From Cyanidioschyzon merolae (lineage: Eukaryota): a stretch of DNA of 64,000 nt. The stretch lies in NCBI GenBank assembly GCA_000091205.1, contig AP006499.2. One strand, 5' to 3'. The position numbers were made by a program, and so were the translations under genes. Shown here in pieces: positions 1-64,000 of the stretch; within the stretch, counting starts at the first letter, position 1, and every line of letters begins with the position of its first letter. The notes under the pieces were generated by a model. That model was not told where the DNA came from. It saw nothing but the letters and a program-made list of their open reading frames with translations, and did not search any database.

Positions 1-262
1 GTTCCGATAGAACATTGAAAACTTCCTGAACAAGGCGCTGCAGTTGCTCCACCTCGGTGCCAGAGGATAGCACGAACGCAGGTGCGAGCCCTTCGGCAGA
101 CGCTTCTCGCTGCTGGGAAGCGTACGCTGCTCCTAGACGCTCACGCTGCCGTCGATAGTGTTGGCGCTCAGCGAGCGCCTCCGATAAGCGTTCTCGAAAC
201 GCTTTCAGGTGTCGCCAGTGTGCCGGGATGGAGGGCCACAGCTTGTCGCTAACACTGGCCAT
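1..262 (-). CDS. hypothetical protein, N-terminal part only; ORF opens at ATG (rc of 260-262) and runs off the window start without a stop
   Basis: Manual translation of minus strand gives MASVSDKLWPSIPAHWRHLKAFRERLSEALAERQHYRRQRERLGAAYASQQ... with no stop in 87 codons. Not in the ORF track because it is open-ended. No recognisable domain. Confidence 0.25.
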   Translation of the reverse strand, partial: MASVSDKLWPSIPAHWRHLKAFRERLSEALAERQHYRRQRERLGAAYASQQREASAEGLAPAFVLSSGTEVEQLQRLVQEVFNVLSE

Positions 263-2900
263 ACGTTGCCCGACTGCGTGCTCAGTGGGCGTCACTGCAA
301 GCAACGCTGGTACAGATCCACCGTGAAACCAGACTTTTCCAACGATTGTGAACGACGAAGTGGTGAGATATGTTTGTCCGGGTGGCGCTCGAAGCTAGCC
401 CGCACCAGGCCCTGGACTACCGGCATGCGTCTATTGCCAGTCGCATGCGTCATTTTTTCGTAGTGCGCATCAGAGCATCCACGTTCAGAACAAGAGACGA
501 TTTCGTTCAAAGTGCGGCGGAATCAGGGCCTCGTGAATACGTGGCGAGGTTGAGATACCTGCTGCGATGGTTTATTCGTTTGCAACTTTTGCTCGCCGCA
601 GACTACGCCTATTTCAGCGTAAAACAAGATAGGTTGCGTGATACGAATACATACGTTCAGGTGTTGGACGCTACCAGCTGTCATCAATACCAGCCTTTGC
701 TGGCGTTTTCTGCATCTGGATTGTTTTCCGATTCCTTATCTCCGACTTTGAATGCGTCGGTCTGTCGTTTCGCGCCACGTCTCCTGTCAGAAGTAGAAGG
801 ATGTCGACGGCAGCGTTAAGGTTCTACTTCGCTGCATCCGGCTGTTGTCAACAAATTGCATACACAGACGCGAGCTGCGATCTATGCTTCGCTTGTGATT
901 TGCCTGTTCTTTAGTTACAGTCTCAGTGCGCGCTTCGCAGCGGTACCACTCGAATGCAGGCAGGTGGTCGTTTCTGTCGACGGCACGTCATCCTCCTCCG
1001 AGAGGCATTCTGTGGTGCGCGAGGGCCTTCTTCACCGCTCGTTACGTGCCCTTGACGGAACCAGAAGGCTCATCTCGATGCTTTCCTCAGTTTCCGCGCC
1101 TGGTGCCATACTATACAAGGAGGGGCTTCTCCTTGGCTATGCTCTCTGCGAGTATTCTTCCCGCTGGACGTGCAAGCCCGCGCTATTCCACTCAATGGAT
1201 AATTTATGGGTTGCTATGTTACTAATGATGAAATATGTAATGCAACGAAAATCCAGAATTACGTGGAAGAACTCGAGCAGTGTCGATCCGTCCTTGCTCC
1301 CTTCGTGCACAGCGACGATTCACCCTCGCGTGGAAGCCATGTCGGCGATGACTCAAGTCCGAGTCCGCGACCCTTTTCCACCTAAACAGAGGCGACGGCA
1401 GCATCTGCGGCATATCCCATGACAGGTACAAGAAAGCTGTGGAATGCAGTTCCACCGATGGCAGCGACGAGATGGAGATTCTCTCTTCCAAACAGGGTCG
1501 ATTTTTTGTCGTGACAAGATCAGCGAACTCTCAGAATGAACTCATGTTGAAGCCGTCTAGGGACCGCGTCAATTTCTGGTCGTCAATCCAGTAGCGCGAA
1601 CAGTTGCGTTCACGAGTTGCCATGAAAAAGAAAGCTGAAGCACTTGAAGAAGCGTGATTTGGGCATCTTTTTCATCACGAACTGAAAGGGGTCGAGTCTT
1701 TTACTGTTTGACCAGATGATCAGATCAGTCGTTTTACGAAGCCTTTTTCAAGGGCGTCAGGAATCATCTTGGTTCCAATAATGTATCGAATTCCAGAGGC
1801 AGAGCGTCGAAGGCGTCTCTCCGAAAAGACCACCGTGCATCGAAAAACTGCCTGTGAATCCGTGAGCCCCGATTACGGTACAAAAATCATTGGGGTTGTA
1901 CGTCTAAAAAAGTTCGGAAAAATTCATTTGATATGAAAACAGCTAGCAGTTCAGTGTGCGATTTTAGTCCGACATGAATGTAGTATTCACGCCAAAAGGA
2001 AGCGTCTATTGCAGCAGTTTTCTCCGGAACGCTGCGTAATGCTAAATCTGGTTTCCGTCCTTTCCTAAAGCATCGCTATCAGTCTCAGCTTCAGAGCTGC
2101 GCCTCCATGTGGCTCCCAGAATGGAGAGCTGATTCTCTGCTGCCAATCTAATCGTGAAAACAATGGGCAGTACTTGCATTCGCCTCAGAGGGAGCCCCTC
2201 CAGGGAAGCGCATACGTTTTGGAAACGTTCAATCAGCGTGGCCGCTAGCTGAGGCACCGAACACTGCAGAACCGTTTCGGCGAGAAGTGGAGTGCTCATC
2301 CCCATCTTGGGAGTTTACACTCAGTACACGAACTCTAACAAGATAGCCACGCGAAGAGGTACACCCTCTGCACGTTTTCGACGGCACTACAAGTGACCGG
2401 CGATACCTCTATCCCAACGTTGCTTTTGAGCACGAACTTGCTCCAGCGCTGCGGCTCGTGAGACAAACGCTTCATTCGCTGGGAGCAGCATAATTTGAAT
2501 TTCACTCGGGGAAACGGCTCGTGGGGCACCTTCTTCGCTCTGCAGCCTTGCCAGCTGCAAAACTCTTCACAGGTGCGACTTGTTCTTGCGAGGAGCCCTA
2601 TCGCGCCGTACAGGTCGCTGGCTCGCGCTCCCGCAACTCGGAGCTCAAACTCTGCCTATTGAAACCTCACTTCTCTCCCAATTACAAGACCCCCAGATTC
2701 CACGACAAAGTCCCAGTGCCTGAAACGCGAGTCGGCACCAGTGATTCACCCAATTCACTCACTGCTTATCATGAAAGCTGGAGAGAAGGCGCACAGCGCG
2801 CGATCTCTCCATCGGCGAGCGTCAGCGAGCTGCTCGAGACGCGAACCCCTGTGGCAGAACGTCGATTGGGAACGTTCTTTGGTCTGGTGTGGCTCGAGGT

Positions 2901-3674
2901 ATGGCGTACCGCGGACTTCACGCCTTGTCACAGCCAGCTTATTTAGAGGACTTTATAAACTCAGTTTCGAACCTTCCCCAGGAGTTACGCGACAAATATG
3001 GACGAATGGGAGAGCTCGATGCGCTCGTGCAGCGGTTGAAGAACGAAGCTGACGCGCTCGTTCGGGAGCTGCTGCGAAAGCCTGGCAGTTCAGACCCCGA
3101 CCGAGGTCGCGACACCACTTCGCTGCAGCAAATGGGAACAAAACTTGAGCAGCTGCAAGCTCAGTGTGTAAAGCTCAATCAGGAGAAATTGCAACTCGCC
3201 GAGACGGCGTACAACACGGTGGACCAGCACGTGCGAGACTTGGACACAAAACTGCGGGAATATGAGGCATACCTGCGCCGGGAAGGCCAGTGGCCCGACG
3301 ACCTTCAGAGCCTGGTTGTGAACACCGACCATACGAAAATGGCGTCGATGAAGAACGCTGCTGCTGCTGCTGCGGCAGCACATACTGCAGCGGCTCCTGC
3401 CACGACAGCGCGCTCGACGCAAAAGGCGCCCTCCAAAGGTCAACGCAAGAGTGGCGAACCATCGACATTGCATATCATGGATGATATGCCGATCGATCCG
3501 AATGAACCGCGATACTGCTACTGCCAGAATGTCAGTTACGGGCAAATGGTTGCTTGCGAGAGCGGCGACTGTCCATACGAGTGGTTCCATTTCGAATGCG
3601 TCGGCCTCACTGAACCCCCGAAAGGCGAGTGGATTTGTCCCGACTGCCGAGCCAGAACAGGTCGCGTTCGGTAG
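2901..3674 (+). CDS. ING: ING (inhibitor of growth) family PHD-finger protein
   Basis: N-terminal ING helix (YLEDFINSVSNLPQELRDKYGRMGELD). C-terminal PHD finger YCYCQNVSYGQMVACESGDCPYEWFHFECVGLTEPPKGEWICPDC. Track ORF starts at GTG 2889; the first ATG is at 2901. Contains a poly-Ala tract. Confidence 0.8.
   Translation: MAYRGLHALSQPAYLEDFINSVSNLPQELRDKYGRMGELDALVQRLKNEADALVRELLRKPGSSDPDRGRDTTSLQQMGTKLEQLQAQCVKLNQEKLQLAETAYNTVDQHVRDLDTKLREYEAYLRREGQWPDDLQSLVVNTDHTKMASMKNAAAAAAAAHTAAAPATTARSTQKAPSKGQRKSGEPSTLHIMDDMPIDPNEPRYCYCQNVSYGQMVACESGDCPYEWFHFECVGLTEPPKGEWICPDCRARTGRVR
3356..3379. repeat. (GCT/GCN)n microsatellite inside ING CDS encoding poly-Ala
   Basis: gctgctgctgctgctgcggcagca read directly. 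Confidence 0.85.
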
Positions 3675-4620
3675 CGTACCGGGCAACGCACGCTGCTGAG
3701 CGTGATTGTTGACTGGGAGTATACGGCGCTCGCGCGACGAACGCTACACGCAAACGGGGCAAGCGTACCGGAGTGCGGGCAAGGCGCTTGGGTTTGGATT
3801 GCCACGAACCTATGCATCTGCACCGGCGATGCTATAAGATAAATACCCTGTCTTTAGTGCTCAGGCGAGTGCCCGTTTGATGAGATCGAAAACGACTCTG
3901 GGAGTAGAGTGAGCGTGTTCGCGCCCTGCAATCATCGAATCGAGGCAGGGAAACGGCGTGAGATTGCGCACGACTGCCGCTGGACAGGGGCGCTCGCGAA
4001 CACCCTCTTTCGGACGCTGCACCGGGCGGGTCGTCTCGCGCGCACGGCATCGCAACACCTCGCAGGCACCGACGCTGGATCCGCGGATCAGGTGCTTGCT
4101 CGAAGGACAGCACACGGGTTAGGCATATCGCCTGGATGGCATCCATTTCGGGAAGCACGTCCGTGGGTGACGCGCAACTTTGCAGCAGAGCTGTACAGCT
4201 TTTTCTATTGATTCAGTGAGCTTGAAGTATCGGCAAGTCAAGCGTCTGTCACTGCAGTGTGAGCGCTTCGCTTCGCCCGTCCCAGCGGGATGCATATCGA
4301 GTCGATGCGCATACGGAATTCTTTCGAGGGCCGCGGAGCGTGTGCGTGCACCCGGATCACGTGAAGCGCTGGGATCTCGCTGCATGCGCTGATGCCTGGT
4401 TGCTCGCCATCCGGTGGCGCTGTGGCCCTGCGTGCGCCTCCGATCAGCGCAGGATGGAAGCGCGTCGCGCTGGCGACGCCATTTTGGCGGGAATATTGCA
4501 AAGAAGCGCACGCAGTATATCGACACGTATGCGTTGCATCAACGATGCAACGAGCGCCGCATGGACACCAAGGCGGCCACTGGGGAATACCTGTGCCTGG
4601 GGGGCGAACCTCGGTCTCTG

Positions 4621-5859
4621 TTAGAGACCGTTCACGGGGACGGTCGCCGGGGCGCGGGCTCGGAAAAGCTGGCAGCTCACGGTCAAGGGTCGCACGACCA
4701 CTGGTGTGTGTGGGGCAACCAAGCAGGCCATTCCCGGTGAAAGGCGATAACTGTGGTCGATCCCGTGTTGGGAAATTTGTGCCTCGCCTTCTACATCGAG
4801 CAGGATGGAATAACTTGCTGATGACTCTAAATGCAAGTCCGCGGATTCCTCTCCGTGGCGTTCCAGTTCAAGACACTCGAGTTCGAATTCGCAGACCGGG
4901 GCGAGGAAGCGATTCTGAGCATCCCGTTGCAAAATTTGCACCGGGTCTTTGCAGCGATACGTGAGCATCTTGCACAACGTCTCGACGTCCTTATGTTTGT
5001 CGGTCAGTCCCGCCCGAACAACATTATCGCTAGTCGCCATGATTTCCACACAGTCTCCCTCTAGGTACGCGTGTGGCTCATTCGGTTCGATGAAAATGGC
5101 TTGACCAGGTTCTAACCTCACATGATTGAGCAGGAAAGCAGCGAAAATGCCGGCATCGTTTGGGTACTGCTTGAGGAGTCGTAGCGCGAGTGCATGCTCC
5201 GCATCCAGAACATCGGCGGCCTCTAACCGCTGGCGGAGCTGGTGCGCTTGTTGCCGCGAAACGTCTTCGTTTCGCATGAGGGATTCGAAGAGTTTTCGGA
5301 GTCCGTCCGGTGCAGATGGTGAGGAGCAAAACGTTTCCGCATACGCCCCACAAGCGCCACGAAACTCAGGGACCTGCTTCAGTGCTCGGACTATCTCCGC
5401 TACTGGTCGAAAACCGAGGAGCGCCTCGAACTGCCCTGGTCCAAGGCAAACACACATTTCTGGCTTGTGGTTGCCGTCTTTGTAAAGCTCAGGAAACTGC
5501 TTATGCAAAACTTTCGCCAGCGCAATATCCGGGTGCGCCTGAATAGAAAGCGCCCGCTCCACGCTCAGCACTTTCAGAAGAAACGGCAGCGAGCCTGCAG
5601 GAACAAAGATTGAAACGGGAACGCTTTCGTTGGCCTCGGTAACGACGGAGGCCTCTCCAGACGGGTGCGCGCCGAGCCAGAGTTCCGCGTAGGAAACGGA
5701 CTCCGAGACTCGTTCCGACTCCAGTGTCCCTTGAGCGACTGCGTAACGGGCAACCCGCGACCCCATACCACGTCGACCCCAGGCGTAGGTCTGGACGTGG
5801 CCTCGCAGGAGCCAAATACCCTGCTGTTGGCGTTTCGCGTCCACGGAAAGTGCCACCAT
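4621..5859 (-). CDS. PMI: mannose-6-phosphate isomerase (phosphomannose isomerase, type I)
   Basis: ATG start confirmed (rc of 5857-5859). Motifs YAELWLGAHPSG, LSIQAHPD, EPNEPHAYLEGDCVEIMATSDNVVRAGLT match the PMI type I family. 412 aa. Confidence 0.8.
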   Translation of the reverse strand: MVALSVDAKRQQQGIWLLRGHVQTYAWGRRGMGSRVARYAVAQGTLESERVSESVSYAELWLGAHPSGEASVVTEANESVPVSIFVPAGSLPFLLKVLSVERALSIQAHPDIALAKVLHKQFPELYKDGNHKPEMCVCLGPGQFEALLGFRPVAEIVRALKQVPEFRGACGAYAETFCSSPSAPDGLRKLFESLMRNEDVSRQQAHQLRQRLEAADVLDAEHALALRLLKQYPNDAGIFAAFLLNHVRLEPGQAIFIEPNEPHAYLEGDCVEIMATSDNVVRAGLTDKHKDVETLCKMLTYRCKDPVQILQRDAQNRFLAPVCEFELECLELERHGEESADLHLESSASYSILLDVEGEAQISQHGIDHSYRLSPGMACLVAPHTPVVVRPLTVSCQLFRARAPATVPVNGL

Positions 5860-6821
5860 CTTGTGCAGATTAGAAACCCCAGAAGAAAAGTAACCGAAAA
5901 GAAGCGTAACGCGGTATGGTTAGATATTGAAGAACTCGTAGAATTGAATATGTGAAATGCTGTTGCCGCGTGAATGGCCGATGCGTTGAATCCTAGACAA
6001 AAAAGACACGTCATGCTGGAATGCCACATAGGCGCCCTCAGCGCACGCCCAAACGTTTTCAGGCTTTCTCGTGGAAAAACCGGTATACGCCGAGGACGAG
6101 TTTCACAGCGGCCTCACGGATAGTGCGAGCTGAGCGAACGCGGACTGGATTGTTCAAGGCGACTGCACCGAGCAGAAACGCGTTTCCCCGGGTAACCTGA
6201 ACCCCGTTGGAGCTCGCGCTCTGGCTTTCGTGCGCAGCCAAACGAGTCTGCAATCGCACCCGAGCTTGACCCAAGTATGTGTCCTGGTGCAGAGCGGTTG
6301 GACTTGGCGCCCGGAGCGACAGATCGACGCGAACGCGCAGTCGAGTGGCTCCTGTTCCAGTCTCGGTTGCAGGAGCACTCGAAGAGAGCGCCGCTGACGC
6401 GCCCTGTGGCCCGGAGTCCTCTCGAGGAGCGACTGCAGGCTTTCCTACCGGAGATGCAAGCTGAAAACGCAGCATTGTTTGAGAAGATGCGAAAAGGCAC
6501 AGCTGTCGCCGTCGATACTGACTTCAGCACAGCAGATGCGCCTGAGGACGAGTGCGATGTTCCAACTGTTGAAGTGCTTCTGGTCACAGCTTCTGCTCAT
6601 GCCCAAGATACAGTAGAAGCTGCCGCACCGCAACGTCTGGTGCAAGTTCTGGGCCAGGGAGACGCCGAGCAGTGCCTGATGACCGGTGAGCAACCTCGAG
6701 CGACGCCCATGGAGGCGCCCGTCGGCAAGGCTCCACATCCAGGTGCCGCTTCACGCATGCGGAAAGCGAACCGCCATGATGAGCCTTAGGGAATCGCTTT
6801 GGAAAATAAGAGGTTCTGCGT

Positions 6822-7943
6822 TTACAAGAGCGGCGTTCGGAGCAAGTCGTAGCAGCTGTAGGCCAATAGGCCGTAGAGAACCGATACACACAGCAGGTAC
6901 TGCCAAGAACGTCGTGTTTTCCGCGGCAAACGATCCAGAGCAAGCATTAGCGCAGCGGTCAGAATGTACCGAGCGGCGTGGATGAAGCCCTCCGCAGCAA
7001 GTGCGTCCGGAGGAACAGGCCCCCGTCGACGAGCGTATGGGTTTGTGCTCCGAACTCGAATACGCTCGCCATCCCAGACGAACAGAGGCGTTCCTTGAAT
7101 GATCCATCCATGGCCACCGCCAAGCGCAAATGCGTAAAGAAGCAGCACAAAAGCGAGCCATGTTCCCGTTCGCTGATACCATCGCCACCGCCAGCCCAAA
7201 TAGAGTCCAGCGACGAACAGAGAGAGTACCAGTAGCCAATGGCGTCGCAAGGTTGGCACGACGTAGACAGGTCCACCGACACGAAGGCGCAGCGGTGGTT
7301 GCCTCCCGAGGCGTTGCATATCGGCATTCACTTGCCGCATAACCCATTCGGCGAAAGCCTTGCGATCCATCCCATCGCCAGCCGGAGGAGGTCCCGGGCG
7401 GAAACGAGCGTACTCTGCGTCAGGAGCGATGTCGGCATTCGCTGGAATGTAGAGAACTGAGGGCAACAGAGGGATTTTCAGTTTCTGAAGCCAGGGCACG
7501 AACTCGTTTCGGTTCTTTGAGGTCAAGTCGACCATGAGGGTAAACACTGGGAGCTGGCCTCTAGCTTCGTACCGGGCGTTTGAGCGCTTCACGAGGCGGG
7601 CGACCAGCTCGAGGTTGTGGCGCATGTATGCACAGAGGCCGCAGTTGGACTCCTGCTCCGTCGCCGTGACGAACAACAAGACTCCAAAAGGTCGCTCTTT
7701 TGATCCGAAGACAGTACGCTCCAGGCTAGATGCTCGTCGGACAGGAATGACGCCCGTTTCATAGTTTTGACGCAAGTCCTTCAAACGTTGCACAACTTCG
7801 GTTGCAGCGCTGGCGGTAGAAGCTGCAGCAGCAGCACCGAAAGCGGCCTGGTTTCCAGGTGCGCCCTTCGGTTCCACGCTTACGCAGCACATACATAGAG
7901 CGAGTAAGAGTGCCGTCCAGCCGAAAGCTTTTCGCGCAAGCAT
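6822..7943 (-). CDS. OST3/OST6 family oligosaccharyltransferase subunit (TUSC3/MagT1-like). Thioredoxin-like luminal domain plus 4 TM helices.
   Basis: Track ORF begins at GTG 8105. Internal ATG at 7943 gives signal peptide MLARKAFGWTALLLALCMCCVSV. CxxC motif (NCGLCAY) in the luminal domain. Four C-terminal hydrophobic helices, typical OST3/OST6 topology. Confidence 0.55.
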   Translation of the reverse strand: MLARKAFGWTALLLALCMCCVSVEPKGAPGNQAAFGAAAAASTASAATEVVQRLKDLRQNYETGVIPVRRASSLERTVFGSKERPFGVLLFVTATEQESNCGLCAYMRHNLELVARLVKRSNARYEARGQLPVFTLMVDLTSKNRNEFVPWLQKLKIPLLPSVLYIPANADIAPDAEYARFRPGPPPAGDGMDRKAFAEWVMRQVNADMQRLGRQPPLRLRVGGPVYVVPTLRRHWLLVLSLFVAGLYLGWRWRWYQRTGTWLAFVLLLYAFALGGGHGWIIQGTPLFVWDGERIRVRSTNPYARRRGPVPPDALAAEGFIHAARYILTAALMLALDRLPRKTRRSWQYLLCVSVLYGLLAYSCYDLLRTPLL

Positions 7944-9089
7944 CGAGTTTAATATGATTAGATGATCGGCAGTGTCGTTGCACAGGTAGCCTTGCGCAAC
8001 TCGAGTAAACACATCCAGCAAGCACTCGGGCTTGTTGGACGTTGTCTGCCGCTGTTGGACCTCTCGTGACCCTACGCACCTTGCAGGCCTCCTTTGATCC
8101 AGCACTAGACTGACGCTTTCTCAAAAAGGCCGCAGATGAAAGCACCAGATCTTCGTTACGCTGTTCTTTCTGAGCACGCCCGACGGCGAGCGCGCCGCAA
8201 CGGTTCCATCTCCAGTGGGGGGTACAACGGGGGCGGCACCCAGCGGACGTTGGCAGAGGCACGTTTCCGAAATTGGTATCAGGTGTGCCCCCGAAGACCC
8301 GAATTTCTTCCGTTCATCGTGGGAAGCATTCGTCTATCATTAATTTCATCGAAAGCGAATCGTTTCCGTTTAGAAAAGCGCAAATTACGCATCATCAGGC
8401 CATCGTATACGCGACTGTGGCGCTCTCTGGCCGGCATAGGCGCGCGCTCCGACAACGCTGCTATGGGGTCTGTTGATGCGCTTGATTGCCTCGTAGAAAG
8501 CAGTCCAGGCGAAATCCAGGTGTCGCCCAAATGGTGACGTCAGCCCATGGTCATTGCATTTGGATTAGACTGGAGGAACTAGCGCCTGCAGGTTTGAAAG
8601 TGCGCCCTGTCCTGCAGACGCTTCGAATACGACATCTCGACAGTATCGCTCCGCGAGTCATGGGTAAAGCACAGGACGAAACGCTTCAGCGTGCCGTCCA
8701 TCCGTATTTCACATGATTCGAGGCTTCGTCCTGAACAGTAGCCGTGTCTGAGCGGGAGGACGCGCCTTGGTTATGTATGCTAGCGGATCAAGTCGTGTCA
8801 TGCAGGCATCATCAATGCTCAGCGGACCATTGGATAAGCATTTTGGGAACAGATATGGGATAGCATCCCGCAGAAGAAGCGCAGCACTCTGGAGTACCTC
8901 TGCCCCGGTGTCCATGAACGCAGGTTCGTGGAGCGCGCTGTGCATTTCACGAAACAAACTACATCTCGACGTGCCATATGGACCCTTCCGTTGCCGATCA
9001 ATCCCGCTGGCGCAGCGGTTCGTGACGTGCTTTCAGCGGGCGCGCAGACGCTACGTCCTCTACTTCACCACTCGTCCCAGTCCATGCAA

Positions 9090-9527
9090 CTATGCATCCT
9101 GCATGTTATTCAGAGCGCCCTCAAGTTCAGCATTGATCGTGGCGAACTGATTCTGGTTAATGTGATTTTGCTCCAAGCCGGTTTCATTCGGCATGATCTG
9201 AGCGCCCATGGAGTGCATGACAGCGGCTTGACTCTGGAGACCGCTCATCATCGAAGCCATCCCAGACTGAGCGGTAGAAGTAGCACTCGATGTGCCTGTG
9301 ACTGGAAGCACCGTTTGCGCTCCTGGTCCGAACCGCACAGAGAAGGCGCCCAGCGGTGACACCGACGCCCTCGGCAGCGCGCTCCAGTCCTGTCTTGCCG
9401 GAGACGGCACTGCAGCGACGGATCCGATCGAAGGTTCAGGTTGTGCTGCGGTGCAAATGGACCCGAGGTGCAACAGTAGCCACGCAACAAGCAGGATCAC
9501 GTTGCGCAACGAATGGATAGAGGCCAT
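9090..9527 (-). CDS. putative small secreted Ser/Ala/Thr-rich protein (145 aa)
   Basis: ATG start confirmed. Clear N-terminal signal peptide MASIHSLRNVILLVAWLLLHLGSICTAAQP. Lies alone in the 2.7 kb divergent intergenic interval between the OST3 and ISWI genes. No homology recognised. Confidence 0.35.
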   Translation of the reverse strand: MASIHSLRNVILLVAWLLLHLGSICTAAQPEPSIGSVAAVPSPARQDWSALPRASVSPLGAFSVRFGPGAQTVLPVTGTSSATSTAQSGMASMMSGLQSQAAVMHSMGAQIMPNETGLEQNHINQNQFATINAELEGALNNMQDA

Positions 9528-10722
9528 TTGAAAGGACAGATCCTAGCTACAAAGACGCAAATAGGTATTGGCGCTAAACGAAGACCCAGAAGTTGCTTTC
9601 AACGCTGGGGCACTGACGAGAACAGGGTCCGCGCGTTCACCTGTCGTGAGAAAGAGGACACGCGTCCACCCAGAGCGCTGTCAAGCGCAGCGCACTCCTG
9701 AACGCTTAAAAGCCACTGCGCGCCCACGAGCCCGCTTTCCAAACTCTCAGCACGTTCCTCTGTGCGTAACAATGTTATTTACCAGAAAAAAACGCTTCGT
9801 CTGACTTGAGCAGCGCCTCGTCTCAAACCTTCCACTACAGAGTTTTTCCTACAAGTCGCATTTTAGCTATTTGTGACGCCCGCATCCCAAAGCGCGTTGC
9901 TTCCGTGCGCGCCCCGCACACGGATGCCGCCGCTGTTTAGCATGCGTGTCCGCGGCGTCGAATGCCGCCGCATGCCGAATGAACAGTCTACCAGCGATTG
10001 GGACATAATGGACACCGCCGCTCGAGTCGCCGCTGATCCACCAGCACCACGACATGGACCGGGGGCCTCCCTGGACTGCGCGATAGCAAGCGACATCCGG
10101 GAAGGCGCGCACCACTCTACGCCCCAGCTCCGAGTTCCATTGTTCATACTTCTCATCGGATATGCTGGTCATGTCGTGCGTTCTGTTGTGCCCTGAGTCT
10201 GCAGTGAGCGTTCACTAAAGCGCCCATAGCGACACTGCGAACGCTGCACGGAGACAAAGCGGCTTTGCCAAGCCACTGAGGGGAAGTTGGCTCGAGAAGC
10301 GGCTGCGCATCAAGCGTTACAGGAAAACTCCACTGGAGTTTCGGCAGTGCGAATACCAACATTCCTGGATCGACCAAGCCTCTGTTCACGAGGAGGCAGC
10401 ATCCTCGCATTAGAGCAACGTGGTCCTGGTTCTTGGGGAGCGGAGCTTGCTTCCCTGGGCATTCGTAGCGCTCAGGCATCGGGGAGCGTATCCGGTCAGG
10501 TGTGTTGTGATGTCAGCGCCATGGGGGCAGATGGCGTGCGCGCGCTCCCGCGTCGGCCGCAGCATAGCGTTGACAGCAGGAAACTGCGCGCTTCCATACA
10601 ACGAAGTCTGTACCTGGAAACACTGGTGTTTGTGTCTCGGCACCAGAGACTGAGTACGTGAAGCACTGAGGAATCTTGAATATATAGCAGTGATCCTTGA
10701 ACGAGTCCAAGGTGTAGTACAC

Positions 10723-13700
10723 ATGACGGTGGAAGGCTCTTTAAAGGGCGACGCTGCTGCACCCGTGGCAGACGCGGAGCCTGCAGCGTCTCCTCGGAAC
10801 GAACCGGAAGCAGCGCCTGGTCCGCCCTCACCGGACACGTCGAGGCGACTCAACCATGAATTGGCGAAACAAAATGCAGAAGTTGCAAGAGACACACAGT
10901 GGTCGACGCGTCAACGCCTCAAGTACCTGGTTTTGAGGTACGATATCTTCGCACACTTTTTATCGAGCGGATCACTCGCGAAGCAGAAACTTGTGGAAGC
11001 TGCCGGCTCCGTGGAAACCGCTTCTCCCGGAGAAGGAGCAGCGGGAGGTACTCCCGGTCGGCGTCGTCTGACGGAACGCGAAGAGGACGCGCTCCTGCTT
11101 GAAGCGGACGAGGAAGGGCATAGCGAGTCGGTACACTTGACGGTGCAGCCACCAGGCATACGTGGAACGATGCGGCCATACCAGATCGAGGGCCTAAACT
11201 GGCTAGTCCGACTGCATCAGCACGGCATCAACGGCATTCTTGCGGACGAAATGGGTCTCGGCAAGACGCTGCAGACCATTGCCCTGCTAGCGTTTCTGAA
11301 GGTATACAAAGGCATCCGCGGACCGCACTTGGTGATCGCGCCCAAGTCCACGCTCGGGAACTGGAATCTGGAGTTTGAGAAATTCTGCCCAGATTTCCGC
11401 GTCGTTCGTTTTCACGGGGACCAGGAAGAGCGAGCCCGAGTAGCCGCGTCGCAGCTCATTGTGAATCGGTTTGACGTTTGCGTTACCAGTTATGAGATTG
11501 CGATCCTTGAAAAGGCGGTGCTGCGTAAGTTTCATTGGCGTTATCTCATTATTGATGAAGCGCACCGCATCAAGAATGAGAACTCAGTACTCAGCCAGGT
11601 GGTGCGCATGTACAATTCTCAGAATCGTCTTTTGATCACCGGTACACCGCTGCAAAATAACTTGCATGAGCTCTGGGCGCTGTTGAATTTTCTGCTCCCT
11701 GATGTGTTCAGCTCTTCGGAGGATTTCGACGCCTGGTTTGAGCAAGTAGAGGGAACCACTGAGGAGGACGCCAAGGCAGAAATGGTTCGTCAATTGCATG
11801 CCGTTCTTCGGCCGTTTCTCCTGCGTCGCCTCAAGTCAGAAGTAGCGCGAGAGCTGCCGCCGAAAAAGGAGAGAATCGTATTCGTTCGCTTGACGAAAAT
11901 GCAGCATGAGTTGTATCGGTCCCTGCTTAAGAAAGATGTGGATGCAATTAGCGGGCAAGGCGGCGACCGCGCTCGACTGCTGAACATCCTAATGCAGCTG
12001 CGCAAGTGCTGCAATCACCCGTATCTATTCGAAGGCGTTGAAGATCGCACCTTGGATCCGTTTGGTGAGCATGTTGTGCAGAACAGTGCAAAATTGGCGT
12101 TGCTAGACAAACTGTTACCTCGCTTGCGCGCTGAGGGGCATCGGGTTTTGATCTTTTCTCAGATGACGCGTATGCTGGACATTTTGGAGGACTACTGCTG
12201 TGAGCAGATGCGAGGGTATCCGTACTGCCGTATCGACGGCTCGACGGATAGCGAAACGCGCGAGCGCATGATCGAGGAATTCAACGCAGAAGGAAGCGAC
12301 AAGTTTATCTTCTTGTTATCGACGCGCGCCGGGGGTCTCGGCATCAATCTGGCCTCAGCTGATACCGTGATTCTGTATGACTCAGACTGGAATCCGCAAG
12401 TTGATTTGCAAGCGATGGATCGTGCCCACCGCATTGGACAGAAGCGGCCTGTTACGGTGCTGCGTCTCATTTGTGAGTCAACAGTCGAAGAGCGCATTCT
12501 GCGCCGAGCCTTAATGAAGCTCAAGATAGACAACATGGTCATCCAGCAGGGCAGGCTGGTGGAGGGCCAGAAAGCGCTTGCTCGAGGCGAAGTGCTCGAC
12601 ATGATTCGATTCGGTGCAGATTCCTTCTTCCGAGCGGACGCACAAGACTTCAAAGACGAGGACCTGGATGAAATCCTGCAACGCGCCGAAGCAAAGACCA
12701 AAGAGGTAACCGAAAGCATGGAAGAAGAGGCTCGGAAACGGAGCCAGCATGGGCTCAACCTCATGGATTTCAAAATGAGCGATGACGTCGGCTCCGTCTA
12801 CCAATTCGAGGGAAAGGACTGGTCGGCAGAGGCAGCGTCATCGGCTAAGAATTTCTTCTTCCTCGATGTGGGCAAGCGAGAGCGCCGGAACACAATCAAA
12901 TCCTACGATGAAGCGGCCTACTTCCGCGAAGCACTGTATCACGGCGGTGCCAGCGGCGATGTAGGTAGCACCCAACCACAACCAAAGCAGCGCATGCGCC
13001 TGCCGCCCGAACCCAAAGTCTATGACTGGCAATTCTTCAACGTCGATCGCATCATGGAGTTGTACGAGAAAGAGCGCCAAATAATTGATGAATACAATCG
13101 AACATGCGAGAATCTGACTGAAGATCAGATGCCGCCGGAGCCGGAGCCTCTTTCGCCGAGCGAACGTGCGGAGCTCGAGCGTCTGCTTCAAGAAGGTTTC
13201 AGTAACTGGCGGTATCGCGAGTTCCAGCAGTTTCTGCGGGCTTGTGAGCGCCACGGCCGCCACAACATAGAAGCGATTGCTGCCGATCTCGCACAGGTGA
13301 AAACCTTCGACGAAGTTAAGGAGTATGCGGAAGCGTTTTGGAGACTGGGTCCGGACCATATCCGTGACTGGCCACGCCTCCTTGAGCAGATCGAGCAAGG
13401 TGAAGCACGTGTGGCCAAGCGGGAAGAGATGGAGCGAGCGCTGCGGAACAAAATAGCACGTTATGCGGATCCATGGAACGAGCTCGAGTTACCCGCTTCT
13501 GTCCAAGGTAAGGTGTTCTCCGATGAGGAGGATCGCTTCCTTCTCATTATGGTGAATAACCTCGGTTACGGACGCTGGGAGGAGCTCAAGATGGAAATTC
13601 GTCGCAGCTGGCGTTTCCGTTTTGACTGGTTGATCAAATCTCGCTCAGCTGTAGAACTGAAGCGGCGTGTTGACGTCCTACTCCGAGCTATTGAACGGGA

Positions 13701-14046
13701 GAATGCCGAGTTCGAAAAAGCCGAAGCTGCAGCCGCGAATCGTAAGAAGCACGCCCAGGTTCGTAGCGTACGTCGCGTCAAATCCGAGGCAAGTTCGAGC
13801 GAAAAGGAAAGCGCACACAACGACAGCCGCACCACAAAGCGTGCAGCGGCAGGGAAAGCGTCTGAGCAGAAGCCCACGGCAAACGCCAAGCGTAAGGCAT
13901 CGTCAAGCACCGTGACGACCTTGGACTCCACGTCCAAGCGCTCGAAACGCCCCAACACCGACTCCGTGACCGCGACGAGCGAGAAGCGCTCTACCGGACC
14001 CATCGAACGGTACGCTCGTCGCAAAGGCACTACAAAAGCAGCCTGA
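10723..14046 (+). CDS. ISWI: ISWI-type SNF2 chromatin-remodelling ATPase (SNF2_N, helicase C, HAND-SANT-SLIDE)
   Basis: Motifs GILADEMGLGKTLQTI, DEAHRIKNENS, LLITGTPLQNNLHELWALLNFLLP, DSDWNPQVDLQAMDRAHRIGQKRPV. C-terminal SANT/SLIDE region (FSNWRYREFQQF..., GYGRWEELK). Track ORF starts at GTG 10690; first ATG is at 10723. Confidence 0.9.
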   Translation: MTVEGSLKGDAAAPVADAEPAASPRNEPEAAPGPPSPDTSRRLNHELAKQNAEVARDTQWSTRQRLKYLVLRYDIFAHFLSSGSLAKQKLVEAAGSVETASPGEGAAGGTPGRRRLTEREEDALLLEADEEGHSESVHLTVQPPGIRGTMRPYQIEGLNWLVRLHQHGINGILADEMGLGKTLQTIALLAFLKVYKGIRGPHLVIAPKSTLGNWNLEFEKFCPDFRVVRFHGDQEERARVAASQLIVNRFDVCVTSYEIAILEKAVLRKFHWRYLIIDEAHRIKNENSVLSQVVRMYNSQNRLLITGTPLQNNLHELWALLNFLLPDVFSSSEDFDAWFEQVEGTTEEDAKAEMVRQLHAVLRPFLLRRLKSEVARELPPKKERIVFVRLTKMQHELYRSLLKKDVDAISGQGGDRARLLNILMQLRKCCNHPYLFEGVEDRTLDPFGEHVVQNSAKLALLDKLLPRLRAEGHRVLIFSQMTRMLDILEDYCCEQMRGYPYCRIDGSTDSETRERMIEEFNAEGSDKFIFLLSTRAGGLGINLASADTVILYDSDWNPQVDLQAMDRAHRIGQKRPVTVLRLICESTVEERILRRALMKLKIDNMVIQQGRLVEGQKALARGEVLDMIRFGADSFFRADAQDFKDEDLDEILQRAEAKTKEVTESMEEEARKRSQHGLNLMDFKMSDDVGSVYQFEGKDWSAEAASSAKNFFFLDVGKRERRNTIKSYDEAAYFREALYHGGASGDVGSTQPQPKQRMRLPPEPKVYDWQFFNVDRIMELYEKERQIIDEYNRTCENLTEDQMPPEPEPLSPSERAELERLLQEGFSNWRYREFQQFLRACERHGRHNIEAIAADLAQVKTFDEVKEYAEAFWRLGPDHIRDWPRLLEQIEQGEARVAKREEMERALRNKIARYADPWNELELPASVQGKVFSDEEDRFLLIMVNNLGYGRWEELKMEIRRSWRFRFDWLIKSRSAVELKRRVDVLLRAIERENAEFEKAEAAAANRKKHAQVRSVRRVKSEASSSEKESAHNDSRTTKRAAAGKASEQKPTANAKRKASSSTVTTLDSTSKRSKRPNTDSVTATSEKRSTGPIERYARRKGTTKAA

Positions 14047-14409
14047 ATAGCTCAGAACGTTTTCCACAGGTTAAGATTGATGCGTGGTACGAGTAGTCTT
14101 CACGGAAACGCGCAGTGATCGGCAATCAATGCGTCGATTCCCGTTCCGCTCGGAGAACCAGCCCCGCACATGGTGCTCAGCGTATCCGAGCGATCTGGTG
14201 CTGCCTCTATGCTGTGAACTTGTGGCGTCAGACATGGTGCTTAGGCGTTTTATGTCCAACGCAACGACATGGCGACGAATGCGTGTATGGAGCGAGCGTG
14301 CCGCTCTCGAGACGCGTTCCTTTCGAGCAGTGCTTCAACGCTGCCGACTACCTTGCCCACGATATCGTTGACGGACGAGGGTTCATGGAACAAGAATGGT
14401 TCGCCACCA

Positions 14410-14928
14410 TCAAGGGTAAATGTATCTACCCGCCCGCAGACGCTTACCAATCTTTTTCAACTGGCCGCCTGCTATCGACTTGCGCTTCTTTTTAGACGCT
14501 TCGAGGATCAGAGGTTGTCCCACAGAGTTAAATCGCGTCAGCTTCTCGGGTCTCGTGTTCAGCACCGCACATCGACTGATGTGGATGGCGGCGTTAAAGT
14601 CCCGGTTGATGAACTCCATGCTTTTGTCGCCTCTGCTTGATCTCATCAATAAAAGGATTCCTGGAACTAGGGCCTTCAGTTCGGGTTGCTGCTCTGTCAG
14701 CTTTCGGTGCTTTTCTATCGCCGACGCGCTCCGCGGCTTTTTCTCCATCTCGAGCTTCTGGAGTGCACGCCCCAGCTCATCCCTTGGATTGTTAAAATGA
14801 ATGCATTTCATTATGCCGTTAGGTAAGGACATCATCAGGGGAAGAAGGAAATCTCGAAGAAAGGCGACACATGCCCCGATGTCACCGAGTGCAGAACGCT
14901 TCAGCGAATCAGCCAGTGGAATGATCAA
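14410..14928 (-). pseudogene. TnpB/Fanzor-like nuclease, C-terminal fragment only (zinc-finger remnant plus RuvC-III)
   Basis: Fragment sequence ...LQKLEMEKKPRS...FINRDFNAAIHISRCAVLNTRPEKLTRFNSVGQ. About 45-50% aa identity by eye to the C-terminus of the 48523..49116 ORF. ORF starts at TTG and is preceded by an in-frame TGA two codons upstream, so there is no N-terminal RuvC-I/II. Confidence 0.55.
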
Positions 14929-16904
14929 TACGTTTCACGATAGAAAGCATTCGTTCTATGAGGTTCAACCGCGGAGTGCACGGAGGAATGAGGGGCAAAT
15001 CTACTCACATAGATGCGACAAGAGCCCGAACGCAACGGGAATGGTGAAATGTCACGTTGTCGAATAGAAGAACGTCGTCAAACGTCAGGGCGAAATCTTC
15101 AAGGATCCGACCAAGTGGTTGGTGCTGTTCTACGAGTCTTCTCTACGAGCGAACCCGAGGCCGCCAAGTGAATCCGCTGCAGCCGCACCAGACGAAGATA
15201 TCATCGTTCTGATCGAGTTCGATCGTCCATACAACGGGCTCCCTTATCCGCAAACACTCATGTCTATTCGGATCGTTTCGTCAAAAGCGAGTCTCAACGA
15301 CTGGGAAAAACAAACTGACCTCCCTATGCCTCATACCGATCGCGACGTTACAGGAATGCTGTAATCGTTGCGATTTCGGTGGAAGACGGCCGTGCGTGAC
15401 CTAGGACTCTATTGCGACTGTTTGCCAGTGTATCCTGGATTCCATGAATACGCTATTCTGAATCATTGACGCCTGTTGCGGCTACGATCGTCGCTTTTGC
15501 TTCCCGTCAGGTGATGAACACGTCGGTTTTCTTCCGTTGACCGCAAGCATTCATCGAGAATACCCCTATTTGGAGCAGAGCGCATCTACTTTCTTTCAGT
15601 GCTTCTCAACCGTCTGAGTACTGTGGTACGACGGACCTGAATCAGAGAAGCAGTCCTCCTTGCACTATGCAGGAATCAATATATCCTACATGCATTTCGT
15701 CTCCGATCTATTCCATACATTGCGTCGTGATTTCGGTCTCCTGCTATGCACTGCAAAACAGCATTCGATTCCACTTTGCGGGGATGAAACGAAATCGAGT
15801 TGGAGTACCACAGGAAATCGGCACGTCTCTGGCTCTGAATCGCCGTGCAACAAAGCCGAAATGCAAACTGCTGCCGATGGTACTGACGTGACCACTCATC
15901 CGCCAGCGTTGTGTTTCTGTCGATGGACGCTCGGTGTGATGCGCAACATCTGTTCGAGAAACCGGGCTGACGTCCATCTGCTCAAGGCCAGCTTTCGCGA
16001 TGCCGCCTGGTGCGCACGCCAGCTCCTAGTCGTCCTCCACGGGCACGAGTGACGGCATCCGACCTGGTCTCGTATCCGTAAGAAAAGCCGCTGCGGTCGG
16101 GTCATCGACTCGAGAACTTGCGCATCACGAGCGTTTTCAAATCGGGGCATACAACAGCGACGACGACACGCGGTTCACGCGGGAACGCAGAAAAAGGCCC
16201 AGGATCTACGAGGACAAGTTTGGTTACTGGAACATGGAGCCAGGACCTGGGACGATGGATGCTTTCCCGATCGCTGATATCAAGGTCGCCATCGGGTATC
16301 CGGGGTTCGCATCAACGGTTTGTCGATGAGAGAGACCTCAGGGCGTGTTGAAACAGAACGTCCACATTTCTGTCCTATATGGACATATGCACGCACAGCC
16401 ATGGAATCGTGTCGTGCACACGCGCAATCCTCGCCCAGATGGACAGGCGATATTCGCAGCAGCCGTGGAGTCCGAGCCTCCACATTTGCTCATCCGATGG
16501 AGAGCACCTTTTACAGCTGCCATAGATCCCGTAGATGTCATTTCGATCACGGATGCACGCCCATTGACGCGACGATGGCGACTGCAATCAAAGCGCAACA
16601 CAAACAGCGCCGATGGACGCGCAAGGCACATCCAGAGGACTGCCGTTCACCCCGACGATACCCCGCAACTGTCGTGCAAACGGTTCCACGTACACGTACC
16701 TGCCACTTCTCGGAGACAAACAGAAGTATCATCGATCGAAGCGAGCGCTTCTGATCGCGAACAGCGCCATGTCACCGATACAAGCTTCAACGAGAAGCGC
16801 GCACGACCTCTCCCCTCCCGAGATAACCGCACGTTCCGCATCCTATCCAGGCAGCAGGACAGCATCGCTGACAAAAGCGCGCGTTTCACAGGATCGCTGA
16901 AGCA

Positions 16905-16958
16905 ACCACCACCACCAGCACCAGCACCAGCACCACCACCACCACCACCACACCAAGC
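16905..16958. repeat. (CCA/CCAGCA)n microsatellite
   Basis: ccaccaccagcaccagcaccagcaccaccaccaccaccacc read directly. It generates the spurious PPPAPAP ORFs on both strands. Confidence 0.85.
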
Positions 16959-17119
16959 TACGATCTTTACGCCAAAAGGCAGGCAGAGATAAGGAGGCAG
17001 GCAGCCGCCTCTCAGCTCTGAACGATGACGCCATTGACGCATGCGATGAGGAGAAACATCCAGATTTGGCGCGCTCCGTATGCATGCAAGGCGCTGCGCT
17101 CGCATCCGTCTGGGTAGCG

Positions 17120-18007
17120 TCATGAGAGGAAGCGCGTGTTCGCTGCAGCCCACTCGAACAGCAGCGGATGCGCTTTATAAGCTAGATAGACGAAAACCAA
17201 CACCCCAATGTAGGCCGGGCGCAGCATCTCTTGTATTGCGACACGTGGCGACTGCTTCCCTTGCAGCATACTCCAGAAGGGCCAGAGGCTTGTTCGCTCA
17301 GCAAACGCGTCCCAAGTTGCGGCACCAAATCGTTGACGGAGTCGACGATCACCGTGCCAAGCGGCTATAAAGTGATGGCCGATGAGTGCACAACTAACCG
17401 TAATCGCCATCGAACTCCCTATCCAGGCGCCGTGGGCCAGGCACCAGAGGAACTGGCCCCACAGCTGCGGGTGGCGCGTCACACGCATGATACCCTGCTC
17501 GAAGAGGCGGACTGTTGGCCGCTTGATTGCGGATACTTGCGCTAGGTCCAGCGTCGCTGGATACAGAAACAGGAAGGATATGGCGCTTACGACCCAGACC
17601 ATTTCGTGAAAGAAAGGAAAATGTGCGGGGAGGTCCTGTTGCAACCAACTGAAACTGATGCCGTCACGTCGATGAGCTAGGAAGTAGGCCACGGTTACAC
17701 CAGCTGTTGGTAGGGACATGAACGCGAAGAGCACGCGGTAGAGACGCTCGCCGAGAAGCTCAGCGGCCCTGGGGCGCAATGCAGCACCACCAGAGTGCAG
17801 CACAGCGAACACGGTATACAGAACTAGCATTCTTAAGTGCGTGTCGAGGTTGACCTGGTCATGCCAACTCCAGTAGGTCGGCAGTAACCATCCGAGTCCG
17901 AAGAAAGCGCAACCCAGCCACAGTGCAACCTGTGACTCGCGTCGACCTCTTGATGTCTGTTGAGCTGCAGCGGTCTCTGCGGAATGCCCCGAGTCGACGT
18001 TGCTCAT
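17120..18007 (-). CDS. NnrU/ICMT-like polytopic membrane protein (RHP-motif family)
   Basis: C-terminal motif GIMRVTRHPQLWGQFLWCLAHG with several TM helices, resembling the NnrU / Z-ISO / isoprenylcysteine-methyltransferase fold. Track ORF extends to TTG 18460; I anchor at ATG 18007 (MSNVDSGHS...). An upstream extension to ATG 18193 is possible. Confidence 0.4.
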   Translation of the reverse strand: MSNVDSGHSAETAAAQQTSRGRRESQVALWLGCAFFGLGWLLPTYWSWHDQVNLDTHLRMLVLYTVFAVLHSGGAALRPRAAELLGERLYRVLFAFMSLPTAGVTVAYFLAHRRDGISFSWLQQDLPAHFPFFHEMVWVVSAISFLFLYPATLDLAQVSAIKRPTVRLFEQGIMRVTRHPQLWGQFLWCLAHGAWIGSSMAITVSCALIGHHFIAAWHGDRRLRQRFGAATWDAFAERTSLWPFWSMLQGKQSPRVAIQEMLRPAYIGVLVFVYLAYKAHPLLFEWAAANTRFLS

Positions 18008-19019
18008 GCGGCACGGGGACCGGCTCAGAGCGAACAAGAAAGCATTCGCTTCGTAGCGCCTGTAGTGATACGATCCTCGTTTTGCTGCTGCAGGTACTGC
18101 TGTTATGCCAGCTCGTGGCGCACAGAGGAGCCAGGATCGCCGTCGACTTGCGGTGAGTCCGACTGGAATAAAGCAGAGCGCCTTTGCTGGCATCTGACCG
18201 CTGAGGTGTCGCTTCTGAGGACTCGCCCGGAGGCGCTCCAATGCCTGGGCGCTCCGAACACCCCGGCGCTCAAGCGTGAAACCTGCGCGTACGCTAAACC
18301 AAGCGCAAAGAGCGGGGCGAGTTCCGGACCATGACGTCGCCAGAGGTATCAAAGTCGGCGCTTCGCCAGGTCTGCGTTTATGCGCATTCATCCTCCGTAG
18401 CACACGGCGGTCTTCGGTACTCATATCCGGATTGCAGCAAAGCGAACCTGGAACGCCCAATATACTTCAGTCTTTTCGGTATGAAACCAATGTAGTGCAA
18501 CCTATTCAGACTTCGATTTATCTGATCACAGGTTATCGGGTCCGATACAAGTGGTTGGAAAGCGAATTTTTCGCAGCGCTCGCACACAACCCGTCGCTCC
18601 AAAGCGTTTCTTCACCGTGTTCTGGGCAGTTCGCGCGAGCGCTGCTCGCTCTCCGGGACCCTGACTCGATACGTGCCGTCTCTTGCGCGCTCTGGACGCT
18701 TCTTCTCACGAGAAGCACCGCTGAGGCACGCTGTAAAGCGCAACACGCTAGTGCGAAGCGCTGGAACCGTCACTCTCGAAGCGCCTCCTGAGGGGAAACG
18801 CTTTTCGATGCGCGTTCCGCGAGCCTCCTTCGAAAAGATAACGCAATCGAACCTATTCTTCTACTACTCGGGTACCTCGGAAAGCACCGTTCGAGTTCGT
18901 CTAGTGTTCCCAAAAGTTGACCCGAGTCCCGCCTCGGGCTCCGCTGGTGAGGCAGCAGGCAGTAGCGGGAACGGCGCGACGCGTTTCGCCGCCCTCGCTG
19001 TAGCCAGCTTGCGCCATAC

Positions 19020-22000
19020 ATGAAGCCGGCATTACCAGTATCCGCTGAAGCGCTTTCTTTCGTTCAAACTTTCAACTTAGCGAATTCTAATATGTTGCTG
19101 GGCTTTGTCACCAGCCCGTGGTGTGGCACAAATACTCGCTGGCAAGGCTTTGGACTGCACAAGAGAGCTTGCAGGGCCTCGTCAGCGCACTGCGTTCAGC
19201 GGCGTACCGCAAAGCGCGCTCACTGGCGCTGCGTCGATGCGGCTCCGGTCTCTGAGCGTCCTGATCAAGAGTCATCACAACCAATTTCACAGATTATTCG
19301 GTTCTATCGTTATCTAGGTTTGGATCCGTTGGCGATGAGCGCAGCCAAAGTGGCTTACCGTCAGGCCGCGACGTATATGGGGCTTTTGCCCGAGCCGATT
19401 CCCTCCTTCAGCGTTGAACGAGAGGATTGCTTCTATGTTCTCTGGGATACGAAGGCAGGCGATATCACAGAGACCGAGTTGGGTGCCTTGCGCTGGCTAC
19501 TCTCCGAGACCTTTGAGCCGGAGCGCTTCCGAGAGGGTGTACCCTTCTTGAACCAACGCGTACTCGAGTTTGGTCCGCGTCTCAACTTCCAGACAGCGTG
19601 GTCGTCGAATGCAGTGAGTATTTGCCAGGCGTGCGGCCTCAGGAACGTGCGAAGAATTGAGCGAAGCCGTCGTTATTTTCTAGAGCCAGAAGTACCATCC
19701 AATGCACTCGCTGGGGAAGCGCACCAAATCCTCTCGAGCACGCACTTCCAAGACGCGTTATTCGAACGCCTCCACGATCGTATGACCGAGCAGCTCTATA
19801 AGGAGCCTCTTCGCTCTCTGGACACACACATGAAACCCGCGGACGTGTATCGCATTCCGCTGCTGCAAGAAGGCGAAGGCGCCTTGCGACGTGCCAGCGA
19901 GGAACTCGGTCTCAGCTTCGATGACTGGGACATCCACTACTACGCCCAGATGTTTCGTGAGCTTGGACGGGATCCAACGAATGTAGAGCTTTACGACATT
20001 GCCCAGTCCAACTCGGAGCATTCACGACACTGGCTCTTCCGCGGGATCGTGGTGATCGACGGCCACGAAATGCCGTATTCGCTCATGGACTTGGTACGGG
20101 AGCCGCTGCGTCGACATCCCGGCAACTCGGTATTGGCCTTTTGCGATAATGCCTCGACCATAAGAGGCCTCGGTCCGGTGCCCGTCCTGATACCGTCCAG
20201 ACCCGATGCACCATCACCCTATCTTCTACACGACATGGATTACGATGCCTTGATGACGGCGGAAACACACAACTTTCCGTCGGGGGTTGCGCCTTTCGCT
20301 GGTGCCGAAACAGGAGCCGGAGGTCGCATTCGTGATACCGCTGCCACTGGGAGAGGCTCCCTGGTTATAGCAGGAACAGCAGGGTACAGCGTGGGAAACC
20401 TCCAGATTCCAGGTTATCCGTTGCCTTGGGAAGACGGCTCGTTTGCGTACCCCGAGAACCTGGAATCGCCACTGAACATCTGTATCCAGGCGAGCAACGG
20501 AGCCAGCGACTATGGCAACAAGTTCGGCGAGCCGCTCATCCAAGGTTTCTGTCGTTCGTTTGGCCTACGGGTACTGTCCCAGAACCAGCGACGGGAATAC
20601 GTCAAACCGATCATGTTTAGCGGTGGTGTCGGTATGATGGATCACCAGCACGCCCACAAACAAGCACCAGAGTGCGGCATGCTTGTGGTGAAAGTCGGAG
20701 GCCCTGCGTATCGGATCGGCTTGGGAGGTGGCGCTGCCTCCTCGATGCTCCAAGGCGAGAATCAGTCGCACTTGGATTTCGATGCCGTCCAACGTGGTGA
20801 TGCAGAAATGGAGCAACGAACGTATCGAGTGCTGCGGGCGTGCGTGGAACTCGGACCCAACAACCCGATTGTGAGTTTGCACGATCAAGGTGCCGGTGGT
20901 AACTGTAATGTTGTCAAGGAGCTGATCTACCCGCTGGGGGCTCGCATCGATGTCCGACGCGTGATTCTCGGGGATCAGTCGTTGTCGGTGTTGGAAATAT
21001 GGGTTGCGGAATATCAAGAGCAGTTCGGTTTGTTGCTACGCCCATCATCGCTTCCCTGTTTTGAGAAGCTCTGCGAGCGAGAGAACGTGCCCCTAGCGGT
21101 GCTCGGCGAGATAGACGGCAGTGGGCGCATCACGCTCTACGACAGTCTTCGAGACGAAGTAGTGGTCGACCTGGACCTCGAACGCGTTCTCGGCAAGTTG
21201 CCTCGCAAAGTGTTTCGCGACTCGCGAGCGTCACGTACCCGCCCGACTCCTCTGGCTCTGCCGTTTCTCAACGCATCGACACTACGGACGGAGTCGCCAG
21301 CGGAACTTTTGCGCATACTCGATCGGATGCTGCGTCTCGTGTCGGTCGGGAGCAAGCGATTCCTAACCACCAAAGTGGATCGATCCGTGACCGGTCTGAT
21401 TGCTCGACAACAAACTGTGGGTCCAGTGCAGCTGCCGCTCGCGGACGTTGCCGTCGTCGCACAGAGTCACTTCAGCACCTACGGAACTGCGATCGCTATC
21501 GGGGAGCAATGTGTGAAAGCGCTCATCTCACCGGCAGCGATGGCTCGAATGGCGGTTGCGGAGATGCTCACCAATATGGCTGGAGCGCGGATCAGCGCTT
21601 TTACGGATATCAAGTGCGAAGGCAACTGGATGGCCGCGGGCAAGCTACCCGGCGAGCTCGTTGATATGTACGAAGCAGCCGAAGCGCTCAGCGACACGCT
21701 CACAACACTCGGTATCGGCATCGATGGTGGCAAGGATAGCGTCAGCATGGCTGCACGGTGCCCGGGCGAGCGTGATCCCGTCCGGGCACCTTTAACGCTC
21801 GTCCTCAGCGGCTATGCGCCTGTTCCGGATGTGATGCAGGTCTTGACGCCGGACCTCAAACGTCCCGGTGAAAGCGTCATCATTCTGATTGATCCGAGTC
21901 GCGGTGCACGTCGTCTCGGTGGAAGTGCGCTGGCCCAGGTGTATGGGCAGGTCGGTGACTCTTGCCCGGATCTTGATGATCCTGTGCTGCTGCGTCAAGC

Positions 22001-23351
22001 CTTTGAGGCTGTGCAGATGCTCCAGGATCGCCAGCAGGTGCTTGCGTATCATGATCGTTCCGATGGTGGCTTGTTGGTTGCGCTTCTGGAAATGGCGTTT
22101 GCCGGCAACTGCGGCCTTGACCTGCTGGTGGATGCCCAGGACGTTGGCGAGCTTTTCGCCGAAGAGGTTGGGATGCTGGTGGAGATCGCCGCCTCCGATG
22201 CGCCCTCGGTGCTGGAGTGGCTACGCTCCCTGGACTCGCGAAGGCCGCTCCCGTGTCGACTGGTTGCCCGAACCCGTCGCGACACGCAGCTGCATTTTCG
22301 TGCAGGTGCTGCTGCTGCTGCTGCTGCTGCACTAGAGCGTCAGCCGTTGCTGGATCTGGAAGTACGCTTCGCTGCGCACTTGTCCGCGGATATGCGCGAC
22401 TTGCGGGCGCTCTGGGAGGAAACGTCCTTCCAACTGGAGGCGCTGCAAGCGAACCCCATTTGCGTGGAGGCCGAACGTCAGGCCTGTTACGATCGCCGGG
22501 GCCTCACATACGTCGTCCCGTATACAACCGAGCCAACGAATCTGCAAAACTATCCACGTACACAGCTCTCACCGCCACGAGTAATGATTTTGCGTGAGGA
22601 GGGCTCCAATGGCGATCGTGAGATGGCAGCAGCGTTTCAGCTGGCGGGCTTCGAGGTGCACGACGCCACCATGCGCGACATTCTTGCTCGTCGCGTTACT
22701 CTCGATGCTTTTCAGGGTATTGCGTTTGTAGGTGGCTTCAGTTTCGCGGATGTCCTCGGTTCAGCGAAAGGCTGGGCGGGTGTCATTCGTTTGCGTTCTG
22801 AGGTGGCTGCGCAGTTCGAGCGCTTTCGGCATCGACCGGATACGTTTTCGCTCGGCGTTTGCAACGGTTGTCAGCTGATGGCGCTGCTCGGCTGGGTACC
22901 GGGGCGTTTCGTACGAAACGAGTCGGAACGATTTGAGTCACGCTTCAGCTTGGTACGTATTAATCCGGATCATCCATCCATCATGTTACGAGGTATGGAG
23001 AACGCAGTTCTTGGTGTATGGGTCTCGCATGGCGAAGGTCGGGCAATCTTCCCGGCTGGTGATCGACCGTCCGTTATCCCCATGCAATATGCGGACGATC
23101 TTGGTCGTGCGGTCTCAGTTACCGACAAGAATCGTGGCTACCCGTTCTGTCCGAATGGGAGTGTGGAAGCCGTCGCGGCGGTTGTGAGTGCCGACGGGCG
23201 GCACCTGGCCATGATGCCGCATCCGGAACGGACCATACATCTATGGAACTGGGCGCATCTGCCGGAGGATTATCGTCGTAAGTGGAAGGTATCGCCGTGG
23301 TTGCGTCTTTTCCAGAACGCGCGACAATGGTGCGAGGAGCTTGCCAGCTGA
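19020..23351 (+). CDS. PFAS: phosphoribosylformylglycinamidine (FGAM) synthase, large eukaryotic type with C-terminal glutamine amidotransferase domain
   Basis: 1443 aa single ORF with ATG start. Motifs FAGAETGAGGRIRD, HDQGAGGNCNVVKE, GKDSVSM. C-terminal GATase (GVCNGCQLMALLGW, HPER). Conserved N-terminus (IIRFYRY...) begins about 100 aa into the ORF. Internal poly-Ala insert. Confidence 0.9.
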   Translation: MKPALPVSAEALSFVQTFNLANSNMLLGFVTSPWCGTNTRWQGFGLHKRACRASSAHCVQRRTAKRAHWRCVDAAPVSERPDQESSQPISQIIRFYRYLGLDPLAMSAAKVAYRQAATYMGLLPEPIPSFSVEREDCFYVLWDTKAGDITETELGALRWLLSETFEPERFREGVPFLNQRVLEFGPRLNFQTAWSSNAVSICQACGLRNVRRIERSRRYFLEPEVPSNALAGEAHQILSSTHFQDALFERLHDRMTEQLYKEPLRSLDTHMKPADVYRIPLLQEGEGALRRASEELGLSFDDWDIHYYAQMFRELGRDPTNVELYDIAQSNSEHSRHWLFRGIVVIDGHEMPYSLMDLVREPLRRHPGNSVLAFCDNASTIRGLGPVPVLIPSRPDAPSPYLLHDMDYDALMTAETHNFPSGVAPFAGAETGAGGRIRDTAATGRGSLVIAGTAGYSVGNLQIPGYPLPWEDGSFAYPENLESPLNICIQASNGASDYGNKFGEPLIQGFCRSFGLRVLSQNQRREYVKPIMFSGGVGMMDHQHAHKQAPECGMLVVKVGGPAYRIGLGGGAASSMLQGENQSHLDFDAVQRGDAEMEQRTYRVLRACVELGPNNPIVSLHDQGAGGNCNVVKELIYPLGARIDVRRVILGDQSLSVLEIWVAEYQEQFGLLLRPSSLPCFEKLCERENVPLAVLGEIDGSGRITLYDSLRDEVVVDLDLERVLGKLPRKVFRDSRASRTRPTPLALPFLNASTLRTESPAELLRILDRMLRLVSVGSKRFLTTKVDRSVTGLIARQQTVGPVQLPLADVAVVAQSHFSTYGTAIAIGEQCVKALISPAAMARMAVAEMLTNMAGARISAFTDIKCEGNWMAAGKLPGELVDMYEAAEALSDTLTTLGIGIDGGKDSVSMAARCPGERDPVRAPLTLVLSGYAPVPDVMQVLTPDLKRPGESVIILIDPSRGARRLGGSALAQVYGQVGDSCPDLDDPVLLRQAFEAVQMLQDRQQVLAYHDRSDGGLLVALLEMAFAGNCGLDLLVDAQDVGELFAEEVGMLVEIAASDAPSVLEWLRSLDSRRPLPCRLVARTRRDTQLHFRAGAAAAAAAALERQPLLDLEVRFAAHLSADMRDLRALWEETSFQLEALQANPICVEAERQACYDRRGLTYVVPYTTEPTNLQNYPRTQLSPPRVMILREEGSNGDREMAAAFQLAGFEVHDATMRDILARRVTLDAFQGIAFVGGFSFADVLGSAKGWAGVIRLRSEVAAQFERFRHRPDTFSLGVCNGCQLMALLGWVPGRFVRNESERFESRFSLVRINPDHPSIMLRGMENAVLGVWVSHGEGRAIFPAGDRPSVIPMQYADDLGRAVSVTDKNRGYPFCPNGSVEAVAAVVSADGRHLAMMPHPERTIHLWNWAHLPEDYRRKWKVSPWLRLFQNARQWCEELAS
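22308..22330. repeat. (GCT)n microsatellite inside FGAM synthase CDS (poly-Ala insert RAGAAAAAAAALE)
   Basis: gctgctgctgctgctgctgctgc read directly. Confidence 0.9.
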
Positions 23352-24752
23352 TCGCACCGAGGTACGCTCGAAGGCGGTTCACCTGGTGCGCTTTCGGATG
23401 CTACTCGAGGATGCAAACGGAGACGCAACGAGTAGCCCGCTTGTCGCTGCCGCCGCCGCTGCTGCTGCTGCTTCTGCTGGTTGTGGTGGATAGGGTGATG
23501 GTCATGGTGCGCACGCGCTTACGTTTCAAACGTTGCTGAGAGCTGCACCCTAAAGAGCGCCGCTGTTGCTACGATCTTCTTGGCTTCGGGGTGTGAGCGT
23601 GCAAGCCGCACTGCGTATCGCGATGCGTCCCGCTGGACACCACAGACATCAGGAGGCCGCGAGTCGATATACTTAGTGGTATGACAAAGCCGTTCTTTCT
23701 CCGTGCTACGCTCGTACGCGTGCTGCAGCACGAATGCAGATGCTCATGGACGATGCGGGGTAGGGTAAAACCCACGACACCATCAGCATCATCGACAGGA
23801 GGTCTGGGTCATGAAAGTTGGGAAACAGGGCGTAGAATGCTGCTGGGCGCTTTCCCGGATGCCGATATTCACCACGCAGCCACGAGAATACCTGGTCGAC
23901 GTAAATATTCTGTTGATCGGAGAAAACAATACCAGCGTCCTCTGCCCGGCTTGTCGCCGGTATGCACCCATCGAGGAGCGTGTGATTCGGTGGAACGACC
24001 CCAGACACCTGAAGCAATGACCCGGGATGAACGCTCGAAGCTTGCCTGGGCCTTGGAAGCGCACTCGTGCCCTGGAGTCAGCATCGATACGAAGAAGAGC
24101 GCTGCATTGCCCGACTGATTATGTTGCGGCATTCGCAGCAGACGATGATTCCTGTGCGCTTCGTTGCTTATGGATTATCTGGTTCCTTTTTTCAGTGGTG
24201 ACATGCTTAGCGAGTGGCAAGGTATGGTCAGCGCTGACTGCACATCACACGGCTGCATTGCCGGATTGGAAATACATCCAAGAGCGGCATGCTCATTCAT
24301 GTTAGCCGGCTGGAAGAAACGCATGGAACACGCAGACGCGCGTGTGCGTCTCCTGAAACACTGCAGCAAACCGCAGCAGCTTCATGATGATCCAAGAAGC
24401 AAGCAAAATACCTGGCATGCTGTTGAGCGCTGAGCGCTCTGACGCACGAAATACCACGTGCTTGGATCGCACACCGAAGGTGTCATGATAAAGCGATGCG
24501 TCGTGGGGTATTCACCGAGTTGTCGATTTCTGTGCGAGCAATATCCGGAGCACTTGCTTTTTTCGAATTTATATATAACGATGCGGGGTCGAGTATGCGA
24601 TACACACGCTTTGTTCATGGATGCTCGCTTGCGGGGCAAGTCATGTTTGGTGTGCGTCGTGCGCACGACGCTGGCGGTTGCTAACCTGTCTGTGTGGCGA
24701 GGTATCGTCGCTGTCCGCCAGATACGTGGATCGCGATGCCGTAACGCCCTCG

Positions 24753-25127
24753 GAAGCACGTTTCGTAGGTGCTCAGCCCTATTGAATGATGATGTATCAT
24801 GAGCGTTCATGCAGAAAGCACGTTTCGTAGGTGCTCAGTCCTATTGAATGATGCAGTATCATGAGCGTTCGTGCAGAAAGCACGTTTCGTAGGTGCGCAG
24901 CCCTATTGAATGATGAAGTATCATGAGCGTTCATGCAGAAAGCACGTTTCGTAGGTGCTCAGCCCTATTGAATGATGCAGTATCATGAGCGTTCATGCAG
25001 AAAGCACGTTTCGTAGGTGCTCAGTCCTATTGAATGATGCAGTATCATGAGCGTTCGTGCAGAAAGCACGTTTCGTAGGTGCTCAGTCCTATTGAATGAT
25101 GCAGTATCATGAGCGTTCGTGCAGTGC
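24753..25127. repeat. minisatellite, 62-bp unit x about 6 copies
   Basis: Unit gcacgtttcgtaggtgctcagccctattgaatgatgcagtatcatgagcgttcatgcagaaa. The anchor 'gcacg' recurs at 24756, 24818, 24880, 24942, 25004, 25066 (period exactly 62). A few point differences between copies. Confidence 0.9.
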
Positions 25128-28100
25128 CCAGGCTGTCCGTTTCCTGAGTCTCGACGCGACGCAACTGCCGTGCTGGATTGCTGATCCGTTCGACTCTAGT
25201 GCCTGGTTCCAGACTTCAAGAATTCCCGCTCTTCACTGATGTTTTGTCATCGAAAGTCGTTACCGATTCAGCCCAGTATCCACTTTGAATACGAAATGAT
25301 TCCCTCGAATGGTCGCTCTCGATACAAAGTTGCTGGATGCTCCCGGAGCACGGAATATTCCCGGATATGTTGATCGGAGCGCTCTTGTCGTGATGCAGAA
25401 TGTGCTTATGTGGATGATTGCTGGTGCCAGCACAACATGGCAAGCCTCTCATCATCGATTATCTCCCTGTCTGGCACTCGGTCGGCTCACCGTAGACCAC
25501 CCGGTGTGTCGGGCTGTGTTCCAATTTCTTTTTCTCCAGCAGTTTCAGCGTGCACTCGAGCGCCTCGCATCTGTACTGCATCATGAACGCATCCATGAGA
25601 ATCTTCTGGAATCGATTCCTGCATCCGCTCGACGCGCTCTTCGAAGGGCCACTGGTGCAACCGATGTTTGCTATAGAGTGCCCATCGCCAGAAGCTACCA
25701 ACAACGGTCGACACGACTAGCAGGTCATTTTCTTTTGCAAGTCCTCAAACAAAAAGTGGTGAATGCGCGCTTCTTGCTTCCGTGGAGCGTAAATCGTTGG
25801 CGGCTTCAGTTGCGTTTGGCGTGCCCTTGGTCGAGATCGTCCGCAAGAGCCGTTTGGACGCGTATGCACGCTCTCGTAAAATAGAGCGTACAAAGCATCC
25901 GCCGCTGCACACTCGGGTGCGTCGAGCAGCGAGCTTATTCCTCATGCCGTCATTCCAAGTGTTGGTATGTGTCCAGGAGTCTGCCATGCGCGAGGTTTGG
26001 CGATCACGTGCCCTGGAACAGTTAAGCGGTATCACGTTCCTTCCTCTTGAGGTCTTTGGTTGCGTCTTCGTGATCTAAACGCACAGCAACTGCGACGATG
26101 TTCTTAAACTCAAGAAGCCCGCTCACCAGAGAATCTTTCTACCTTGAACGGTAACCAGTGGGTTGCTTTGTGTCACGTATGCCAGTGCTTCCCAAAAAGC
26201 GCATGCAGACTGGTATTCCATTGGTCTGCACCATCCTGATAAACTGCTTCCTGTTCCTTGCTGTAACCGAGATACCTTGAACGAACGCCACCAATGCTCT
26301 TCACAATAATATCCCTGAGCTTCATGCATGCTCCTAGGGACCAGCCGTCGCTCACTAAGGAGGCGACACCGCACAGCGCAGTACAGAAGTACATACGGTG
26401 ATGTCATGGACTTGGATCTGAAATGTAGGGACTCAGTTACGGGGATACTTTGGGATGCCTGGGCGCTCGCATATGGAGGCTAGGACCATTTTGCTCTGAT
26501 TTTGAAGCTTACGATTCAGGTTTAGGTAGCAGGGCAAGATGCAAGGAAGGCAGGCATCACCTGGCAAGTATCCTATGGGTACAGCGTCCGTCGATGCGAG
26601 GCTATGAACTACCCGATGCGCGTGGACGGTGAGAAACGACGCTCGCTCTGGTAAAGAGGTCACTTTCGAACTCGCTACCACCTCGAGCTCTTCCGTCGCA
26701 ACTTGCGCATTATTCGGCTTCATCGCCACCCGAAGAACCCGTTGCAAAACTTCACATTGTTCTTGCCTACGAAGACGAGGCCACCAAGGGCGCAACGCTG
26801 ACAGCGTGCGCTTCGTGAAGCGCTCGAAATTGACCCGCATCTGTCCTTGGTGTTGATGTTGTTCTTGTACTTTTTCGTATCGTAATTGGAGATACTCCGA
26901 TTGGCGTCACGATGCGACCATACGACAAGCTATTCAGGGCGACACGAGCACGACTCTACGATGCTATGATCAGGCTGTACTGCATTCCGCGTCCCGCGAG
27001 TCAGTTGTGTTGTCGGATGCGGGTTTCGTTGAAGATTTCTCGCGTTATGTGGGTATCATTCAGTTCTGTGTCAGGAAATGCTGCGAATCGTTGTTTGGCG
27101 AGCTGTTCCATGGCGAGACAAACTGGGTGAGCCTTCTTCGATCGAGAAGCTACGCGACATGTGATGATGTCATGCATTCCACGTTTAGGAAGATGCTCCC
27201 GGTTGATGTGTTTGAATAAGAAGACATTGACAAAGGTTTCAGACTGATCTCCGCAATGCGGCAGGTTCTCCTGTCCTATGCCTCCGCGGTTCGTTTTCAT
27301 AAGGATCCTCCTCTTCCATCACAAGTGATCCCTTTTTCTCTTTCGCTTGGCGGCGTAGCATAGATATGATCGCTAGACACCATATCGGGTTATTTTTCGA
27401 GCGATTCAGACGCACTGGGCGGACAGTGCCACTGAAACCCGCATTTCGTATGCATATATATAGATATGTAGTATACCCTACGAAGCTTGCCGTCACCTTT
27501 CCGGTCGCGAGCACGCCCACGGACTGAAGCGCACTTCTGCGGTTCCTCACCTGCTCGGGCAGACGACCGACCCAGCAGAGCAGAGCTCATGAAATTAGAG
27601 AAGCAATTGCCCAAGAACTGCGTTACGGATGCAATCAACTCGATGATCGATGCAAGAGCATCAATGGTGCATGTGACAACAGCGAAAACGCTTTCAACTG
27701 GATTGAGTCGTAGAGAGTACGCTGGGAAGCTGTGTCGGTTTAACGCCAACCTCAGCTGCATGCTCTTTGACCTCTTCTGCGTGATAGGAAACGATGAAAA
27801 CCATGAAGAGTTCGGAAGAACTCGGTAATGGGCATTCACGAAGCGGTTCCCGACGAAGATTTTGCCGTTGAACGATCCTAATCGTTGAAGGCTATCTAGG
27901 CGACCACACTGGTGATCCGCTAACTGGGCCGCTGTTGTCGGCATGCTCGCGTGCCTCTTCTTCACGAAAAGTGATTTGTTTTCTGTTTGAGTTCTCGCAT
28001 ACAGGTCAACCTTCTCATCCCTGTAAAGTCGTATCGAGTGAGACGAGCATGTATCCCTCTTGCAACAAGCGTTCGTTAGTCTGTACGCATTCAACAGAGT

Positions 28101-28682
28101 GCTTTTCAGCTTACGACACTCCCCTGTTGAAGCGCGTGTTTTTCCTTCCCGTTTTCGCGTCGCTTCATCACACATCGTGTCTACGGAATGGAAACCTCGC
28201 ATCTAGGAGCTTCTTTGATGTTACCTATTAGAGCACGTATCGAAAGGAATGCGTTCACCAGGAAACAGTCGTCTACATAGAGTTTGCCCTGCTCTGTTTC
28301 CAATGCACGCCGAACACGATAAGCTCCATGAGGGGCGTGGTTCATCTACCTGCTGATCATAGAAGAGATGACGTCGACAAGAAAGCTCGTTGGTCTCCAA
28401 GCAAACCGTTATTGCATAGAGTGTCACCGCGAACTTTCTCCACTCTAAAAGATGCATTCCGTAGTTGAATACCTGCGAGAAAGAACAAACGCAAACATCA
28501 ATGTCTATCTGGCACAGGCATGCCAGAATTCCGGGCCCTCAGCACACCACTTCCTGGTTTTCCTCGTGTTGAGGGATTTCCGCCAGCGTCCTTCTGCGGG
28601 GCTTGACGCGACAGCAGAGAGCCGCTTTTCTCGGAGCAGAGTTTGAACGAGAGCGCGTACCTATAGGTTTAGGGTGAACTGG

Positions 28683-31496
28683 ATCATGAACGAACACACA
28701 GAGAGCGACACGGCGCGTGCATGCCCTGTTCCAGGAGCACTGGATCCGCCACCACGGGCGACGGCTCCGACCGCCTTCAACGAAACAGCACCAGAGAGCA
28801 CAGCTTCAGGAACACTAGGGTGGGAAGTTGCCGAGCGGGAAAGCCATCCGATTGGTGAAAGCTCCAGTCGTCGCAAATCTGCAACGCTGAGTGGGTGGTC
28901 TCTGATGAACTTGGACGCGCGACATATGCAGTGGCGACGCGAATGCTTACCGCTTCTCTACGATTGGTTTCTATGCTGGCCAATGGTGTGGGTCCTTGGC
29001 GGCGTCCAGTGGGGCCCGCGTCTACAGGTGCTACGAGCGTTTCTAGCGGACGACCCGGGAACGGGCACGGCTGGCCCGCTCATAGCAGCGAATGCAACCG
29101 AGACAACCGACTCATCCGAGCTTCCAAGCACCAAGCGACGCTCAGCCAAGTCTTTCGGTATTAGACTGGAACCGATTTCCCGACTTGATCAGAGCACTTT
29201 TGAACGCCAGGAACTATACTTCAGCGAGCGCACTGGACCTACCGTTCCCGATGCACCGTCCGAGCCGAACACGCTTCTCGTCGCTGAGTGTTGTATCGCG
29301 CGGGAGAACTTCATGCGCGCTTCCGACATCGGCAATGCCTGGAATACGGATCTTTATTCGAGTTGTGGCAGCGGGTCCGGCGCTCATGACGTCCCTCTTG
29401 CGGAGAGAGCAGCATCAGCTCGACGAGCACGAGAGCATCGCGAGCACACCCTGCGCTGTCGTCTGGAGGAACTGGAAGAGCAAGCACGCGCTGCTAAGGA
29501 TGCACTGGTAGCAGCGGGTATCCACACGAATCACTCGAGCGAGGACGTATCGGGATCGATGGTGTCCTCAAACGGCGGTGTATGTGCTCAGGCGCGGGCG
29601 GTACTGGAAGCCTTCGCCGAGCTCTTGCGCTTGCCCGAGTGCGAGCGTCTGGTGCGGTCGACTTCTGAACAGGTTTATCAGGAGTTGTACGATGCAGTGA
29701 TTGGTAAATGCGCGTCTGAGAATGCGCTGCAAGCGAGCGTAACTAGTGGGTATTCGCTGGAGGCTCTGCGGACCAAAAGAGCACAGCAAAGCCGCTTCCA
29801 CAATCCGATGCTTCCGTTCCATACAAGGGTGCCGCACGGCATCTCGATAGCCGTACCGATTGCCAACATGCGTCGGAAAGGGGTGCTACCGTCGACGATG
29901 CCGTCACCGGAACTGAACGAGGGTCATCGCGGTCCAGAGACGGAAAGTCTGAGTAGCCAGTCGGGTCCTCTTCGCGACAGCGTTCGCCTCGACTACGACG
30001 AATATCTGGGTGAGGTGATCAACTTGACTCCAGAGGAGTTCGATGACAACAATGTTCCGGTGGGGTCGCGTCGTGACGGCCTCAGCGGCATGGGGGGCAT
30101 TTACGTGGTCAACGAGGATGGAAGTTCCGGCTGTTGGGCTCGTGACTCGAGCGCATTCACGGGGGGTATTGTCGTACGTCGCCGACGTCGAGCAAATGCG
30201 TCTAATGCGTTTGGTGCTGCTGCTAGTGCTGCTGGTGCTGCAGCTGCGACTGAGGAGCACTCACAACACGCTCAAGACAACGGGGTTCGAGTCTTCTACG
30301 ATGAGTTTCGGGTGCGGAAACGACTTATCCATCCGGGGGAAGTCAATCGAATTCGGTACCTGGGGATGACATTCGATCCAAACGTGAATCACGAGGACTG
30401 CTTTCCGGCCGATGCTCTCGAGGACGATGTGGAATCGGAACCGGTTCAGACGACACAGTGTGCGCGCTGGATCGTCACCCATACCGATGCACCTGAGCTG
30501 ATGGTCTGGAATGTGAACGAGCAGGTTCACCGACCCGATAACGACAAGTTACGTCCAAACGTACCTGATCTCGTGCTGGTTGGCCACACATCGGAGGCGC
30601 CCTACGCCATCGATACAACCTTTGGCGGGGACGTATTTCCAGACGCTTTTCTGGTGGCTTCAGGCGGCTCCGATCATCAGGTTCTAGTCTGGCGCCTAAC
30701 ATCCGACCTGTTGCTGGAGTCGCGCGAACAGAAACGTGCAACCGTCACCGACACCATCGACGATCTCAGCGGTTCGCTTCATCCGGTAAGGCATGCAGCG
30801 CGCTACACAATGAACGTAGCACCGACGCATCGTCTGTTCGGTCATTCGGCAACGGTGGAAGATGTTTGTTTTCATCCAATTAACCCCAGTCTACTGGCAT
30901 CCTGTGGGGATGACGGGTGCCTGTTGTTGTGGGATTTGCGCGCCCCGCCACGACCTATCGGGGGCGTCCGTCGTGCGCACGCTGGCGACGTGAACTGCCT
31001 GGACTGGTCGCGAGATCGTAACGCCCGCTACATGATAACCGGTGGCGAGGACGGTGTTGTACGACTCTGGGATACGCGTGCGATGAGCAGTTGGGCTATT
31101 GAGGGCACACTGCATCGAAAGAGCCAACCCGCAGAGCCGCTCTATGAATTCATGGCGGATGATCGGTTTGGTGGTGCTGTGTCCTGTGTTCAGTGGAATC
31201 CGCTGGATCCACGCTACTTCCTGTCCGCTGCGGAGACCGAGGTCATTGTCTGGGATACCGAAACAATGGATATTCTGTTCAGGCATGCTGGCCATCGAAC
31301 TCGAATCCAGGAGGCGTACTGGAATCCGTACATTCCATGGGTAATCATGACGACGAGTGAGGCTGGCGAGAGTGAGGCCGACGGCACACCCAGCATGGTT
31401 AGTCTGTGGCGTGTCCTTGATCTCGTCCATATGCACGATGCACAAGTGGCGGCAGAGTTCGATGTGTGGCAGAACACGGTGGCTCAGTCGGTTTAG
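28683..31496 (+). CDS. RbAp48/MSI1/CAF-1 subunit C-like WD40 histone-binding protein with large low-complexity insertions (938 aa)
   Basis: N-terminal helix/WD1 signature LLYDWFLCWPMVWVLGGVQW (cf. LYDLVMTHALEWPSLTVQW). C-terminal WD repeats with family signature LFGHSATVEDVCFHP, LLLWDLRA, VRLWDTRA. Track ORF starts at GTG 28674; first ATG is at 28683. Confidence 0.6.
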   Translation: MMNEHTESDTARACPVPGALDPPPRATAPTAFNETAPESTASGTLGWEVAERESHPIGESSSRRKSATLSGWSLMNLDARHMQWRRECLPLLYDWFLCWPMVWVLGGVQWGPRLQVLRAFLADDPGTGTAGPLIAANATETTDSSELPSTKRRSAKSFGIRLEPISRLDQSTFERQELYFSERTGPTVPDAPSEPNTLLVAECCIARENFMRASDIGNAWNTDLYSSCGSGSGAHDVPLAERAASARRAREHREHTLRCRLEELEEQARAAKDALVAAGIHTNHSSEDVSGSMVSSNGGVCAQARAVLEAFAELLRLPECERLVRSTSEQVYQELYDAVIGKCASENALQASVTSGYSLEALRTKRAQQSRFHNPMLPFHTRVPHGISIAVPIANMRRKGVLPSTMPSPELNEGHRGPETESLSSQSGPLRDSVRLDYDEYLGEVINLTPEEFDDNNVPVGSRRDGLSGMGGIYVVNEDGSSGCWARDSSAFTGGIVVRRRRRANASNAFGAAASAAGAAAATEEHSQHAQDNGVRVFYDEFRVRKRLIHPGEVNRIRYLGMTFDPNVNHEDCFPADALEDDVESEPVQTTQCARWIVTHTDAPELMVWNVNEQVHRPDNDKLRPNVPDLVLVGHTSEAPYAIDTTFGGDVFPDAFLVASGGSDHQVLVWRLTSDLLLESREQKRATVTDTIDDLSGSLHPVRHAARYTMNVAPTHRLFGHSATVEDVCFHPINPSLLASCGDDGCLLLWDLRAPPRPIGGVRRAHAGDVNCLDWSRDRNARYMITGGEDGVVRLWDTRAMSSWAIEGTLHRKSQPAEPLYEFMADDRFGGAVSCVQWNPLDPRYFLSAAETEVIVWDTETMDILFRHAGHRTRIQEAYWNPYIPWVIMTTSEAGESEADGTPSMVSLWRVLDLVHMHDAQVAAEFDVWQNTVAQSV

Positions 31497-31871
31497 ACGT
31501 GCACTGGGGATTGGTAAAGCGATCTGAAATACGCTTGCTTTCGTCCATGAATGCGTAGAACGGGGTGAGCGGTACTGCCTAAGCGCATGAACTTTGCGAA
31601 AAGTATTGAGCAAGTACACCTGGAATAAGACCGCATCGGAGGCAAGGTAGTGTGTTCGTGTGCGCGAAGTCGCATTCTTTTCCTACGATGTATTGCGTAT
31701 ACGTAGCGTCCATAGCTCATCCTCAGGCAAGGATGCGTCACTTGTCCTGAACCCCAGCATACCGAAAGCCTCTGGACGGTGTCGGTTGCGGTGTCTCGAA
31801 TCGGTAGAGAAGCATCGAAAGGCGTCAGGCAGCATGCGTACACATAATCGCGAGCTCTTCCGGTTGCTACG

Positions 31872-32090
31872 TTCGCTGTACTTGCATCTATTGGGTATTT
31901 CTATCCAATGTCAGGCAGCATTGCAGCTCAGTATCGTCATAGCGACTCTACTTGCATCCATTGGGTATTTCTATCCAAGGTCAGGCAGCATTGCAGCTCA
32001 GTATCGTCATCTCGACTGTACTTGCATCCATTGGGGGAACCCTATGCGATATACGGCAGCATTGCAGCCCAGTATCGTCATCCCTGGAAT
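31872..32090. repeat. minisatellite, 70-bp unit x about 3 copies
   Basis: 'cttgcatcca' recurs at 31881, 31951, 32021 (period 70). Unit cttgcatccattgggtatttctatccaaggtcaggcagcattgcagctcagtatcgtcatctcgactgta. The third copy is diverged. Confidence 0.85.
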
Positions 32091-32294
32091 ATTTGTACAT
32101 TTCTCCCTTCCGTAGCAGGCGCATTCGCATACGCCCAACACCAGCTCGAGTACGCAAAACCGGACTGCAATCGTGCAGTGGTGCACACCCTTTGAAAGCT
32201 TCGCACGCTCTTGAAACAGTCTTGTGTAGCGCTCTGATGCAGAAGGTTCCCAACGTCGAATTCTAGCATCCCGCGTTCCACTAGTCCTTGTAGA

Positions 32295-34337
32295 CTATGC
32301 TCCGCTTCGCCAGATACGTCGCTTCCGCTTTCGATAGCGCGTCTCGATAAACATGAAAGCACCCAAGGCAGTGATGATGACGCCTCCGATAAACGTCCCG
32401 ATCACGATACCGACAATTGCACCTGTTGGCAGACCGTTCCCGAGACTACCAGAAGCGCCGACGTAGTTCTGTATTGGTGAGGTGACTGCCAGAAGCGTTG
32501 CGTTCGCATACAATACGCCCAGGCTTCGCAGCGTCTGCTGAAGCATCAGAGCGACGTCAGCTCGCTCCATGGTACTGGCGAGGTCGCGAGACTCCGGGGT
32601 GTAAACCTGCAGAACAAGAAATACTGAACCATTCGCATTGCGGACGAGCGATTGGTTCACTTGCACCCCAGCCGCGTCCACAGCGTTCGAGAGCCAGCGC
32701 GAAGCATTTGTTGGATACCAGAGAGAGATGTGCTTCCCGTGAATCCCGAGAAGCTCGACAAGCATGTCGCGCAACCGCTGTTGTTGTGACTCCACCAGCA
32801 CCCGTGGAATACCGCGCACCATGTAAGCCGCCTGCACATGGACGCCAGCGCGGCTACTCGGAACAGGAGTCACAATCGGACAAGTTCGCAATCCACTCGG
32901 TTCCATGTGCCGATAGAAGTTGAAAACATATTCTGGTTCGAGTTCGGGGTGGAAGATACGGATCTGGTCCCGGAGGATCAGATCCGGCCGCAGAACACCC
33001 TGCTCGAAGATGGGGTTCGGGTCCGTATATTTTGTGGCATCAAACAGATTATCACAGAGAACTGCCGTCCAGTTCCGGGCGTAGGTGTAGTTCTGAAGCA
33101 CTTGAGCCACCGTCTTCTCGGTCGGCGTTGTGATCGAAAACCCGGTCCAGAACTGCGAGCTATTCGCGCCCAACAAGGTGAGGTTGAGGCCGGTGTCCGG
33201 CTTTCCGAGCGCGATTCCGTTGTCAAAACAGTAGGCAAGTTCCTGAGGCAGTTCCTCGTCGTTTTCTCCAAACACATAATAAGCGTTGGCGTCTCGAATG
33301 AAGGTTGCTTGGTACTTGGAGCCGAAATAGAAAGTCGAGTCGTAAGCGTAGCCGTACAAAACCGAAGGACGACGCTCTGCGGTCTGCGCTAGACCTTTGG
33401 CTTCCTCGTAGCTCCGGACAATATCACGAAACTGTTCAGACGTCTGGGTTGGAATACCAAACAGCAAGCCGAAGAGCTTGACGTATTCCGCTCGACCGAG
33501 TGGTGTCGATTCGTAGTCCTCACCAAGGAAGAGAACGGATACATTTTGTTCTGCAGGACGCAGGGTTCCGTTCCGGAGAACTTGTCTCCAGTCAGCGTCC
33601 ACCTGCGACACAATGAAAACGTCAATGTTCAGGCTGGTGTTCTCCAATAGGCGCTGTAGATGCGTGAGGTTTCCAAAGTCACCGGCACAGGCGTATGTGC
33701 CCGGCTCGATGAACTCCTGTGTCGTGGGTGTACAGCCAACAGCGTACGGGGCGCCGCACAGCGACCCTGGAGTGCTGGCATTACAAGCCCAACCATGGAT
33801 GTATCCTACCTCTGCAAGCGCCTTAAATAAGGTGCCAGTTAAATAGTCTGGTTCCTGGAAAGCGCGAATCGCGTACGGTCGAACAATCCCGTAACCAACA
33901 TATCCCGCCTGGAGGGTATCGGTGAGCGCCAGTCCGCGGGGAGGAACCGCATGGACTTGCGTGACCATCCCGGTGCTGTTAAAGTCGGGGTGCTCGGTGG
34001 TATTGAAGCCACAGCGAACGAAGGCGTGCACTTCCCAGAGTCCGTCTGCGTCGACTTGCATGGCGAGCTGGGCCCACGAGCCATCGCTTGCAGCAGAGTA
34101 GTTACGTAGCGTCTGTGCATGGTCAAACGAGAACGATGTGGGAAATACAGCATAACTTGAGGTGTCACAACGATCGAAAACATGTGCACGCGCAGGTGGA
34201 ACTGTCAGCGTTGCGACGAGGAGGAGCACGAGTACGAACAGCACGCTCCTGTGGGTTTGCAGCGCGGGGCGCAGCTTCGGCTGTCGTTTGCCTCTGCAGT
34301 GCGCTTGTGGTCTCTTTTGCTGGGGATTGAGGATCAT
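32295..34337 (-). CDS. type I transmembrane glycoprotein, function unknown (signal peptide, large ectodomain with many N-x-S/T sites, single C-terminal TM, short basic tail)
   Basis: ATG start confirmed. N-terminal hydrophobic stretch VLFVLVLLLVATLTV. C-terminal TM IVGIVIGTFIGGVIITALGAFMFI followed by RYRKRKRR. At least 15 NxS/T sequons. No confident family assignment. Confidence 0.5.
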   Translation of the reverse strand: MILNPQQKRPQAHCRGKRQPKLRPALQTHRSVLFVLVLLLVATLTVPPARAHVFDRCDTSSYAVFPTSFSFDHAQTLRNYSAASDGSWAQLAMQVDADGLWEVHAFVRCGFNTTEHPDFNSTGMVTQVHAVPPRGLALTDTLQAGYVGYGIVRPYAIRAFQEPDYLTGTLFKALAEVGYIHGWACNASTPGSLCGAPYAVGCTPTTQEFIEPGTYACAGDFGNLTHLQRLLENTSLNIDVFIVSQVDADWRQVLRNGTLRPAEQNVSVLFLGEDYESTPLGRAEYVKLFGLLFGIPTQTSEQFRDIVRSYEEAKGLAQTAERRPSVLYGYAYDSTFYFGSKYQATFIRDANAYYVFGENDEELPQELAYCFDNGIALGKPDTGLNLTLLGANSSQFWTGFSITTPTEKTVAQVLQNYTYARNWTAVLCDNLFDATKYTDPNPIFEQGVLRPDLILRDQIRIFHPELEPEYVFNFYRHMEPSGLRTCPIVTPVPSSRAGVHVQAAYMVRGIPRVLVESQQQRLRDMLVELLGIHGKHISLWYPTNASRWLSNAVDAAGVQVNQSLVRNANGSVFLVLQVYTPESRDLASTMERADVALMLQQTLRSLGVLYANATLLAVTSPIQNYVGASGSLGNGLPTGAIVGIVIGTFIGGVIITALGAFMFIETRYRKRKRRIWRSGA

Positions 34338-34885
34338 AAAGTTCGTGTGATCACGCGATCCTGACGTTCGCAGTGTCTCAAGTCCAGATCCTTGTTATAA
34401 AGAGCCTCTGGGATCCGAGTGATTCGCAAAGTTCGTCGCAGTGTCCTTCGCGGCGCTGCCGAGTAAAAGGCTGTCAGTGGTGCAACTCCAGTTTCACGTA
34501 CGCTTTCAGTAATTGCTTTCGGTCTGCTGTGGTTCCTAACGAGCACAGCAAATACCCTTCGCGCGGTTGCACGACAAAACTTAGTCGTTGAGCCAACACC
34601 AGCCTCACTCCAGTTTTTACGCGCTTCCTTTACAGTAGCCCTGCTTCCTGAAAATGAATACCCTCAGTACTGCTGTAATACATACGGTAGGCGAAAGGCA
34701 GTATCAGTTTCACGGTACTTTTCTTCTCTTGTCTAAGTTGCTCGGCAGCTTCTTCAGGTTCGCAACGTGGCTGCGGCTAACGCAGCGCCACCGCGACGCT
34801 CACGGCGCTTACCGACTGCAGCGCTCCTTGTCGCTGGAAGTCTCAACGAAAACGCTTCCTCTTCATTGCGTACAAACTGGTAACG

Positions 34886-35479
34886 ATGCGTGCTTGGAAA
34901 CTCGAAATACCACCTGGAGCAGATATAAGACAACCACATGCAAAACCTGGTGGAGACGAGGTTTCTCTGGTTGAATTAAACGCATTAGGTGTGTTGTACC
35001 AGTACTTCGCACCGAGTGACTACGATAAGAGCGGGACTGAGACTCACGCTCGGTGGCTTCAGTTCCGAAGCGATCACGGTTTCAAGTACGCTGATGTGTT
35101 GGAGGTGTCTCCTGAACAGTTACCTGACTTTGAGTCGAAACTTCAGATGTTTTTCGAGGAACACATCCACGCTGATCCAGAGGTTCGCTACGTTACTGCA
35201 GGTAGCGGTTATTTCGACGTACGCGATGAGAGCGACTCCTGGATACGAATCGCGGTAGAGCCAGGGGATATGCTGGTATTACCGGCAGGAATTTATCACC
35301 GCTTCACAGTGGACAGTAGCAACTACATTCGGGCTGTGCGTCTATTCGCTGACGAGCCGCAATGGGTACCGATCAACCGAACGTCTGCTGAGCGTCATCC
35401 AGCACGCTTGGCATATGAGCAGCTATATCCGGAGCGCAGTTTCAGTACGGAACCAGAGCAACAAGCGCTGCGTGTTTGA
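34886..35479 (+). CDS. ADI1: acireductone dioxygenase (ARD/ADI1, methionine salvage; cupin)
   Basis: MRAWKLEIPPGADIRQPH... matches the ARD N-terminus (MVQAWYMDD.PGDPRQPH). Core EEHIHADPEVRYVTAGSGYFDVRDESDSWIRIAVEPGDMLVLPAGIYHRFTVD..NYIRAVRLFADEPQWVPINR. ATG start confirmed. Confidence 0.9.
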   Translation: MRAWKLEIPPGADIRQPHAKPGGDEVSLVELNALGVLYQYFAPSDYDKSGTETHARWLQFRSDHGFKYADVLEVSPEQLPDFESKLQMFFEEHIHADPEVRYVTAGSGYFDVRDESDSWIRIAVEPGDMLVLPAGIYHRFTVDSSNYIRAVRLFADEPQWVPINRTSAERHPARLAYEQLYPERSFSTEPEQQALRV

Positions 35480-37260
35480 TTGCGGTCAGCTGTGTCGAGT
35501 TCCGGGTGTGGCTCGTTCGAGGTGCGCTCCCGTGTCGCTGGCTCAGAGCTATCAGCGGCGTTTGTCGGGCACAGCGCACGATCCCAAGAATGTAGCGCGC
35601 TCGGACAGGGGTGCGTCTTTCCGACTGTAACTGGCGAGCCCGCTTTGCCATTTTGTCTTGCGTTGCTGCGGTACGGCTAGCAGGTGACCGCTGCGCGCTC
35701 GAGTCTACGAACGCTGCCTGCTCTCTGATGTTGTACGTACGCGACCTTCGGGACGATCAGTGAGGATTCGGCTCCCGCTGGCGCAGAGGAAAGAAGGGAG
35801 CACGCCTGGAGTAACCCTGCACATTTCGTGAGCGGTCGTGGTTCCTCTCATCCACGATAATGATGAGGCAATCGCCAAATTTCAAATCGACTTCTCTTTC
35901 TTCTGAGAGGGTCTTTCAAGACCTGCACTGATGAGAAGCATGCGATAATTCTGAACGAGATAGAGAGGGATGCATCGGGTGACTTGTTGCAAGTCTGCGA
36001 ATAGCAAGCTTGCCTGCGTCATCAGTTGAACAGCGACGCGTTTCGCGAAGTTCAAGGTCCTACGATTCCTTGGACGTGCTTGCGCTTACCGGCTACGAGC
36101 TGGGGCCCTTGGGGGCGTCTTGGAGCATCGCCAGGTTTCTGTTTGTCTGTGGACAAACCGCTCGCTGTTTTCGGTGCACGTTGTTCCAGGAAGAATCTGT
36201 CCAGTCGTCAAGTAATCACCAGAAACACAATTCAGTAGAATTCAGACGCATTGCCACCGGGAAGTGGTAGACTTGGTACACGGGAGCATCCCGTCGCGTA
36301 CCTTAATGGACTGCTATCCAGTGGGCGCTGCAGGTACAGCGACTGATGCGCCAAAATTAGATGATAGAAGGGCAGTGTTGTCCGAGGAAACGGGCAGATA
36401 GAGCGCAGCATCCACAAGACATGCTCTGAGCAAAACCTTCGCCTTTGTGGATAAACTTTGAACGTTTTTGGATGCCTCCGATATCCACCCGTTTCCTCCG
36501 ATCTAGAGCGTCTTCAGAAGCTTGATTATTGCCTTTAGGGCGTTTCGAAACCTGCGGAGCACGTTTCTACTCGTTTAGACGGCTTGCGTAGCTGAAGCGC
36601 AGCCCGCTGCCGAACGTAGGCGTCGGTCAGGACCACTCACCAGGACGTGAACGTAAACCAGGCACTCCGGTCAGAACGGAGGATACGTGCCCCAGTACTG
36701 GACGAGCCAAAACATCTTTTGTATCGATCGTACACATGTCACGAGACGGTAACACCGGTTTCGCCCGCCTGTTGACCTAGAAAACTGCAACAATTCGATC
36801 GCTTCTCCAATAGAGCATGTCGTACTGCGTATGGTGAGCATGACGCAACAGCGTTCTTGATCGTTATCGAAACGACTAAAATCTGTCAGAGCTGACGTAT
36901 CAGCCACTGCGGCTACACGGTGTTCTGGAGGATGAGACGCGTTTCTAGTCTACTCAAGGAATCACGAGTAATTTCCCCTGTTCGTATGGACACTGTTAAC
37001 TGTCTATTCACGTCTGCTCTAATACATACCTTTCGTTGCTCATTACCTATCACCAGACTAAAGAAAATCCTTTCCCTTCTACCGGTCACCAGCGATGCCT
37101 TGGCGATGCCTCGAAACGATGAGGACCCGCCCCCGATGAAGAGGCGATTTTCTCCCGTCTCAACGTTCGATCCGGATCTCGGGTTCGCACTTGCCAACCT
37201 CAATTTTTGCGCCTGCTTGGTATGCACTATATTAGGGGTCCTGGGCGTTCTCTAGATTGA

Positions 37261-37297
37261 GGAGGAGGAGGAGCAGCAGCAGCAGCAGCAGCAGCAA
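37261..37297. repeat. (GAG)4(CAG)8 compound microsatellite just upstream of the transporter gene
   Basis: ggaggaggaggagcagcagcagcagcagcagcagcaa read directly. Confidence 0.85.
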
Positions 37298-37326
37298 CGA
37301 AGATAGCACTGTTCGAGCTTAGATAC

Positions 37327-38940
37327 ATGGAACCAGCACGCCCCGTTCCCCGTTTACGTTCAGTGCACTCGATCGCGGGGCTCCTTCTCGTAGGCACCGT
37401 TGCGTCGCTGCTAGCCAAGATCATTTACGGCGTCGAGAGTACAGGTAGAGACGGGCGAATTCGCCCTTTTCGAAAACCGTTGTTTGAGGTCTTTTCCATG
37501 TTTCTCGGAATGAGTCTGTGCCGGCTTCTGGAGTGGATCCAGCCGCCGGAGCAGCTACCACCGGCTCTTCTGGCGCAGACGACTAGCAGCGCCTCAGCGG
37601 ATCCACTGGCGGACGTCCTTGTGCGCTTGCCATCACCATGGTGTGAGCTGCTGCTCAAAGCACACCACTGGCTTGGTGCCCTCACACCAGCAGCTACCCA
37701 CGTGATTCTGGTACCCGCTGTGCTAGATGCAGCAGCAACCATGCTCATGTGCACAGGTCTCTTATTTGCGCCAGTCTCTGTGTATCAAATGCTCCGCGGT
37801 AGCATGCTGGTGTTCTGCGCTATTTTTTCAGTAACCCTATTGCGGCGGCGACTGCACCTGTACAATATCCTTGGTGTTGCGTTGGCTCTCGGGGGAATTA
37901 CAACCGTCGGACTCGCCTCTGTGGCCGGGGAGGAGGACCTAGAAGCTCGCGGAGCGCTTCTGGTTGGCATCCTGCTCATGATTGCTGGCCAGGCGATGCA
38001 GGCACTGCAGGTGGTCGCCGAAGAGCACCTCCTGCAAAACTTGCTGCTGCCGCCCATGCAAGTGGTTTTCTACGAGGGCATCTACGGAGTCGCACTGTGC
38101 CTCTGTATCATTTTCCCACTTGCATACATTCTTCCGGGCAACGATTATGGACACCGCTGGGAGGATACGCTGGACTCATTGGTGATGATCGCCCATTCGG
38201 GAGTCCTGGTGTTGATCTTGCTCTCTGACGCCACCTCGATGCTGCTATTCAACATGTTCAGTATGAACGTCACCCAGCTGAGCTCTGCACTCTTCCGGAC
38301 CATGCTTGAAACGCTCCGCACCTTTCTGGTTTGGATGATTGACCTGTGGATCTATTATCGTTGGAGCGATGGCCGCTTCGGTGAGGCCTGGACCCGCTAC
38401 TCCTGGCTCCAAGTTGTCGGCTTCCTGGTCGTCGTCGCCGGCACCTGGCTCTATAGCCAGCATCCAGTATCCATTGGACCGGAGCCCGCTCCAGAAATGG
38501 AGCACTCCCGAGCTTCGACGGAAACAACGCACGCGCTCGCAAAACAGATGTTGCCTGACGAGGAACTTGAACGCCTCCTGGTCGATAGAGACCATGTTCG
38601 TTACAGCACAGGCGAGACGACGGCGGCCCCGACGAGTATGTCGCTCTCGCCCGAGGCCGGCGAAAGCGTCGGTGAAGTTGCTGAACGTGAAAGCATGCAG
38701 GCAAGGGAGCCTCGACTGCTTCGCGAACGTTTGCGCGCTAGCCCCGCGACGTCACTCTACGGCACGTCACCTGCGTTTTTCATGCACCACGGTGGTACGA
38801 TTCCAGCTGTCTACGTCGGATCACCTCTACCCTTCGCTACGATAGGATCGCAACGAGAGGCCCGACTCCGGCGAAACAACCTATCCAGAACCGCATCATC
38901 GGCTTCAGTCTCCGATGAGGATTCAAATGCGGGCCCATAA
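37327..38940 (+). CDS. drug/metabolite transporter (DMT/EamA) superfamily membrane protein, SLC35F-like, with Ser/Arg-rich C-terminal tail
   Basis: ATG start. About 10 predicted TM helices. Segment MLVFCAIFSVTLLRRRLHLYNILGVALALGGITTVGLAS is typical of DMT/SLC35 carriers. The C-terminal about 150 aa is hydrophilic. Confidence 0.55.
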   Translation: MEPARPVPRLRSVHSIAGLLLVGTVASLLAKIIYGVESTGRDGRIRPFRKPLFEVFSMFLGMSLCRLLEWIQPPEQLPPALLAQTTSSASADPLADVLVRLPSPWCELLLKAHHWLGALTPAATHVILVPAVLDAAATMLMCTGLLFAPVSVYQMLRGSMLVFCAIFSVTLLRRRLHLYNILGVALALGGITTVGLASVAGEEDLEARGALLVGILLMIAGQAMQALQVVAEEHLLQNLLLPPMQVVFYEGIYGVALCLCIIFPLAYILPGNDYGHRWEDTLDSLVMIAHSGVLVLILLSDATSMLLFNMFSMNVTQLSSALFRTMLETLRTFLVWMIDLWIYYRWSDGRFGEAWTRYSWLQVVGFLVVVAGTWLYSQHPVSIGPEPAPEMEHSRASTETTHALAKQMLPDEELERLLVDRDHVRYSTGETTAAPTSMSLSPEAGESVGEVAERESMQAREPRLLRERLRASPATSLYGTSPAFFMHHGGTIPAVYVGSPLPFATIGSQREARLRRNNLSRTASSASVSDEDSNAGP

Positions 38941-39360
38941 ATTAGTTTCCGTGGCATGCTTTTCGTTTCAGATATCATCGAGTATGCTTTTCTGGTGTAG
39001 GTCTGGATGCGTTTAGCGCAGGAGACGCGCATGGGTCTCCAGTGGTCTCGTTGCCACACTCGACGTTTTCGACGCAAAAACGGGAACGTAACGGGCGTGC
39101 TCACAAGGTGCACGGTCTCGGCAGCGGTTGCCGCATGTTTTGGGTTGAGCGTCCCGCCAAATCTGAAGGTGCAGGTGGAGTTCGTTACAACTGGAGATAG
39201 AGCCTCACGTAGACCAGAAGTGCGCGCTATATCAGTAGACACAAATACAGTACGTGATCTAGAGCAAAAGATACAGCTGTCGCATGACTTTGGCCAATTC
39301 GCAGAGCGGCAGCAGCAGGTCCAGTACCTGGTACAACCACAGTAGTTACAAACGACTCGG

Positions 39361-40386
39361 ATGAGCGTTGCGGTAACAAACCAGATGCACCACTCGCAAT
39401 GTGTTCAAGCGCTACGCTTCTTGGCAATACTGATGCTTGCCGCGTTCGCTGTACAGCTACAGTCTCGAAAAGTGCTGCAGCGTATCCACAGTGCATCGTT
39501 TCGAGCACGGGTTGCGGAGACTTTTTCTAGTCGGCGCTTACTGGCGACGTACCGTCTGTTCGTACCGAGTTCAGCACTCAAAGACGTCGTTGGTGCCAGC
39601 TCCATAAAGCTACCACTGGACGAACAACAGCACGTTCGTAGTCTTCGGCTCAAAGATGGTGCTGCGGTAGAGTTGTTCGACGGGAGTGGGCGTCTTGTGC
39701 TTGGACGCCTCAGCGACCGTGGACGTAGCGTTAATGCTTTGCAGTTGTTAGCGTCGGAGGCGGATCCAGGGGCTGAAGCTTCCGGGCGAGCAGCGGTCTC
39801 AGTGGTGTGCCTGGTCGGGACACCAAAGTCAGCACAGCGTGCGGACTGGATGATCGAGAAGTTAACCGAACTAGGCGTAGTGGCTTATCGACATGTGTCA
39901 TCGACTCGTGGGGAGATCGATGCAGCGCACGTTCAAAAACGGGCTCTGAACCGGTGGCACCAGGTATCTATCGCTGCCGCCAAACAGAGTCTGCGACGGA
40001 CGCTCCTGGACGTTGGTGGTCACCACTCGAACCCAGGCTCGGGCTGGCTGACAGGGGTGTGCTCGGAAGCCACGATAGCGTTCGACCACCTGGTCCAGTG
40101 GATAGAGAGCACTGCATCCGCGAACCAGGTATTCCTCCTGGCAGCGCCCGCAGCTATGCAGACCCTGATGACGTGGCGAGCAGATGCTTTTCCGCTGCGC
40201 ACTGCATCCGCTTCATCCATGATGCCGCGACGTGTTGTGTGCATCATTGGACCCGAGGGTGGCCTCACCAGCGACGAGGAAGCAGCGCTTATAGGAGCTG
40301 GCTCGATCGGGGTATCGTTGGGACCGCAGCGTCTTCGAACAGAGACGGCTGCCGTGGCGTTTGCTGCAGCGCTGTTAACCCCGTAG
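39361..40386 (+). CDS. rsmE: RsmE-like 16S rRNA (m3U) methyltransferase, SPOUT superfamily, with about 80-aa N-terminal extension (likely organellar)
   Basis: RLKDGAAVELFDGSG (PUA-like N-terminus), CIIGPEGGLTSDE, LGPQRLRTETAAVAFAAALL. These are hallmark RsmE/DUF558 motifs. ATG start. Confidence 0.75.
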   Translation: MSVAVTNQMHHSQCVQALRFLAILMLAAFAVQLQSRKVLQRIHSASFRARVAETFSSRRLLATYRLFVPSSALKDVVGASSIKLPLDEQQHVRSLRLKDGAAVELFDGSGRLVLGRLSDRGRSVNALQLLASEADPGAEASGRAAVSVVCLVGTPKSAQRADWMIEKLTELGVVAYRHVSSTRGEIDAAHVQKRALNRWHQVSIAAAKQSLRRTLLDVGGHHSNPGSGWLTGVCSEATIAFDHLVQWIESTASANQVFLLAAPAAMQTLMTWRADAFPLRTASASSMMPRRVVCIIGPEGGLTSDEEAALIGAGSIGVSLGPQRLRTETAAVAFAAALLTP

Positions 40387-41477
40387 CGGATACTGACTGT
40401 TCGATCGCACGCAGCGTTTTGAACTGCAAGCCTGTGAGCGAGCTATTCCGTTGATGAACAGTGTTTATGACTGGTCTTTGGTGCTATGCGTCTTATAAAG
40501 CGAGTGTTTGCGTACTTTTCAGAAAGCAGTCGCTGCACCGGCCAGAGGCAGTCTCCAAGGAAATAATTCGAGCAGCTGGCATCGTTTATCGCATAAGGAG
40601 CCGAACGTATTTTGCTGGCGTATTCATGTGTGCAGACGGAGCGTTGGAGAAGCTGGCGATGGTGCAGATACTCTTTGAACCCCAGTTTCAGAGACAGAGC
40701 CGCACAAATGGAGCTTTGGCGAGCTTCGCGGCGGTGTAGTCGTCCTCTGCGGGCCACAGAGAGGTTCAGAGAAAGACACATGCATTCTGCCCGGTGGATT
40801 CCTGGACACGTTGGTTTACAGATTTGGAAGGCATAGACCTGCATACGCCGGGAAAACTATCCACACGCTGTAGCAGCACGCTTTCCGGTCGACGTCGACT
40901 GGGGTCACGCCGTACGCGGTTTCCGACATGTCGATGCAAATGAACATCGGATTCGTTCTCGACAAGCTCAGACGATCGTGTCCTCGTTGCAGCGGGGCGT
41001 TTTCGTGACAAAGATGCAGAGGTGCGTTCGGCAAGACACTCGCAAGTCTCTGAAAAGATCCCTGCCGCACCATTCACGCTTCATGCTTGGATGGCGATCG
41101 CGTGTCGTTTGCAGAAGCGCTTGCAGAGTACGGCCTTTTTATGAAAACTCACTGCAGGCGTCTTCCAACAAATCTGATTTGAATCATCCCACGATGGTTT
41201 TCCAACGCAAGCACTTGCATCGTTGCGCTCGAAGGCCGGCTACAAAAGCTTGGAGAGCGTTTCTTGGATGCCGGCAAAGCAACGACGGTGAAGCAGAGCG
41301 TACAAATTATGCGTTGAGCATTGCTGCGGTATCCCTGGATGATACCTATAAATCTGACCTACCCGCTGGTCTGGCGAGGTCCATCTCTGATCAACATCCA
41401 GCACCGACGCGGACGCAAGGTTGCCAGTCGTTGGTCGCTCCAGAGCCGACAGCATCCGCCGCGTCCCGTGACAAGGC

Positions 41478-42056
41478 CTAGACCTGGTTGTTCACCGTTT
41501 CGCCTTCATCAGCATTGTCGGAGTTCTGAGGTCTTCGTGACATGCTCAAGAGACCGCATGGGAAGCACACGATCGCGAGAATAAACATAAGAATAAGCAA
41601 TACCAACAACAGCGGAACTAGAAGCACCACAAGCAGGATAGCGACGACCAGACCAACTACTGGGAGGCGCAAAATGAAGAGAAGCCAACCAGGTATCCGA
41701 ACAGCCGGCCCTTGGGCCATACGTGCCTCCCACTCAGTGTAACTCTCCGTCGCCCCCGTGCCCTGTAGGCGATCGCCCAGGTACAAGTCGTACATCTTCC
41801 GCTTCACAGGATTAGTAAGCGTTGTATGCGCAATATTGACCTCCTGGAACGCCTCCTTGGCGCGCGGTAAGTTACAGCGGTCCGGGTGCAAAAGTAGCGA
41901 GAGCCTCTTATAATTTCTTTTTATTTCATTGACATCTGCACTGGGTCTTACGTGCAGGACCAGATAGTAATTGTTGTTCTCGGATAGGATACGCTGGATT
42001 TCTGCTTCCGCGCTCGTGGGGCGCCATTCGCTCCCCTCAACAGAGGCCTTGGCCAT
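41478..42056 (-). CDS. J-domain protein with C-terminal transmembrane anchor (Hlj1/DNAJB12-like tail-anchored type)
   Basis: J domain NYYLVLHVRPSADVNEIKRNYKRLSLLLHPDRCNLPRAKEAFQEVNIAHTTLTNPVKRKMYD (HPD motif). C-terminal hydrophobic segment LVVAILLVVLLVPLLLVLLILMFILAIVCF. ATG start confirmed. Confidence 0.75.
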   Translation of the reverse strand: MAKASVEGSEWRPTSAEAEIQRILSENNNYYLVLHVRPSADVNEIKRNYKRLSLLLHPDRCNLPRAKEAFQEVNIAHTTLTNPVKRKMYDLYLGDRLQGTGATESYTEWEARMAQGPAVRIPGWLLFILRLPVVGLVVAILLVVLLVPLLLVLLILMFILAIVCFPCGLLSMSRRPQNSDNADEGETVNNQV

Positions 42057-42200
42057 AGCCAGACTTTAGCGCTTGAGGTCGCAGCAGCGCCCACACACAG
42101 GCGGTTTGCTCCTAGCGTACCGACCGCACGACCCGAGTGACGCTGTGCAAAGCGGCTCTTCGCCCCAGGGGCGCCCCGGGGTGCAGTCGTGGACACGGCG

Positions 42201-42238
42201 GCACTGCACTGCACTGCACTGCACTGCACTGCACTGCA
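42201..42238. repeat. (GCACT)7 pentanucleotide microsatellite
   Basis: gcactgcactgcactgcactgcactgcactgcacg read directly. Confidence 0.9.
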
Positions 42239-43829
42239 CGAGTAGGACAGGCGTGTCGCGCGCGCCTGCGCCGCCGTCGCTGCTGCGCGCCACGACGTCG
42301 TGCGGCGATGCGACTGCGCGCGTTGTCCCGCCGATGCGCGGCGTGTGCCGTACCAGGCCCCGTTCCTGGGCCGGGATTAGTGAACCAGTTCAGAGTGCCT
42401 TGGATGTGCCTGTGCTGCCAGTGAACAGCGACTAGAGTCCAGTTCCATTACAAAATCCACAGGATTTCACGAGATCCTGACAAGGATTCCCTCAGGGATG
42501 CACGTGGGAATCGCGGTGCCCGGTATCCGTTGCTTGTGCATCGCACGGATTTCTGCGGTCTCCGGCGGGCACGTCGGACTGGAGTCGTCCAAGAGCTCGA
42601 TGGCCGTCCGCAACAGGGGAAGCGCAATCTGGTACCCTCGAGAAACATCGAGGAACGTGAATCACAATCTAGACGTGCGTTTTGGTACTATGGTTGAATC
42701 CTTCTCCAGGCATCTCTCACATGATGTCCATTGCGTGATGCGTGCGCGGATGCGCGCGATCGCAGGGCACGCGATAAAGTTGTATTCGCGCAGCCCTGGG
42801 GCTGAGCGCCATCTGTCGAGCTCTGGCAGGTCTAGGCATACACCGCCTGTGCAGTGAACCCAATACCTGCTGGCTGCTGTGAGAACGCTTCGGAATCGTG
42901 AGCGAACCCAGCCAGGTGCTCCTACGCCCATGCTCTCTGTATCGTACTCGACAGGTGCACGCGGTATCCAGCGCACGGATGCAGGTTGCAGTACACGCCC
43001 ACCGCTTTCCATTCTTGGTGCTGTTCATCACGAGGACACATAGAAGTGGAATGCCTTGACGCAGCCCTGTCGGACAGCATGTGCGTCCATATTCTACCCA
43101 AGGCGGTCGCATGCGCTCTCCATGGATCATTGCACTTTCGTGACCGGACGCAATGCTCGTCGGCAACGGAGTCTGCGCATGCACGCTCGTCCAGAAACAT
43201 CGCACAAATAGGGATCGCTGGATCTTGTAAACGACGCTGAAGCTCTCAAAAGGAAAATGCACGCTCATCTCCACGAATTGGCATGAACTGGGCAAGATGA
43301 ACGCCGCTGCGTGTACGCATGCGTCCGAGTGGCGGTAACAGGGCGCTCGCACCGCAGACACCTTCCATATCGCGATACAAAGGCGTGTGGAGCGCTCCGC
43401 CGAACCTGGTGAGCTGCGCGAGCGATTTGCGCAGCGCTTGTCTCCGCTGCAAAGACAAAGAACTCGATTTGGTCTATGACCTCCATGTGTATCTGAACGC
43501 ACTAGCCTTATGCGAATCGAACGAGGTCCCAGATCATGGCACGCGAATGGCTGGCTGCTCACAAGTCCAGCGCCAAGCACGAATCCCTGTAGCACCATTT
43601 CCCGCGCCAGCAGCACCTGAGCAGCAGTTTCACGACTCGGACACCTGCAGATGCCACATCGGTGCTGACGCTACCGTCTAAACTCGAAGTATCCATATGA
43701 CTGTTCCATTGACTGGAAGCTTGCAATGCTGAAGCTCACAACTCTACCATGCGTCTAAGTCTTCGTTTACGAACTCGTCGGCATGGAGCATAACACACCA
43801 ACGTGCGCGCACGCGATCCTGAGACGGGA

Positions 43830-44125
43830 TACACGACATGAATGCCGCTCACAGCACGTTGAGAGCAAGTGCGTATTTGGGCATCCCTAGCCTGTATATC
43901 AAAGCTCTGTCATACAAAAAAAGGAATGAACGCCGCTCATACCATGTTGAGAGCAAGTGCGCATCCGGGTATCCTTAGTCTGTGTCTCAACGCTCTGTCA
44001 TACAAAAAAAGGAATGAACGCCGCTCATACCATGTTGAGAGCAAGTGCGCATCCGGGTATCCTTAGTCTGTGTCTCAACGCTCTGTCATACAAAAAAGAA
44101 TAGACACCGCTCACAACGTTCCAGT
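43830..44125. repeat. minisatellite, about 88-bp unit x about 3.3 copies
   Basis: 'gaatgaacgccgctcataccatgttgagagcaagtgcgcatccgggtatccttagtctgtgtctcaacgctctgtcatacaaaaaaag' at 43924 and 44012 (period 88). A diverged copy precedes it at about 43840 and a truncated copy follows. Confidence 0.85.
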
Positions 44126-44398
44126 GAGTGCCGCCGTTGTCGGGCGCCGAATGCGAACAACCAGCAACCTGATTGGGATCTCCGCACGCCTGCACCTATG
44201 ACGCTACAATGAGCTGGTGCGTACGAGTGCTCGGGTCAAGCGTCGCTGCTGCTGCTGCTGCTGTTACTAACGCCGCGAAAAAGCAGTTTGCGTAAGCTTT
44301 TGGTACGCTGTGGACCAGCGCTCTGCTGTAGAGGCAGTGCGGTAGGCGTTGCTTCGAGCGGCCAGGGGTGCTGTTCGCCCAGACGATCACTGGTAAAT

Positions 44399-45400
44399 AT
44401 GAGCGGAGACTCGGGTCTCCCAGCGCCAGGTCGTCGAGCAGAGGGGGCACCCATTGGCGATGTAACCGCTCCTCTCCCAAGCGAAGTGAAGCATAGTGAA
44501 GGTCAATTCGATGAGAGTCGACTGGCATCCATCATCGCGCGACTGCAGGACTGGGATCAAAGTCTGAGTCGCCTCCGCCGGTTGTGTGCACTGCTAGAGT
44601 CCGAGGGCGAACAGGCACGTGGCGAGCTGTGGGCGCTCGCTGCCAGCACCGACTCGTTGGCAAACTCAGTTCGAGCGGATCTTGCGCTGCTGTCAACTGA
44701 ACAGGAAAAGAGCTTCATGAGGCCGGGCCAAGCTGGAGCCGTGCTCCGTCTCCACAAAGTTCGGCGAGACGTTGAGCGTCTCTCACGAGCACACGCGAAC
44801 GTCATGGAACTTATTCAAGATTTAGAGAGTGAGGTTTCAGAGTGGGGCATGGATACGCAGCCAGAACTGGAGGTCGTCGACCCACAAATACCAGCTGTAG
44901 CGCGGAGCGAGTACCAGCATCAGACAGTTGTCCCGAGTGGGCGCGCAGCGACGCAAACGACGCCAAAGCGGACCTCCCCAGCGACGTCACCGGACCGGGC
45001 AGAGCCGTACGGAACCTTTGAAACTGACCAGCGGCGCTCTGCTGCACAGACTGTACAAGTCGCAGCGGAATCGGAAGAGGCCCAGCTGCAAGCCCGCTAT
45101 GATGCCCAGTATGCAGTGCACGACATGCAAGAGCGGCAAACGCTCCTTCAACGCATCCAGAACAGCGTGCAGCAGGCGCACGCTATTTTTCTGGAGCTCG
45201 CATCTATGACGGAAGCGCAACAACAGCCTTTAGACGATATCGAAGCGCGGACGCAACGCGTGCGATGCGAACAGGAGAGTACCGCTGAAGAATGGGCACG
45301 ATTTGCCCGTCGACGCCGCACCCGACGTCGGTTTTGCTTCTGGTTCTCCATATGGATGACGCTGGTACTTCTGTTTACCATTTATGTGTTGTTCCACTGA
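44399..45400 (+). CDS. syntaxin-like Qa-SNARE (coiled-coil plus C-terminal TM anchor)
   Basis: SNARE motif AIFLELASMTEAQQQPLDDIEARTQRVRCEQESTAEEW (cf. syntaxin IF.DL..LV.EQGE.LD.IE) followed by basic stretch and TM FCFWFSIWMTLVLLFTIYVLF. Track ORF starts at TTG 44288; first ATG is at 44399. Confidence 0.55.
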   Translation: MSGDSGLPAPGRRAEGAPIGDVTAPLPSEVKHSEGQFDESRLASIIARLQDWDQSLSRLRRLCALLESEGEQARGELWALAASTDSLANSVRADLALLSTEQEKSFMRPGQAGAVLRLHKVRRDVERLSRAHANVMELIQDLESEVSEWGMDTQPELEVVDPQIPAVARSEYQHQTVVPSGRAATQTTPKRTSPATSPDRAEPYGTFETDQRRSAAQTVQVAAESEEAQLQARYDAQYAVHDMQERQTLLQRIQNSVQQAHAIFLELASMTEAQQQPLDDIEARTQRVRCEQESTAEEWARFARRRRTRRRFCFWFSIWMTLVLLFTIYVLFH

Positions 45401-45758
45401 CGCATATGCGCATGCAGCCACTGAAGCAGGCCCTGTTGGGCTCAGATGATCTGAGTCATTCGGAACTGCAATGGCCTCCGAGCGAACGCACCTCCCTGTC
45501 GGACGGCTTTGAGCGGCGCGCATGCGGCAACAGCTGCAAGTGTTCTCGGATGGCATGCTGCTGCTTGTGACGTCTAGCGGCGGGCAGTAGTGCCAGTCTA
45601 GTACTTTTGTGTAGGTCGACGGCTGCCGCAGACTCATGAAGCTGTGTGACCCAAGTCACGATTTGTAACGGATACTGGACAGCGCACTCCAGGCGGCCAC
45701 CGAATCTCCGCAAAGTAGTCAGGACGACGGGACGTACAGTGCTGTGTGGCTGGAAGCG

Positions 45759-46415
45759 TTACGGCAACTGCAGTGCCCGAAGTCGTGCACTCAGATCGGC
45801 TTGCTCCTGTTGCAATCGTTTCCTCTCCTGGGCCTGAGCGAGGTCACGTTGTAAAAGTGGTAAAGTAGGGGCCGTTCCCAGCGCATGACTTAGCTCGAGG
45901 TTGTTCTCCTCTGCCGTTTGTCGAATAAGAAGAGCGACCTCATCCTCCTCGGGTGTCTGACTCGCAACCCCGGCGCTTACACGATCAAGTCCACTATTTA
46001 TGAGAACGTCGCGAACCTGGACGTCGTCCAAGCGATTCTCCAGGAGCTGAAGCGAACTCTCCAAGCGCTCCACGTCAAGCACGCGAATAGCGCTATCCAT
46101 GTCGGAGGCGAGAAGGCCCATTTCAGAGCCAATCTGGCCCAAGTCGCGCGCTGCTTTGAGACGTCCCACGACTGCGTCTAGACGAGCCGCCAGTCGCAGA
46201 TAGGTCGTGCGCTCTCTCGCTTTGCGAACAGCGCTCTCTGCAGAGACCACGCTCATCTCCGCGTTTCCCGACTTGAGCGCTGCCTTGAGCTGCTCCACGT
46301 ACCGCTCTCTCTCGCGTTGGCAACGGTTTGCTTGACGTCGCAAGTGTTTTTCCAAGAGAAGCAGCTTGAAAATATGCTCTTGGTATCTTTTTGAGGACGA
46401 CTGGGCGAGTCCCAT
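45759..46415 (-). CDS. Snf7-family ESCRT-III protein (CHMP-like)
   Basis: 218 aa, ATG start. Basic N-terminal half and acidic C-terminal half. Helical pattern ...LRRQANRCQRERERYVEQLKAALKSGNAEMS..AVRKARERTTYLRLAARLDAVVGRLKAARDLGQIGSEM typical of CHMP/Snf7. MGxxxS N-terminus as in Vps20/CHMP6. Confidence 0.6.
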   Translation of the reverse strand: MGLAQSSSKRYQEHIFKLLLLEKHLRRQANRCQRERERYVEQLKAALKSGNAEMSVVSAESAVRKARERTTYLRLAARLDAVVGRLKAARDLGQIGSEMGLLASDMDSAIRVLDVERLESSLQLLENRLDDVQVRDVLINSGLDRVSAGVASQTPEEDEVALLIRQTAEENNLELSHALGTAPTLPLLQRDLAQAQERKRLQQEQADLSARLRALQLP

Positions 46416-48012
46416 GTTTTAGGAAACAACCAAGAAAAGTTGCAGGAGAAACAAATGAGCGCACACGTGTGCTGTCTCCGAACACCGCTCCGGTACCAGC
46501 CCCATCGTTTGCGAACGGCCGCCTCTGGACAGCAGCGGCAACGGACAGCAGCGGCTAGATGGAGCGCTAAGAATCGGCCTTAACTGAGCGCGTTGATTTT
46601 TTCGATGACAAAACGTTTCACATGGGCCATGGATCTCATATCGCGGGACGGATCATGGTAATCAAAAAACGTGTATCATACTGCCACACGCTACCTCCGA
46701 GTCCCATTACTTATACTTCCCTCGGATATACTGATGGTTTCGTATGTTCTATCGATCGCCGATTACCTGCCGTGAGCACCCGCCGTAGCGCGTATACCAC
46801 CGATACGGATGCTGCACGGAGACAGAACGGCGTTGCGATACCACTGAGGGCGTCGGATCGATGTGTTTTTATAGGACATGGAATCGGAATCCCTTGCCAT
46901 TCTGGGAGCTTGCCGCAGCGGGGAGCGATATACCAGAAGACCACCGCGACCAGGGCGACGCTAAGACGCAGCATACCCACTCCTTGTTCCAGAAGAAACT
47001 GCGTTGTGGACGAGTTGCTCGGGTTTCGCTAAAGCAACAGCCAATGGGGCGATCATGCAACACAGGCCCGATAGACTCGTCCGGCTCGCGGGACCTTCCG
47101 CCCCGGGGGTAAACTATCGGCAATAAAGAAAGCCTTCCCCATTTTAACTGTTATCGCACAGGGGGAAGCAATCGTAATTTCGTTGCCAGTTAACGATTCG
47201 TTTCTGTTCCTTGTTCTATGCGGTGCGGTTGAGCAGCGCACCTGGAGATCTGGCGGTCACGAGATCGCGAAAAATATCGCACCTACCGCTTCAACCTTAG
47301 TCGATACGAGGGTGACCAGGATATTTACACCTACGGGGCCGTGAAGTACCTCACGAATCTGAAGAACCATTTGACGATGAACCTTGAATGTTTCATGATA
47401 CGCGCCGTGTTTGCGCTTTACGCGGGTATCTCTTGCAAGGGGATATGGGCGATTATCAATGGCATCACGAACGGTCGCAGGTATGAAGATGAGGTCGCAT
47501 TCGTGGACATGAGGGTATCAAACGGCAGCACGAATGAAGCTTCTGTGATCCGTGCGGTTATACAAGAGCACCGTGCGGTACTGGGGTTGGCGAATCCAAC
47601 AGACAAGATATCAGCGTTGAAAAAAAGATAAGGAAAGATACTATCGCCTCGTCCTGCGCTATTTTGTGTTTCTGGACCGAGAACTCGAACGCAAGGCACA
47701 GGTGGAGCTAAGTGAGGAAAAAAATGAAGAGTGGGAGAGACGGAAGGCTGCGCTTCTGGGGAAGCGCTTCAACGTGGTTCCAATGTGCAACATCAAGTCA
47801 CATTTTATGACTATCGGCTCCGGTGTCCTCTACGGCATCATGAGGGAGATCAGTCCCGAGTTTGATGTTAGCAGGGAGGAGTTCTCCGGTGAAGTCCGGG
47901 AGACGTACTGGAAAAATATCTTCAATTTCAAACGTCTCAAAATGAGTAAACAAAAGGTATTCACTGGAATGATCGAAACCGATGGGTAGCCATATGTGTA
48001 CACTATCGGCGA

Positions 48013-48486
48013 TTGAAGGCAGATCGTCCAGTTCCGCCCTCAGCTGCGCCCGTGACGAAGGATGCAGAAAACAAAGAGGCGGATTCTGCGACGCAGGAGG
48101 TCGAGGATTACGACCTTGTCGTTGACGCGGGGAAGGATGATGATGAGAAGAATGCGGATCCTGTGATGCAGAAAGTGCAGGATAACGACTTTGTCGTTGG
48201 CGCGGACCCTGGGAATACGAATATCATGAACATTGCAGTACCCAGGCGTGGGGAAGATGGTACTGACGGTAATTTACGTCAGAAAGACATGCGTTTTTTC
48301 AGGTTCTCGAGAGCGAGATACTATCGGGAATCGGGAATCATGAATGCGAGGAAACAATTCGAGATATGGAATGCAGGAGTGAAGGATCACCTGGAAGCGA
48401 TGAGCGAGGTGACTAGCCGAGGAGAGGACTTTAAAGCTTTTCGGAAATTCATAGAAGTTCGCATGGCGCACTGGGATGCGCTATGA
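48013..48486 (+). CDS. Fanzor/TnpB-like nuclease, RuvC-I-containing segment
   Basis: [18 protein letters not shown] matches the G-x-D-x-G RuvC-I motif of TnpB/Fanzor. ORF begins at TTG. Separated from the next segment by a single TGA. Confidence 0.5.
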
Positions 48487-48522
48487 GAGGAGTATACCAA
48501 GCCCCGGTGGGCTCGTCTGCGT

Positions 48523-49116
48523 ATGAATCTGTACTCTGGGAGGCAGCGGGCATTTGCCAACTTTTCCAATGAGTTGAGTGCCCTGAAGGACGACGAGGGT
48601 CAGAGGCTCGTTGTAGCATACGGAGCAGGGCACTGGAAGACCCAAAAAGGGACTACGGCAGCTCCAACAACAAGAACGTACAAAGAGTGTGCGCAGCGTT
48701 TGGTTACAGTATCGATCGTTGAGTTCCGAACGTCCTATACACACCATGAGCTAGGGTGTATACTTCAGAAGGTGGAGATGGAAAAGTGCCAGAGGAGCCC
48801 TGAGGATATGAAAAAGTACGGACCGCTGACGGAGGAGCAAATGGAAAGGAGAGCGAAATTTCGTGGACTACTTGCATTAGTGAGTACAACCACCAACGGC
48901 ACGAAACGTACGGATTTTGTGAACCGAGACTTTAACGCCGCTGTCAATAAAAGGAGATGTGCGGTGCTGGAAAGTAGACCTTCAGAGCTGACAAGAGAGA
49001 ACTTTGTTGGACAATCTCGAAAATATGAACTATACGAGAAAAAATTGGAAGCAGTAGTGGGTGGCCGGTCCAAAAAGACCGGGAGGCGACTGCACCTCGG
49101 GAAGCGTCTTGTCTAG
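48523..49116 (+). CDS. Fanzor/TnpB-like nuclease, RuvC-II / zinc-finger / RuvC-III segment
   Basis: VVAYGAGHWKTQKG (GNW-like), VEFRTS (RuvC-II Glu followed by TS), NRDFNAAVN (RuvC-III). Lys/Arg-rich C-terminus. Confidence 0.55.
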   Translation: MNLYSGRQRAFANFSNELSALKDDEGQRLVVAYGAGHWKTQKGTTAAPTTRTYKECAQRLVTVSIVEFRTSYTHHELGCILQKVEMEKCQRSPEDMKKYGPLTEEQMERRAKFRGLLALVSTTTNGTKRTDFVNRDFNAAVNKRRCAVLESRPSELTRENFVGQSRKYELYEKKLEAVVGGRSKKTGRRLHLGKRLV

Positions 49117-49190
49117 GGCGGGCTTCTCGCCACTACTGTACACCGGGCGCGACTCGTGCGGAACGCTCACTCACTCTCTCTGGAACCTGT

Positions 49191-49454
49191 ATGGTTCATG
49201 CGACCAAAGGGTACCTGGTGCGCTGTGATGTACCGATGAAACAACTGCTGCTTCACTTGGATCGAGAAGAACACTTCATCATCTGTGATCTCGATGAAAA
49301 ACACCTTTTCGTGAAGGAGGACGCGTTGTCGCTGATCCAGCAGAGCGTGGAAGCGCTCTACGATGAAGTATACTATGGGCCCCAAGAGCCCGGACCCCGA
49401 CGGCAGCGGGCAGGCGCTTCTACTGGAACCGGAACGCAAGAGTCGCTAGACTAG
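49191..49454 (+). CDS. TFB5: TFIIH subunit TFB5/p8 (TTDA/GTF2H5)
   Basis: MVHATKGYLVRCDVPMKQLLLHLDREEHFIICDLDEKHLFVKE aligns with human p8 [25 protein letters not shown]...KFIIQDIDDTHVFV. ATG start at 49191. Confidence 0.75.
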   Translation: MVHATKGYLVRCDVPMKQLLLHLDREEHFIICDLDEKHLFVKEDALSLIQQSVEALYDEVYYGPQEPGPRRQRAGASTGTGTQESLD

Positions 49455-49788
49455 AAGCGCGGCCCCTGTTGGACGAACGAGGCTCCTCGGCAGCGAAGCA
49501 CGCGTTGTCGCAACGAGCCGTAAGACTTTTCGTGGGACACCAGTCAGGTGAAGTATGCGCAGCGCCAGTGCCCCCAAACCAGCGCCTAGTTATGAGCCCG
49601 CAGCACTGCATAGCCTGCGAGCATTCAATCAATGGACGCAGGGTCTTAGTTTTGAGCTCGTCTTCCCTGAGCCTTGGAACGGACTAGGGCGCCGACCTGC
49701 GGTCGCCTCGAAGAGACAGCCACCTGGCCAATCGGTAGAGATGGTGGATTCCCCATATACTCGCATACGTTGAACGCAGTTGTAGTCG

Positions 49789-52700
49789 CTAGGACTGCTT
49801 CGAATGGAGCGCAACTGGGTTCATTTTCAGCTGAGCGCCCAACAACTCAGATGTTAGCGCGGTACGCTCTGCCTCATACGGAGACGGGACGGAGACGCGG
49901 AGCAGGCGTAACATGCCGACGACAGCCCAGAGACGACTCCGTAGATTGCGCTTCGAAGACTCGCTCCAGAGAGAAGATTGCCCATAGATTGCCTGTTGAA
50001 TTCGAGCGCTTTCTCGAGTGCATGCGCACAGGTCCATTCGCTGTAAAGCCACTGCTGCATGGCAGAAAACGCGGAATCGCCTCCGAGACTGGGCACAGCG
50101 ATCCTTCAGCTGGACGGAGGTCGCCGCGCTGGTTCCCATCCTACTACTTCCACTGCTGCCACCGTGGGCATCATCTTGCGCATTGGATATCGTGGGTAGT
50201 GCTGCGGTTATCTGTGCAAAACCCGAATCCGCTGGTGCCGCAGCGGACTGCGGTTCGTTGCCCATTGGAGCATCGCCCAGCCGATAGTTGGTGCCGGCTT
50301 GGTAGCGTCTCAAGTTCCGTTGCATGAGCTGGTGGCAAAGTGCTTGCCACAGGCGACCCGGTTGATGAACCCATGAGACTGGGCACAAGCGAGTCAGGAA
50401 ACCTATAGGCAGCTCGAGGCCGGCAATCAGGAGACCTGCACCCCACTGAGCGCCCGACAGATTCACGATGCCGACTGACTGGCCAACCGCAGTGCGACCG
50501 AGCACCTCCACAAGGACAACCTGTATGACAGCGGAACCGAAAACAATGCATAGGAAGAGACGTGCGCGACCGATACCTTCGAAAACATGCCGTTCGGCAA
50601 TGCGTCGACTGTTCAGCTCTGATACAAGTTGCAGGAATACAAATGTGTTAAAGATAAATCCATTTCGCTGTAGCGTCTGACCACCGCAAGGATCCGAAGA
50701 CGTAGAAACCGCGTAACAAGGAATATGGAACAATGGAACCGTCACGAATAACAACGTTATCATCACCGCAAGTTGATACAGCGCGATGCCGAGCATGTTC
50801 CGCACCATGGCGGGCGTTATGAGCGGCGCGTTCCGGCCTTGTGGTGGCTGCTGCATGAGTGCGCTACGTGGTGCCTCTGTGGCCAGGGCGAGCGCTCCAA
50901 ATGAATCCATCACTACATTGACCCATAGAAGGGGCACTGTGGACAGCGGTAGCGTCATGCCGGCACACGCGCTGAACAGGTCGAGCGTCACCGCAACAAT
51001 ATTCACAGTCAGCTGAAACTGTAAAAATTTGCGAATGTTCTCCAACACATTCCGACCCCAGAGTACCGCAGCAACAATAGACCCGAGTCGATCGTCCAAC
51101 AGCACCACATCAGCAGCCTCTTTCGCGAGCTCTGTACCAGACACACCCATTCCGAAGCCTATATCGGCTTCACGCAGGGCAGGCGCGTCGTTGCTTCCGT
51201 CCCCGGTTACCGCCACGACTTGTTCGAGCGCTCGAAAAAGTTGCACCAATTCGAGCTTATCTGCCGGGGTTGCACGTGCGAGCACGCGCATTCGCATCGA
51301 AACATTTTGCTGAACGGCACGAGGTAGTTGGCGAAATGCGGCCGCATCCCATACCAGCTGCACTGGGGAGGATCCCGGCTCTAGCAGCTCTGCCGCCTGT
51401 GCAATCTGCGTCGCCGTTTGCACACTATCTCCAGTGACCATACGAACGAAGACACCGGCCTGTTGCAGTGCCCGCACCGACGCGGCGGTATCGGGTCGTA
51501 GCGGATCGCTCATTCCGAAAATGCCCAGCAGAATCAATTCCGTTTCAGGCGGTTCGTTCACACCCGGGAGGTTCCCTGTCTCTGCCGGTTGCTGTTGGTC
51601 CCAGAACGCAACCAGGAGCATTCTGAGTCCCTGCTCCGCAAAAGCTTCCATCGCACTGCGGTACGCGTTGCGCTTGGACCAACTCATTCGCGTCAATGCT
51701 CCGGTACGGCAATTCATTTCGAGGACACAACGCTCGAGCAGCTGATCGGGGGCTCCTTTCACGTGCAAGCGTTCCAAACGACCGTCTGGTGCGAGCTGCT
51801 CAATGCTGCACATTTGCTTGCGAGTGCTGTTGAAGAGGTAGACACGACGGAGCGAGGAAGCGGCGCGCAGCTCCCGATACGAAATTCCCATGCGATGCAG
51901 CAGCTCCAAGAGCGCACATTCCGTGCGGTTGCCAATGTACTCCACAGTGCCATTCTGTTGATCACGCAAGTCAGCTTGGCTATTGATGGCGATACAACTA
52001 GCTAACAAGCGAAGATAGATGGGTGAAATGGTGCGCCGCTGCAGCAGATCGCTCAGCGAGCCCGCCGGTAGCGCAGCCTCCGTTACTCGGAGCTGATTCC
52101 AAGTCATTGTACCAGTTTTGTCAATGTTGAGCTGCGTTGCAGAGCCCATCGTTTCGCAGGCTTCCAGACGACGCACCAGTATGTTCTCTTTCATCATTTG
52201 ACGCATGGCAAAGGCCAGACTCAGCACGACGGCAAGCGGGAGTCCCTCGGGGATGGCGACAACCGCGATCGCTATCGCGGCAGTGATACTCTCCGTGAGT
52301 TTCATAATAGGCCATGAGCCGCTCCGAATGGAATCTACCAACCAGCGAATAAAGAGCACGCCAAACACGAGGAACGCTAGACCCAGTCCAATGTAACCGA
52401 TGGAGCGGGCGAGACGGTTCAGTCGAACCTGGAGTGGCGTCTGTGGTGGCGTTGGGCGCAGGCTTGTCAACAGCTGGCCCCAGACTGAGTTCATGCCCAC
52501 TGCAACAGTGAGCATGGTACCGAATCCACTCGTAACGATGGTTCCCGATAGCACGAAAATGTCCGCTTCTTCATGTACCGATGGTGGAGCAGGCGATACG
52601 TCGTCGCCATCTGCATGCAGCTGTATAGTAGCAGTCGTCTTAGCAGCATTACTTGCCGCGGCGGCGGCGGCAGCAGCAGCAGGCCTATCGAATGCACCTG

Positions 52701-53376
52701 TCTTGGACACTGGGACACTTTCCCCGGTCAAGGTGGATTCATCACAGGCGAAATCAGTTCCCTGTAAAAGGATCCCATCCGCGGGTACCTTGTCGCCAGC
52801 GGAAAGCTTGATGAGGTCGCCAACGAGAACCCCAGGGGCATCCACAAGACGCACTTCGCCTCCGCGGAGGATTCTTACGGGGAACGCGTCCTTCACCGCA
52901 TTAAGGGACCGGAAGCGGCGCTCTCGCTGCAATGCAATCGTCGCATCAAGGCAGACAACCAGTACAACAACCACGAGGATAGCACACCCATCCAGATATC
53001 CGTAGCGGGTACGTTCTGACGGCAGCGCCAGGCCCAGCACCAAACTGATCAGCGCGGCACCAGTCAGCAACACGAGGGTGACGTCGTTCCAGGCCGCGAA
53101 AACGAGTCGCAGAAAACTCGGTGGAGGTGCGTACTTTAGAAGATTCGCCCCAAAGTACTGCTGGCGAGCCACAACGCTCTCTGGATCGATACCTCGCTGC
53201 AGGTCGACTCGGAGCCGACGGGCGAGCTGCGTAACACCACCAAGCGCCTCCAAGTCGCGCAACGTACGGTGCTTGGTGAGCGGCACAAGCTCGCTCACCG
53301 TAATACGGAAGAATGCTTCGTCTTCTCTCTCGTTGCCGCGTTCAAGGTCAGCGTTGGTGACGTCAAACTGCTCCAT
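49789..53376 (-). CDS. P-type (P2B, PMCA-like) Ca2+-transporting ATPase
   Basis: PEGLPLAVVLSLAFAMRQMMKENILVRRLEACETMGSATQLNIDKTGTMT (cf. PMCA), TGDGSNDAPAL, MVTGDSVQTA. About 10 TM helices. Cation_ATPase_N-like N-terminus. Track ORF begins at TTG 53400; first ATG is at 53376. Poly-Ala insert. Confidence 0.85.
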   Translation of the reverse strand: MEQFDVTNADLERGNEREDEAFFRITVSELVPLTKHRTLRDLEALGGVTQLARRLRVDLQRGIDPESVVARQQYFGANLLKYAPPPSFLRLVFAAWNDVTLVLLTGAALISLVLGLALPSERTRYGYLDGCAILVVVVLVVCLDATIALQRERRFRSLNAVKDAFPVRILRGGEVRLVDAPGVLVGDLIKLSAGDKVPADGILLQGTDFACDESTLTGESVPVSKTGAFDRPAAAAAAAAASNAAKTTATIQLHADGDDVSPAPPSVHEEADIFVLSGTIVTSGFGTMLTVAVGMNSVWGQLLTSLRPTPPQTPLQVRLNRLARSIGYIGLGLAFLVFGVLFIRWLVDSIRSGSWPIMKLTESITAAIAIAVVAIPEGLPLAVVLSLAFAMRQMMKENILVRRLEACETMGSATQLNIDKTGTMTWNQLRVTEAALPAGSLSDLLQRRTISPIYLRLLASCIAINSQADLRDQQNGTVEYIGNRTECALLELLHRMGISYRELRAASSLRRVYLFNSTRKQMCSIEQLAPDGRLERLHVKGAPDQLLERCVLEMNCRTGALTRMSWSKRNAYRSAMEAFAEQGLRMLLVAFWDQQQPAETGNLPGVNEPPETELILLGIFGMSDPLRPDTAASVRALQQAGVFVRMVTGDSVQTATQIAQAAELLEPGSSPVQLVWDAAAFRQLPRAVQQNVSMRMRVLARATPADKLELVQLFRALEQVVAVTGDGSNDAPALREADIGFGMGVSGTELAKEAADVVLLDDRLGSIVAAVLWGRNVLENIRKFLQFQLTVNIVAVTLDLFSACAGMTLPLSTVPLLWVNVVMDSFGALALATEAPRSALMQQPPQGRNAPLITPAMVRNMLGIALYQLAVMITLLFVTVPLFHIPCYAVSTSSDPCGGQTLQRNGFIFNTFVFLQLVSELNSRRIAERHVFEGIGRARLFLCIVFGSAVIQVVLVEVLGRTAVGQSVGIVNLSGAQWGAGLLIAGLELPIGFLTRLCPVSWVHQPGRLWQALCHQLMQRNLRRYQAGTNYRLGDAPMGNEPQSAAAPADSGFAQITAALPTISNAQDDAHGGSSGSSRMGTSAATSVQLKDRCAQSRRRFRVFCHAAVALQRMDLCACTRESARIQQAIYGQSSLWSESSKRNLRSRLWAVVGMLRLLRVSVPSPYEAERTALTSELLGAQLKMNPVALHSKQS
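52656..52682. repeat. (GCG)4(GCA)4 microsatellite inside the ATPase CDS (poly-Ala)
   Basis: gcggcggcggcggcagcagcagca on plus strand. Encodes AAAAAAAA on the minus-strand gene. Confidence 0.85.
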
Positions 53377-55414
53377 TCTCTTCTCGAGGTCTTTGCACAA
53401 GCGGCTTCGTTGCTGTCCACGGAACGGTGCGTTGTTCGCTCCAAAAACGTCAGCTGGGTGCGCCGTGCAGCCGCAGACCCTTATGGACAGCGCCGTTGGA
53501 CTGAACGTCTCAGTTTTTCAGCTGAAACTGACGTGGAAGGCGGCCTTTCTTATCCGTTATGTGATCGGGTCTTTGAAAAGCACGGCACTCTATGACGCCT
53601 TCCATGTCTGCCACCAGAGCGACTACATCATGACATTATTATGGTGCTGGCTTCGAAACTGTGCTTCCGGGGTTGAACTTTCGATTATGGCACGTGCATG
53701 GAAATCGTTGGATGCATCAGTCGCAAACGCGAGAGATGTATAGACTTCCTGGTAATTTACGGCGACGCGTTACACGTGTATCGTATAAAAACGGAACGCT
53801 GAACTGTTTGCTCTGTTCACGGGTTTCATGGGTTTCCGAGCTTCTTCGTAGATATGCGTCCACGACATGCCAAATGCGGGTATAAGGACGTTGGGATTTA
53901 TACGCAGTTTCACGATTCTCGGTCGACGAGTTCGGAGTGGATCCTTTGACGCTTTGCCTCTGGCATTCGTTACGTCAGCAGAGTCAAGGTGATTGGCGGC
54001 GGCATTGAAAAACGGTTCATAAAATAACCGATATCTTTACCCAGTGCATGCGCACAAGCTTCTACTCTCATTCTATCCATGTGTGTTGGATGCACAAATC
54101 ACAGATTCTTCAAGTCTTCGATCGTTCTGTTTCAAGGCAACTCGTGGGCGCAGCAACTCGAGCCGCTGGATTGTCGACGTAAAGTACCCGACGGAGTCAC
54201 TTGACGACTTGTTCACAGGTTCATGCTGAAAGTTCACTGCGCGTCTTACGTCAAATAGCAATCGATTCCGTTCGAAATACAAGTCCTCATCTTTTTCAAC
54301 AATCGACGAAATGACATTCGACACGAACAACGCATTCCCTCTCATGGGGTAAGCTCCAACTGGATCCTGCTTCTTTCGTTTGTAAGAAAAAGGGACTTGA
54401 ACTCGGACTTGAGTCATTGCAGCGATCGCTTTCCAGAGGAGAGCCCGCGGCACCGCTTGGTACGAAGAGAGCGTCGACGGATCGAGGCGTTCGGCTTGTT
54501 CTCAACCAGGATAGATTTCCTTCCAGGTCTCGTCTCATCATAGAGACCGTTCAGCTCCGCAAATCTTCTATCGATTCGTGTAGCGTGCGCTTGCCTGTGC
54601 CGCATCTCGAGAACGTACCATGGAAATCGCCCAAATGAATCTCTTTTTCGTAGGATACGGCACCGGGTACGGAAACCGTGCAGGGCATCGAGGCGAGCAT
54701 GCTTTACCCGTCAACGGCATGTACCGAGCGACGAATCACGCGTCCACTTGCCACTGGGCGGTGCCCTGACTAGATGTAGTGGCATGGAACGGGCCACACC
54801 CGACCACAATGAAGCGTCACCGCCGCGAAGGGTGCACCTAATATATCTCCAAATGAGATGGAAGTGGCACGCGATGTGAAGATCACAACGTTCGCTCGTG
54901 TCGATGAAATGCGACACCAACAACCGGAAGCGGCGAAACCGCGTCTTGGACGCCCGCATCAACATCCATCGACTGCTGGCGATGGAGCTAGAGCAAGAGA
55001 CTGGCGTATGCAAAGCCGGAGATGAGACAGAGAGAGGAATTCGAAGCAATGGCCGAAAATGCCCGCAAACGTCCGTGTTAATGACATTGCCACGAGGCCG
55101 AAGCTTTAGCATGTACGCCCGTCGCTGACGACCAGTGCCATTTTCGTCGGGAATAGGTGTAGGAGCCAAAACAGAGAACTGAGTTCCCCGCGCACACGCC
55201 CCAACATCCAAATCGTTCCAGAACGGCATTCTGTTCAGAAATCGAGTCTTGATCAGTCTGGCGACCACGGCGATTGCAAGCCTATCACGAACAGCGTTTA
55301 GAGCGAGGTCGGCCTCATCGTGCTGTGGCGGGTTTGGCTCGCAGCCTGCTCAAAAACCAGTGACGAGAAACGATGCAAAGCACGAGCGAAACTGCTTCAA
55401 ACACTCCGCGTTTT

Positions 55415-58400
55415 CTAGTAGGTGTGCGCCCACTCCCATTCTCCCAGCATTCGATGCTGTTTCTCGGCTTCGTTTGAGGCGAGTTTCCGTTGAACGAGCT
55501 TGTGCAACGTCACCAAGTACTCGATATAGCTTGGTGCGTAGCTCATGCGGTCCTCAATAAGCAGTTGCATAAAAGTCTGCTCAGCTGGCGAACGCTGACT
55601 GACCATATCCGGTGACAACAGACCGGGAAACAGAGCATAGAGTCGTTCCATAACTGGCACCGGCAGACCGGCAAGGCCCGCGTACACACCCGGCACGGAC
55701 TGTTGCTGGTCGGGGTTCACGAATTCACCAATCCAGAGCAAGCAATGCCAACCATCGAGCAGCAGCCACGCGCTGTCTGGCCCGAGACGTTCACTCGTGA
55801 GCGCTTGCAGAGGCGGGAGCTTTGCTGCTCCGTCGGGAGCCGCTGCGAGCTGAGCGTCGGTCTCGCTGGTTGCAGCACTTGGCGGAGCGGCTATCGCTCT
55901 GGGGCCTGCGGGCGAGTTCCACGACACCAGCGAAGGACTCGGCACGCCAGTCGCTTCCCGCGACACCACCCCGGTACCAGGTATCGGAGTGCCGACCATT
56001 GGATCCAGGACGGTGCTGTTCAGGGCATCGAACATCAGCGGGTGCATGGCAGCCTGCATCGACAAAAGCGAACTCGCCATGAACTGATGCAAGCGATATG
56101 CACGCTCATCAGGAGCAACCTGCTCCGCGCGAAATGCTGCACTCTTCAGCAGGCCCAGTGTGTAAATAGGTCCCAGTTTCAGAGCTTCTGGTAATATCAG
56201 CTGCCCAGGACTCGATCGTGATGCACAATACCGGCGATACACAAAAAGCATATCCACAAGTTGTTCCGTGAGGTGATCACGCAGCTTCGGTAGCAATCCA
56301 CCAGCCTGAACGCGAGCGGCAGCACTGCGTGCGAGCCACCCCATCAGACACGTCACATCCAGCGTTCGAAAAAGCTGCCCCAGCAGCGTGGTGCACGGAG
56401 CGGCGAGCGTATGCACACGCACGCGACGTGTCCGATCACCGGGATGCGTGAACAGCACCGCCACCTGCACGCACACGCATGGCGATACGGCGCTGTCTGC
56501 CGCAGTCGATGCATGCGCTTCCGCAGCGCTCGCCTCAGCGTCATCGCCAGTGCCAGAACGCTGATGCAGAAGCGGATGCGTAACGATACCCTCGGAGAGA
56601 TCGTGACGGATGGCAACATACAGGTTGGTGCTCGTGCTCATGACCGGTATGTAGATATCGGGTCTGTCGGTACCTGGTGGCCGGAAACTTCCCAGATGCT
56701 CGCCCGTGGTGATGCCCGGCGAGCAGCGTACCCGCAGGACTGCCTCCAGGGCACGCACGGCGCGAATGGCATGGATCAGATCACGCTGGAGGCCTGCTAC
56801 ATCGCGGCCCTGTTGGTAATAGAAGAGCTTGCCTCCGCAGTGCTCGGTGAGCGTTCGTAGTGTAGCGAGATCGAAATACGGGAGCGGACGAGGAGTCGCT
56901 GTACCCGGGAACATGCCCGGGTGGAGGAAGAGATCCAGTGTGATTTGGGCATCTGCGAGACGCTTGCCTAATGCCGCAAAAGCGTCGTTCGCAGGTTGTA
57001 ACAGCCAGCGCTCTCGGTCCATGCTGGATTTCCATTTTTGGTGGCTGCTGCGAGTGTCGAGCTCCAGCCACCGATTCCGAAGGGCCAAGCCTGCACGATG
57101 CGGGCCTAGGGATAACCCACTGGAGATGGCGAGGATTTTACCGCCGCCGATCGACGGGTCCTCGAGCAGCTCCGCTGCAGCAAGCACACCGGCAAAGATA
57201 TGTGAACCGGGGCTCTCCGACTCAGCAGTTGTGTACCAGTCCGTGCGCTGGATATATTCAGCGATGGCTGGCCAGTACTCAAGGTCCGGTGACTGCAAAA
57301 GTTGCGTCGGAGGCACCGGCAAGAATGGTTCCTGTATGTCCGGAAGGATGATTTCCTGGACAGATCCAGAAGGCTGGATCGGAAACAGGTGCAAGCAGCC
57401 AGCGCTCGTGACAATAAGTGCTAGTCGTGCTCGGTGGAGCGCCAGACTCTCCGCGAGCAGCTCGCGGAAGGCTGCGTAGGGCAGCAGGGAACCGAGGCTT
57501 GGTGCGTCCGCGACCAAGACGAAAACTGGTTCACTGGTCCGTCCCTGATGACCATAGACCTCCTCCGGGACGATGTACTCGACGGAGCCGTGACTCAGTT
57601 CTAATCGATTGGCAAAGTCGACAGGCAACTGAGTGACAGGATCAAGTGGTACGAAACGATCGACGTCGACAGCGTTCAGATGATGACATAGGTTACAGAT
57701 AAAAGAACGGCCGCTGTCTACATACCGAATCCCGACGTTGAGATACGCCTGGCAGCGAGAGCATCGCACCGGTCCATGCGGTCTTGTATCGATGACTGGT
57801 GGGGGTTTTTCGTCTGTAGCGTCGGCAAAAGGCGCGACGTAGACTGCGAGCGGAATACCGCTGGAGCGGGCCAAGTCCGGAGTGCGCGGCACGCTCCCTA
57901 CAGTCCAACGCACATAGCGTGGTCGTGCGTTGCCTCGATCAATCTGGAAGGTGTCGACGGCTTCACGAAATGATGGCGATAACGAAGGCGTCTCCGCTTG
58001 CGTTCCTCGACCGTATTCGTGTCTGCATACGAGCACGGGGCGAGAGCGATCGATGTAGTCTCGGTCGATACCGGCGGGTCGTGGAACATCGCTCGGGCTG
58101 AGCTTGGAGGCACCCGACGGTGGACTTGTAGATTGACCTGGTGACGTAAGCGGTTGTTGTCCGCCGTTTGCGGTCCATGGGTCTCTTTGACTTGGGACAG
58201 ATGAAAAAGCACTCGCGTCTGCGCCAGTTGTCATCCAGCCGTGGACGGTTCCAGCTACACCGCTTCGTGATCGCACTTGATACGAGTTGGATCCCATGGC
58301 TTGCGCATTTGCTGCTTGCGGAAACGCCCCAGGGTGTCCAGGATTCCCTGCGACTGGCCACCTCATCGATTGCGCCTGCGGCAGCGAGCTTTGGATGACG

Positions 58401-58789
58401 GCCGCACCGGGATGCTGGCCGCCAGGGACACCTGCTCCGCGGGGGACGGCGGGCTGCGGACCCCAGTCTCCGCCGGCAGGATGTCGCGAGGTCCCCAGAG
58501 CGCTCTGCGCGCCTTGCACTGCAGCTTGCAGTACTTGACTACGCTCTCCCAACACCGGACGAAGGCGGCCAGTTAGCTGCGCATTGGGAGCTGGCGCCGC
58601 AGCACGCCCTGCCGAGAAAGACTCCGCTGGCGCGTAGTGGGCTCCCTGTACCATACCAGGTGTCGGACTCTGAACACCCCGCTGCACACCCATAGTTCCT
58701 GCCGGTTCATTGGACTGAACAGTGTCCGATGCGGGTCCAGCGCCGGGTTCTCGAGGCCTTGGCCAAGGCGGCCCGGGCGGAGCGTGCAT
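55415..58789 (-). CDS. SEC24: COPII coat subunit Sec24 (Sec23/24 zinc finger, trunk, beta-sandwich, helical domains) with Pro/Gln/Gly-rich N-terminal region
   Basis: Zinc finger CSRCQAYLN...CNLCHHLN. Long low-complexity N-terminus typical of Sec24. Conserved trunk region (PVFVLVADAPS..., RTDWYTTAE). Track ORF begins at TTG 58822; first ATG is at 58789. Confidence 0.85.
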   Translation of the reverse strand: MHAPPGPPWPRPREPGAGPASDTVQSNEPAGTMGVQRGVQSPTPGMVQGAHYAPAESFSAGRAAAPAPNAQLTGRLRPVLGERSQVLQAAVQGAQSALGTSRHPAGGDWGPQPAVPRGAGVPGGQHPGAAVIQSSLPQAQSMRWPVAGNPGHPGAFPQAANAQAMGSNSYQVRSRSGVAGTVHGWMTTGADASAFSSVPSQRDPWTANGGQQPLTSPGQSTSPPSGASKLSPSDVPRPAGIDRDYIDRSRPVLVCRHEYGRGTQAETPSLSPSFREAVDTFQIDRGNARPRYVRWTVGSVPRTPDLARSSGIPLAVYVAPFADATDEKPPPVIDTRPHGPVRCSRCQAYLNVGIRYVDSGRSFICNLCHHLNAVDVDRFVPLDPVTQLPVDFANRLELSHGSVEYIVPEEVYGHQGRTSEPVFVLVADAPSLGSLLPYAAFRELLAESLALHRARLALIVTSAGCLHLFPIQPSGSVQEIILPDIQEPFLPVPPTQLLQSPDLEYWPAIAEYIQRTDWYTTAESESPGSHIFAGVLAAAELLEDPSIGGGKILAISSGLSLGPHRAGLALRNRWLELDTRSSHQKWKSSMDRERWLLQPANDAFAALGKRLADAQITLDLFLHPGMFPGTATPRPLPYFDLATLRTLTEHCGGKLFYYQQGRDVAGLQRDLIHAIRAVRALEAVLRVRCSPGITTGEHLGSFRPPGTDRPDIYIPVMSTSTNLYVAIRHDLSEGIVTHPLLHQRSGTGDDAEASAAEAHASTAADSAVSPCVCVQVAVLFTHPGDRTRRVRVHTLAAPCTTLLGQLFRTLDVTCLMGWLARSAAARVQAGGLLPKLRDHLTEQLVDMLFVYRRYCASRSSPGQLILPEALKLGPIYTLGLLKSAAFRAEQVAPDERAYRLHQFMASSLLSMQAAMHPLMFDALNSTVLDPMVGTPIPGTGVVSREATGVPSPSLVSWNSPAGPRAIAAPPSAATSETDAQLAAAPDGAAKLPPLQALTSERLGPDSAWLLLDGWHCLLWIGEFVNPDQQQSVPGVYAGLAGLPVPVMERLYALFPGLLSPDMVSQRSPAEQTFMQLLIEDRMSYAPSYIEYLVTLHKLVQRKLASNEAEKQHRMLGEWEWAHTY

Positions 58790-59414
58790 CGTTTCCAGCA
58801 GGTTTACACGCAGCGCACCCAAGTGCCGTTACCAAGCAAGTCGCTCCACCACTTTGCGAATGGGCACTTTGACTAGGAGGCGTGCCTCTCGCACAAAGGA
58901 TGTGCTTCGGAACCAGTTTTTGGCTCGTTTGCAAGCGGGTAGCACCCGAAACTAGAGCGCGTGCACAACAATGCGTTGTCGACCAGGCGAGGGTTCATCG
59001 TTCGGCAAGCGGCCTCTGCTGCAGCGCAGGGTGCCCCAATGGTGGTCAAAATGCGAAACTCTGCTTGCATGCAGAATTGGCGCGAATGGATACGCCTTTG
59101 ATCGAACGGGCGTCGTTTCGCGAAGCACCTCCGGGGGGATATTCGGTGCGGGTCTGGTGCGGGTGCGTCTGTATGAGCGTACATCGTCTCTTGCACTGAA
59201 CACGCGGCGACTTGCTCTGGGATAGCCTCTGAGGTCAGCGGAGCGGGTGACTGGCAGCACCTTTCCTTCCAGGGGCTGTGCTGGAACGCGCTTAGACTGG
59301 CTGTGGGGCACCGTTTCAGGTCCCTGGGTTGCGTGGCTGGCGGCACCGTGCACGGCGGACTCGCGCGGGGTATAGCGGCTTCGCGAGTAGTTCTCGATAG
59401 GGAGCGGCTCTCTT

Positions 59415-60041
59415 ATGGCCGAGCTTTTGGGAGAGCGGGCCGGTACTCGCGGGCCCACGCTTGCGGAACTGGAGTTTTTCGCAGAGGACTCCTTGGTGAC
59501 CGTGATCCCACGGGTAAACTTGTCTCGGATCGAGCTCATCGCTGGCGACTTTGGACCTTTCACCGTCAACGAGGCGTGTGCAGTACCATTGTGGCTCGCT
59601 GTGTGCTTGAAACGAGCGGGCTATTGTTCTATCGTGCCTCCGTCGTGGTTACGGCTGAAAGCGCTCACGGCCGCGCGCGAGGAAGAAGAGCAATCCCCGG
59701 AGCTGAGCGCGAGCCTACCTTTTCATTATCAACAGATAGCGTCCTTGTTACTGACCCATGCCGCTGCTGATATTCCTCAGGCTTGTCACATTCATGAGGT
59801 GTTGGAGGATATCGTGACGGTGCGTCAGGGAAAGATCCGAGCGCTTCTCCAACGAATAGTCAGCGAGCACGAGGCCACCCGGCCAGCGCGTCTCGGGTAC
59901 CTCGGATCCATTGAGTTATTTCGCTTCAGACCAGCTCTTGTGCATAGCCTGCGTACACAGAGCTCCTTACACTCTGAGAGCGCAGCGGATCACCACTGGC
60001 CGGAGGATCGCGATTTCAGCTCCATGACCGGATCGCTTTAG
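59415..60041 (+). CDS. PSF2: GINS complex subunit Psf2
   Basis: LAELEFFAEDSLVTVIPRVNLSRIELIAGDFGPFTVNEACAVPLWLAVCLKRAGYCSIVPPSWL matches the Psf2 consensus (EFLAE.ELV.I.P.F....LI.GD.GPF.P..P.EVPLWLA..LK.R.KC.I.PP.W). ATG start. Confidence 0.8.
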   Translation: MAELLGERAGTRGPTLAELEFFAEDSLVTVIPRVNLSRIELIAGDFGPFTVNEACAVPLWLAVCLKRAGYCSIVPPSWLRLKALTAAREEEEQSPELSASLPFHYQQIASLLLTHAAADIPQACHIHEVLEDIVTVRQGKIRALLQRIVSEHEATRPARLGYLGSIELFRFRPALVHSLRTQSSLHSESAADHHWPEDRDFSSMTGSL

Positions 60042-60401
60042 GGGTACCGTGGTGTTTGTTTCCCAGCAACCTGCGTGAGTCGAGCCCAGTAGGTGCGATT
60101 CCACTCTCCGGCGAGACCGGCAGCGTCGATACTGTCATGGCTTGCCGCCTTGTCTCTCACGCATGCCTGTAAAGTGCTCGGCAGAAACACCGTTGATTTC
60201 GTCGTCTCTGAATCGAACAATGCTGAGCTTTCCAGCGTTTCTCTAGGGTGCGCTCCAGCGATGCAGCGAGGGGAACCTTTCGCCCTAAAGCCGCCCAGAG
60301 GCCGGTGAGTGTGTGCATTTAGACCCTGCTGATGGAACCGTTATCTTCTCTATACAGCTATTCGAGAACTAGGACGCTCCAGTGCATTGCCTGGAGTGAC
60401 A

Positions 60402-60417
60402 CACACACACACACACG
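60402..60417. repeat. (CA)8 dinucleotide microsatellite
   Basis: cacacacacacacaca read directly. Confidence 0.85.
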
Positions 60418-62949
60418 GAGTATTCAGAGCGTTCCGAGGGACCTCAGCGACAAAGGGCGCTCTCTGGACAGCGGGCACCACAGTCTCTTCGCTGTGCTAC
60501 TGCGGACGATGCTGAAGAGCTCATTGCGCAAACTGCTCACGTGACGATCACCTTGAGTTTTCGCTCCAGCTGATGAAATACGCACACGCGGGTTCGAACG
60601 TATTTCGCGGTGTACCTGGTCAGCATCGGTAGCGTGTCCTGAAAGCTGTTAGAATGGTGAGTCACTGCTTCTGCTGCATGCTTATTTTTCAAAGATATTC
60701 CAACTATATGATGGTTAGAGGTCTGGCTGCTATGCCCAGCGTCACTGTTTACGTCCATTTCTCGAAAAAATGGGGTGTCGCCGACTCCGAGACGCGGACC
60801 CAGGTAGAGACGCTTCCAAAGCGAGATCATGGGCGCTCTCCCACAGACCTTCTCTGTGAAAGTGCACCCACTGCCGGGATCGAATTCGCCGGCAGAGACC
60901 AAGTGCGAGCTCCCGGTACCTAGATTGCAAGCGTCGGACCATAGAATATTTATGGTCTAAATAGTCCTGAACCGTATGATGGGACAGCAGCAGCTCGATT
61001 TCCTCTCTCCAGATTGCTGATGAGTGGTCCCAGCGCCAGCCGCTGGAAACCTGACGGTGACCAAACTTGACCTGGAATCTTGCGCAGTGCACTGCATCCC
61101 CTGTTCATGCTGCAGCGTGGACGCTGCGTCAAACCCTTGCATAGAGCTTGACTTGCGGTCCGGAACGCATTCGCCACGATCCTGCGTATCGGTTCAGTGC
61201 AGATGGTACGTGCTCAAACGCTCCATTTATATAAAGTACTATCGAATCATGGAGCTCTACTATCGATCTTTACTTGCATAGGGGGCCGTTCTCAGCACGG
61301 TCACATTCGGCGCTCCAGACTGCCTGCATTGCGGACCGTCCCTCAGCAGTGCCTTGCGCTTGCCGAGCATCCAGGTCTTTCGCTCGTCGCCAGTGATTTT
61401 TTCGTGGCAAGGCTTCAACGTTTCAAGTCAACGCCTGAGCAGAGTACTTTGTGATTCCGTTGGATGTTCGCTGGACACAGAGCCCATAGATGCTCCTGAA
61501 GCACGGAGCGTTTGCGGATGTTGATGGCGGTGTTCAAGTCTCCGTGCAGAATATGCGTTCTCGCGTGGTGACTGCTAGACGCATACCATAACATGCTTCT
61601 AATTTTCGATTGTAACGCCATCTGCCGCTAGCTGAGCCTCCCAACAGCAAACTTGTGCATCCCGTGATGTTTCACACTTTGGTTTCCTTTCTACAACAGG
61701 AAGCACCTGTGCTCCCAACGCATGAATGCCGCCCAGAATGCATCCATGGGGATCGTACGGAATCGATTCCTGCACTCGTTGGGTGCTCTCGTCGATGAAG
61801 CGGCAGTGCAGCGCTCGTGCCCTACAACACGTCCAGCGCTACAGCCTATCGCCAAACAGCACGACTTGTGCGTCATTTCCTGTTCCGATTCTTCGGTAAC
61901 GTTTCCGCATGCCCGCTTGTTGCTGCTGCCGCCATGGTACCGATCCCTTTCGCGATCCTAGAGCGCTCACGTATACTCCTGACAGAGAACGTACGCGTGA
62001 GCTGTTTGGATGTAGATGCACGTCCTGATTGGAGTGTACAGGGTATCTCGACCGTGTCGATAAAGCGTTCAGGGAGTCTAGAGCGATCCTGGCGCTTCAT
62101 GACACGCGCTGGAATGGCTCCTGGTGGACATCATACCGAACCGCCAATGATACCGAGCCTGGAAAAATTGAACAGATCAGTCTGCTTTCTTTCTGAAGTG
62201 TTCGCCCTCGTCCTCTATGTTCAGAGGCAAGGCGACGGCCATGATGCCCTTCAAAACGGGATCCACGCGCACCATGAAGAGTCTCTCTTCATCTACCTTG
62301 ATCAATTCCAAATGAGTATCTTTGCTAGACTCAGATCTTGGTTTCACAACATACATGCAGTGTGAAATGCTGTCAATCTCCATAGACCAGTGAGCGTCGT
62401 TCCATCTATTTCCTGTAAACGAGAAGCCTTGAACGAGCTCCGCCAATACAGTTTGCAGCGTAGCTCGATCATTTCATACTGTCTCGCAGAGAGCAGCCTT
62501 TTCTTCGCTTTCTATCCTACTCGGCCAGGTGGCGTGAGCGCAATAACCTAACACAATATCCATTTCTTTCTCGGGATTCAGACACAATAAGTGGACGATG
62601 CGGCCTGACCTCGCCTTTTCAATGTCTGCATGTATCTATTCTTGCTTAAGAACATTTTCGCCACCGTCGTGAGCACACAATCGGACCGAAACGCGCATTT
62701 CCTCTCCCGTCCGCGCACGCCTTCAAACCCTGCAAAGCAGATCAGAGCTGGTGAAGATCGAGAGCAAATTTTCAAAGAATGGAATTACGAATGCGAATGA
62801 CTCGTCTATGAATCCGTGAGCGCCTAAAAGGTGCTCCGCAACTGGGAAGCCGCCTTCGATTGGATTGAACTAGGGAGAAGAGGTTGAAATGAAGGGCGAC
62901 GCATCGCCAACCTCAGCCGCATACTCCTTGATCGCATTTGATTGATCGG

Positions 62950-63275
62950 AAGCGATGTTGTCTACGAGCAGAACAGCAGAATGTGCGAAGCAGAAGGTGT
63001 CATGAAAAATGCGTCGACAAAGGATGCGCTATCGAACAATGCTGCCCGTTGATATGCGAAGCAGAAGGTGTCATGAAAGATGCGTCGACAAAGGATGCGC
63101 CATCGAACAATGCTGCCCGTTGATATACGAAGCAGAAGGTGTCATGAAAAATGCGTCGACAAAGGATGCGCTATCGAACTATCCTGCCCGTTGATATACG
63201 AAGCAGAAGGTGTCATGAAAGATGCGTCGACAAAGGATGCGCTATCGAACTATCCTGCCCGTTGATCTACGAGGG
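62950..63275. repeat. minisatellite, 71-bp unit x about 4.5 copies
   Basis: 'cagaaggtgtcatgaaa' recurs at 62991, 63062, 63133, 63204 (period 71). Unit gcagaaggtgtcatgaaaaatgcgtcgacaaaggatgcgctatcgaacaatgctgcccgttgatatgcgaa. It creates four near-identical 61-aa ORFs in the track. Confidence 0.9.
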
Positions 63276-63674
63276 AGAAGCATGTTGTGCGCTGCTGCAA
63301 TCGCCTTGCCGTACGGAACAGCGTAACGTAGTGCGGTGCTTCTGCCGTCGGAACAGCGCACTCGGTTGCAGGACACTGGGCACCCCGCGGCACCATCATT
63401 GATTACTCGAAAACAACGAAATTTATGAATTCGTATGCCCACAACAACGGCAGCTTCATTGATTCGTTGTAAGCATATGACATTTACTGACATTTATACC
63501 TACAAGTGCGACATCGACATTGAATGTTTGTCAGTATGCGACATTTATAGAAATTAACTCCCTGACAATTCCAACTGGACATCGATCGCTCCGAGCCAAA
63601 CCGCTTCGCACACGAACGGGTACCAGGCTACGCGCCGTCGTCGAAGGTTAGAGTTCAAGGGTTCTTTCGTTTCA

Positions 63675-64000
63675 ATGGAAGCGTTTCAACCTCTTCGTTC
63701 CATAGAACATATTCCACCTGTGGAACGGAAAGGACCGGAGGAACGCTTCTGGGAAACCTTTGACGAAAAAGCCCGGATCCGCTTAACCGGCGCGGTGCAA
63801 GGAGTGCACTTCTCCCCGCTGGGTTCCAACCAGGTTGCCGTCACGGCCGAGTCGCGAGTAACCATTCTCAAATCGTCTACCGGGGATTTGATCAAGAGCT
63901 TCCCGCGTACGGACACCGTTGCCTATGCTGGCCGCTACCGTACCGACGGTAAGCTTCTCGTTGCCGGGACAGAGAGCGGGCTTGTTCACCTGTACAACGC
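63675..64000 (+). CDS. UTP15: UTP15-like U3 snoRNP WD40 protein, N-terminal 108 codons (3' end beyond window)
   Basis: Manual translation from ATG 63675 gives MEAFQPLRSIEHIPPVERKGPEERFWETFDEKARIRLTGAVQGVHFSPLGSNQVAVTAESRVTILKSSTGDLIKSFPRTDTVAYAGRYRTDGKLLVAGTESGLVHLYN. It is open to the window edge. Pattern (F.K...I..V.FSP...RV.I.....FKD.AYS..FR.DGKLL.AGDE.G.V..FD) matches UTP15. Confidence 0.55.
   Translation, partial: MEAFQPLRSIEHIPPVERKGPEERFWETFDEKARIRLTGAVQGVHFSPLGSNQVAVTAESRVTILKSSTGDLIKSFPRTDTVAYAGRYRTDGKLLVAGTESGLVHLYN

Follow-up and report, generated by a model that had tools for sequence, protein, structure and literature searches.

Background

Among the open reading frames (ORFs) of a 64,000-nucleotide stretch of Cyanidioschyzon merolae DNA (contig AP006499.2; this whole stretch is called the window below), one of 172 codons on the minus strand raises the question of whether it is a gene or the debris of a transposable element and, if the latter, what kind of debris. 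A preliminary description had read it as the second, diverged and truncated copy of a Fanzor/TnpB family whose other copy lay at 48.5-49.1 kb. Fanzors are RNA-guided nucleases, a biochemical role that has been known since 2023.

One Fanzor1 family, CMe-1A, has been tabulated for C. merolae; it has about 150 members, each with an identity of about 80% to the consensus, and some of them are still intact (Bao & Jurka 2013, Mob DNA 4:12, PMC3627910). The CMe-1A consensus measures about 3 kb and lacks TIRs; its TSDs are given as undetermined and its class as unknown, and its 5' 635 bp are common to a short element of 70 copies, TE-N2_CMe (PMC3627910).

The analysis reported here indicates that the region is very probably a non-functional internal-deletion relic of an old Fanzor1 element in the C. 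merolae nuclear genome. We describe the locus and its relatives in the window, the assignment of the family, the parts of the element that are left and the evidence on constraint, and we weigh three other readings where the evidence bears on them.

Genomic setting of the reading frame

The relic lies in a region of about 3 kb between the 3' ends of two convergent genes, those encoding ISWI and an NnrU-domain membrane protein. The reading frame and the annotated genes are the following:

10723-14046: ISWI, an exact match to BAM82218 of C. merolae 10D
14410-14928, minus strand: the 172-aa ORF as flagged, with a TTG start
17120-18424, minus strand: NnrU-domain membrane protein, an exact match to BAM82219 (Pfam E 3e-32)
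49789-53376: Ca-ATPase, an exact match to BAM82230

BAM82218 and BAM82219 are consecutive accessions, and the 3-kb gap that holds the fragment thus carries no annotation. An in-frame TGA stands two codons ahead of the TTG, where the preliminary description had put a stop directly before it, and the first ATG is codon 32. The gap also contains an (ACC)17 microsatellite (16905-16955), which is the source of poly-Pro and poly-Trp/Gly runs in spurious ORFs.

The resemblance to the C-terminal third of the 48.5-kb ORF, put by eye at roughly half of the positions, holds on formal alignment. In BLASTP, residues 51-168 of the flagged ORF match residues 76-194 of the plus-strand ORF 48523-49116 with 57 identities in 119 aa (48%, E 1e-32). 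Smith-Waterman alignment of the two ORFs gives a score of 262; 1000 shuffled versions of the query, the flagged ORF, score 29.5 +/- 4.8 and at most 57 (z = 48.6), so that shuffled controls come nowhere near the match. At the DNA level 14436-14780 matches 48746-49093 with 65.7% identity over 350 bp, and both ends of the match are sharp. The fragment is 44-54% identical to 23 Fanzor1-family proteins, the closest of the 283 proteins fetched being 54% identical. These searches returned no nearer intact relative, and the ORF as such matches only the same locus in other samples.

Four Fanzor1 copies in the window

The fragment is not the second of two copies, as had been supposed: the window holds four Fanzor1 copies. 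The fragment is copy 1, and the others are:

25363-27249, minus strand: copy 2, very diverged and nearly full length (HMM positions 18-620), in at least nine frame pieces
47268-49140, plus strand: copy 3, CMe-1A-like, the reference copy, with two frameshifts and one in-frame stop
61448-62466, minus strand: copy 4, likewise very diverged, limited to the C-terminal half (HMM positions 322-637) and carrying the motif DLNTAINI

Copy 3 is a pseudogene, with its frameshifts near 47628 and 47986 and its in-frame stop at 48484-48486, and it lacks about 1.1 kb of 5' sequence (the N-terminal 120 aa and upstream) that another CMe-1A-like copy, L003, has at its positions 5265-6362. At the protein level copies 2 and 4 are 26-36% identical to the homologues fetched and 29-44% identical to one another. 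The divergence of the two copies then seen had been taken to imply an old, multi-copy element family, and this is upheld by the four copies in 64 kb, by many paralogous contigs and by the roughly 150 copies already published (PMC3627910). The fragment thus belongs to a family with the multi-copy, transposon-borne distribution of Fanzor/TnpB.

Several repeats and an insertion were noticed as well. In the CMe-1A-like Fanzor, the linker that precedes RuvC-I contains an internal acidic repeat of some 75 bp (48079-48130 and 48154-48205, 81% identical); the number of such repeats varies among homologues, and the homologue P0001 has several more. In a further CMe-1A-like copy, L001, an RVT_1-encoding insertion (400-3423) splits the 5' region of the element, the sequences on its two sides (1-399 and 3424 onwards) being contiguous in L003. 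Minisatellite-like arrays are found about 240 bp 3' of copy 2 (24754-25124, 62 bp x6), about 500 bp 5' of copy 4 (62986-63280, 71 bp x4.2), and at 31879-32081 (70 bp x2.9) and 43838-44097 (88 bp x3).

Assignment of the family to Fanzor1

Profile libraries say little about the family. No Fanzor/TnpB match came from the local Pfam when the fragment, the copy-3 ORFs and six full-length homologues were submitted, and the only precomputed Pfam family of the full-length homologues, in a newer Pfam release, is a weak DUF8286 (PF26935). Sequence searches of the PDB gave no significant Fanzor, with SpuFz at E 0.8 for a single sequence and none with a profile, and a comparison of structures was therefore needed.

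Homologues are plentiful. The joined frames of the 48-kb copy retrieved 89 from a protein database, the best 74% identical and the full-length relatives reaching down to 26%, and a profile search of 1.84 billion representatives returned 4693 clusters at E <= 1e-3. Eleven full-length members have in common the motifs GxDPG, VVAYGAG followed about 35 residues on by DEFRTS, and NRDFNAAINI. In the numbering of P0070, a full-length homologue, D398 (GxDPG) and E569 (DEFRTS) hardly vary, and D636 (NRDFNAA) does not vary at all. By analogy of motifs these three residues would form the RuvC catalytic triad, with the RuvC-II glutamate displaced downstream, which agrees with the 'alternative conserved glutamate' that Fanzors carry (Jiang et al. 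2023, PMC10530073).

The fold test was run on P0070, a full-length relative, and not on the fragment itself. An AlphaFold2 model of P0070, computed from the 11-member alignment (pLDDT 76.7, pTM 0.66), was compared with the PDB by Foldseek; Fanzor1 structures occupy ranks 1-7 (E 7e-17 to 8e-15, TM 0.45-0.67 along the whole length), and Cas12f comes next. The top matches are SpuFz (9ceu/8gkh), PpFz (9cf1) and GtFz (9cer), from Spizellomyces punctatus, Parasitella parasitica and Guillardia theta respectively. Judged by this predicted fold and by the conserved D...E...D motifs, the family of the flagged fragment is Fanzor1, in line with the earlier Fanzor/TnpB assignment, and the shared motif is not to be explained by an unrelated conserved host domain.

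SpuFz1 (PDB 8GKH, 9CEU-9CEZ), an RNA-guided DNA endonuclease, resembles the P0070 model in overall fold (E 7e-17, TM 0.59/0.64 over about 670 columns) and in its D/E/D arrangement, in which the glutamate has moved from the canonical RuvC-II strand (VVAYGAG) to DEFRTS. The two are, however, only 14-16% identical in sequence and are not linked by searches of sequence alone; CxxC zinc-finger pairs are not evident in the family of P0070, and the flagged fragment keeps less than one sixth of the protein. The likeness of Cas12f to P0070 is a distant one of fold (Foldseek E 2e-5 to 1e-3). Bacterial TnpB (IS200/IS605, IS607) and Cas12f have the RuvC-III motif xDxNAAxNI in common with the family, but the C. 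merolae element differs from TnpB in being eukaryotic and nuclear, in having no TnpA nearby and in matching none of the local Pfam OrfB models.

What is left of the protein

A profile HMM was built from the 11 full-length homologues and run with all filters off (--max), at E <= 10, on every six-frame piece of the window. Between 14.0 and 17.2 kb it matched 14509-14778, corresponding to positions 574-641 of 651 (domain E 3.7e-12). As the match is limited to these positions, GxDPG (RuvC-I) and DEFRTS (the RuvC-II glutamate) are absent, and the statement that the ORF lacks RuvC-I and RuvC-II stands. Read along the minus strand from the upstream side, the parts of the element are:

14812-14972, minus strand: segment X, 161 bp, the pre-ATG part of the element, recognised by identity to the paralogous contigs L008, L010 and L012
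14791-14811, minus strand: junction zone, 13 of its 21 bases alignable to the pre-ATG sequence of a paralogous locus
14413-14790, minus strand: Fanzor1 C-terminal coding remnant of about 126 codons, seen with BLASTP, the HMM, tblastn against eight homologues and alignment
14587-14607, minus strand: RuvC-III motif NRDFNAA, within the remnant, aligned to D636, N638, A639 and A640, all invariant in the family
14410-14412, minus strand: TGA stop of the remnant, polymorphic
about 14361 to 14409, minus strand: 3' untranslated end of the element, with homology to L008 clear to about 14389

Fanzor homology in the relic begins exactly at 'ELG', immediately after the lost DEFRTSYTHH, and extends to the natural C-terminus. 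Beyond the stop codon the likeness to other copies continues for some 20-50 nt; past about 14389 a weaker block, TCGnnnnnnAACG, is common to eight copies and reaches about 14361. The RuvC-III motif is present, as had been claimed, and its aspartate, D110 of the 172-aa ORF, is the sole catalytic residue left. The fragment is thus a Fanzor1 homologue, with significant homology that includes RuvC-III. It is not a functional Fanzor1: the RuvC-I Asp, the RuvC-II Glu and the RNA- and DNA-binding domains are missing. With two of three catalytic residues and all WED, REC and RNA-binding parts gone, the 172-aa ORF cannot be a nuclease.

Residues 1-50 of the ORF do not come from Fanzor coding sequence; they are a read-through of the pre-ATG region and the junction. 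The 172-aa ORF is accordingly a fortuitous frame, in which 50 codons of pre-ATG and junction DNA are fused to the Fanzor tail.

The suggestion that 14.05-17.1 kb as a whole may be the rest of a decayed element holds for segment X only. The HMM with --max at E <= 10, blastn at word sizes 7-9, tblastx and nhmmer found no more Fanzor in 14.0-17.2 kb except segment X, and nine non-Fanzor ORFs in the same interval gave nothing in Pfam. No homology to the remaining 14973-17119 was detected in anything examined.

A pre-ATG segment and a probable internal deletion

A scan of metagenomes with the ORF recovered the locus itself from other samples (L004-L007, with 99-99.7% identity) and, at the opposite end of the same 44.7-kb contig and in inverted orientation, a paralogue, L008. 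Nucleotides 1-161 of L008 are identical to window positions 14972-14812, that is, to segment X; L010 is likewise 100% identical to it, and L012 98.4%. About 50 nt past X, L008 enters a Fanzor start-codon region, with an ATG at 214 and the reading 'MKVGDPGG...', compared with 'MKKKVHDPGG...' in L001, and this region is 70% identical in DNA to L001 3640-3722. Further on, L008 has a decayed C-terminal part, 69-74% identical to 14389-14667 of the window, which contains stops and a RuvC-III that reads NRAFNAA (D-to-A).

X is joined to the ATG region in the same way in L008 and in five more contigs, L009-L013, one of which has two private substitutions in X. A chimeric assembly of L008 had been considered as the origin of its X and is ruled out by this recurrence. 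All the metagenome contigs break in or at X, as is expected of an exact repeat.

Because X lies directly 5' of a Fanzor start-codon region at the paralogous locus, it is the pre-ATG part of the subfamily's element, and copy 1 is for this reason internally deleted rather than simply 5'-truncated. The earlier term 'truncated' is right in that only the C-terminal end of the protein is kept; 'internally deleted' describes the copy better, given that the pre-ATG segment 14812-14972 is retained upstream.

It is unlikely that the relic is instead a simple 5'-truncated insertion, produced for example by abortive copying from the 3' end, with host intergenic DNA upstream of about 14790. Such an origin would agree with the lack of Fanzor homology upstream of 14790 and with copies 3 and 4, which are also without 5' sequence and have kept their 3' end; in three of the four window copies the 3' end survives and the 5' end is lost, and a 5'-truncating insertion mechanism could be at work instead. 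It conflicts with the position of 14812-14972 directly 5' of the start-codon region of the same Fanzor subfamily in L008 and L009-L013, and with the residual similarity, which goes on to 14792.

Under the preferred reading, an internal deletion, the intact element would have been about 3 kb long and would have encoded an RNA-guided RuvC nuclease, TnpB-like and roughly 600-750 aa in length. A deletion of about 2 kb would have run from some 30 bp upstream of the ATG to just past the relocated RuvC-II glutamate, and would have brought together, at about 14790/14791, a pre-ATG segment that spans at least 14812-14972 and the C-terminal ~126 codons with the stop and a short 3' end. The codons retained are those of RuvC-III and the basic tail, and the 172-aa ORF would have arisen as an accidental read-through of the fusion between pre-ATG and C-terminal sequence. 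We infer that the deletion was a single event, such as abortive gap repair or ectopic recombination.

The 161-bp tract is 98-100% identical between two inverted relics about 44.7 kb apart, while the Fanzor sequence adjoining it is 69-74% identical. We infer from this tract that the paralogue, 44.7 kb distant, has taken part in gene conversion with copy 1.

Divergence, subfamily and coding constraint

Compared with copy 3, L001 and L003, the fragment has an identity of 63-64% in DNA and 44-54% in protein, and those three are 82-85% identical among themselves; the earlier description of it as a diverged copy is thereby confirmed, and the difference between the two ranges indicates an older or separate subfamily. 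To the consensus of these three CMe-1A-like copies the fragment is 66% identical. Segment X has no detectable similarity to the upstream sequence of L001 or L003, and the 5' region of CMe-1A-like elements (L003 5000-6400) has no match in the window. The 66% identity to the consensus and the dissimilarity of X to the 5' regions both argue against strict membership in CMe-1A. On these comparisons, which place it indirectly, the fragment probably belongs to an older or separate subfamily.

CMe-1A itself comes from the same genome and the same protein family as the fragment and is likewise old, multi-copy, about 3 kb long and without TIRs, and copy 3, L001 and L003 show a divergence that fits the roughly 80% identity to the consensus described for it. 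The fragment differs from it in having another pre-ATG region and in being an internal-deletion relic instead of an intact copy.

Between the fragment and copy 3 the identity at codon positions 1, 2 and 3 is 0.67, 0.70 and 0.53, and dN/dS is about 0.37. Since third positions are the most diverged and dN/dS is low, much of the divergence must have arisen while both lineages were coding, as separate subfamilies.

Present-day variation looks different. In the four metagenome contigs of the same locus the variants within the ORF are S67C, G137R, D26E, L28P and M32T, all five nonsynonymous and none synonymous. At window position 14411 the stop is TGA in 10D and L004 and TCA in L005, L006 and L007 (three of the four contigs), which lengthens the ORF by eight codons. 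The exclusively nonsynonymous variants and the polymorphic stop indicate that there is no present constraint at the protein level.

That the 172-aa ORF is a domesticated or truncated gene, a functional small protein made from the Fanzor C-terminus, is hardly credible on this evidence. In its favour, all 172 codons are open, and the 119 Fanzor-homologous codons contain no stop and no frameshift. It is opposed by the polymorphisms just described, by the TTG start with no ATG before codon 32, by an N-terminal 50 aa that is pre-ATG DNA read through, by the unannotated state of the region in 10D, by database relatives of the ORF as such that are the same locus in other samples only, and by the stops and the D-to-A change in RuvC-III of the paralogue L008.

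Variable sites number 2 in the 378 bp homologous to Fanzor and 12 in the 548 bp of immediate flanks (Fisher p = 0.054). Some constraint, gene conversion or chance could account for the smaller number in the 378 bp. A first impression of depletion came from L005 alone, with 0 of 9 differences in 535 bp; it shrank when four contigs were compared, and is for this reason not used as evidence of function.

The 3' end and the guide-RNA reading

The part that the relic has kept bears on another reading, in which the locus is a solo fRNA (omegaRNA) gene, the ORF tail and the right end yielding an RNA that intact Fanzor1 proteins use in trans. Fanzor fRNAs come from the 3' region abutting the right end of the element (Jiang et al. 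2023, PMC10530073), so that the retained part is the one that would template them, and Chlamydomonas reinhardtii has 20 extra stand-alone fRNA copies (PMC10530073). Like the C. merolae relic, those copies are a Fanzor 3' piece without a functional nuclease gene; for the relic, the comparisons made here gave no sign of a conserved RNA structure.

A small hairpin lies in the tail, CCGGTC-N6-GACCGG in copy 3 (49065-49082, plus strand) and CCAGTT-N6-GATTGG in copy 1 (14447-14464, minus strand). It is retained in all eight aligned copies, mostly with wobble changes and with one double change, and it is without statistical support as an RNA element.

Besides the identity of the retained part, the hairpin and the marginally lower polymorphism of the segment (p = 0.054) speak for a solo fRNA. 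The fold z-scores are unremarkable (-1.27 for copy 1, -1.83 for copy 3), RNAalifold on the eight aligned 3' ends gives a weak consensus with a covariation term near zero (+0.07), the preserved stems sit in strongly conserved coding motifs, and Rfam gives 0 matches at gathering thresholds. In addition, the segment is just 63-64% identical to the CMe-1A-like copies, and the family's own fRNA has never been defined. Taken together, these results leave a solo fRNA gene very improbable, and a non-functional internal-deletion relic the preferred reading.

Implications

What was flagged is a decayed and otherwise ordinary copy from a transposon family that was published for C. merolae in 2013. Its value as a discovery is small, the Fanzor1 elements of C. 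merolae, their age and their copy number having been published then (PMC3627910). Annotators should mask the 172-aa ORF as the relic of a transposon and should not call it as a gene. The 3-kb gap between ISWI and NnrU is explained in part only.

Mildly new are the internal-deletion architecture, with its 161-bp tract that resembles gene conversion, and the several Fanzor1 lineages, much older than the published family.

A more speculative view, to which we give very little weight, is that about 14361-14790 has been kept as the template of a guide RNA, or as another cis or trans element, for the few intact Fanzor1 copies, and that the X tract reflects ongoing homology-directed repair between relics, triggered by Fanzor. 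If this were true, dead Fanzor copies would still be active, as substrates or as donors of guides, in a genome that is very compact and has almost no introns.

The window contains four relics of at least three deeply diverged lineages in 64 kb, compared with the single CMe-1A entry; Fanzor1 has therefore been in this small genome for longer, and in more layers, than that entry suggests.

Follow-up and report, generated by a model that had tools for sequence, protein, structure and literature searches.

The 64,000-nucleotide stretch of DNA analyzed here (the window) contains a run of open reading frames (ORFs) that together resemble a gene of the TnpB/Fanzor family, raising the question of whether the locus is a working gene interrupted by introns or the remains of one. 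The DNA comes from the nuclear genome of Cyanidioschyzon merolae 10D, and six proteins encoded in the window are identical to BAM82214–BAM82229. A preliminary description of the locus had proposed that a eukaryotic chromosome here carries a transposon gene of the TnpB/Fanzor family, and profile comparison, fold comparison, and identity with the consensus of a published element, CMe-1A, all bear this out.

Identity and extent of the element

We compared the locus by BLASTN with the CMe-1A consensus from the supplement of Bao & Jurka 2013 (PMC3627910), and positions 46,591–c.49,166 on the + strand proved to be one copy of this Fanzor1 element. The matches are collinear: consensus 1-688 aligns with 46603-47264 (75.4% identity), 1350-2196 with 47284-48130 (88%), and 2117-3139 with 48126-49145 (87%). 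The coding part is 87-88% identical to the published consensus over 1.87 kb, and the 5′ module is more diverged (75%). E-values of 0.0 in tblastn comparisons place the similarity far above chance. The best explanation, and one that we hold with little reservation, is that a decayed, non-autonomous copy of CMe-1A, a Fanzor1-carrying element family of C. merolae, lies at 46,591 to ~49,166 (+).

As published, the family has a consensus of 3,169 bp, some 150 copies that are about 80% identical to it, no terminal inverted repeat (TIR), and a single-exon 734-aa ORF that some copies retain intact (Bao & Jurka 2013, PMC3627910). A complete element of ~3.2 kb consists of a ~690-bp non-coding 5′ module, the 734-aa Fanzor1 ORF in one exon, and a short hairpin-bearing 3′ end. 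Family, host, copy number, and Fanzor1 protein were all published in 2013 (Bao & Jurka, Mob DNA 4:12, PMC3627910), and the locus is an ordinary relic of this known family.

The preliminary description had placed the gene at 47341-49160. The copy is indeed there, but the element is larger, running from ~46,591-46,603 to 49,145-~49,166. Repeat coverage begins at 46591-46605, and 80 related loci share ends there and at 49143 or beyond. A T-rich stretch from ~46591, upstream of the first consensus-aligned position at 46603, is common to other copies, and the right end is placed between 49145 and about 49170. At one related locus, L093, homology stops exactly at 49145, which made it a candidate for marking the right boundary; beyond that point, however, L093 has the 3′ flank of another copy (L038/L039 type), and we take it to be a chimera created by assembly through the repeat rather than a boundary. 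Terminal inverted repeats and a target-site duplication had been proposed as signs to look for, and neither is found at the element ends. A search for inverted repeats returned only three 12-nt chance matches, none of them at the ends, and comparison of left with right flanks revealed no target-site duplication for the window copy or for a related copy, L034. The target-site duplication of CMe-1A was likewise not determinable by Bao & Jurka 2013 (PMC3627910).

The insertion site is intergenic, between a Snf7-like gene and TFB5 (consecutive accessions BAM82228 and BAM82229), and the relic is unannotated: of three relic ORF products looked up, none is present in a protein collection that includes the NCBI C. 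merolae 10D annotation. The element ends ~25–45 bp upstream of host TFB5, which starts at 49191. The element has a strong purine skew and a GC content of 0.48-0.51, against 0.55-0.60 in the DNA around it.

Structure and decay of the copy

The left end and 5′ non-coding module occupy 46591..47265 (+), as defined by repeat coverage, an 18-copy left-end alignment, and the match to consensus 1-688; this module equals TE-N2_CMe (Bao & Jurka 2013, PMC3627910). It stops at 47265..47266 (+), where an internal deletion has taken out ~650 bp; this breakpoint was located by comparison with the consensus and with a related copy, L077, in which the two sides of the breakpoint stand 653 bp apart. The deletion removes consensus ~689-1332/1349, and with it the ATG at consensus 906, the first ~145 codons, and a basic NLS-like N-terminal stretch.

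The coding region survives on the + strand as three remnants identified by tblastn. The first, at 47269..47625 in frame 1, corresponds to approximately CMe-1 residues 149-268 (68-69% identity to the relatives P0001/P0002); the second, at 47621..47986 in frame 2, matches at 78-80%; and the third, at 47986..49116 in frame 1, runs through RuvC-I/II/III to the family's normal stop codon, TAG at 49114-49116 (64-76%). Point lesions were defined by DNA alignment against nine related copies. The remnants are separated by an A7 run at 47620..47626 (+), which is A6 in all nine and causes a +1 frameshift, and by a 1-bp deletion in a G-run at ~47986 (+), which reads GATGG-GTAGCC instead of GATGG[A/G]GTAGCC and causes a −1 frameshift. 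In DNA and protein alignments a third lesion, at 48484..48486 (+), changes TGG to TGA at the Trp in ..HWDALWEEYTKPRW..; this codon is TGG in seven of the nine related copies and in the consensus, GGG in one, and TAG in one. Exactly one TGA and one frame change had been noted at the outset; the TGA and the frame change near 47986-48013 stand, but the extra A at 47620-47626 is a second frameshift. Within the third remnant, at 48051..48205 (+), a unit of ~78-81 bp that codes for an acidic peptide repeat (..ATQEVEDxDLVVDA..) is tandemly duplicated, the two copies of the unit having diverged. The duplication was recognized by double BLAST coverage, consensus 2117-2196 matching the region twice, and was not detected by Tandem Repeats Finder. 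P0001 carries more units of this repeat.

The 3′ non-coding end, at 49117..49166 (+), was delimited by aligning 48-53 right ends and comprises a GGGCG..CGCC hairpin and a CACTACTGTACACCG box (to 49145). The consensus terminates in ...CACCGCTGGCGGCAGCGTTTTTCTTTTGAAAGGCG, and past 49145 the window copy has GGCGCGACTCGTGCGGAACGC, a degenerate remnant of the terminal hairpin that closes the consensus and most other copies. The window copy and the consensus are alike in host genome, left end (CGATGACAAAACGTTT...), stop position, the 3′ box CACTACTGTACACCG, and the lack of TIRs. They differ in that the window copy lacks ~689-1349, has an extra ~80-bp unit, and bears two frameshifts, a stop codon, and the degenerate terminal hairpin.

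With two frameshifts, a stop codon, and no start codon or N-terminus, the copy is dead as a protein gene and cannot make a protein. In contrast to full CMe-1A, it belongs to a deletion subfamily that is also found at other sites: the same internal deletion is present in L025, L033, and L034, which have other insertion sites and unrelated flanks. Since the deletion is common to paralogues at other sites, the copy was inserted as an already non-autonomous derivative, and the two frameshifts and the stop codon arose after insertion of this start-less form. That such a derivative was still mobilized implies a transposition function supplied from elsewhere in the genome.

The lower GC content had been taken as a sign of a horizontally mobile or recently inserted element. 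The compositional difference is real, but the insertion is not recent, judging by the 12-25% divergence of the copy from the consensus and by its presence in nine environmental contigs that are 99.0-99.5% identical over 45700-49800. The TGA and the additional A are present in all nine, and the 1-bp deletion is confirmed in four, the search string being unmatched in the other five. No empty site was found in related strains, all ten contigs with the neighboring Snf7 gene having the insertion.

The CMe-1A family encodes a Fanzor1 protein

We located the catalytic motifs among the + strand ORFs (47341-47631, 47666-47989, 48013-48486, and 48523-49116). RuvC-I (GADPG, 48199-48213, D codon 48205-48207) lies in ORF 48013-48486, and both RuvC-II (IVEFRTS, 48715-48735, E codon 48721-48723) and RuvC-III (NRDFNAAVN, 48922-48948, D codon 48928-48930) lie in ORF 48523-49116. 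The ORFs and motifs reported earlier are therefore present, but the motifs are carried by two ORFs, not three. The expected alignment of D/E/D to catalytic positions is found: the residues match the DPG, DE[FY][RK]TS, and NRD motifs of PpFz and SpuFz. Numbered D398, E569, and D636 in an intact relative, P0061, they are invariant or nearly so among 99 family sequences and are still encoded in the window copy.

Searches with single sequences failed to link the family with Fanzor. Neither the joined protein nor any individual ORF was assigned to a family by Pfam (E <= 10) or NCBIfam, the best PDB match by phmmer with a single sequence was SpuFz1 at a non-significant E = 0.55, and a 10-sequence profile gave 0 matches in the PDB. 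The relatives P0001 and P0071 reached E = 0.23 and 0.013 against OrfB_Zn_ribbon / Cas12f1-like_TNB, at 12-16 bits against a cut-off of 26.3. The connection comes only from a 99-sequence family profile and from fold comparison. Searched against the PDB, this profile finds PpFz1 (Parasitella, E = 2.2e-19), SpuFz1 (Spizellomyces, E = 2.9e-11), and GtFz1 (E = 0.16). For the fold, we used an AlphaFold model of P0061 (pLDDT 92, pTM 0.89), which is 40% identical and intact, rather than the broken window copy. In Foldseek against the PDB, the top seven matches of this model are all Fanzor1 cryo-EM structures (E 2e-17 to 1.5e-15, TM 0.52-0.74), followed by Cas12f at E 1e-4. SpuFz1 (8gkh, 9ceu), PpFz1 (9cf0), and GtFz1 (9cer) share the fold of the model at TM 0.55-0.74. 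Profile matches to solved structures, fold comparison, and identity with the published consensus together show that the family is a true Fanzor1.

The family shares with the solved Fanzor1 enzymes DPG at RuvC-I, the D-E-[FY]-[RK]-T-S glutamate, NRD at RuvC-III, and a TDG strand upstream of RuvC-I, whereas sequence identity to them is only 11-16%. Like prokaryotic TnpB (IS200/IS605, IS607), CMe-1A pairs a RuvC D-E-D nuclease with a mobile element; unlike TnpB, it has no significant Pfam match and no TnpA partner present. At RuvC-I it has DPG where TnpB has D-hydrophobic-G; according to Yoon et al. 2023 (PMC10711439), Fanzors and TnpBs can be told apart by this signature. The clade comprises 4,407 clusters at E <= 1e-3 in a representative library and includes intact members of 600-700 aa, whose N-termini, rich in basic residues, we read as putatively NLS-like.

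The clade lacks the C4 zinc finger

A C4 zinc finger is part of the conserved Fanzor/TnpB motif according to Bao & Jurka 2013 (PMC3627910). SpuFz has a CCCC finger of the form CPRC...CxxxxC and PpFz has CPKC...C, whereas the finger is absent from the whole CMe-1-like family. Between RuvC-II and RuvC-III, even one CxxC occurs in only one of the 112 family members in which this segment is recognizable and none in the window copy, and the published CMe-1 protein also lacks the finger. Because it is missing family-wide and from published CMe-1, and because Yoon et al. 2023 (PMC10711439) ascribe it to 'many' Fanzors rather than to all, we read its absence as a probable clade trait and no bar to Fanzor1 membership. 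One published Fanzor/TnpB survey used search patterns requiring CxxC...CxxC, and searches of this kind would miss the CMe-1-like clade.

The 3′ end and guide RNA

An ωRNA had been predicted at 49117-49190 and downstream. This interval is mostly outside the element and runs into TFB5. Rfam gave no match in the whole window or in a permissive scan of 48500-49300, and a tRNA scan of the whole window was also empty. RNAalifold on 49 right ends produced essentially no consensus structure. Hand-picked helices contain 13 compensatory-change cells vs 5.8 expected and are 84.2% paired vs 83.3% in shuffles, and a structure derived from the minimum free energy (MFE) shows covariation no greater than shuffles; the copies are decaying neutrally, so covariation has little power in both comparisons. 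Folding of the consensus 3′ end is somewhat more stable than that of shuffled sequences (MFE -63.1 kcal/mol, z = -2.2), and in the consensus CAGTAGTGGGTGGC, within the ORF, is complementary to GCCGCCACTACTG, directly past the stop codon.

An intact Fanzor1 would bind a transcript of its own element's right end and would cleave DNA that pairs with the guide portion of this transcript. In TnpB elements, too, the right end is the source of the guide RNA, a likeness to CMe-1A by analogy only. We infer this RNA-guided step for CMe-1A only from homology with the solved Fanzor1 enzymes, because no 3′ RNA structure is supported by covariation. It is conceivable, although we lean against it, that intact finger-less members, among them those of C. 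merolae, a thermo-acidophile, may have RNA-guided nuclease activity, with a guide RNA that might extend over the final ~150 nt of the ORF.

Alternative explanations of the locus

The interruptions had been suggested to be spliceosomal introns in an otherwise intact Fanzor gene. Introns occur in Fanzor genes of some other eukaryotes, and all three catalytic residues are still encoded here; however, C. merolae has very few introns, and the large genes in the window are all uninterrupted ORFs. Moreover, the interruptions are single-base changes relative to the nine related copies with no sequence inserted between the pieces, the published CMe-1 ORF is one exon, and the internal deletion has removed the start codon together with about 145 codons. 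We consider introns extremely improbable. We give equally little credence to domestication of the surviving 197-aa ORF (48523-49116, RuvC-II + RuvC-III) as a host gene fragment. This ORF is open from an ATG start, and metagenome gene callers call its 197-residue product in eight of ten orthologous contigs. Yet it lacks RuvC-I and so cannot form an active site, the protein collection with the NCBI 10D annotation has no entry identical to its product, and it is simply the stretch from the TGA lesion to the family's normal stop.

Somewhat less remote, but still very unlikely, is that the relic, dead as a gene, supplies a right-end RNA that is loaded by intact CMe-1 from elsewhere, with the TFB5-side flank as guide. 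Over its final ~230 bp the relic shares 87% identity with the consensus, whose 3′ end has the z of -2.2 given above, and intact ORFs persist in some CMe-1A copies (Bao & Jurka). Against this, no structure is backed by covariation or matches Rfam, and 3 bp are missing from the 3′ region of the window copy, whose terminal hairpin is also degenerate. A decayed, non-autonomous CMe-1A copy remains our preferred reading.

Other Fanzor1 relics in the window

The locus had been regarded as the sole programmable-nuclease candidate in the window. We found at least three more Fanzor1-derived relics at other loci, all on the - strand, at 14392-14835, 25294-27249, and 61418-62470.

Identity and setting of the element

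The locus holds a dead copy, with an internal deletion, of CMe-1A, an already known transposon family published in 2013. CMe-1A was described in C. merolae as a Fanzor1 element with ~150 copies that are ~80% identical to a ~3-kb consensus (table entry: 3169 bp, single-exon protein of 734 aa); it has no terminal inverted repeats, its target-site duplication was not determined by the authors, and its first 635 bp are the same as another repeat, TE-N2_CMe (Bao & Jurka 2013, PMC3627910). Aligning the consensus from the supplement of that paper to the window, we found consensus 1-688 at 46603-47264 (75% identity), 1350-2196 at 47284-48130 (88%) and 2117-3139 at 48126-49145 (87%). Consensus 2117-2196 is matched twice, reflecting an additional ~80-bp repeat unit carried by the window copy. 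Independent mapping of 80 related metagenome loci shows repeat coverage beginning at 46591-46605 and ending at 49143-49160, in agreement with these limits. With the joined protein as query, 75 close relatives were recovered at 52-79% identity, together with several intact ones (617-699 aa, 28-40% identity).

The 5' non-coding module (46603-47264) is clearly further from the consensus than the coding part (75% vs 87-88%), and two related metagenome loci, L025 and L034, likewise show 78% vs 84-88% against the published consensus; the deletion subfamily to which they belong may carry a different variant of this module. The 5' end of the element also contains a palindrome, AAACGTTT.

Both strands of the surrounding DNA encode eukaryotic genes that lack introns, among them ISWI, Sec24, OST3/6, FGAR amidotransferase and a P-type Ca-ATPase. 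Six window proteins are exactly identical to proteins of C. merolae strain 10D in the range BAM82214 to BAM82229, bearing out the proposed eukaryotic chromosome as that of a red alga. The element lies between a Snf7-like gene (BAM82228, 45762-46415, minus strand) and TFB5 (BAM82229, 49191 to 49451 or 49454, plus strand; TFIIH subunit, 87 aa, Pfam Tfb5). Since these accessions are consecutive and none of three relic ORF products is present in a protein collection that includes NCBI, the relic is unannotated intergenic DNA. TFB5 starts only ~25-45 bp past the right end of the element, so the insertion is directly upstream of it.

Decay of the coding region

An ORF scan gives four plus-strand relic ORFs (47341-47631, 47666-47989, 48013-48486 and 48523-49116). 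Three-frame translation places the RuvC motifs GADPG at 48199-48213, IVEFRTS at 48715-48735 and NRDFNAAVN at 48922-48948 (all plus strand); the motifs are thus present as first reported, spread over two ORFs rather than three, and the catalytic D/E/D are all still encoded. The region has a strong purine skew and is indeed AT-richer than its flanks (GC 0.48-0.51 vs 0.55-0.60).

Reading the interruptions against nine related copies, we found an extra A (A7 vs A6) at 47620-47626, a base missing in GATGG[A/G]GTAGCC at 47986, and TGG changed to TGA at 48484-48486. The preliminary description had recognized the TGA and the frame change near 47986, both of which are real, and had missed the frameshift at 47620-47626. 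It had also suggested introns; the interruptions are single-base lesions with nothing inserted between the coding pieces, and so are not introns. In addition, consensus ~689-1349 is absent at 47265/47266. This internal deletion removed the ATG (consensus 906), ~145 codons and the basic N-terminal stretch; the N-terminal third of the protein is entirely absent.

Fanzor1 membership and the missing zinc finger

The family was elusive to single-sequence searches: Pfam and NCBIfam scans found no family, phmmer against the PDB gave a best E of 0.55, and a 10-sequence profile had no PDB match. A profile of 99 relatives matched the Fanzor1 of Parasitella (E = 2.2e-19) and Spizellomyces (E = 2.9e-11), with the DPG, DE[FY][RK]TS and NRD motifs in register with the solved Fanzor1. 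The AlphaFold model of P0061, an intact relative (pLDDT 92, pTM 0.89), has Fanzor1 cryo-EM structures as its seven best PDB matches (E down to 2e-17, TM 0.52-0.74), followed by Cas12f (1e-4). Profile search and fold comparison thus confirm the TnpB/Fanzor assignment made from the raw sequence. The predicted catalytic residues (D398, E569 and D636 in P0061) are invariant or nearly so in the 99-sequence alignment. The family is a large one, with 4,407 clusters reaching E <= 1e-3 in a representative library.

Among 112 members in which the segment between RuvC-II and RuvC-III could be recognised, only 1 contains a CxxC there, and a single one; the published CMe-1 protein has none either. The whole CMe-1-like Fanzor1 clade lacks the CxxC...CxxC zinc finger, a classical feature, at this position, whereas the finger cysteines are present in the solved SpuFz and PpFz structures. 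Saito et al. described a conserved CCCC finger for Fanzors; Yoon et al. reported a zinc finger in "many" Fanzors and used search patterns that require it (PMC10711439). A survey with such patterns would have missed the CMe-1-like clade.

Age of the deletion and of the insertion

We compared window 46603-49145 with L025:3305-5914, L033:3194-5620 and L034:3305-5915. All three metagenome loci have the same ~650-bp deletion (consensus 688-1332; no start codon) and the same extra repeat unit, and their unrelated flanks place them at different genomic sites. The deletion is therefore older than the window insertion, and ORF-less derivatives were still mobilised, so the transposition function must have come in trans from another source. 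The window copy was accordingly already non-autonomous when it inserted.

The insertion itself, previously suggested to be recent, is old. It is present in 10/10 contigs carrying the neighbouring Snf7 gene, among which there is no empty site. Nine of these are 99.0-99.5% identical over 45700-49800 and have lesions in common: the extra A and the TGA are kept in 9/9, and the 1-bp deletion was confirmed in 4/9, the exact search string having no match in the other five.

Another metagenome locus, L093 (ENA ERZ27247228 k141_774381), is 95.8% identical to the window locus up to exactly the CACTACTGTACACCG box; beyond its position 3267 (window 49145) it continues into DNA that flanks another CMe-1A copy, of the L038/L039 type, on the 3' side. 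L093 probably arose by chimeric assembly across the repeat, although ectopic recombination could also have produced the junction.

The 3' end and a possible guide RNA

The TAG that closes the ORF in the window (49114-49116) is also the usual stop of the family. It is followed by a GGGCG..CGCC hairpin and the box CACTACTGTACACCG; the consensus, like most copies, then has a terminal hairpin with the variants GGCGTCGTTCGACTTTCGAACGGCG or GCAACGTTTTTCTTTTGAAAGACGTT, both of which pair, and past it the copies diverge. This hairpin is a candidate transposition signal, terminator or guide-RNA part. Right-end variants from the metagenome loci were aligned to window 49100-49195. Two terminal-hairpin variants, GGCGTCGTTCGACTTTCGAACGGCG and AACGTTTTTCTTTTGAAAGACGTT, differ much in sequence, each being self-complementary over 10-11 bp, and a third right-end variant, TACTGCCGACCGCAGC, is hairpin-less.

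An omega-RNA had been expected at 49117-49190 and downstream. Because the window retains only a degenerate trace of the terminal hairpin past 49145 and TFB5 begins at 49191, most of that region lies beyond the element. On the model of TnpB and Fanzor, a guide-RNA scaffold, if any, would be expected to overlap the 3' end of the ORF. Rfam gave no match and RNAalifold found no consensus structure on the right ends. Covariation was no better than shuffles for the MFE fold and marginal for four hand-picked hairpins, a test of little power because the copies decay neutrally. For the final 180 nt of the consensus, the predicted fold has an MFE of -63.1 kcal/mol (z = -2.2) and includes a long-range helix of CAGTAGTGGGTGGC in the ORF with GCCGCCACTACTG past the stop.

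Other relics in the window

The locus had been taken for the only candidate in the window, which is wrong, since tblastn and BLASTN within the window revealed further Fanzor1-derived relics. These are a CMe-1A 3' fragment (14392-14835, minus strand; 54% amino-acid identity to the relative P0017), TE-N2_CMe-like pieces of the 5' module (10098-10296, plus; 23672-23878, minus), a heavily decayed, nearly full-length relic (25294-27249, minus) and a decayed C-terminal half (61418-62470, minus) whose RuvC-II glutamate is lost (DAFWA). The last two have many stops and are much older, with 27-37% amino-acid identity to intact relatives.

Elsewhere in the window, an ORF at 17120-18460 (minus strand) encodes an NnrU domain (Pfam E = 2.9e-32); this domain is found in plant and algal 15-cis-zeta-carotene isomerase, consistent with a photosynthetic host.

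Follow-up and report, generated by a model that had tools for sequence, protein, structure and literature searches.

A decayed CMe-1A Fanzor1 element lies directly upstream of TFB5 in Cyanidioschyzon merolae and its right end is probably used as promoter or leader DNA

The Fanzor1 family CMe-1A was described by Bao & Jurka (2013) as ~150 copies in Cyanidioschyzon merolae with ~80% identity to their consensus; the element is ~3 kb long and has no inverted repeats, its 5′ 635 bp constitute a separate repeat named TE-N2_CMe, and many copies are decayed while some are intact (PMC3627910). In the Fanzor systems SpuFz1 and GtFz1, the omega-RNA is located at the right end of the element and the guide is read from the flank (Saito et al, 2023, PMC10432273). 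The CMe-1A paper does not describe the ends, target, omega-RNA or genomic context of the family, of which the right end and the oriented position are defined here. Insertion into promoters or 5′ leaders, or outward reading into neighbouring genes, is known for several other transposons, among them bacterial IS with outward promoters, P elements, Mutator/mPing, Tf1 and LTR promoters. To our knowledge, none of them carries a Fanzor/TnpB nuclease.

The window, i.e. the whole 64-kb stretch of C. merolae DNA that was analysed, has a GC content of ~55% and long intronless ORFs on both strands. The features between the Snf7-like gene and the end of TFB5 are as follows.

45759–46415, minus strand: Snf7-like ORF of 218 aa (ORF list), the divergent neighbour, with its ATG facing the left end of the element
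46416–46590, no strand: 175 nt of non-repeat DNA from the Snf7-like ATG to the left end of the element (flanks differ per copy)
46591–47218, plus strand: 5′ module of ~630 bp, a small non-coding repeat travelling with the Fanzor unit (identity to other copies)
47219–47267, plus strand: left-end segment of the Fanzor unit, followed by the deletion junction 47267/47268 (left-end alignment)
47268–49116, plus strand: Fanzor1 pseudogene (three-frame translation, tblastn of the relative P0001, matches to Fanzor1 proteins in the PDB)
48199–48216, plus strand: RuvC aspartate in the motif GADPGN (conceptual translation of the window copy)
48523–49116, plus strand: ORF at the Fanzor end, which stops with TAG at 49114–49116
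48718–48735, plus strand: RuvC glutamate in the motif VEFRTS (conceptual translation of the window copy)
48922–48942, plus strand: RuvC aspartate in the motif NRDFNAA (conceptual translation of the window copy)
49053–49145, plus strand: candidate omega-RNA scaffold at the right end, reading GCAGUAGU... from its start near 49053 (fold, consensus structure, right-end profile)
49146–49190, plus strand: CT-rich, unstructured, ATG-free stretch of 45 nt without similarity to the CMe-1A family
49191–49454, plus strand: CDS of TFB5 (TFIIH subunit Tfb5/TTDA), 87 aa (Pfam PF06331, orthologues)

The element in the window shares with the published CMe-1A the organism, a Fanzor1 protein, copies of ~80% identity, the lack of TIRs and a 5′ part of ~635 bp; unlike it, the window copy is internally deleted and misses a terminal hairpin. 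Matched in this way to the published description, through which the family was compared, it is assigned to the CMe-1A Fanzor1 family. The conceptual translation of the Fanzor gene has 92 homologues, many of them 70–76% identical and nearly all from hot-spring metagenomes, and Pfam DUF8286 is carried by them. A PDB search with a single Fanzor sequence gave no match and a family profile was needed; the profile of 18 members matched the solved Fanzor1 proteins of Parasitella (PpFz1, 9cf0, 5e-22), Spizellomyces (SpuFz1, 8gkh, 1e-12) and Guillardia (GtFz1, 9cer, 5e-4), and Pfam Cas12f1-like_TNB was matched by 4 of the same 18 members. The identity of CMe-1A to these solved proteins (8gkh, 9cer, 9cf0) is remote, and CMe-1A differs from them in being known from sequence alone. 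The RuvC residues D484, E656 and D725 are invariant across the family alignment.

The reading frame of the window copy is broken at several places. Frameshifts occur at ~47625–47628 and ~47986, where the tblastn pieces of P0001 fall in frames 1, 2 and 1, and a premature in-frame TGA is present at 48484–48486. Furthermore, an internal deletion of ~657 bp with its junction at 47267/47268 has removed the 5′ UTR and ~135 N-terminal codons, and the full-length relative P0001 has the N-terminus that the window copy misses. The deletion was mapped on the related locus L051, where window positions 46597–47253 correspond to 1668–2356 and window positions 47267–47400 to 3014–3147. The TAG at 49114–49116 is the canonical stop of the family, as 13 of the 43 copies are open as far as the same codon; that the final ~35 codons are a read-through into the 3′ tail was therefore rejected. 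By its conceptual translation, the window copy is thus classified as a dead copy (pseudogene) of the CMe-1A Fanzor1. Stretches related to CMe-1A were found 242 times in metagenome contigs; positions 47268–49143 of the window show 82–84% nucleotide identity to copies in other genomic contexts, and some of the other copies encode intact or near-intact Fanzor proteins.

The composite element spans 46591–49145 (2555 bp) and is made up of the ~630-bp 5′ module and the deleted Fanzor unit, as seen when it was compared with copies at 80 further loci and three loci from an exact look-up. The left end of the module reads TGATTTTTTCGATGACAAAACGTTT from 46591 onward, and in the left-end alignment the flanking sequence to the left of 46591–46596 differs in every copy. 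Many copies are preceded by a counterpart of this module with 65–75% nucleotide identity, and the module occurs in either orientation, and also alone; by this likeness, it is taken to be the 5′ 635 bp of CMe-1A published as TE-N2_CMe (PMC3627910). The alignment to three other loci (L033, L041 and L042) is contiguous across the module, the left end and the deletion junction, which argues that the deleted composite moved as a unit. Between the Snf7-like ORF and TFB5 the interval is 2775 nt, of which non-transposon DNA makes up only 175 + 45 nt. The preliminary description had noticed neither the second module of ~630 bp in this interval nor the membership of the element in the published CMe-1A family.

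The protein encoded downstream of the element (87 aa) is 100% identical to that of C. merolae 10D and matches Pfam PF06331 with E = 4e-24 and 84.8 bits (cut-off 23.5), the match being full length in that residues 1–64 cover positions 1–66 of the 67 in the profile. Its orthologues in Cyanidiococcus and in another Cyanidiales lineage are 81% and 73% identical, respectively, and begin with the same MVHATKGY. By homology, the region 49191–49454 encodes a bona fide Tfb5. Tfb5 is a conserved subunit of TFIIH, and yeast tfb5 deletion mutants are viable; the preliminary description of this locus was right about the identity of the gene, and its word “essential” was somewhat strong. The ending of the Fanzor frame at 49116 and the TFB5 ATG at 49191 on the same strand had been given exactly. 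Both the TAG at 49114–49116 and the ATG lie on the plus strand with a gap of 74 nt between them. The sequence common to all copies runs to ...GCCACTACTGTACAC, which corresponds to 49129–49143 of the window, and the homology to more than 40 independent copies ends at 49145–49148; therefore, the first 29 nt of the gap belong to the element, and the last 45 nt (49146–49190) have no family homology. These 45 nt occupy the position of the terminal hairpin in intact copies, and they are presumed to be residual native leader or upstream DNA of TFB5.

This boundary bears on whether TFB5 lies inside the element as its cargo, the true right end being downstream of 49454, an arrangement for which the proximity itself speaks and nothing more. 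Right-end profiles built without the window align at 49057–49145/49148 with E~1e-22 and no further, no second match to the right-end profile was obtained downstream within the window, and the gene that follows the homologous part is a different one in each copy. In addition, two lineages that lack the element have TFB5 at its syntenic place, flanked by the Snf7-like gene and the Ca-ATPase, and we regard cargo status as extremely improbable; the homology limit and the differing downstream genes refute the suggestion, made in the preliminary description, of a TFB5 inside the element. The element-free loci are those of Cyanidiococcus yangmingshanensis (L014) and of another Cyanidiales lineage (L015/L016), where the order 333-aa ORF, Snf7-like, TFB5, Ca-ATPase and Sec24 is kept. 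The gap between Snf7-like and TFB5 is 663 nt in Cyanidiococcus and ~1100 nt in the other Cyanidiales lineage versus 2775 nt in the window, which answers the comparison with orthologous TFB5 loci proposed earlier: the gene pair exists without the element. No Fanzor was detected by tblastn in these orthologous gaps (L014, L015/L016), and when the orthologous intergenic regions were aligned to locate the empty site, only the coding parts aligned. Because the synteny exists without the element and the downstream genes of other copies differ, TFB5 is read as a host gene, not transposon cargo, upstream of which the element inserted in the C. merolae lineage.

The Snf7-like ORF itself has a weak match to Pfam Snf7 (E = 0.009, below the cut-off) and is syntenic in L014 and L015 with 72% nucleotide identity. 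The 175 nt at 46416–46590 that follow it are presumed to be the remainder of the original divergent promoter; they contain a motif ACACG..GTGCTGTC which is also present in L014 and L015, and only 1 site is variable across 11 population sequences. All 10 contigs with an identical TFB5 share the same decayed insertion, and an empty allele was not found among 23 contigs of the population. The residual non-element DNA amounts to 220 nt versus 417–800 nt in other divergent pairs of the window, and it is short beside the orthologous gaps as well; such a short residue is compatible with a junction deletion that took the hairpin and some native upstream DNA.

The right end of the element carries a candidate omega-RNA scaffold at 49053–49145, which overlaps the last 21 codons of Fanzor. 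A closing helix of 10–12 bp (GCAGUAGUGG/CCACUACUGU) encloses three internal hairpins, and the end, reading ...CCACTACTGTACAC(CG), is the last family-homologous DNA in the window copy. The predicted fold has −44.7 kcal/mol (z = −3.46), and 1 of 200 shuffles was as good. The consensus structure of 43 copies, obtained from sub-alignments, shows the same architecture; RNAalifold on the whole alignment of 289 columns returned one helix only. The pairing was kept in 88% of cells on the 43 copies versus 36–55% when the partners were slid. Covariation beyond that of shuffles was absent from the structure in these copies, as is expected because the copies decay neutrally, and the non-coding tail is conserved at 0.84, a value close to that of third codon positions and no higher. 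An Rfam search with the scaffold gave no family match. The preliminary description had placed the Fanzor right end directly 3′ of the ORF, and a Fanzor1 with an omega-RNA-like 3′ end does adjoin TFB5. It had proposed to look for an omega-RNA-like element in 49117–49300; within 49117–49190 only 49117–49145 belongs to the candidate scaffold, and 49146–49190 is unstructured, with a folding z of +1.68.

A structured and conserved non-coding stretch between the region of the stop codon and the right end of the transposon is a feature that CMe-1A would share with SpuFz1, and the overlap of the candidate scaffold with the last codons would be another, shared with GtFz1 and ISDra2 (17 aa in GtFz1 and 21 in CMe-1A). 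Spu-1 has inverted repeats of 30 nt and a scaffold of 75 nt, whereas CMe-1A has no inverted repeats, a candidate scaffold of ~93 nt and an extra hairpin of ~45 nt. The likeness to these systems raises the question of whether the window copy is still a functional guide RNA locus, where the scaffold and the next ~15–20 nt (GGCGCGACUCGUGCGGAAC) would be transcribed as omega-RNA and used in trans by the Fanzor of an intact copy, for example to cut the empty allele (homing). The window scaffold folds better than many other copies (z = −3.46), SpuFz1 reads guides of 14–15 nt from its flank (PMC10432273), and intact or near-intact Fanzor proteins are encoded by some copies (also PMC3627910). Against it, the window copy lacks the hairpin by which scaffold and flank are separated in most copies, and this bears on the guide register; the empty allele was not seen in the 23 contigs, and the scaffold evolves at a neutral rate in the population. 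With this balance of evidence, a working guide RNA at this locus seems quite improbable.

In most copies the common end is followed by 6–13 semi-conserved nt, a strong hairpin and then unrelated flanks. The hairpin module (~45 nt) comes in two versions that preserve the structure, CGTCGTTCGA-CTT-TCGAACGGCG or AACGTTTTTC-TTTT-GAAAGACGTT, which fold with −16 to −18 kcal/mol (z = −3.4). In ~500 kb of loci and in the window the hairpin was found at Fanzor right ends only and therefore counts as part of the element; for the same reason its interpretation as a host promoter motif or insertion target was rejected. Nine of the 44 independent copies, the window copy included, are cut off at variable points within the hairpin, and the window copy is without this module. 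Local alignments of 49146–49190 with the right-end tails of the family were no better than those of shuffles (p = 0.56–1.0); a degenerate hairpin “cgact..gcg.gaacg” in this stretch was rejected on these grounds and because the profile stops at 49145–49148. Thus, the third option in the preliminary description, a remnant with a damaged right end, proved largely right, as the copy is a pseudogene that has lost its ~45-nt terminal hairpin.

The lack of inverted repeats, the lack of an evident target duplication and the fuzzy truncated ends would be shared with the HUH transposons IS200/IS605 and Helitron/Replitron. A conserved right-end hairpin (in two sequence versions and absent in the window copy) and a TnpB-type passenger gene would be further likenesses to HUH transposons; an HUH or Y1 transposase gene was not found within the element. 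Replitron proteins have been reported absent from red algae (PMC10288648).

The position of the right end relative to host genes was examined across the family at 44 independent loci with distinct flanks. The loci come from metagenome contigs of populations resembling C. merolae, and no two of the downstream proteins are similar. Downstream of the right end, the first long ORF shares the strand of the element in 31 of 44 loci, and its ATG follows ...GTACAC by 23–321 nt; the distance to this same-strand host ATG is ≤160 nt in 26 of 44. The genes were called from ORFs, a procedure that may place some starts too early. On a crude gene map of the window, a position between genes taken at random, in random orientation, would have a same-strand start ≤160 nt downstream in ~8% of cases. 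Because adjacency would arise in ~8% by chance, the window locus alone is unremarkable, and the adjacency is seen at 26 of the 44 family loci; the TFB5 arrangement is the family norm. All 10 downstream ORFs tested are ordinary host genes (SMC-like, Cys-tRNA synthetase, ABC transporter and others), and in several of the proteins the Pfam domain starts a few residues from the first Met. The distance from element to host ATG is just 5–30 nt in some other loci. At one of them (L079) the host ATG is 5 nt past the core hairpin and the Pfam domain runs from residue 5, so the host 5′ UTR must lie in the element. The gene nearest to the left end, at a median distance of ~320 nt, is divergently oriented in 15 of 17 loci. 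Of 13 pairs, 11 have the gene on the right closer to the element than the gene on the left, with left-end boundaries at loci other than the window being approximate.

The intervals from right end to host ATG (2199 nt in total) contain no out-of-frame ATG versus 19.5 expected, and the host-specific part beyond +45 contains none versus 9.5 expected. Such ATG-free intervals are the signature of 5′ leaders. Within the scaffold, ATGs number 4 in the 26 gene-adjacent copies versus 8 in the 17 others (p = 0.053), and in the window no ATG is present in 49053–49190. The orientation bias and the leaders that are free of ATG up to the element fit an oriented insertion and outward transcription.

To assemble its pre-initiation complex, RNA polymerase II requires a few tens of base pairs ahead of the start site. 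Because only 45 nt precede the ATG, the TFB5 transcript would start within the element or ≤45 nt from it, and this spacing, together with the need of the pre-initiation complex, suggests that at least the upstream half of the core promoter of TFB5 is element-derived. The end of the transposon therefore probably serves as promoter or leader DNA for TFB5; that the element actively drives TFB5 is what we infer from the geometry and the ATG-free intervals. The following sequence of events would explain the locus. A composite element would have inserted into a formerly short divergent intergenic region between Snf7-like and TFB5, in an oriented manner and into promoter-proximal or 5′-leader DNA. 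The downstream host gene would stay expressed through transcription that leaves the element at its omega-RNA end or begins at the edge of that end. A Fanzor element would need outward transcription anyway, to read the guide from the flank, and transcription may enter the element from the host promoter that remains on the Snf7 side. Taken as a whole, the account in which the dead CMe-1A end contributes to the TFB5 core promoter on its upstream side, through oriented insertion and outward transcription, is the one that we favour and consider moderately probable. Counting against it, a scaffold of −45 kcal/mol in the 5′ leader would hinder ribosome scanning. The preliminary description had proposed that the element inserted upstream of TFB5 and supplies its promoter; the insertion is borne out by the element-free orthologous loci, and for the promoter supply the evidence consists of geometry and ATG-free intervals only, with no constraint on the element end.

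Constraint on the end was assessed among 11 population sequences and between copies. The scaffold has 3 variable sites in 93 nt (32/kb), and the densities in the element body and in host CDS are 24/kb and 8–9/kb, respectively. Identity of the scaffold to the consensus is 0.851 in gene-adjacent copies versus 0.854 in other copies. Thus, neither population variants nor copy conservation by context revealed purifying selection on the element end beyond the rest. The absence of extra constraint, in the population and between copies, is what a passive neighbour would show, where TFB5 keeps a minimal promoter and a very short leader within 49146–49190 and the element contributes no transcription. 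A very short native promoter plus leader may fit inside the 45 nt, which have 0 variable sites in the 11 sequences, though only ~1.1 variants are expected there; the copy is also dead and its terminal hairpin is lost. At the family level, the adjacency would then mean only that the element prefers to insert where promoter DNA is open, or it would stem from survival bias, the genome being compact. However, 45 nt are too short for a polymerase II core promoter together with a leader by established knowledge, other loci have only 5–30 nt between element and host ATG, and the ATG-free zone reaches the element in all 26 close loci. Furthermore, open chromatin alone leaves the orientation bias unexplained, and the passive relation appears rather unlikely to us. 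A search of the literature on C. merolae start sites and 5′ UTRs and on Fanzor insertion preference returned nothing relevant.

With a promoter or leader role for the element end as the preferred reading, CMe-1A resembles the promoter-targeting transposons in its insertion just upstream of genes, in the downstream genes being functional and in an orientation consistent with outward transcription. It differs from them in that its outward end is the candidate guide-RNA end, which needs transcription into the flank to work, and its promoter activity is putative. By extension, CMe-1A might insert strand-specifically in host leaders or promoter-proximal DNA with the omega-RNA end firing outward, so that dozens of housekeeping genes (such as TFB5, SMC-like and Cys-tRNA synthetase) would be transcribed from or through a Fanzor end and the host promoter upstream might drive Fanzor; we put this forward tentatively, as a generalisation that may well not hold. 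If true, guide-RNA production would be coupled to host gene expression, a previously undescribed lifestyle for a transposon with an RNA-guided nuclease. If transcription does initiate in the ends, C. merolae would provide a natural case of a host that tolerates the outward transcription needed for a Fanzor/TnpB guide RNA, or that has co-opted it as promoter or leader, and it would offer clues to the insertion mechanism of Fanzor1 elements without inverted repeats. The family pattern can be tested with the existing genetics and RNA-seq of C. merolae.

As far as the literature could be searched, three features are described here for the first time: the right end with its scaffold and hairpin, the 5′ module as a separate unit in both orientations, and the oriented placement before host start codons across leader-like intervals. 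The oddity of the locus itself is removed, since TFB5 is a normal host gene with a dead transposon of a published family in its former divergent promoter; apart from the relation to TFB5 the locus is ordinary, and its wider value lies in the family-level pattern.

Two further sequences were considered along the element. An ORF of 136 aa at 46622–47032 was compared with the 136-aa ORF upstream of Fanzor at another locus (L001), and the two are unrelated. A near-invariant CTATATGAG was considered as a TATA box of the omega-RNA and dropped, as it encodes the conserved ELYEKK; the same position reads TATACGAG in the window copy.

The right ends of the Fanzor1 family CMe-1A were surveyed at the other loci carrying family copies (L017-L096 and L001-L003) together with window 49143-49191, where the decayed window copy ends in front of TFB5. 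A host ATG on the same strand was found no more than 160 nt downstream of the right end in 26 of the 44 independent copies, as compared with about 8% expected, and none of the right-end-to-ATG intervals contained an upstream ATG. The neighbour on the upstream side was mostly divergent. In two loci, L003 and L095, two Fanzor copies were seen head-to-head within one intergenic region, and the right ends of each pair point at two different host genes, one per copy:

L003, 988-3459 (-) and 3455-5948 (+): head-to-head Fanzor pair
L095, 1787-2997 (-) and 3000-4309 (+): head-to-head Fanzor pair

At TFB5 itself, two population alleles (L005 and L006) carry a 2-nt deletion in the candidate omega-RNA scaffold at the position equivalent to window 49100, which fuses the Fanzor frame and so gives an ORF of 234 aa that overlaps the TFB5 start. 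These alleles show that the element end upstream of TFB5 is not tightly constrained.

The terminal hairpin of CMe-1A occurs in two sequence versions sharing one stem-loop (for example L066:5031-5066 and L044:5119-5160), and it is cut off at varying internal points in 9 of the 44 copies. Both the hairpin versions and these "fuzzy" 3' ends recall HUH-type transposon ends, but no transposase is known. The left end of the Fanzor unit adjoins a non-coding module of ~630 bp (compare TE-N2_CMe). Because this module lies beside Fanzor in either orientation and also occurs solo, it acts like a small transposon in its own right:

window 46591-47218, and also 10128-10295: module
L027, L088, L077, L039 and L049: module, inverted
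L048/L049, ~4725-5273 / 7343-7891: module, solo

The left end of the module, TTTTTTCGATGACAAAACGTTT, and the type-B right-end hairpin of CMe-1A, GTTTTTCTTTTGAAAGACGTTT, are alike at 15 of 22 positions in direct orientation.

Within the Fanzor coding region, a 75-nt (25-aa) tandem repeat directly precedes the RuvC-I motif (window 48056-48130 and 48132-48205), its number varying from 2 to 4 units among family copies. The window also holds three older, more diverged Fanzor-like relics, compared here with the full-length family protein P0001:

14452-14780 (-): relic 1, 50% aa identity
25366-25704 (-): relic 2, 32% aa identity
61493-62278 (-): relic 3, 28% aa identity

The first adjoins the 3' end of a 1118-aa ORF (10690-14046) and is therefore an "end-facing" case.

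The divergent neighbour to the left of the window element (45759-46415, -) encodes a conserved coiled-coil protein whose Snf7 assignment is putative, the Pfam Snf7 match being sub-threshold (E = 0.009, 16 bits against a cut-off of 27.3). A short motif, ACACG..GTGCTGTC, is conserved ~50-75 nt upstream of its ATG in all three lineages and may serve this gene as a promoter or leader element:

window ~46462-46485: motif
L014 (Cyanidiococcus) ~7395-7420: motif
L015 (another Cyanidiales lineage) ~6905-6930: motif
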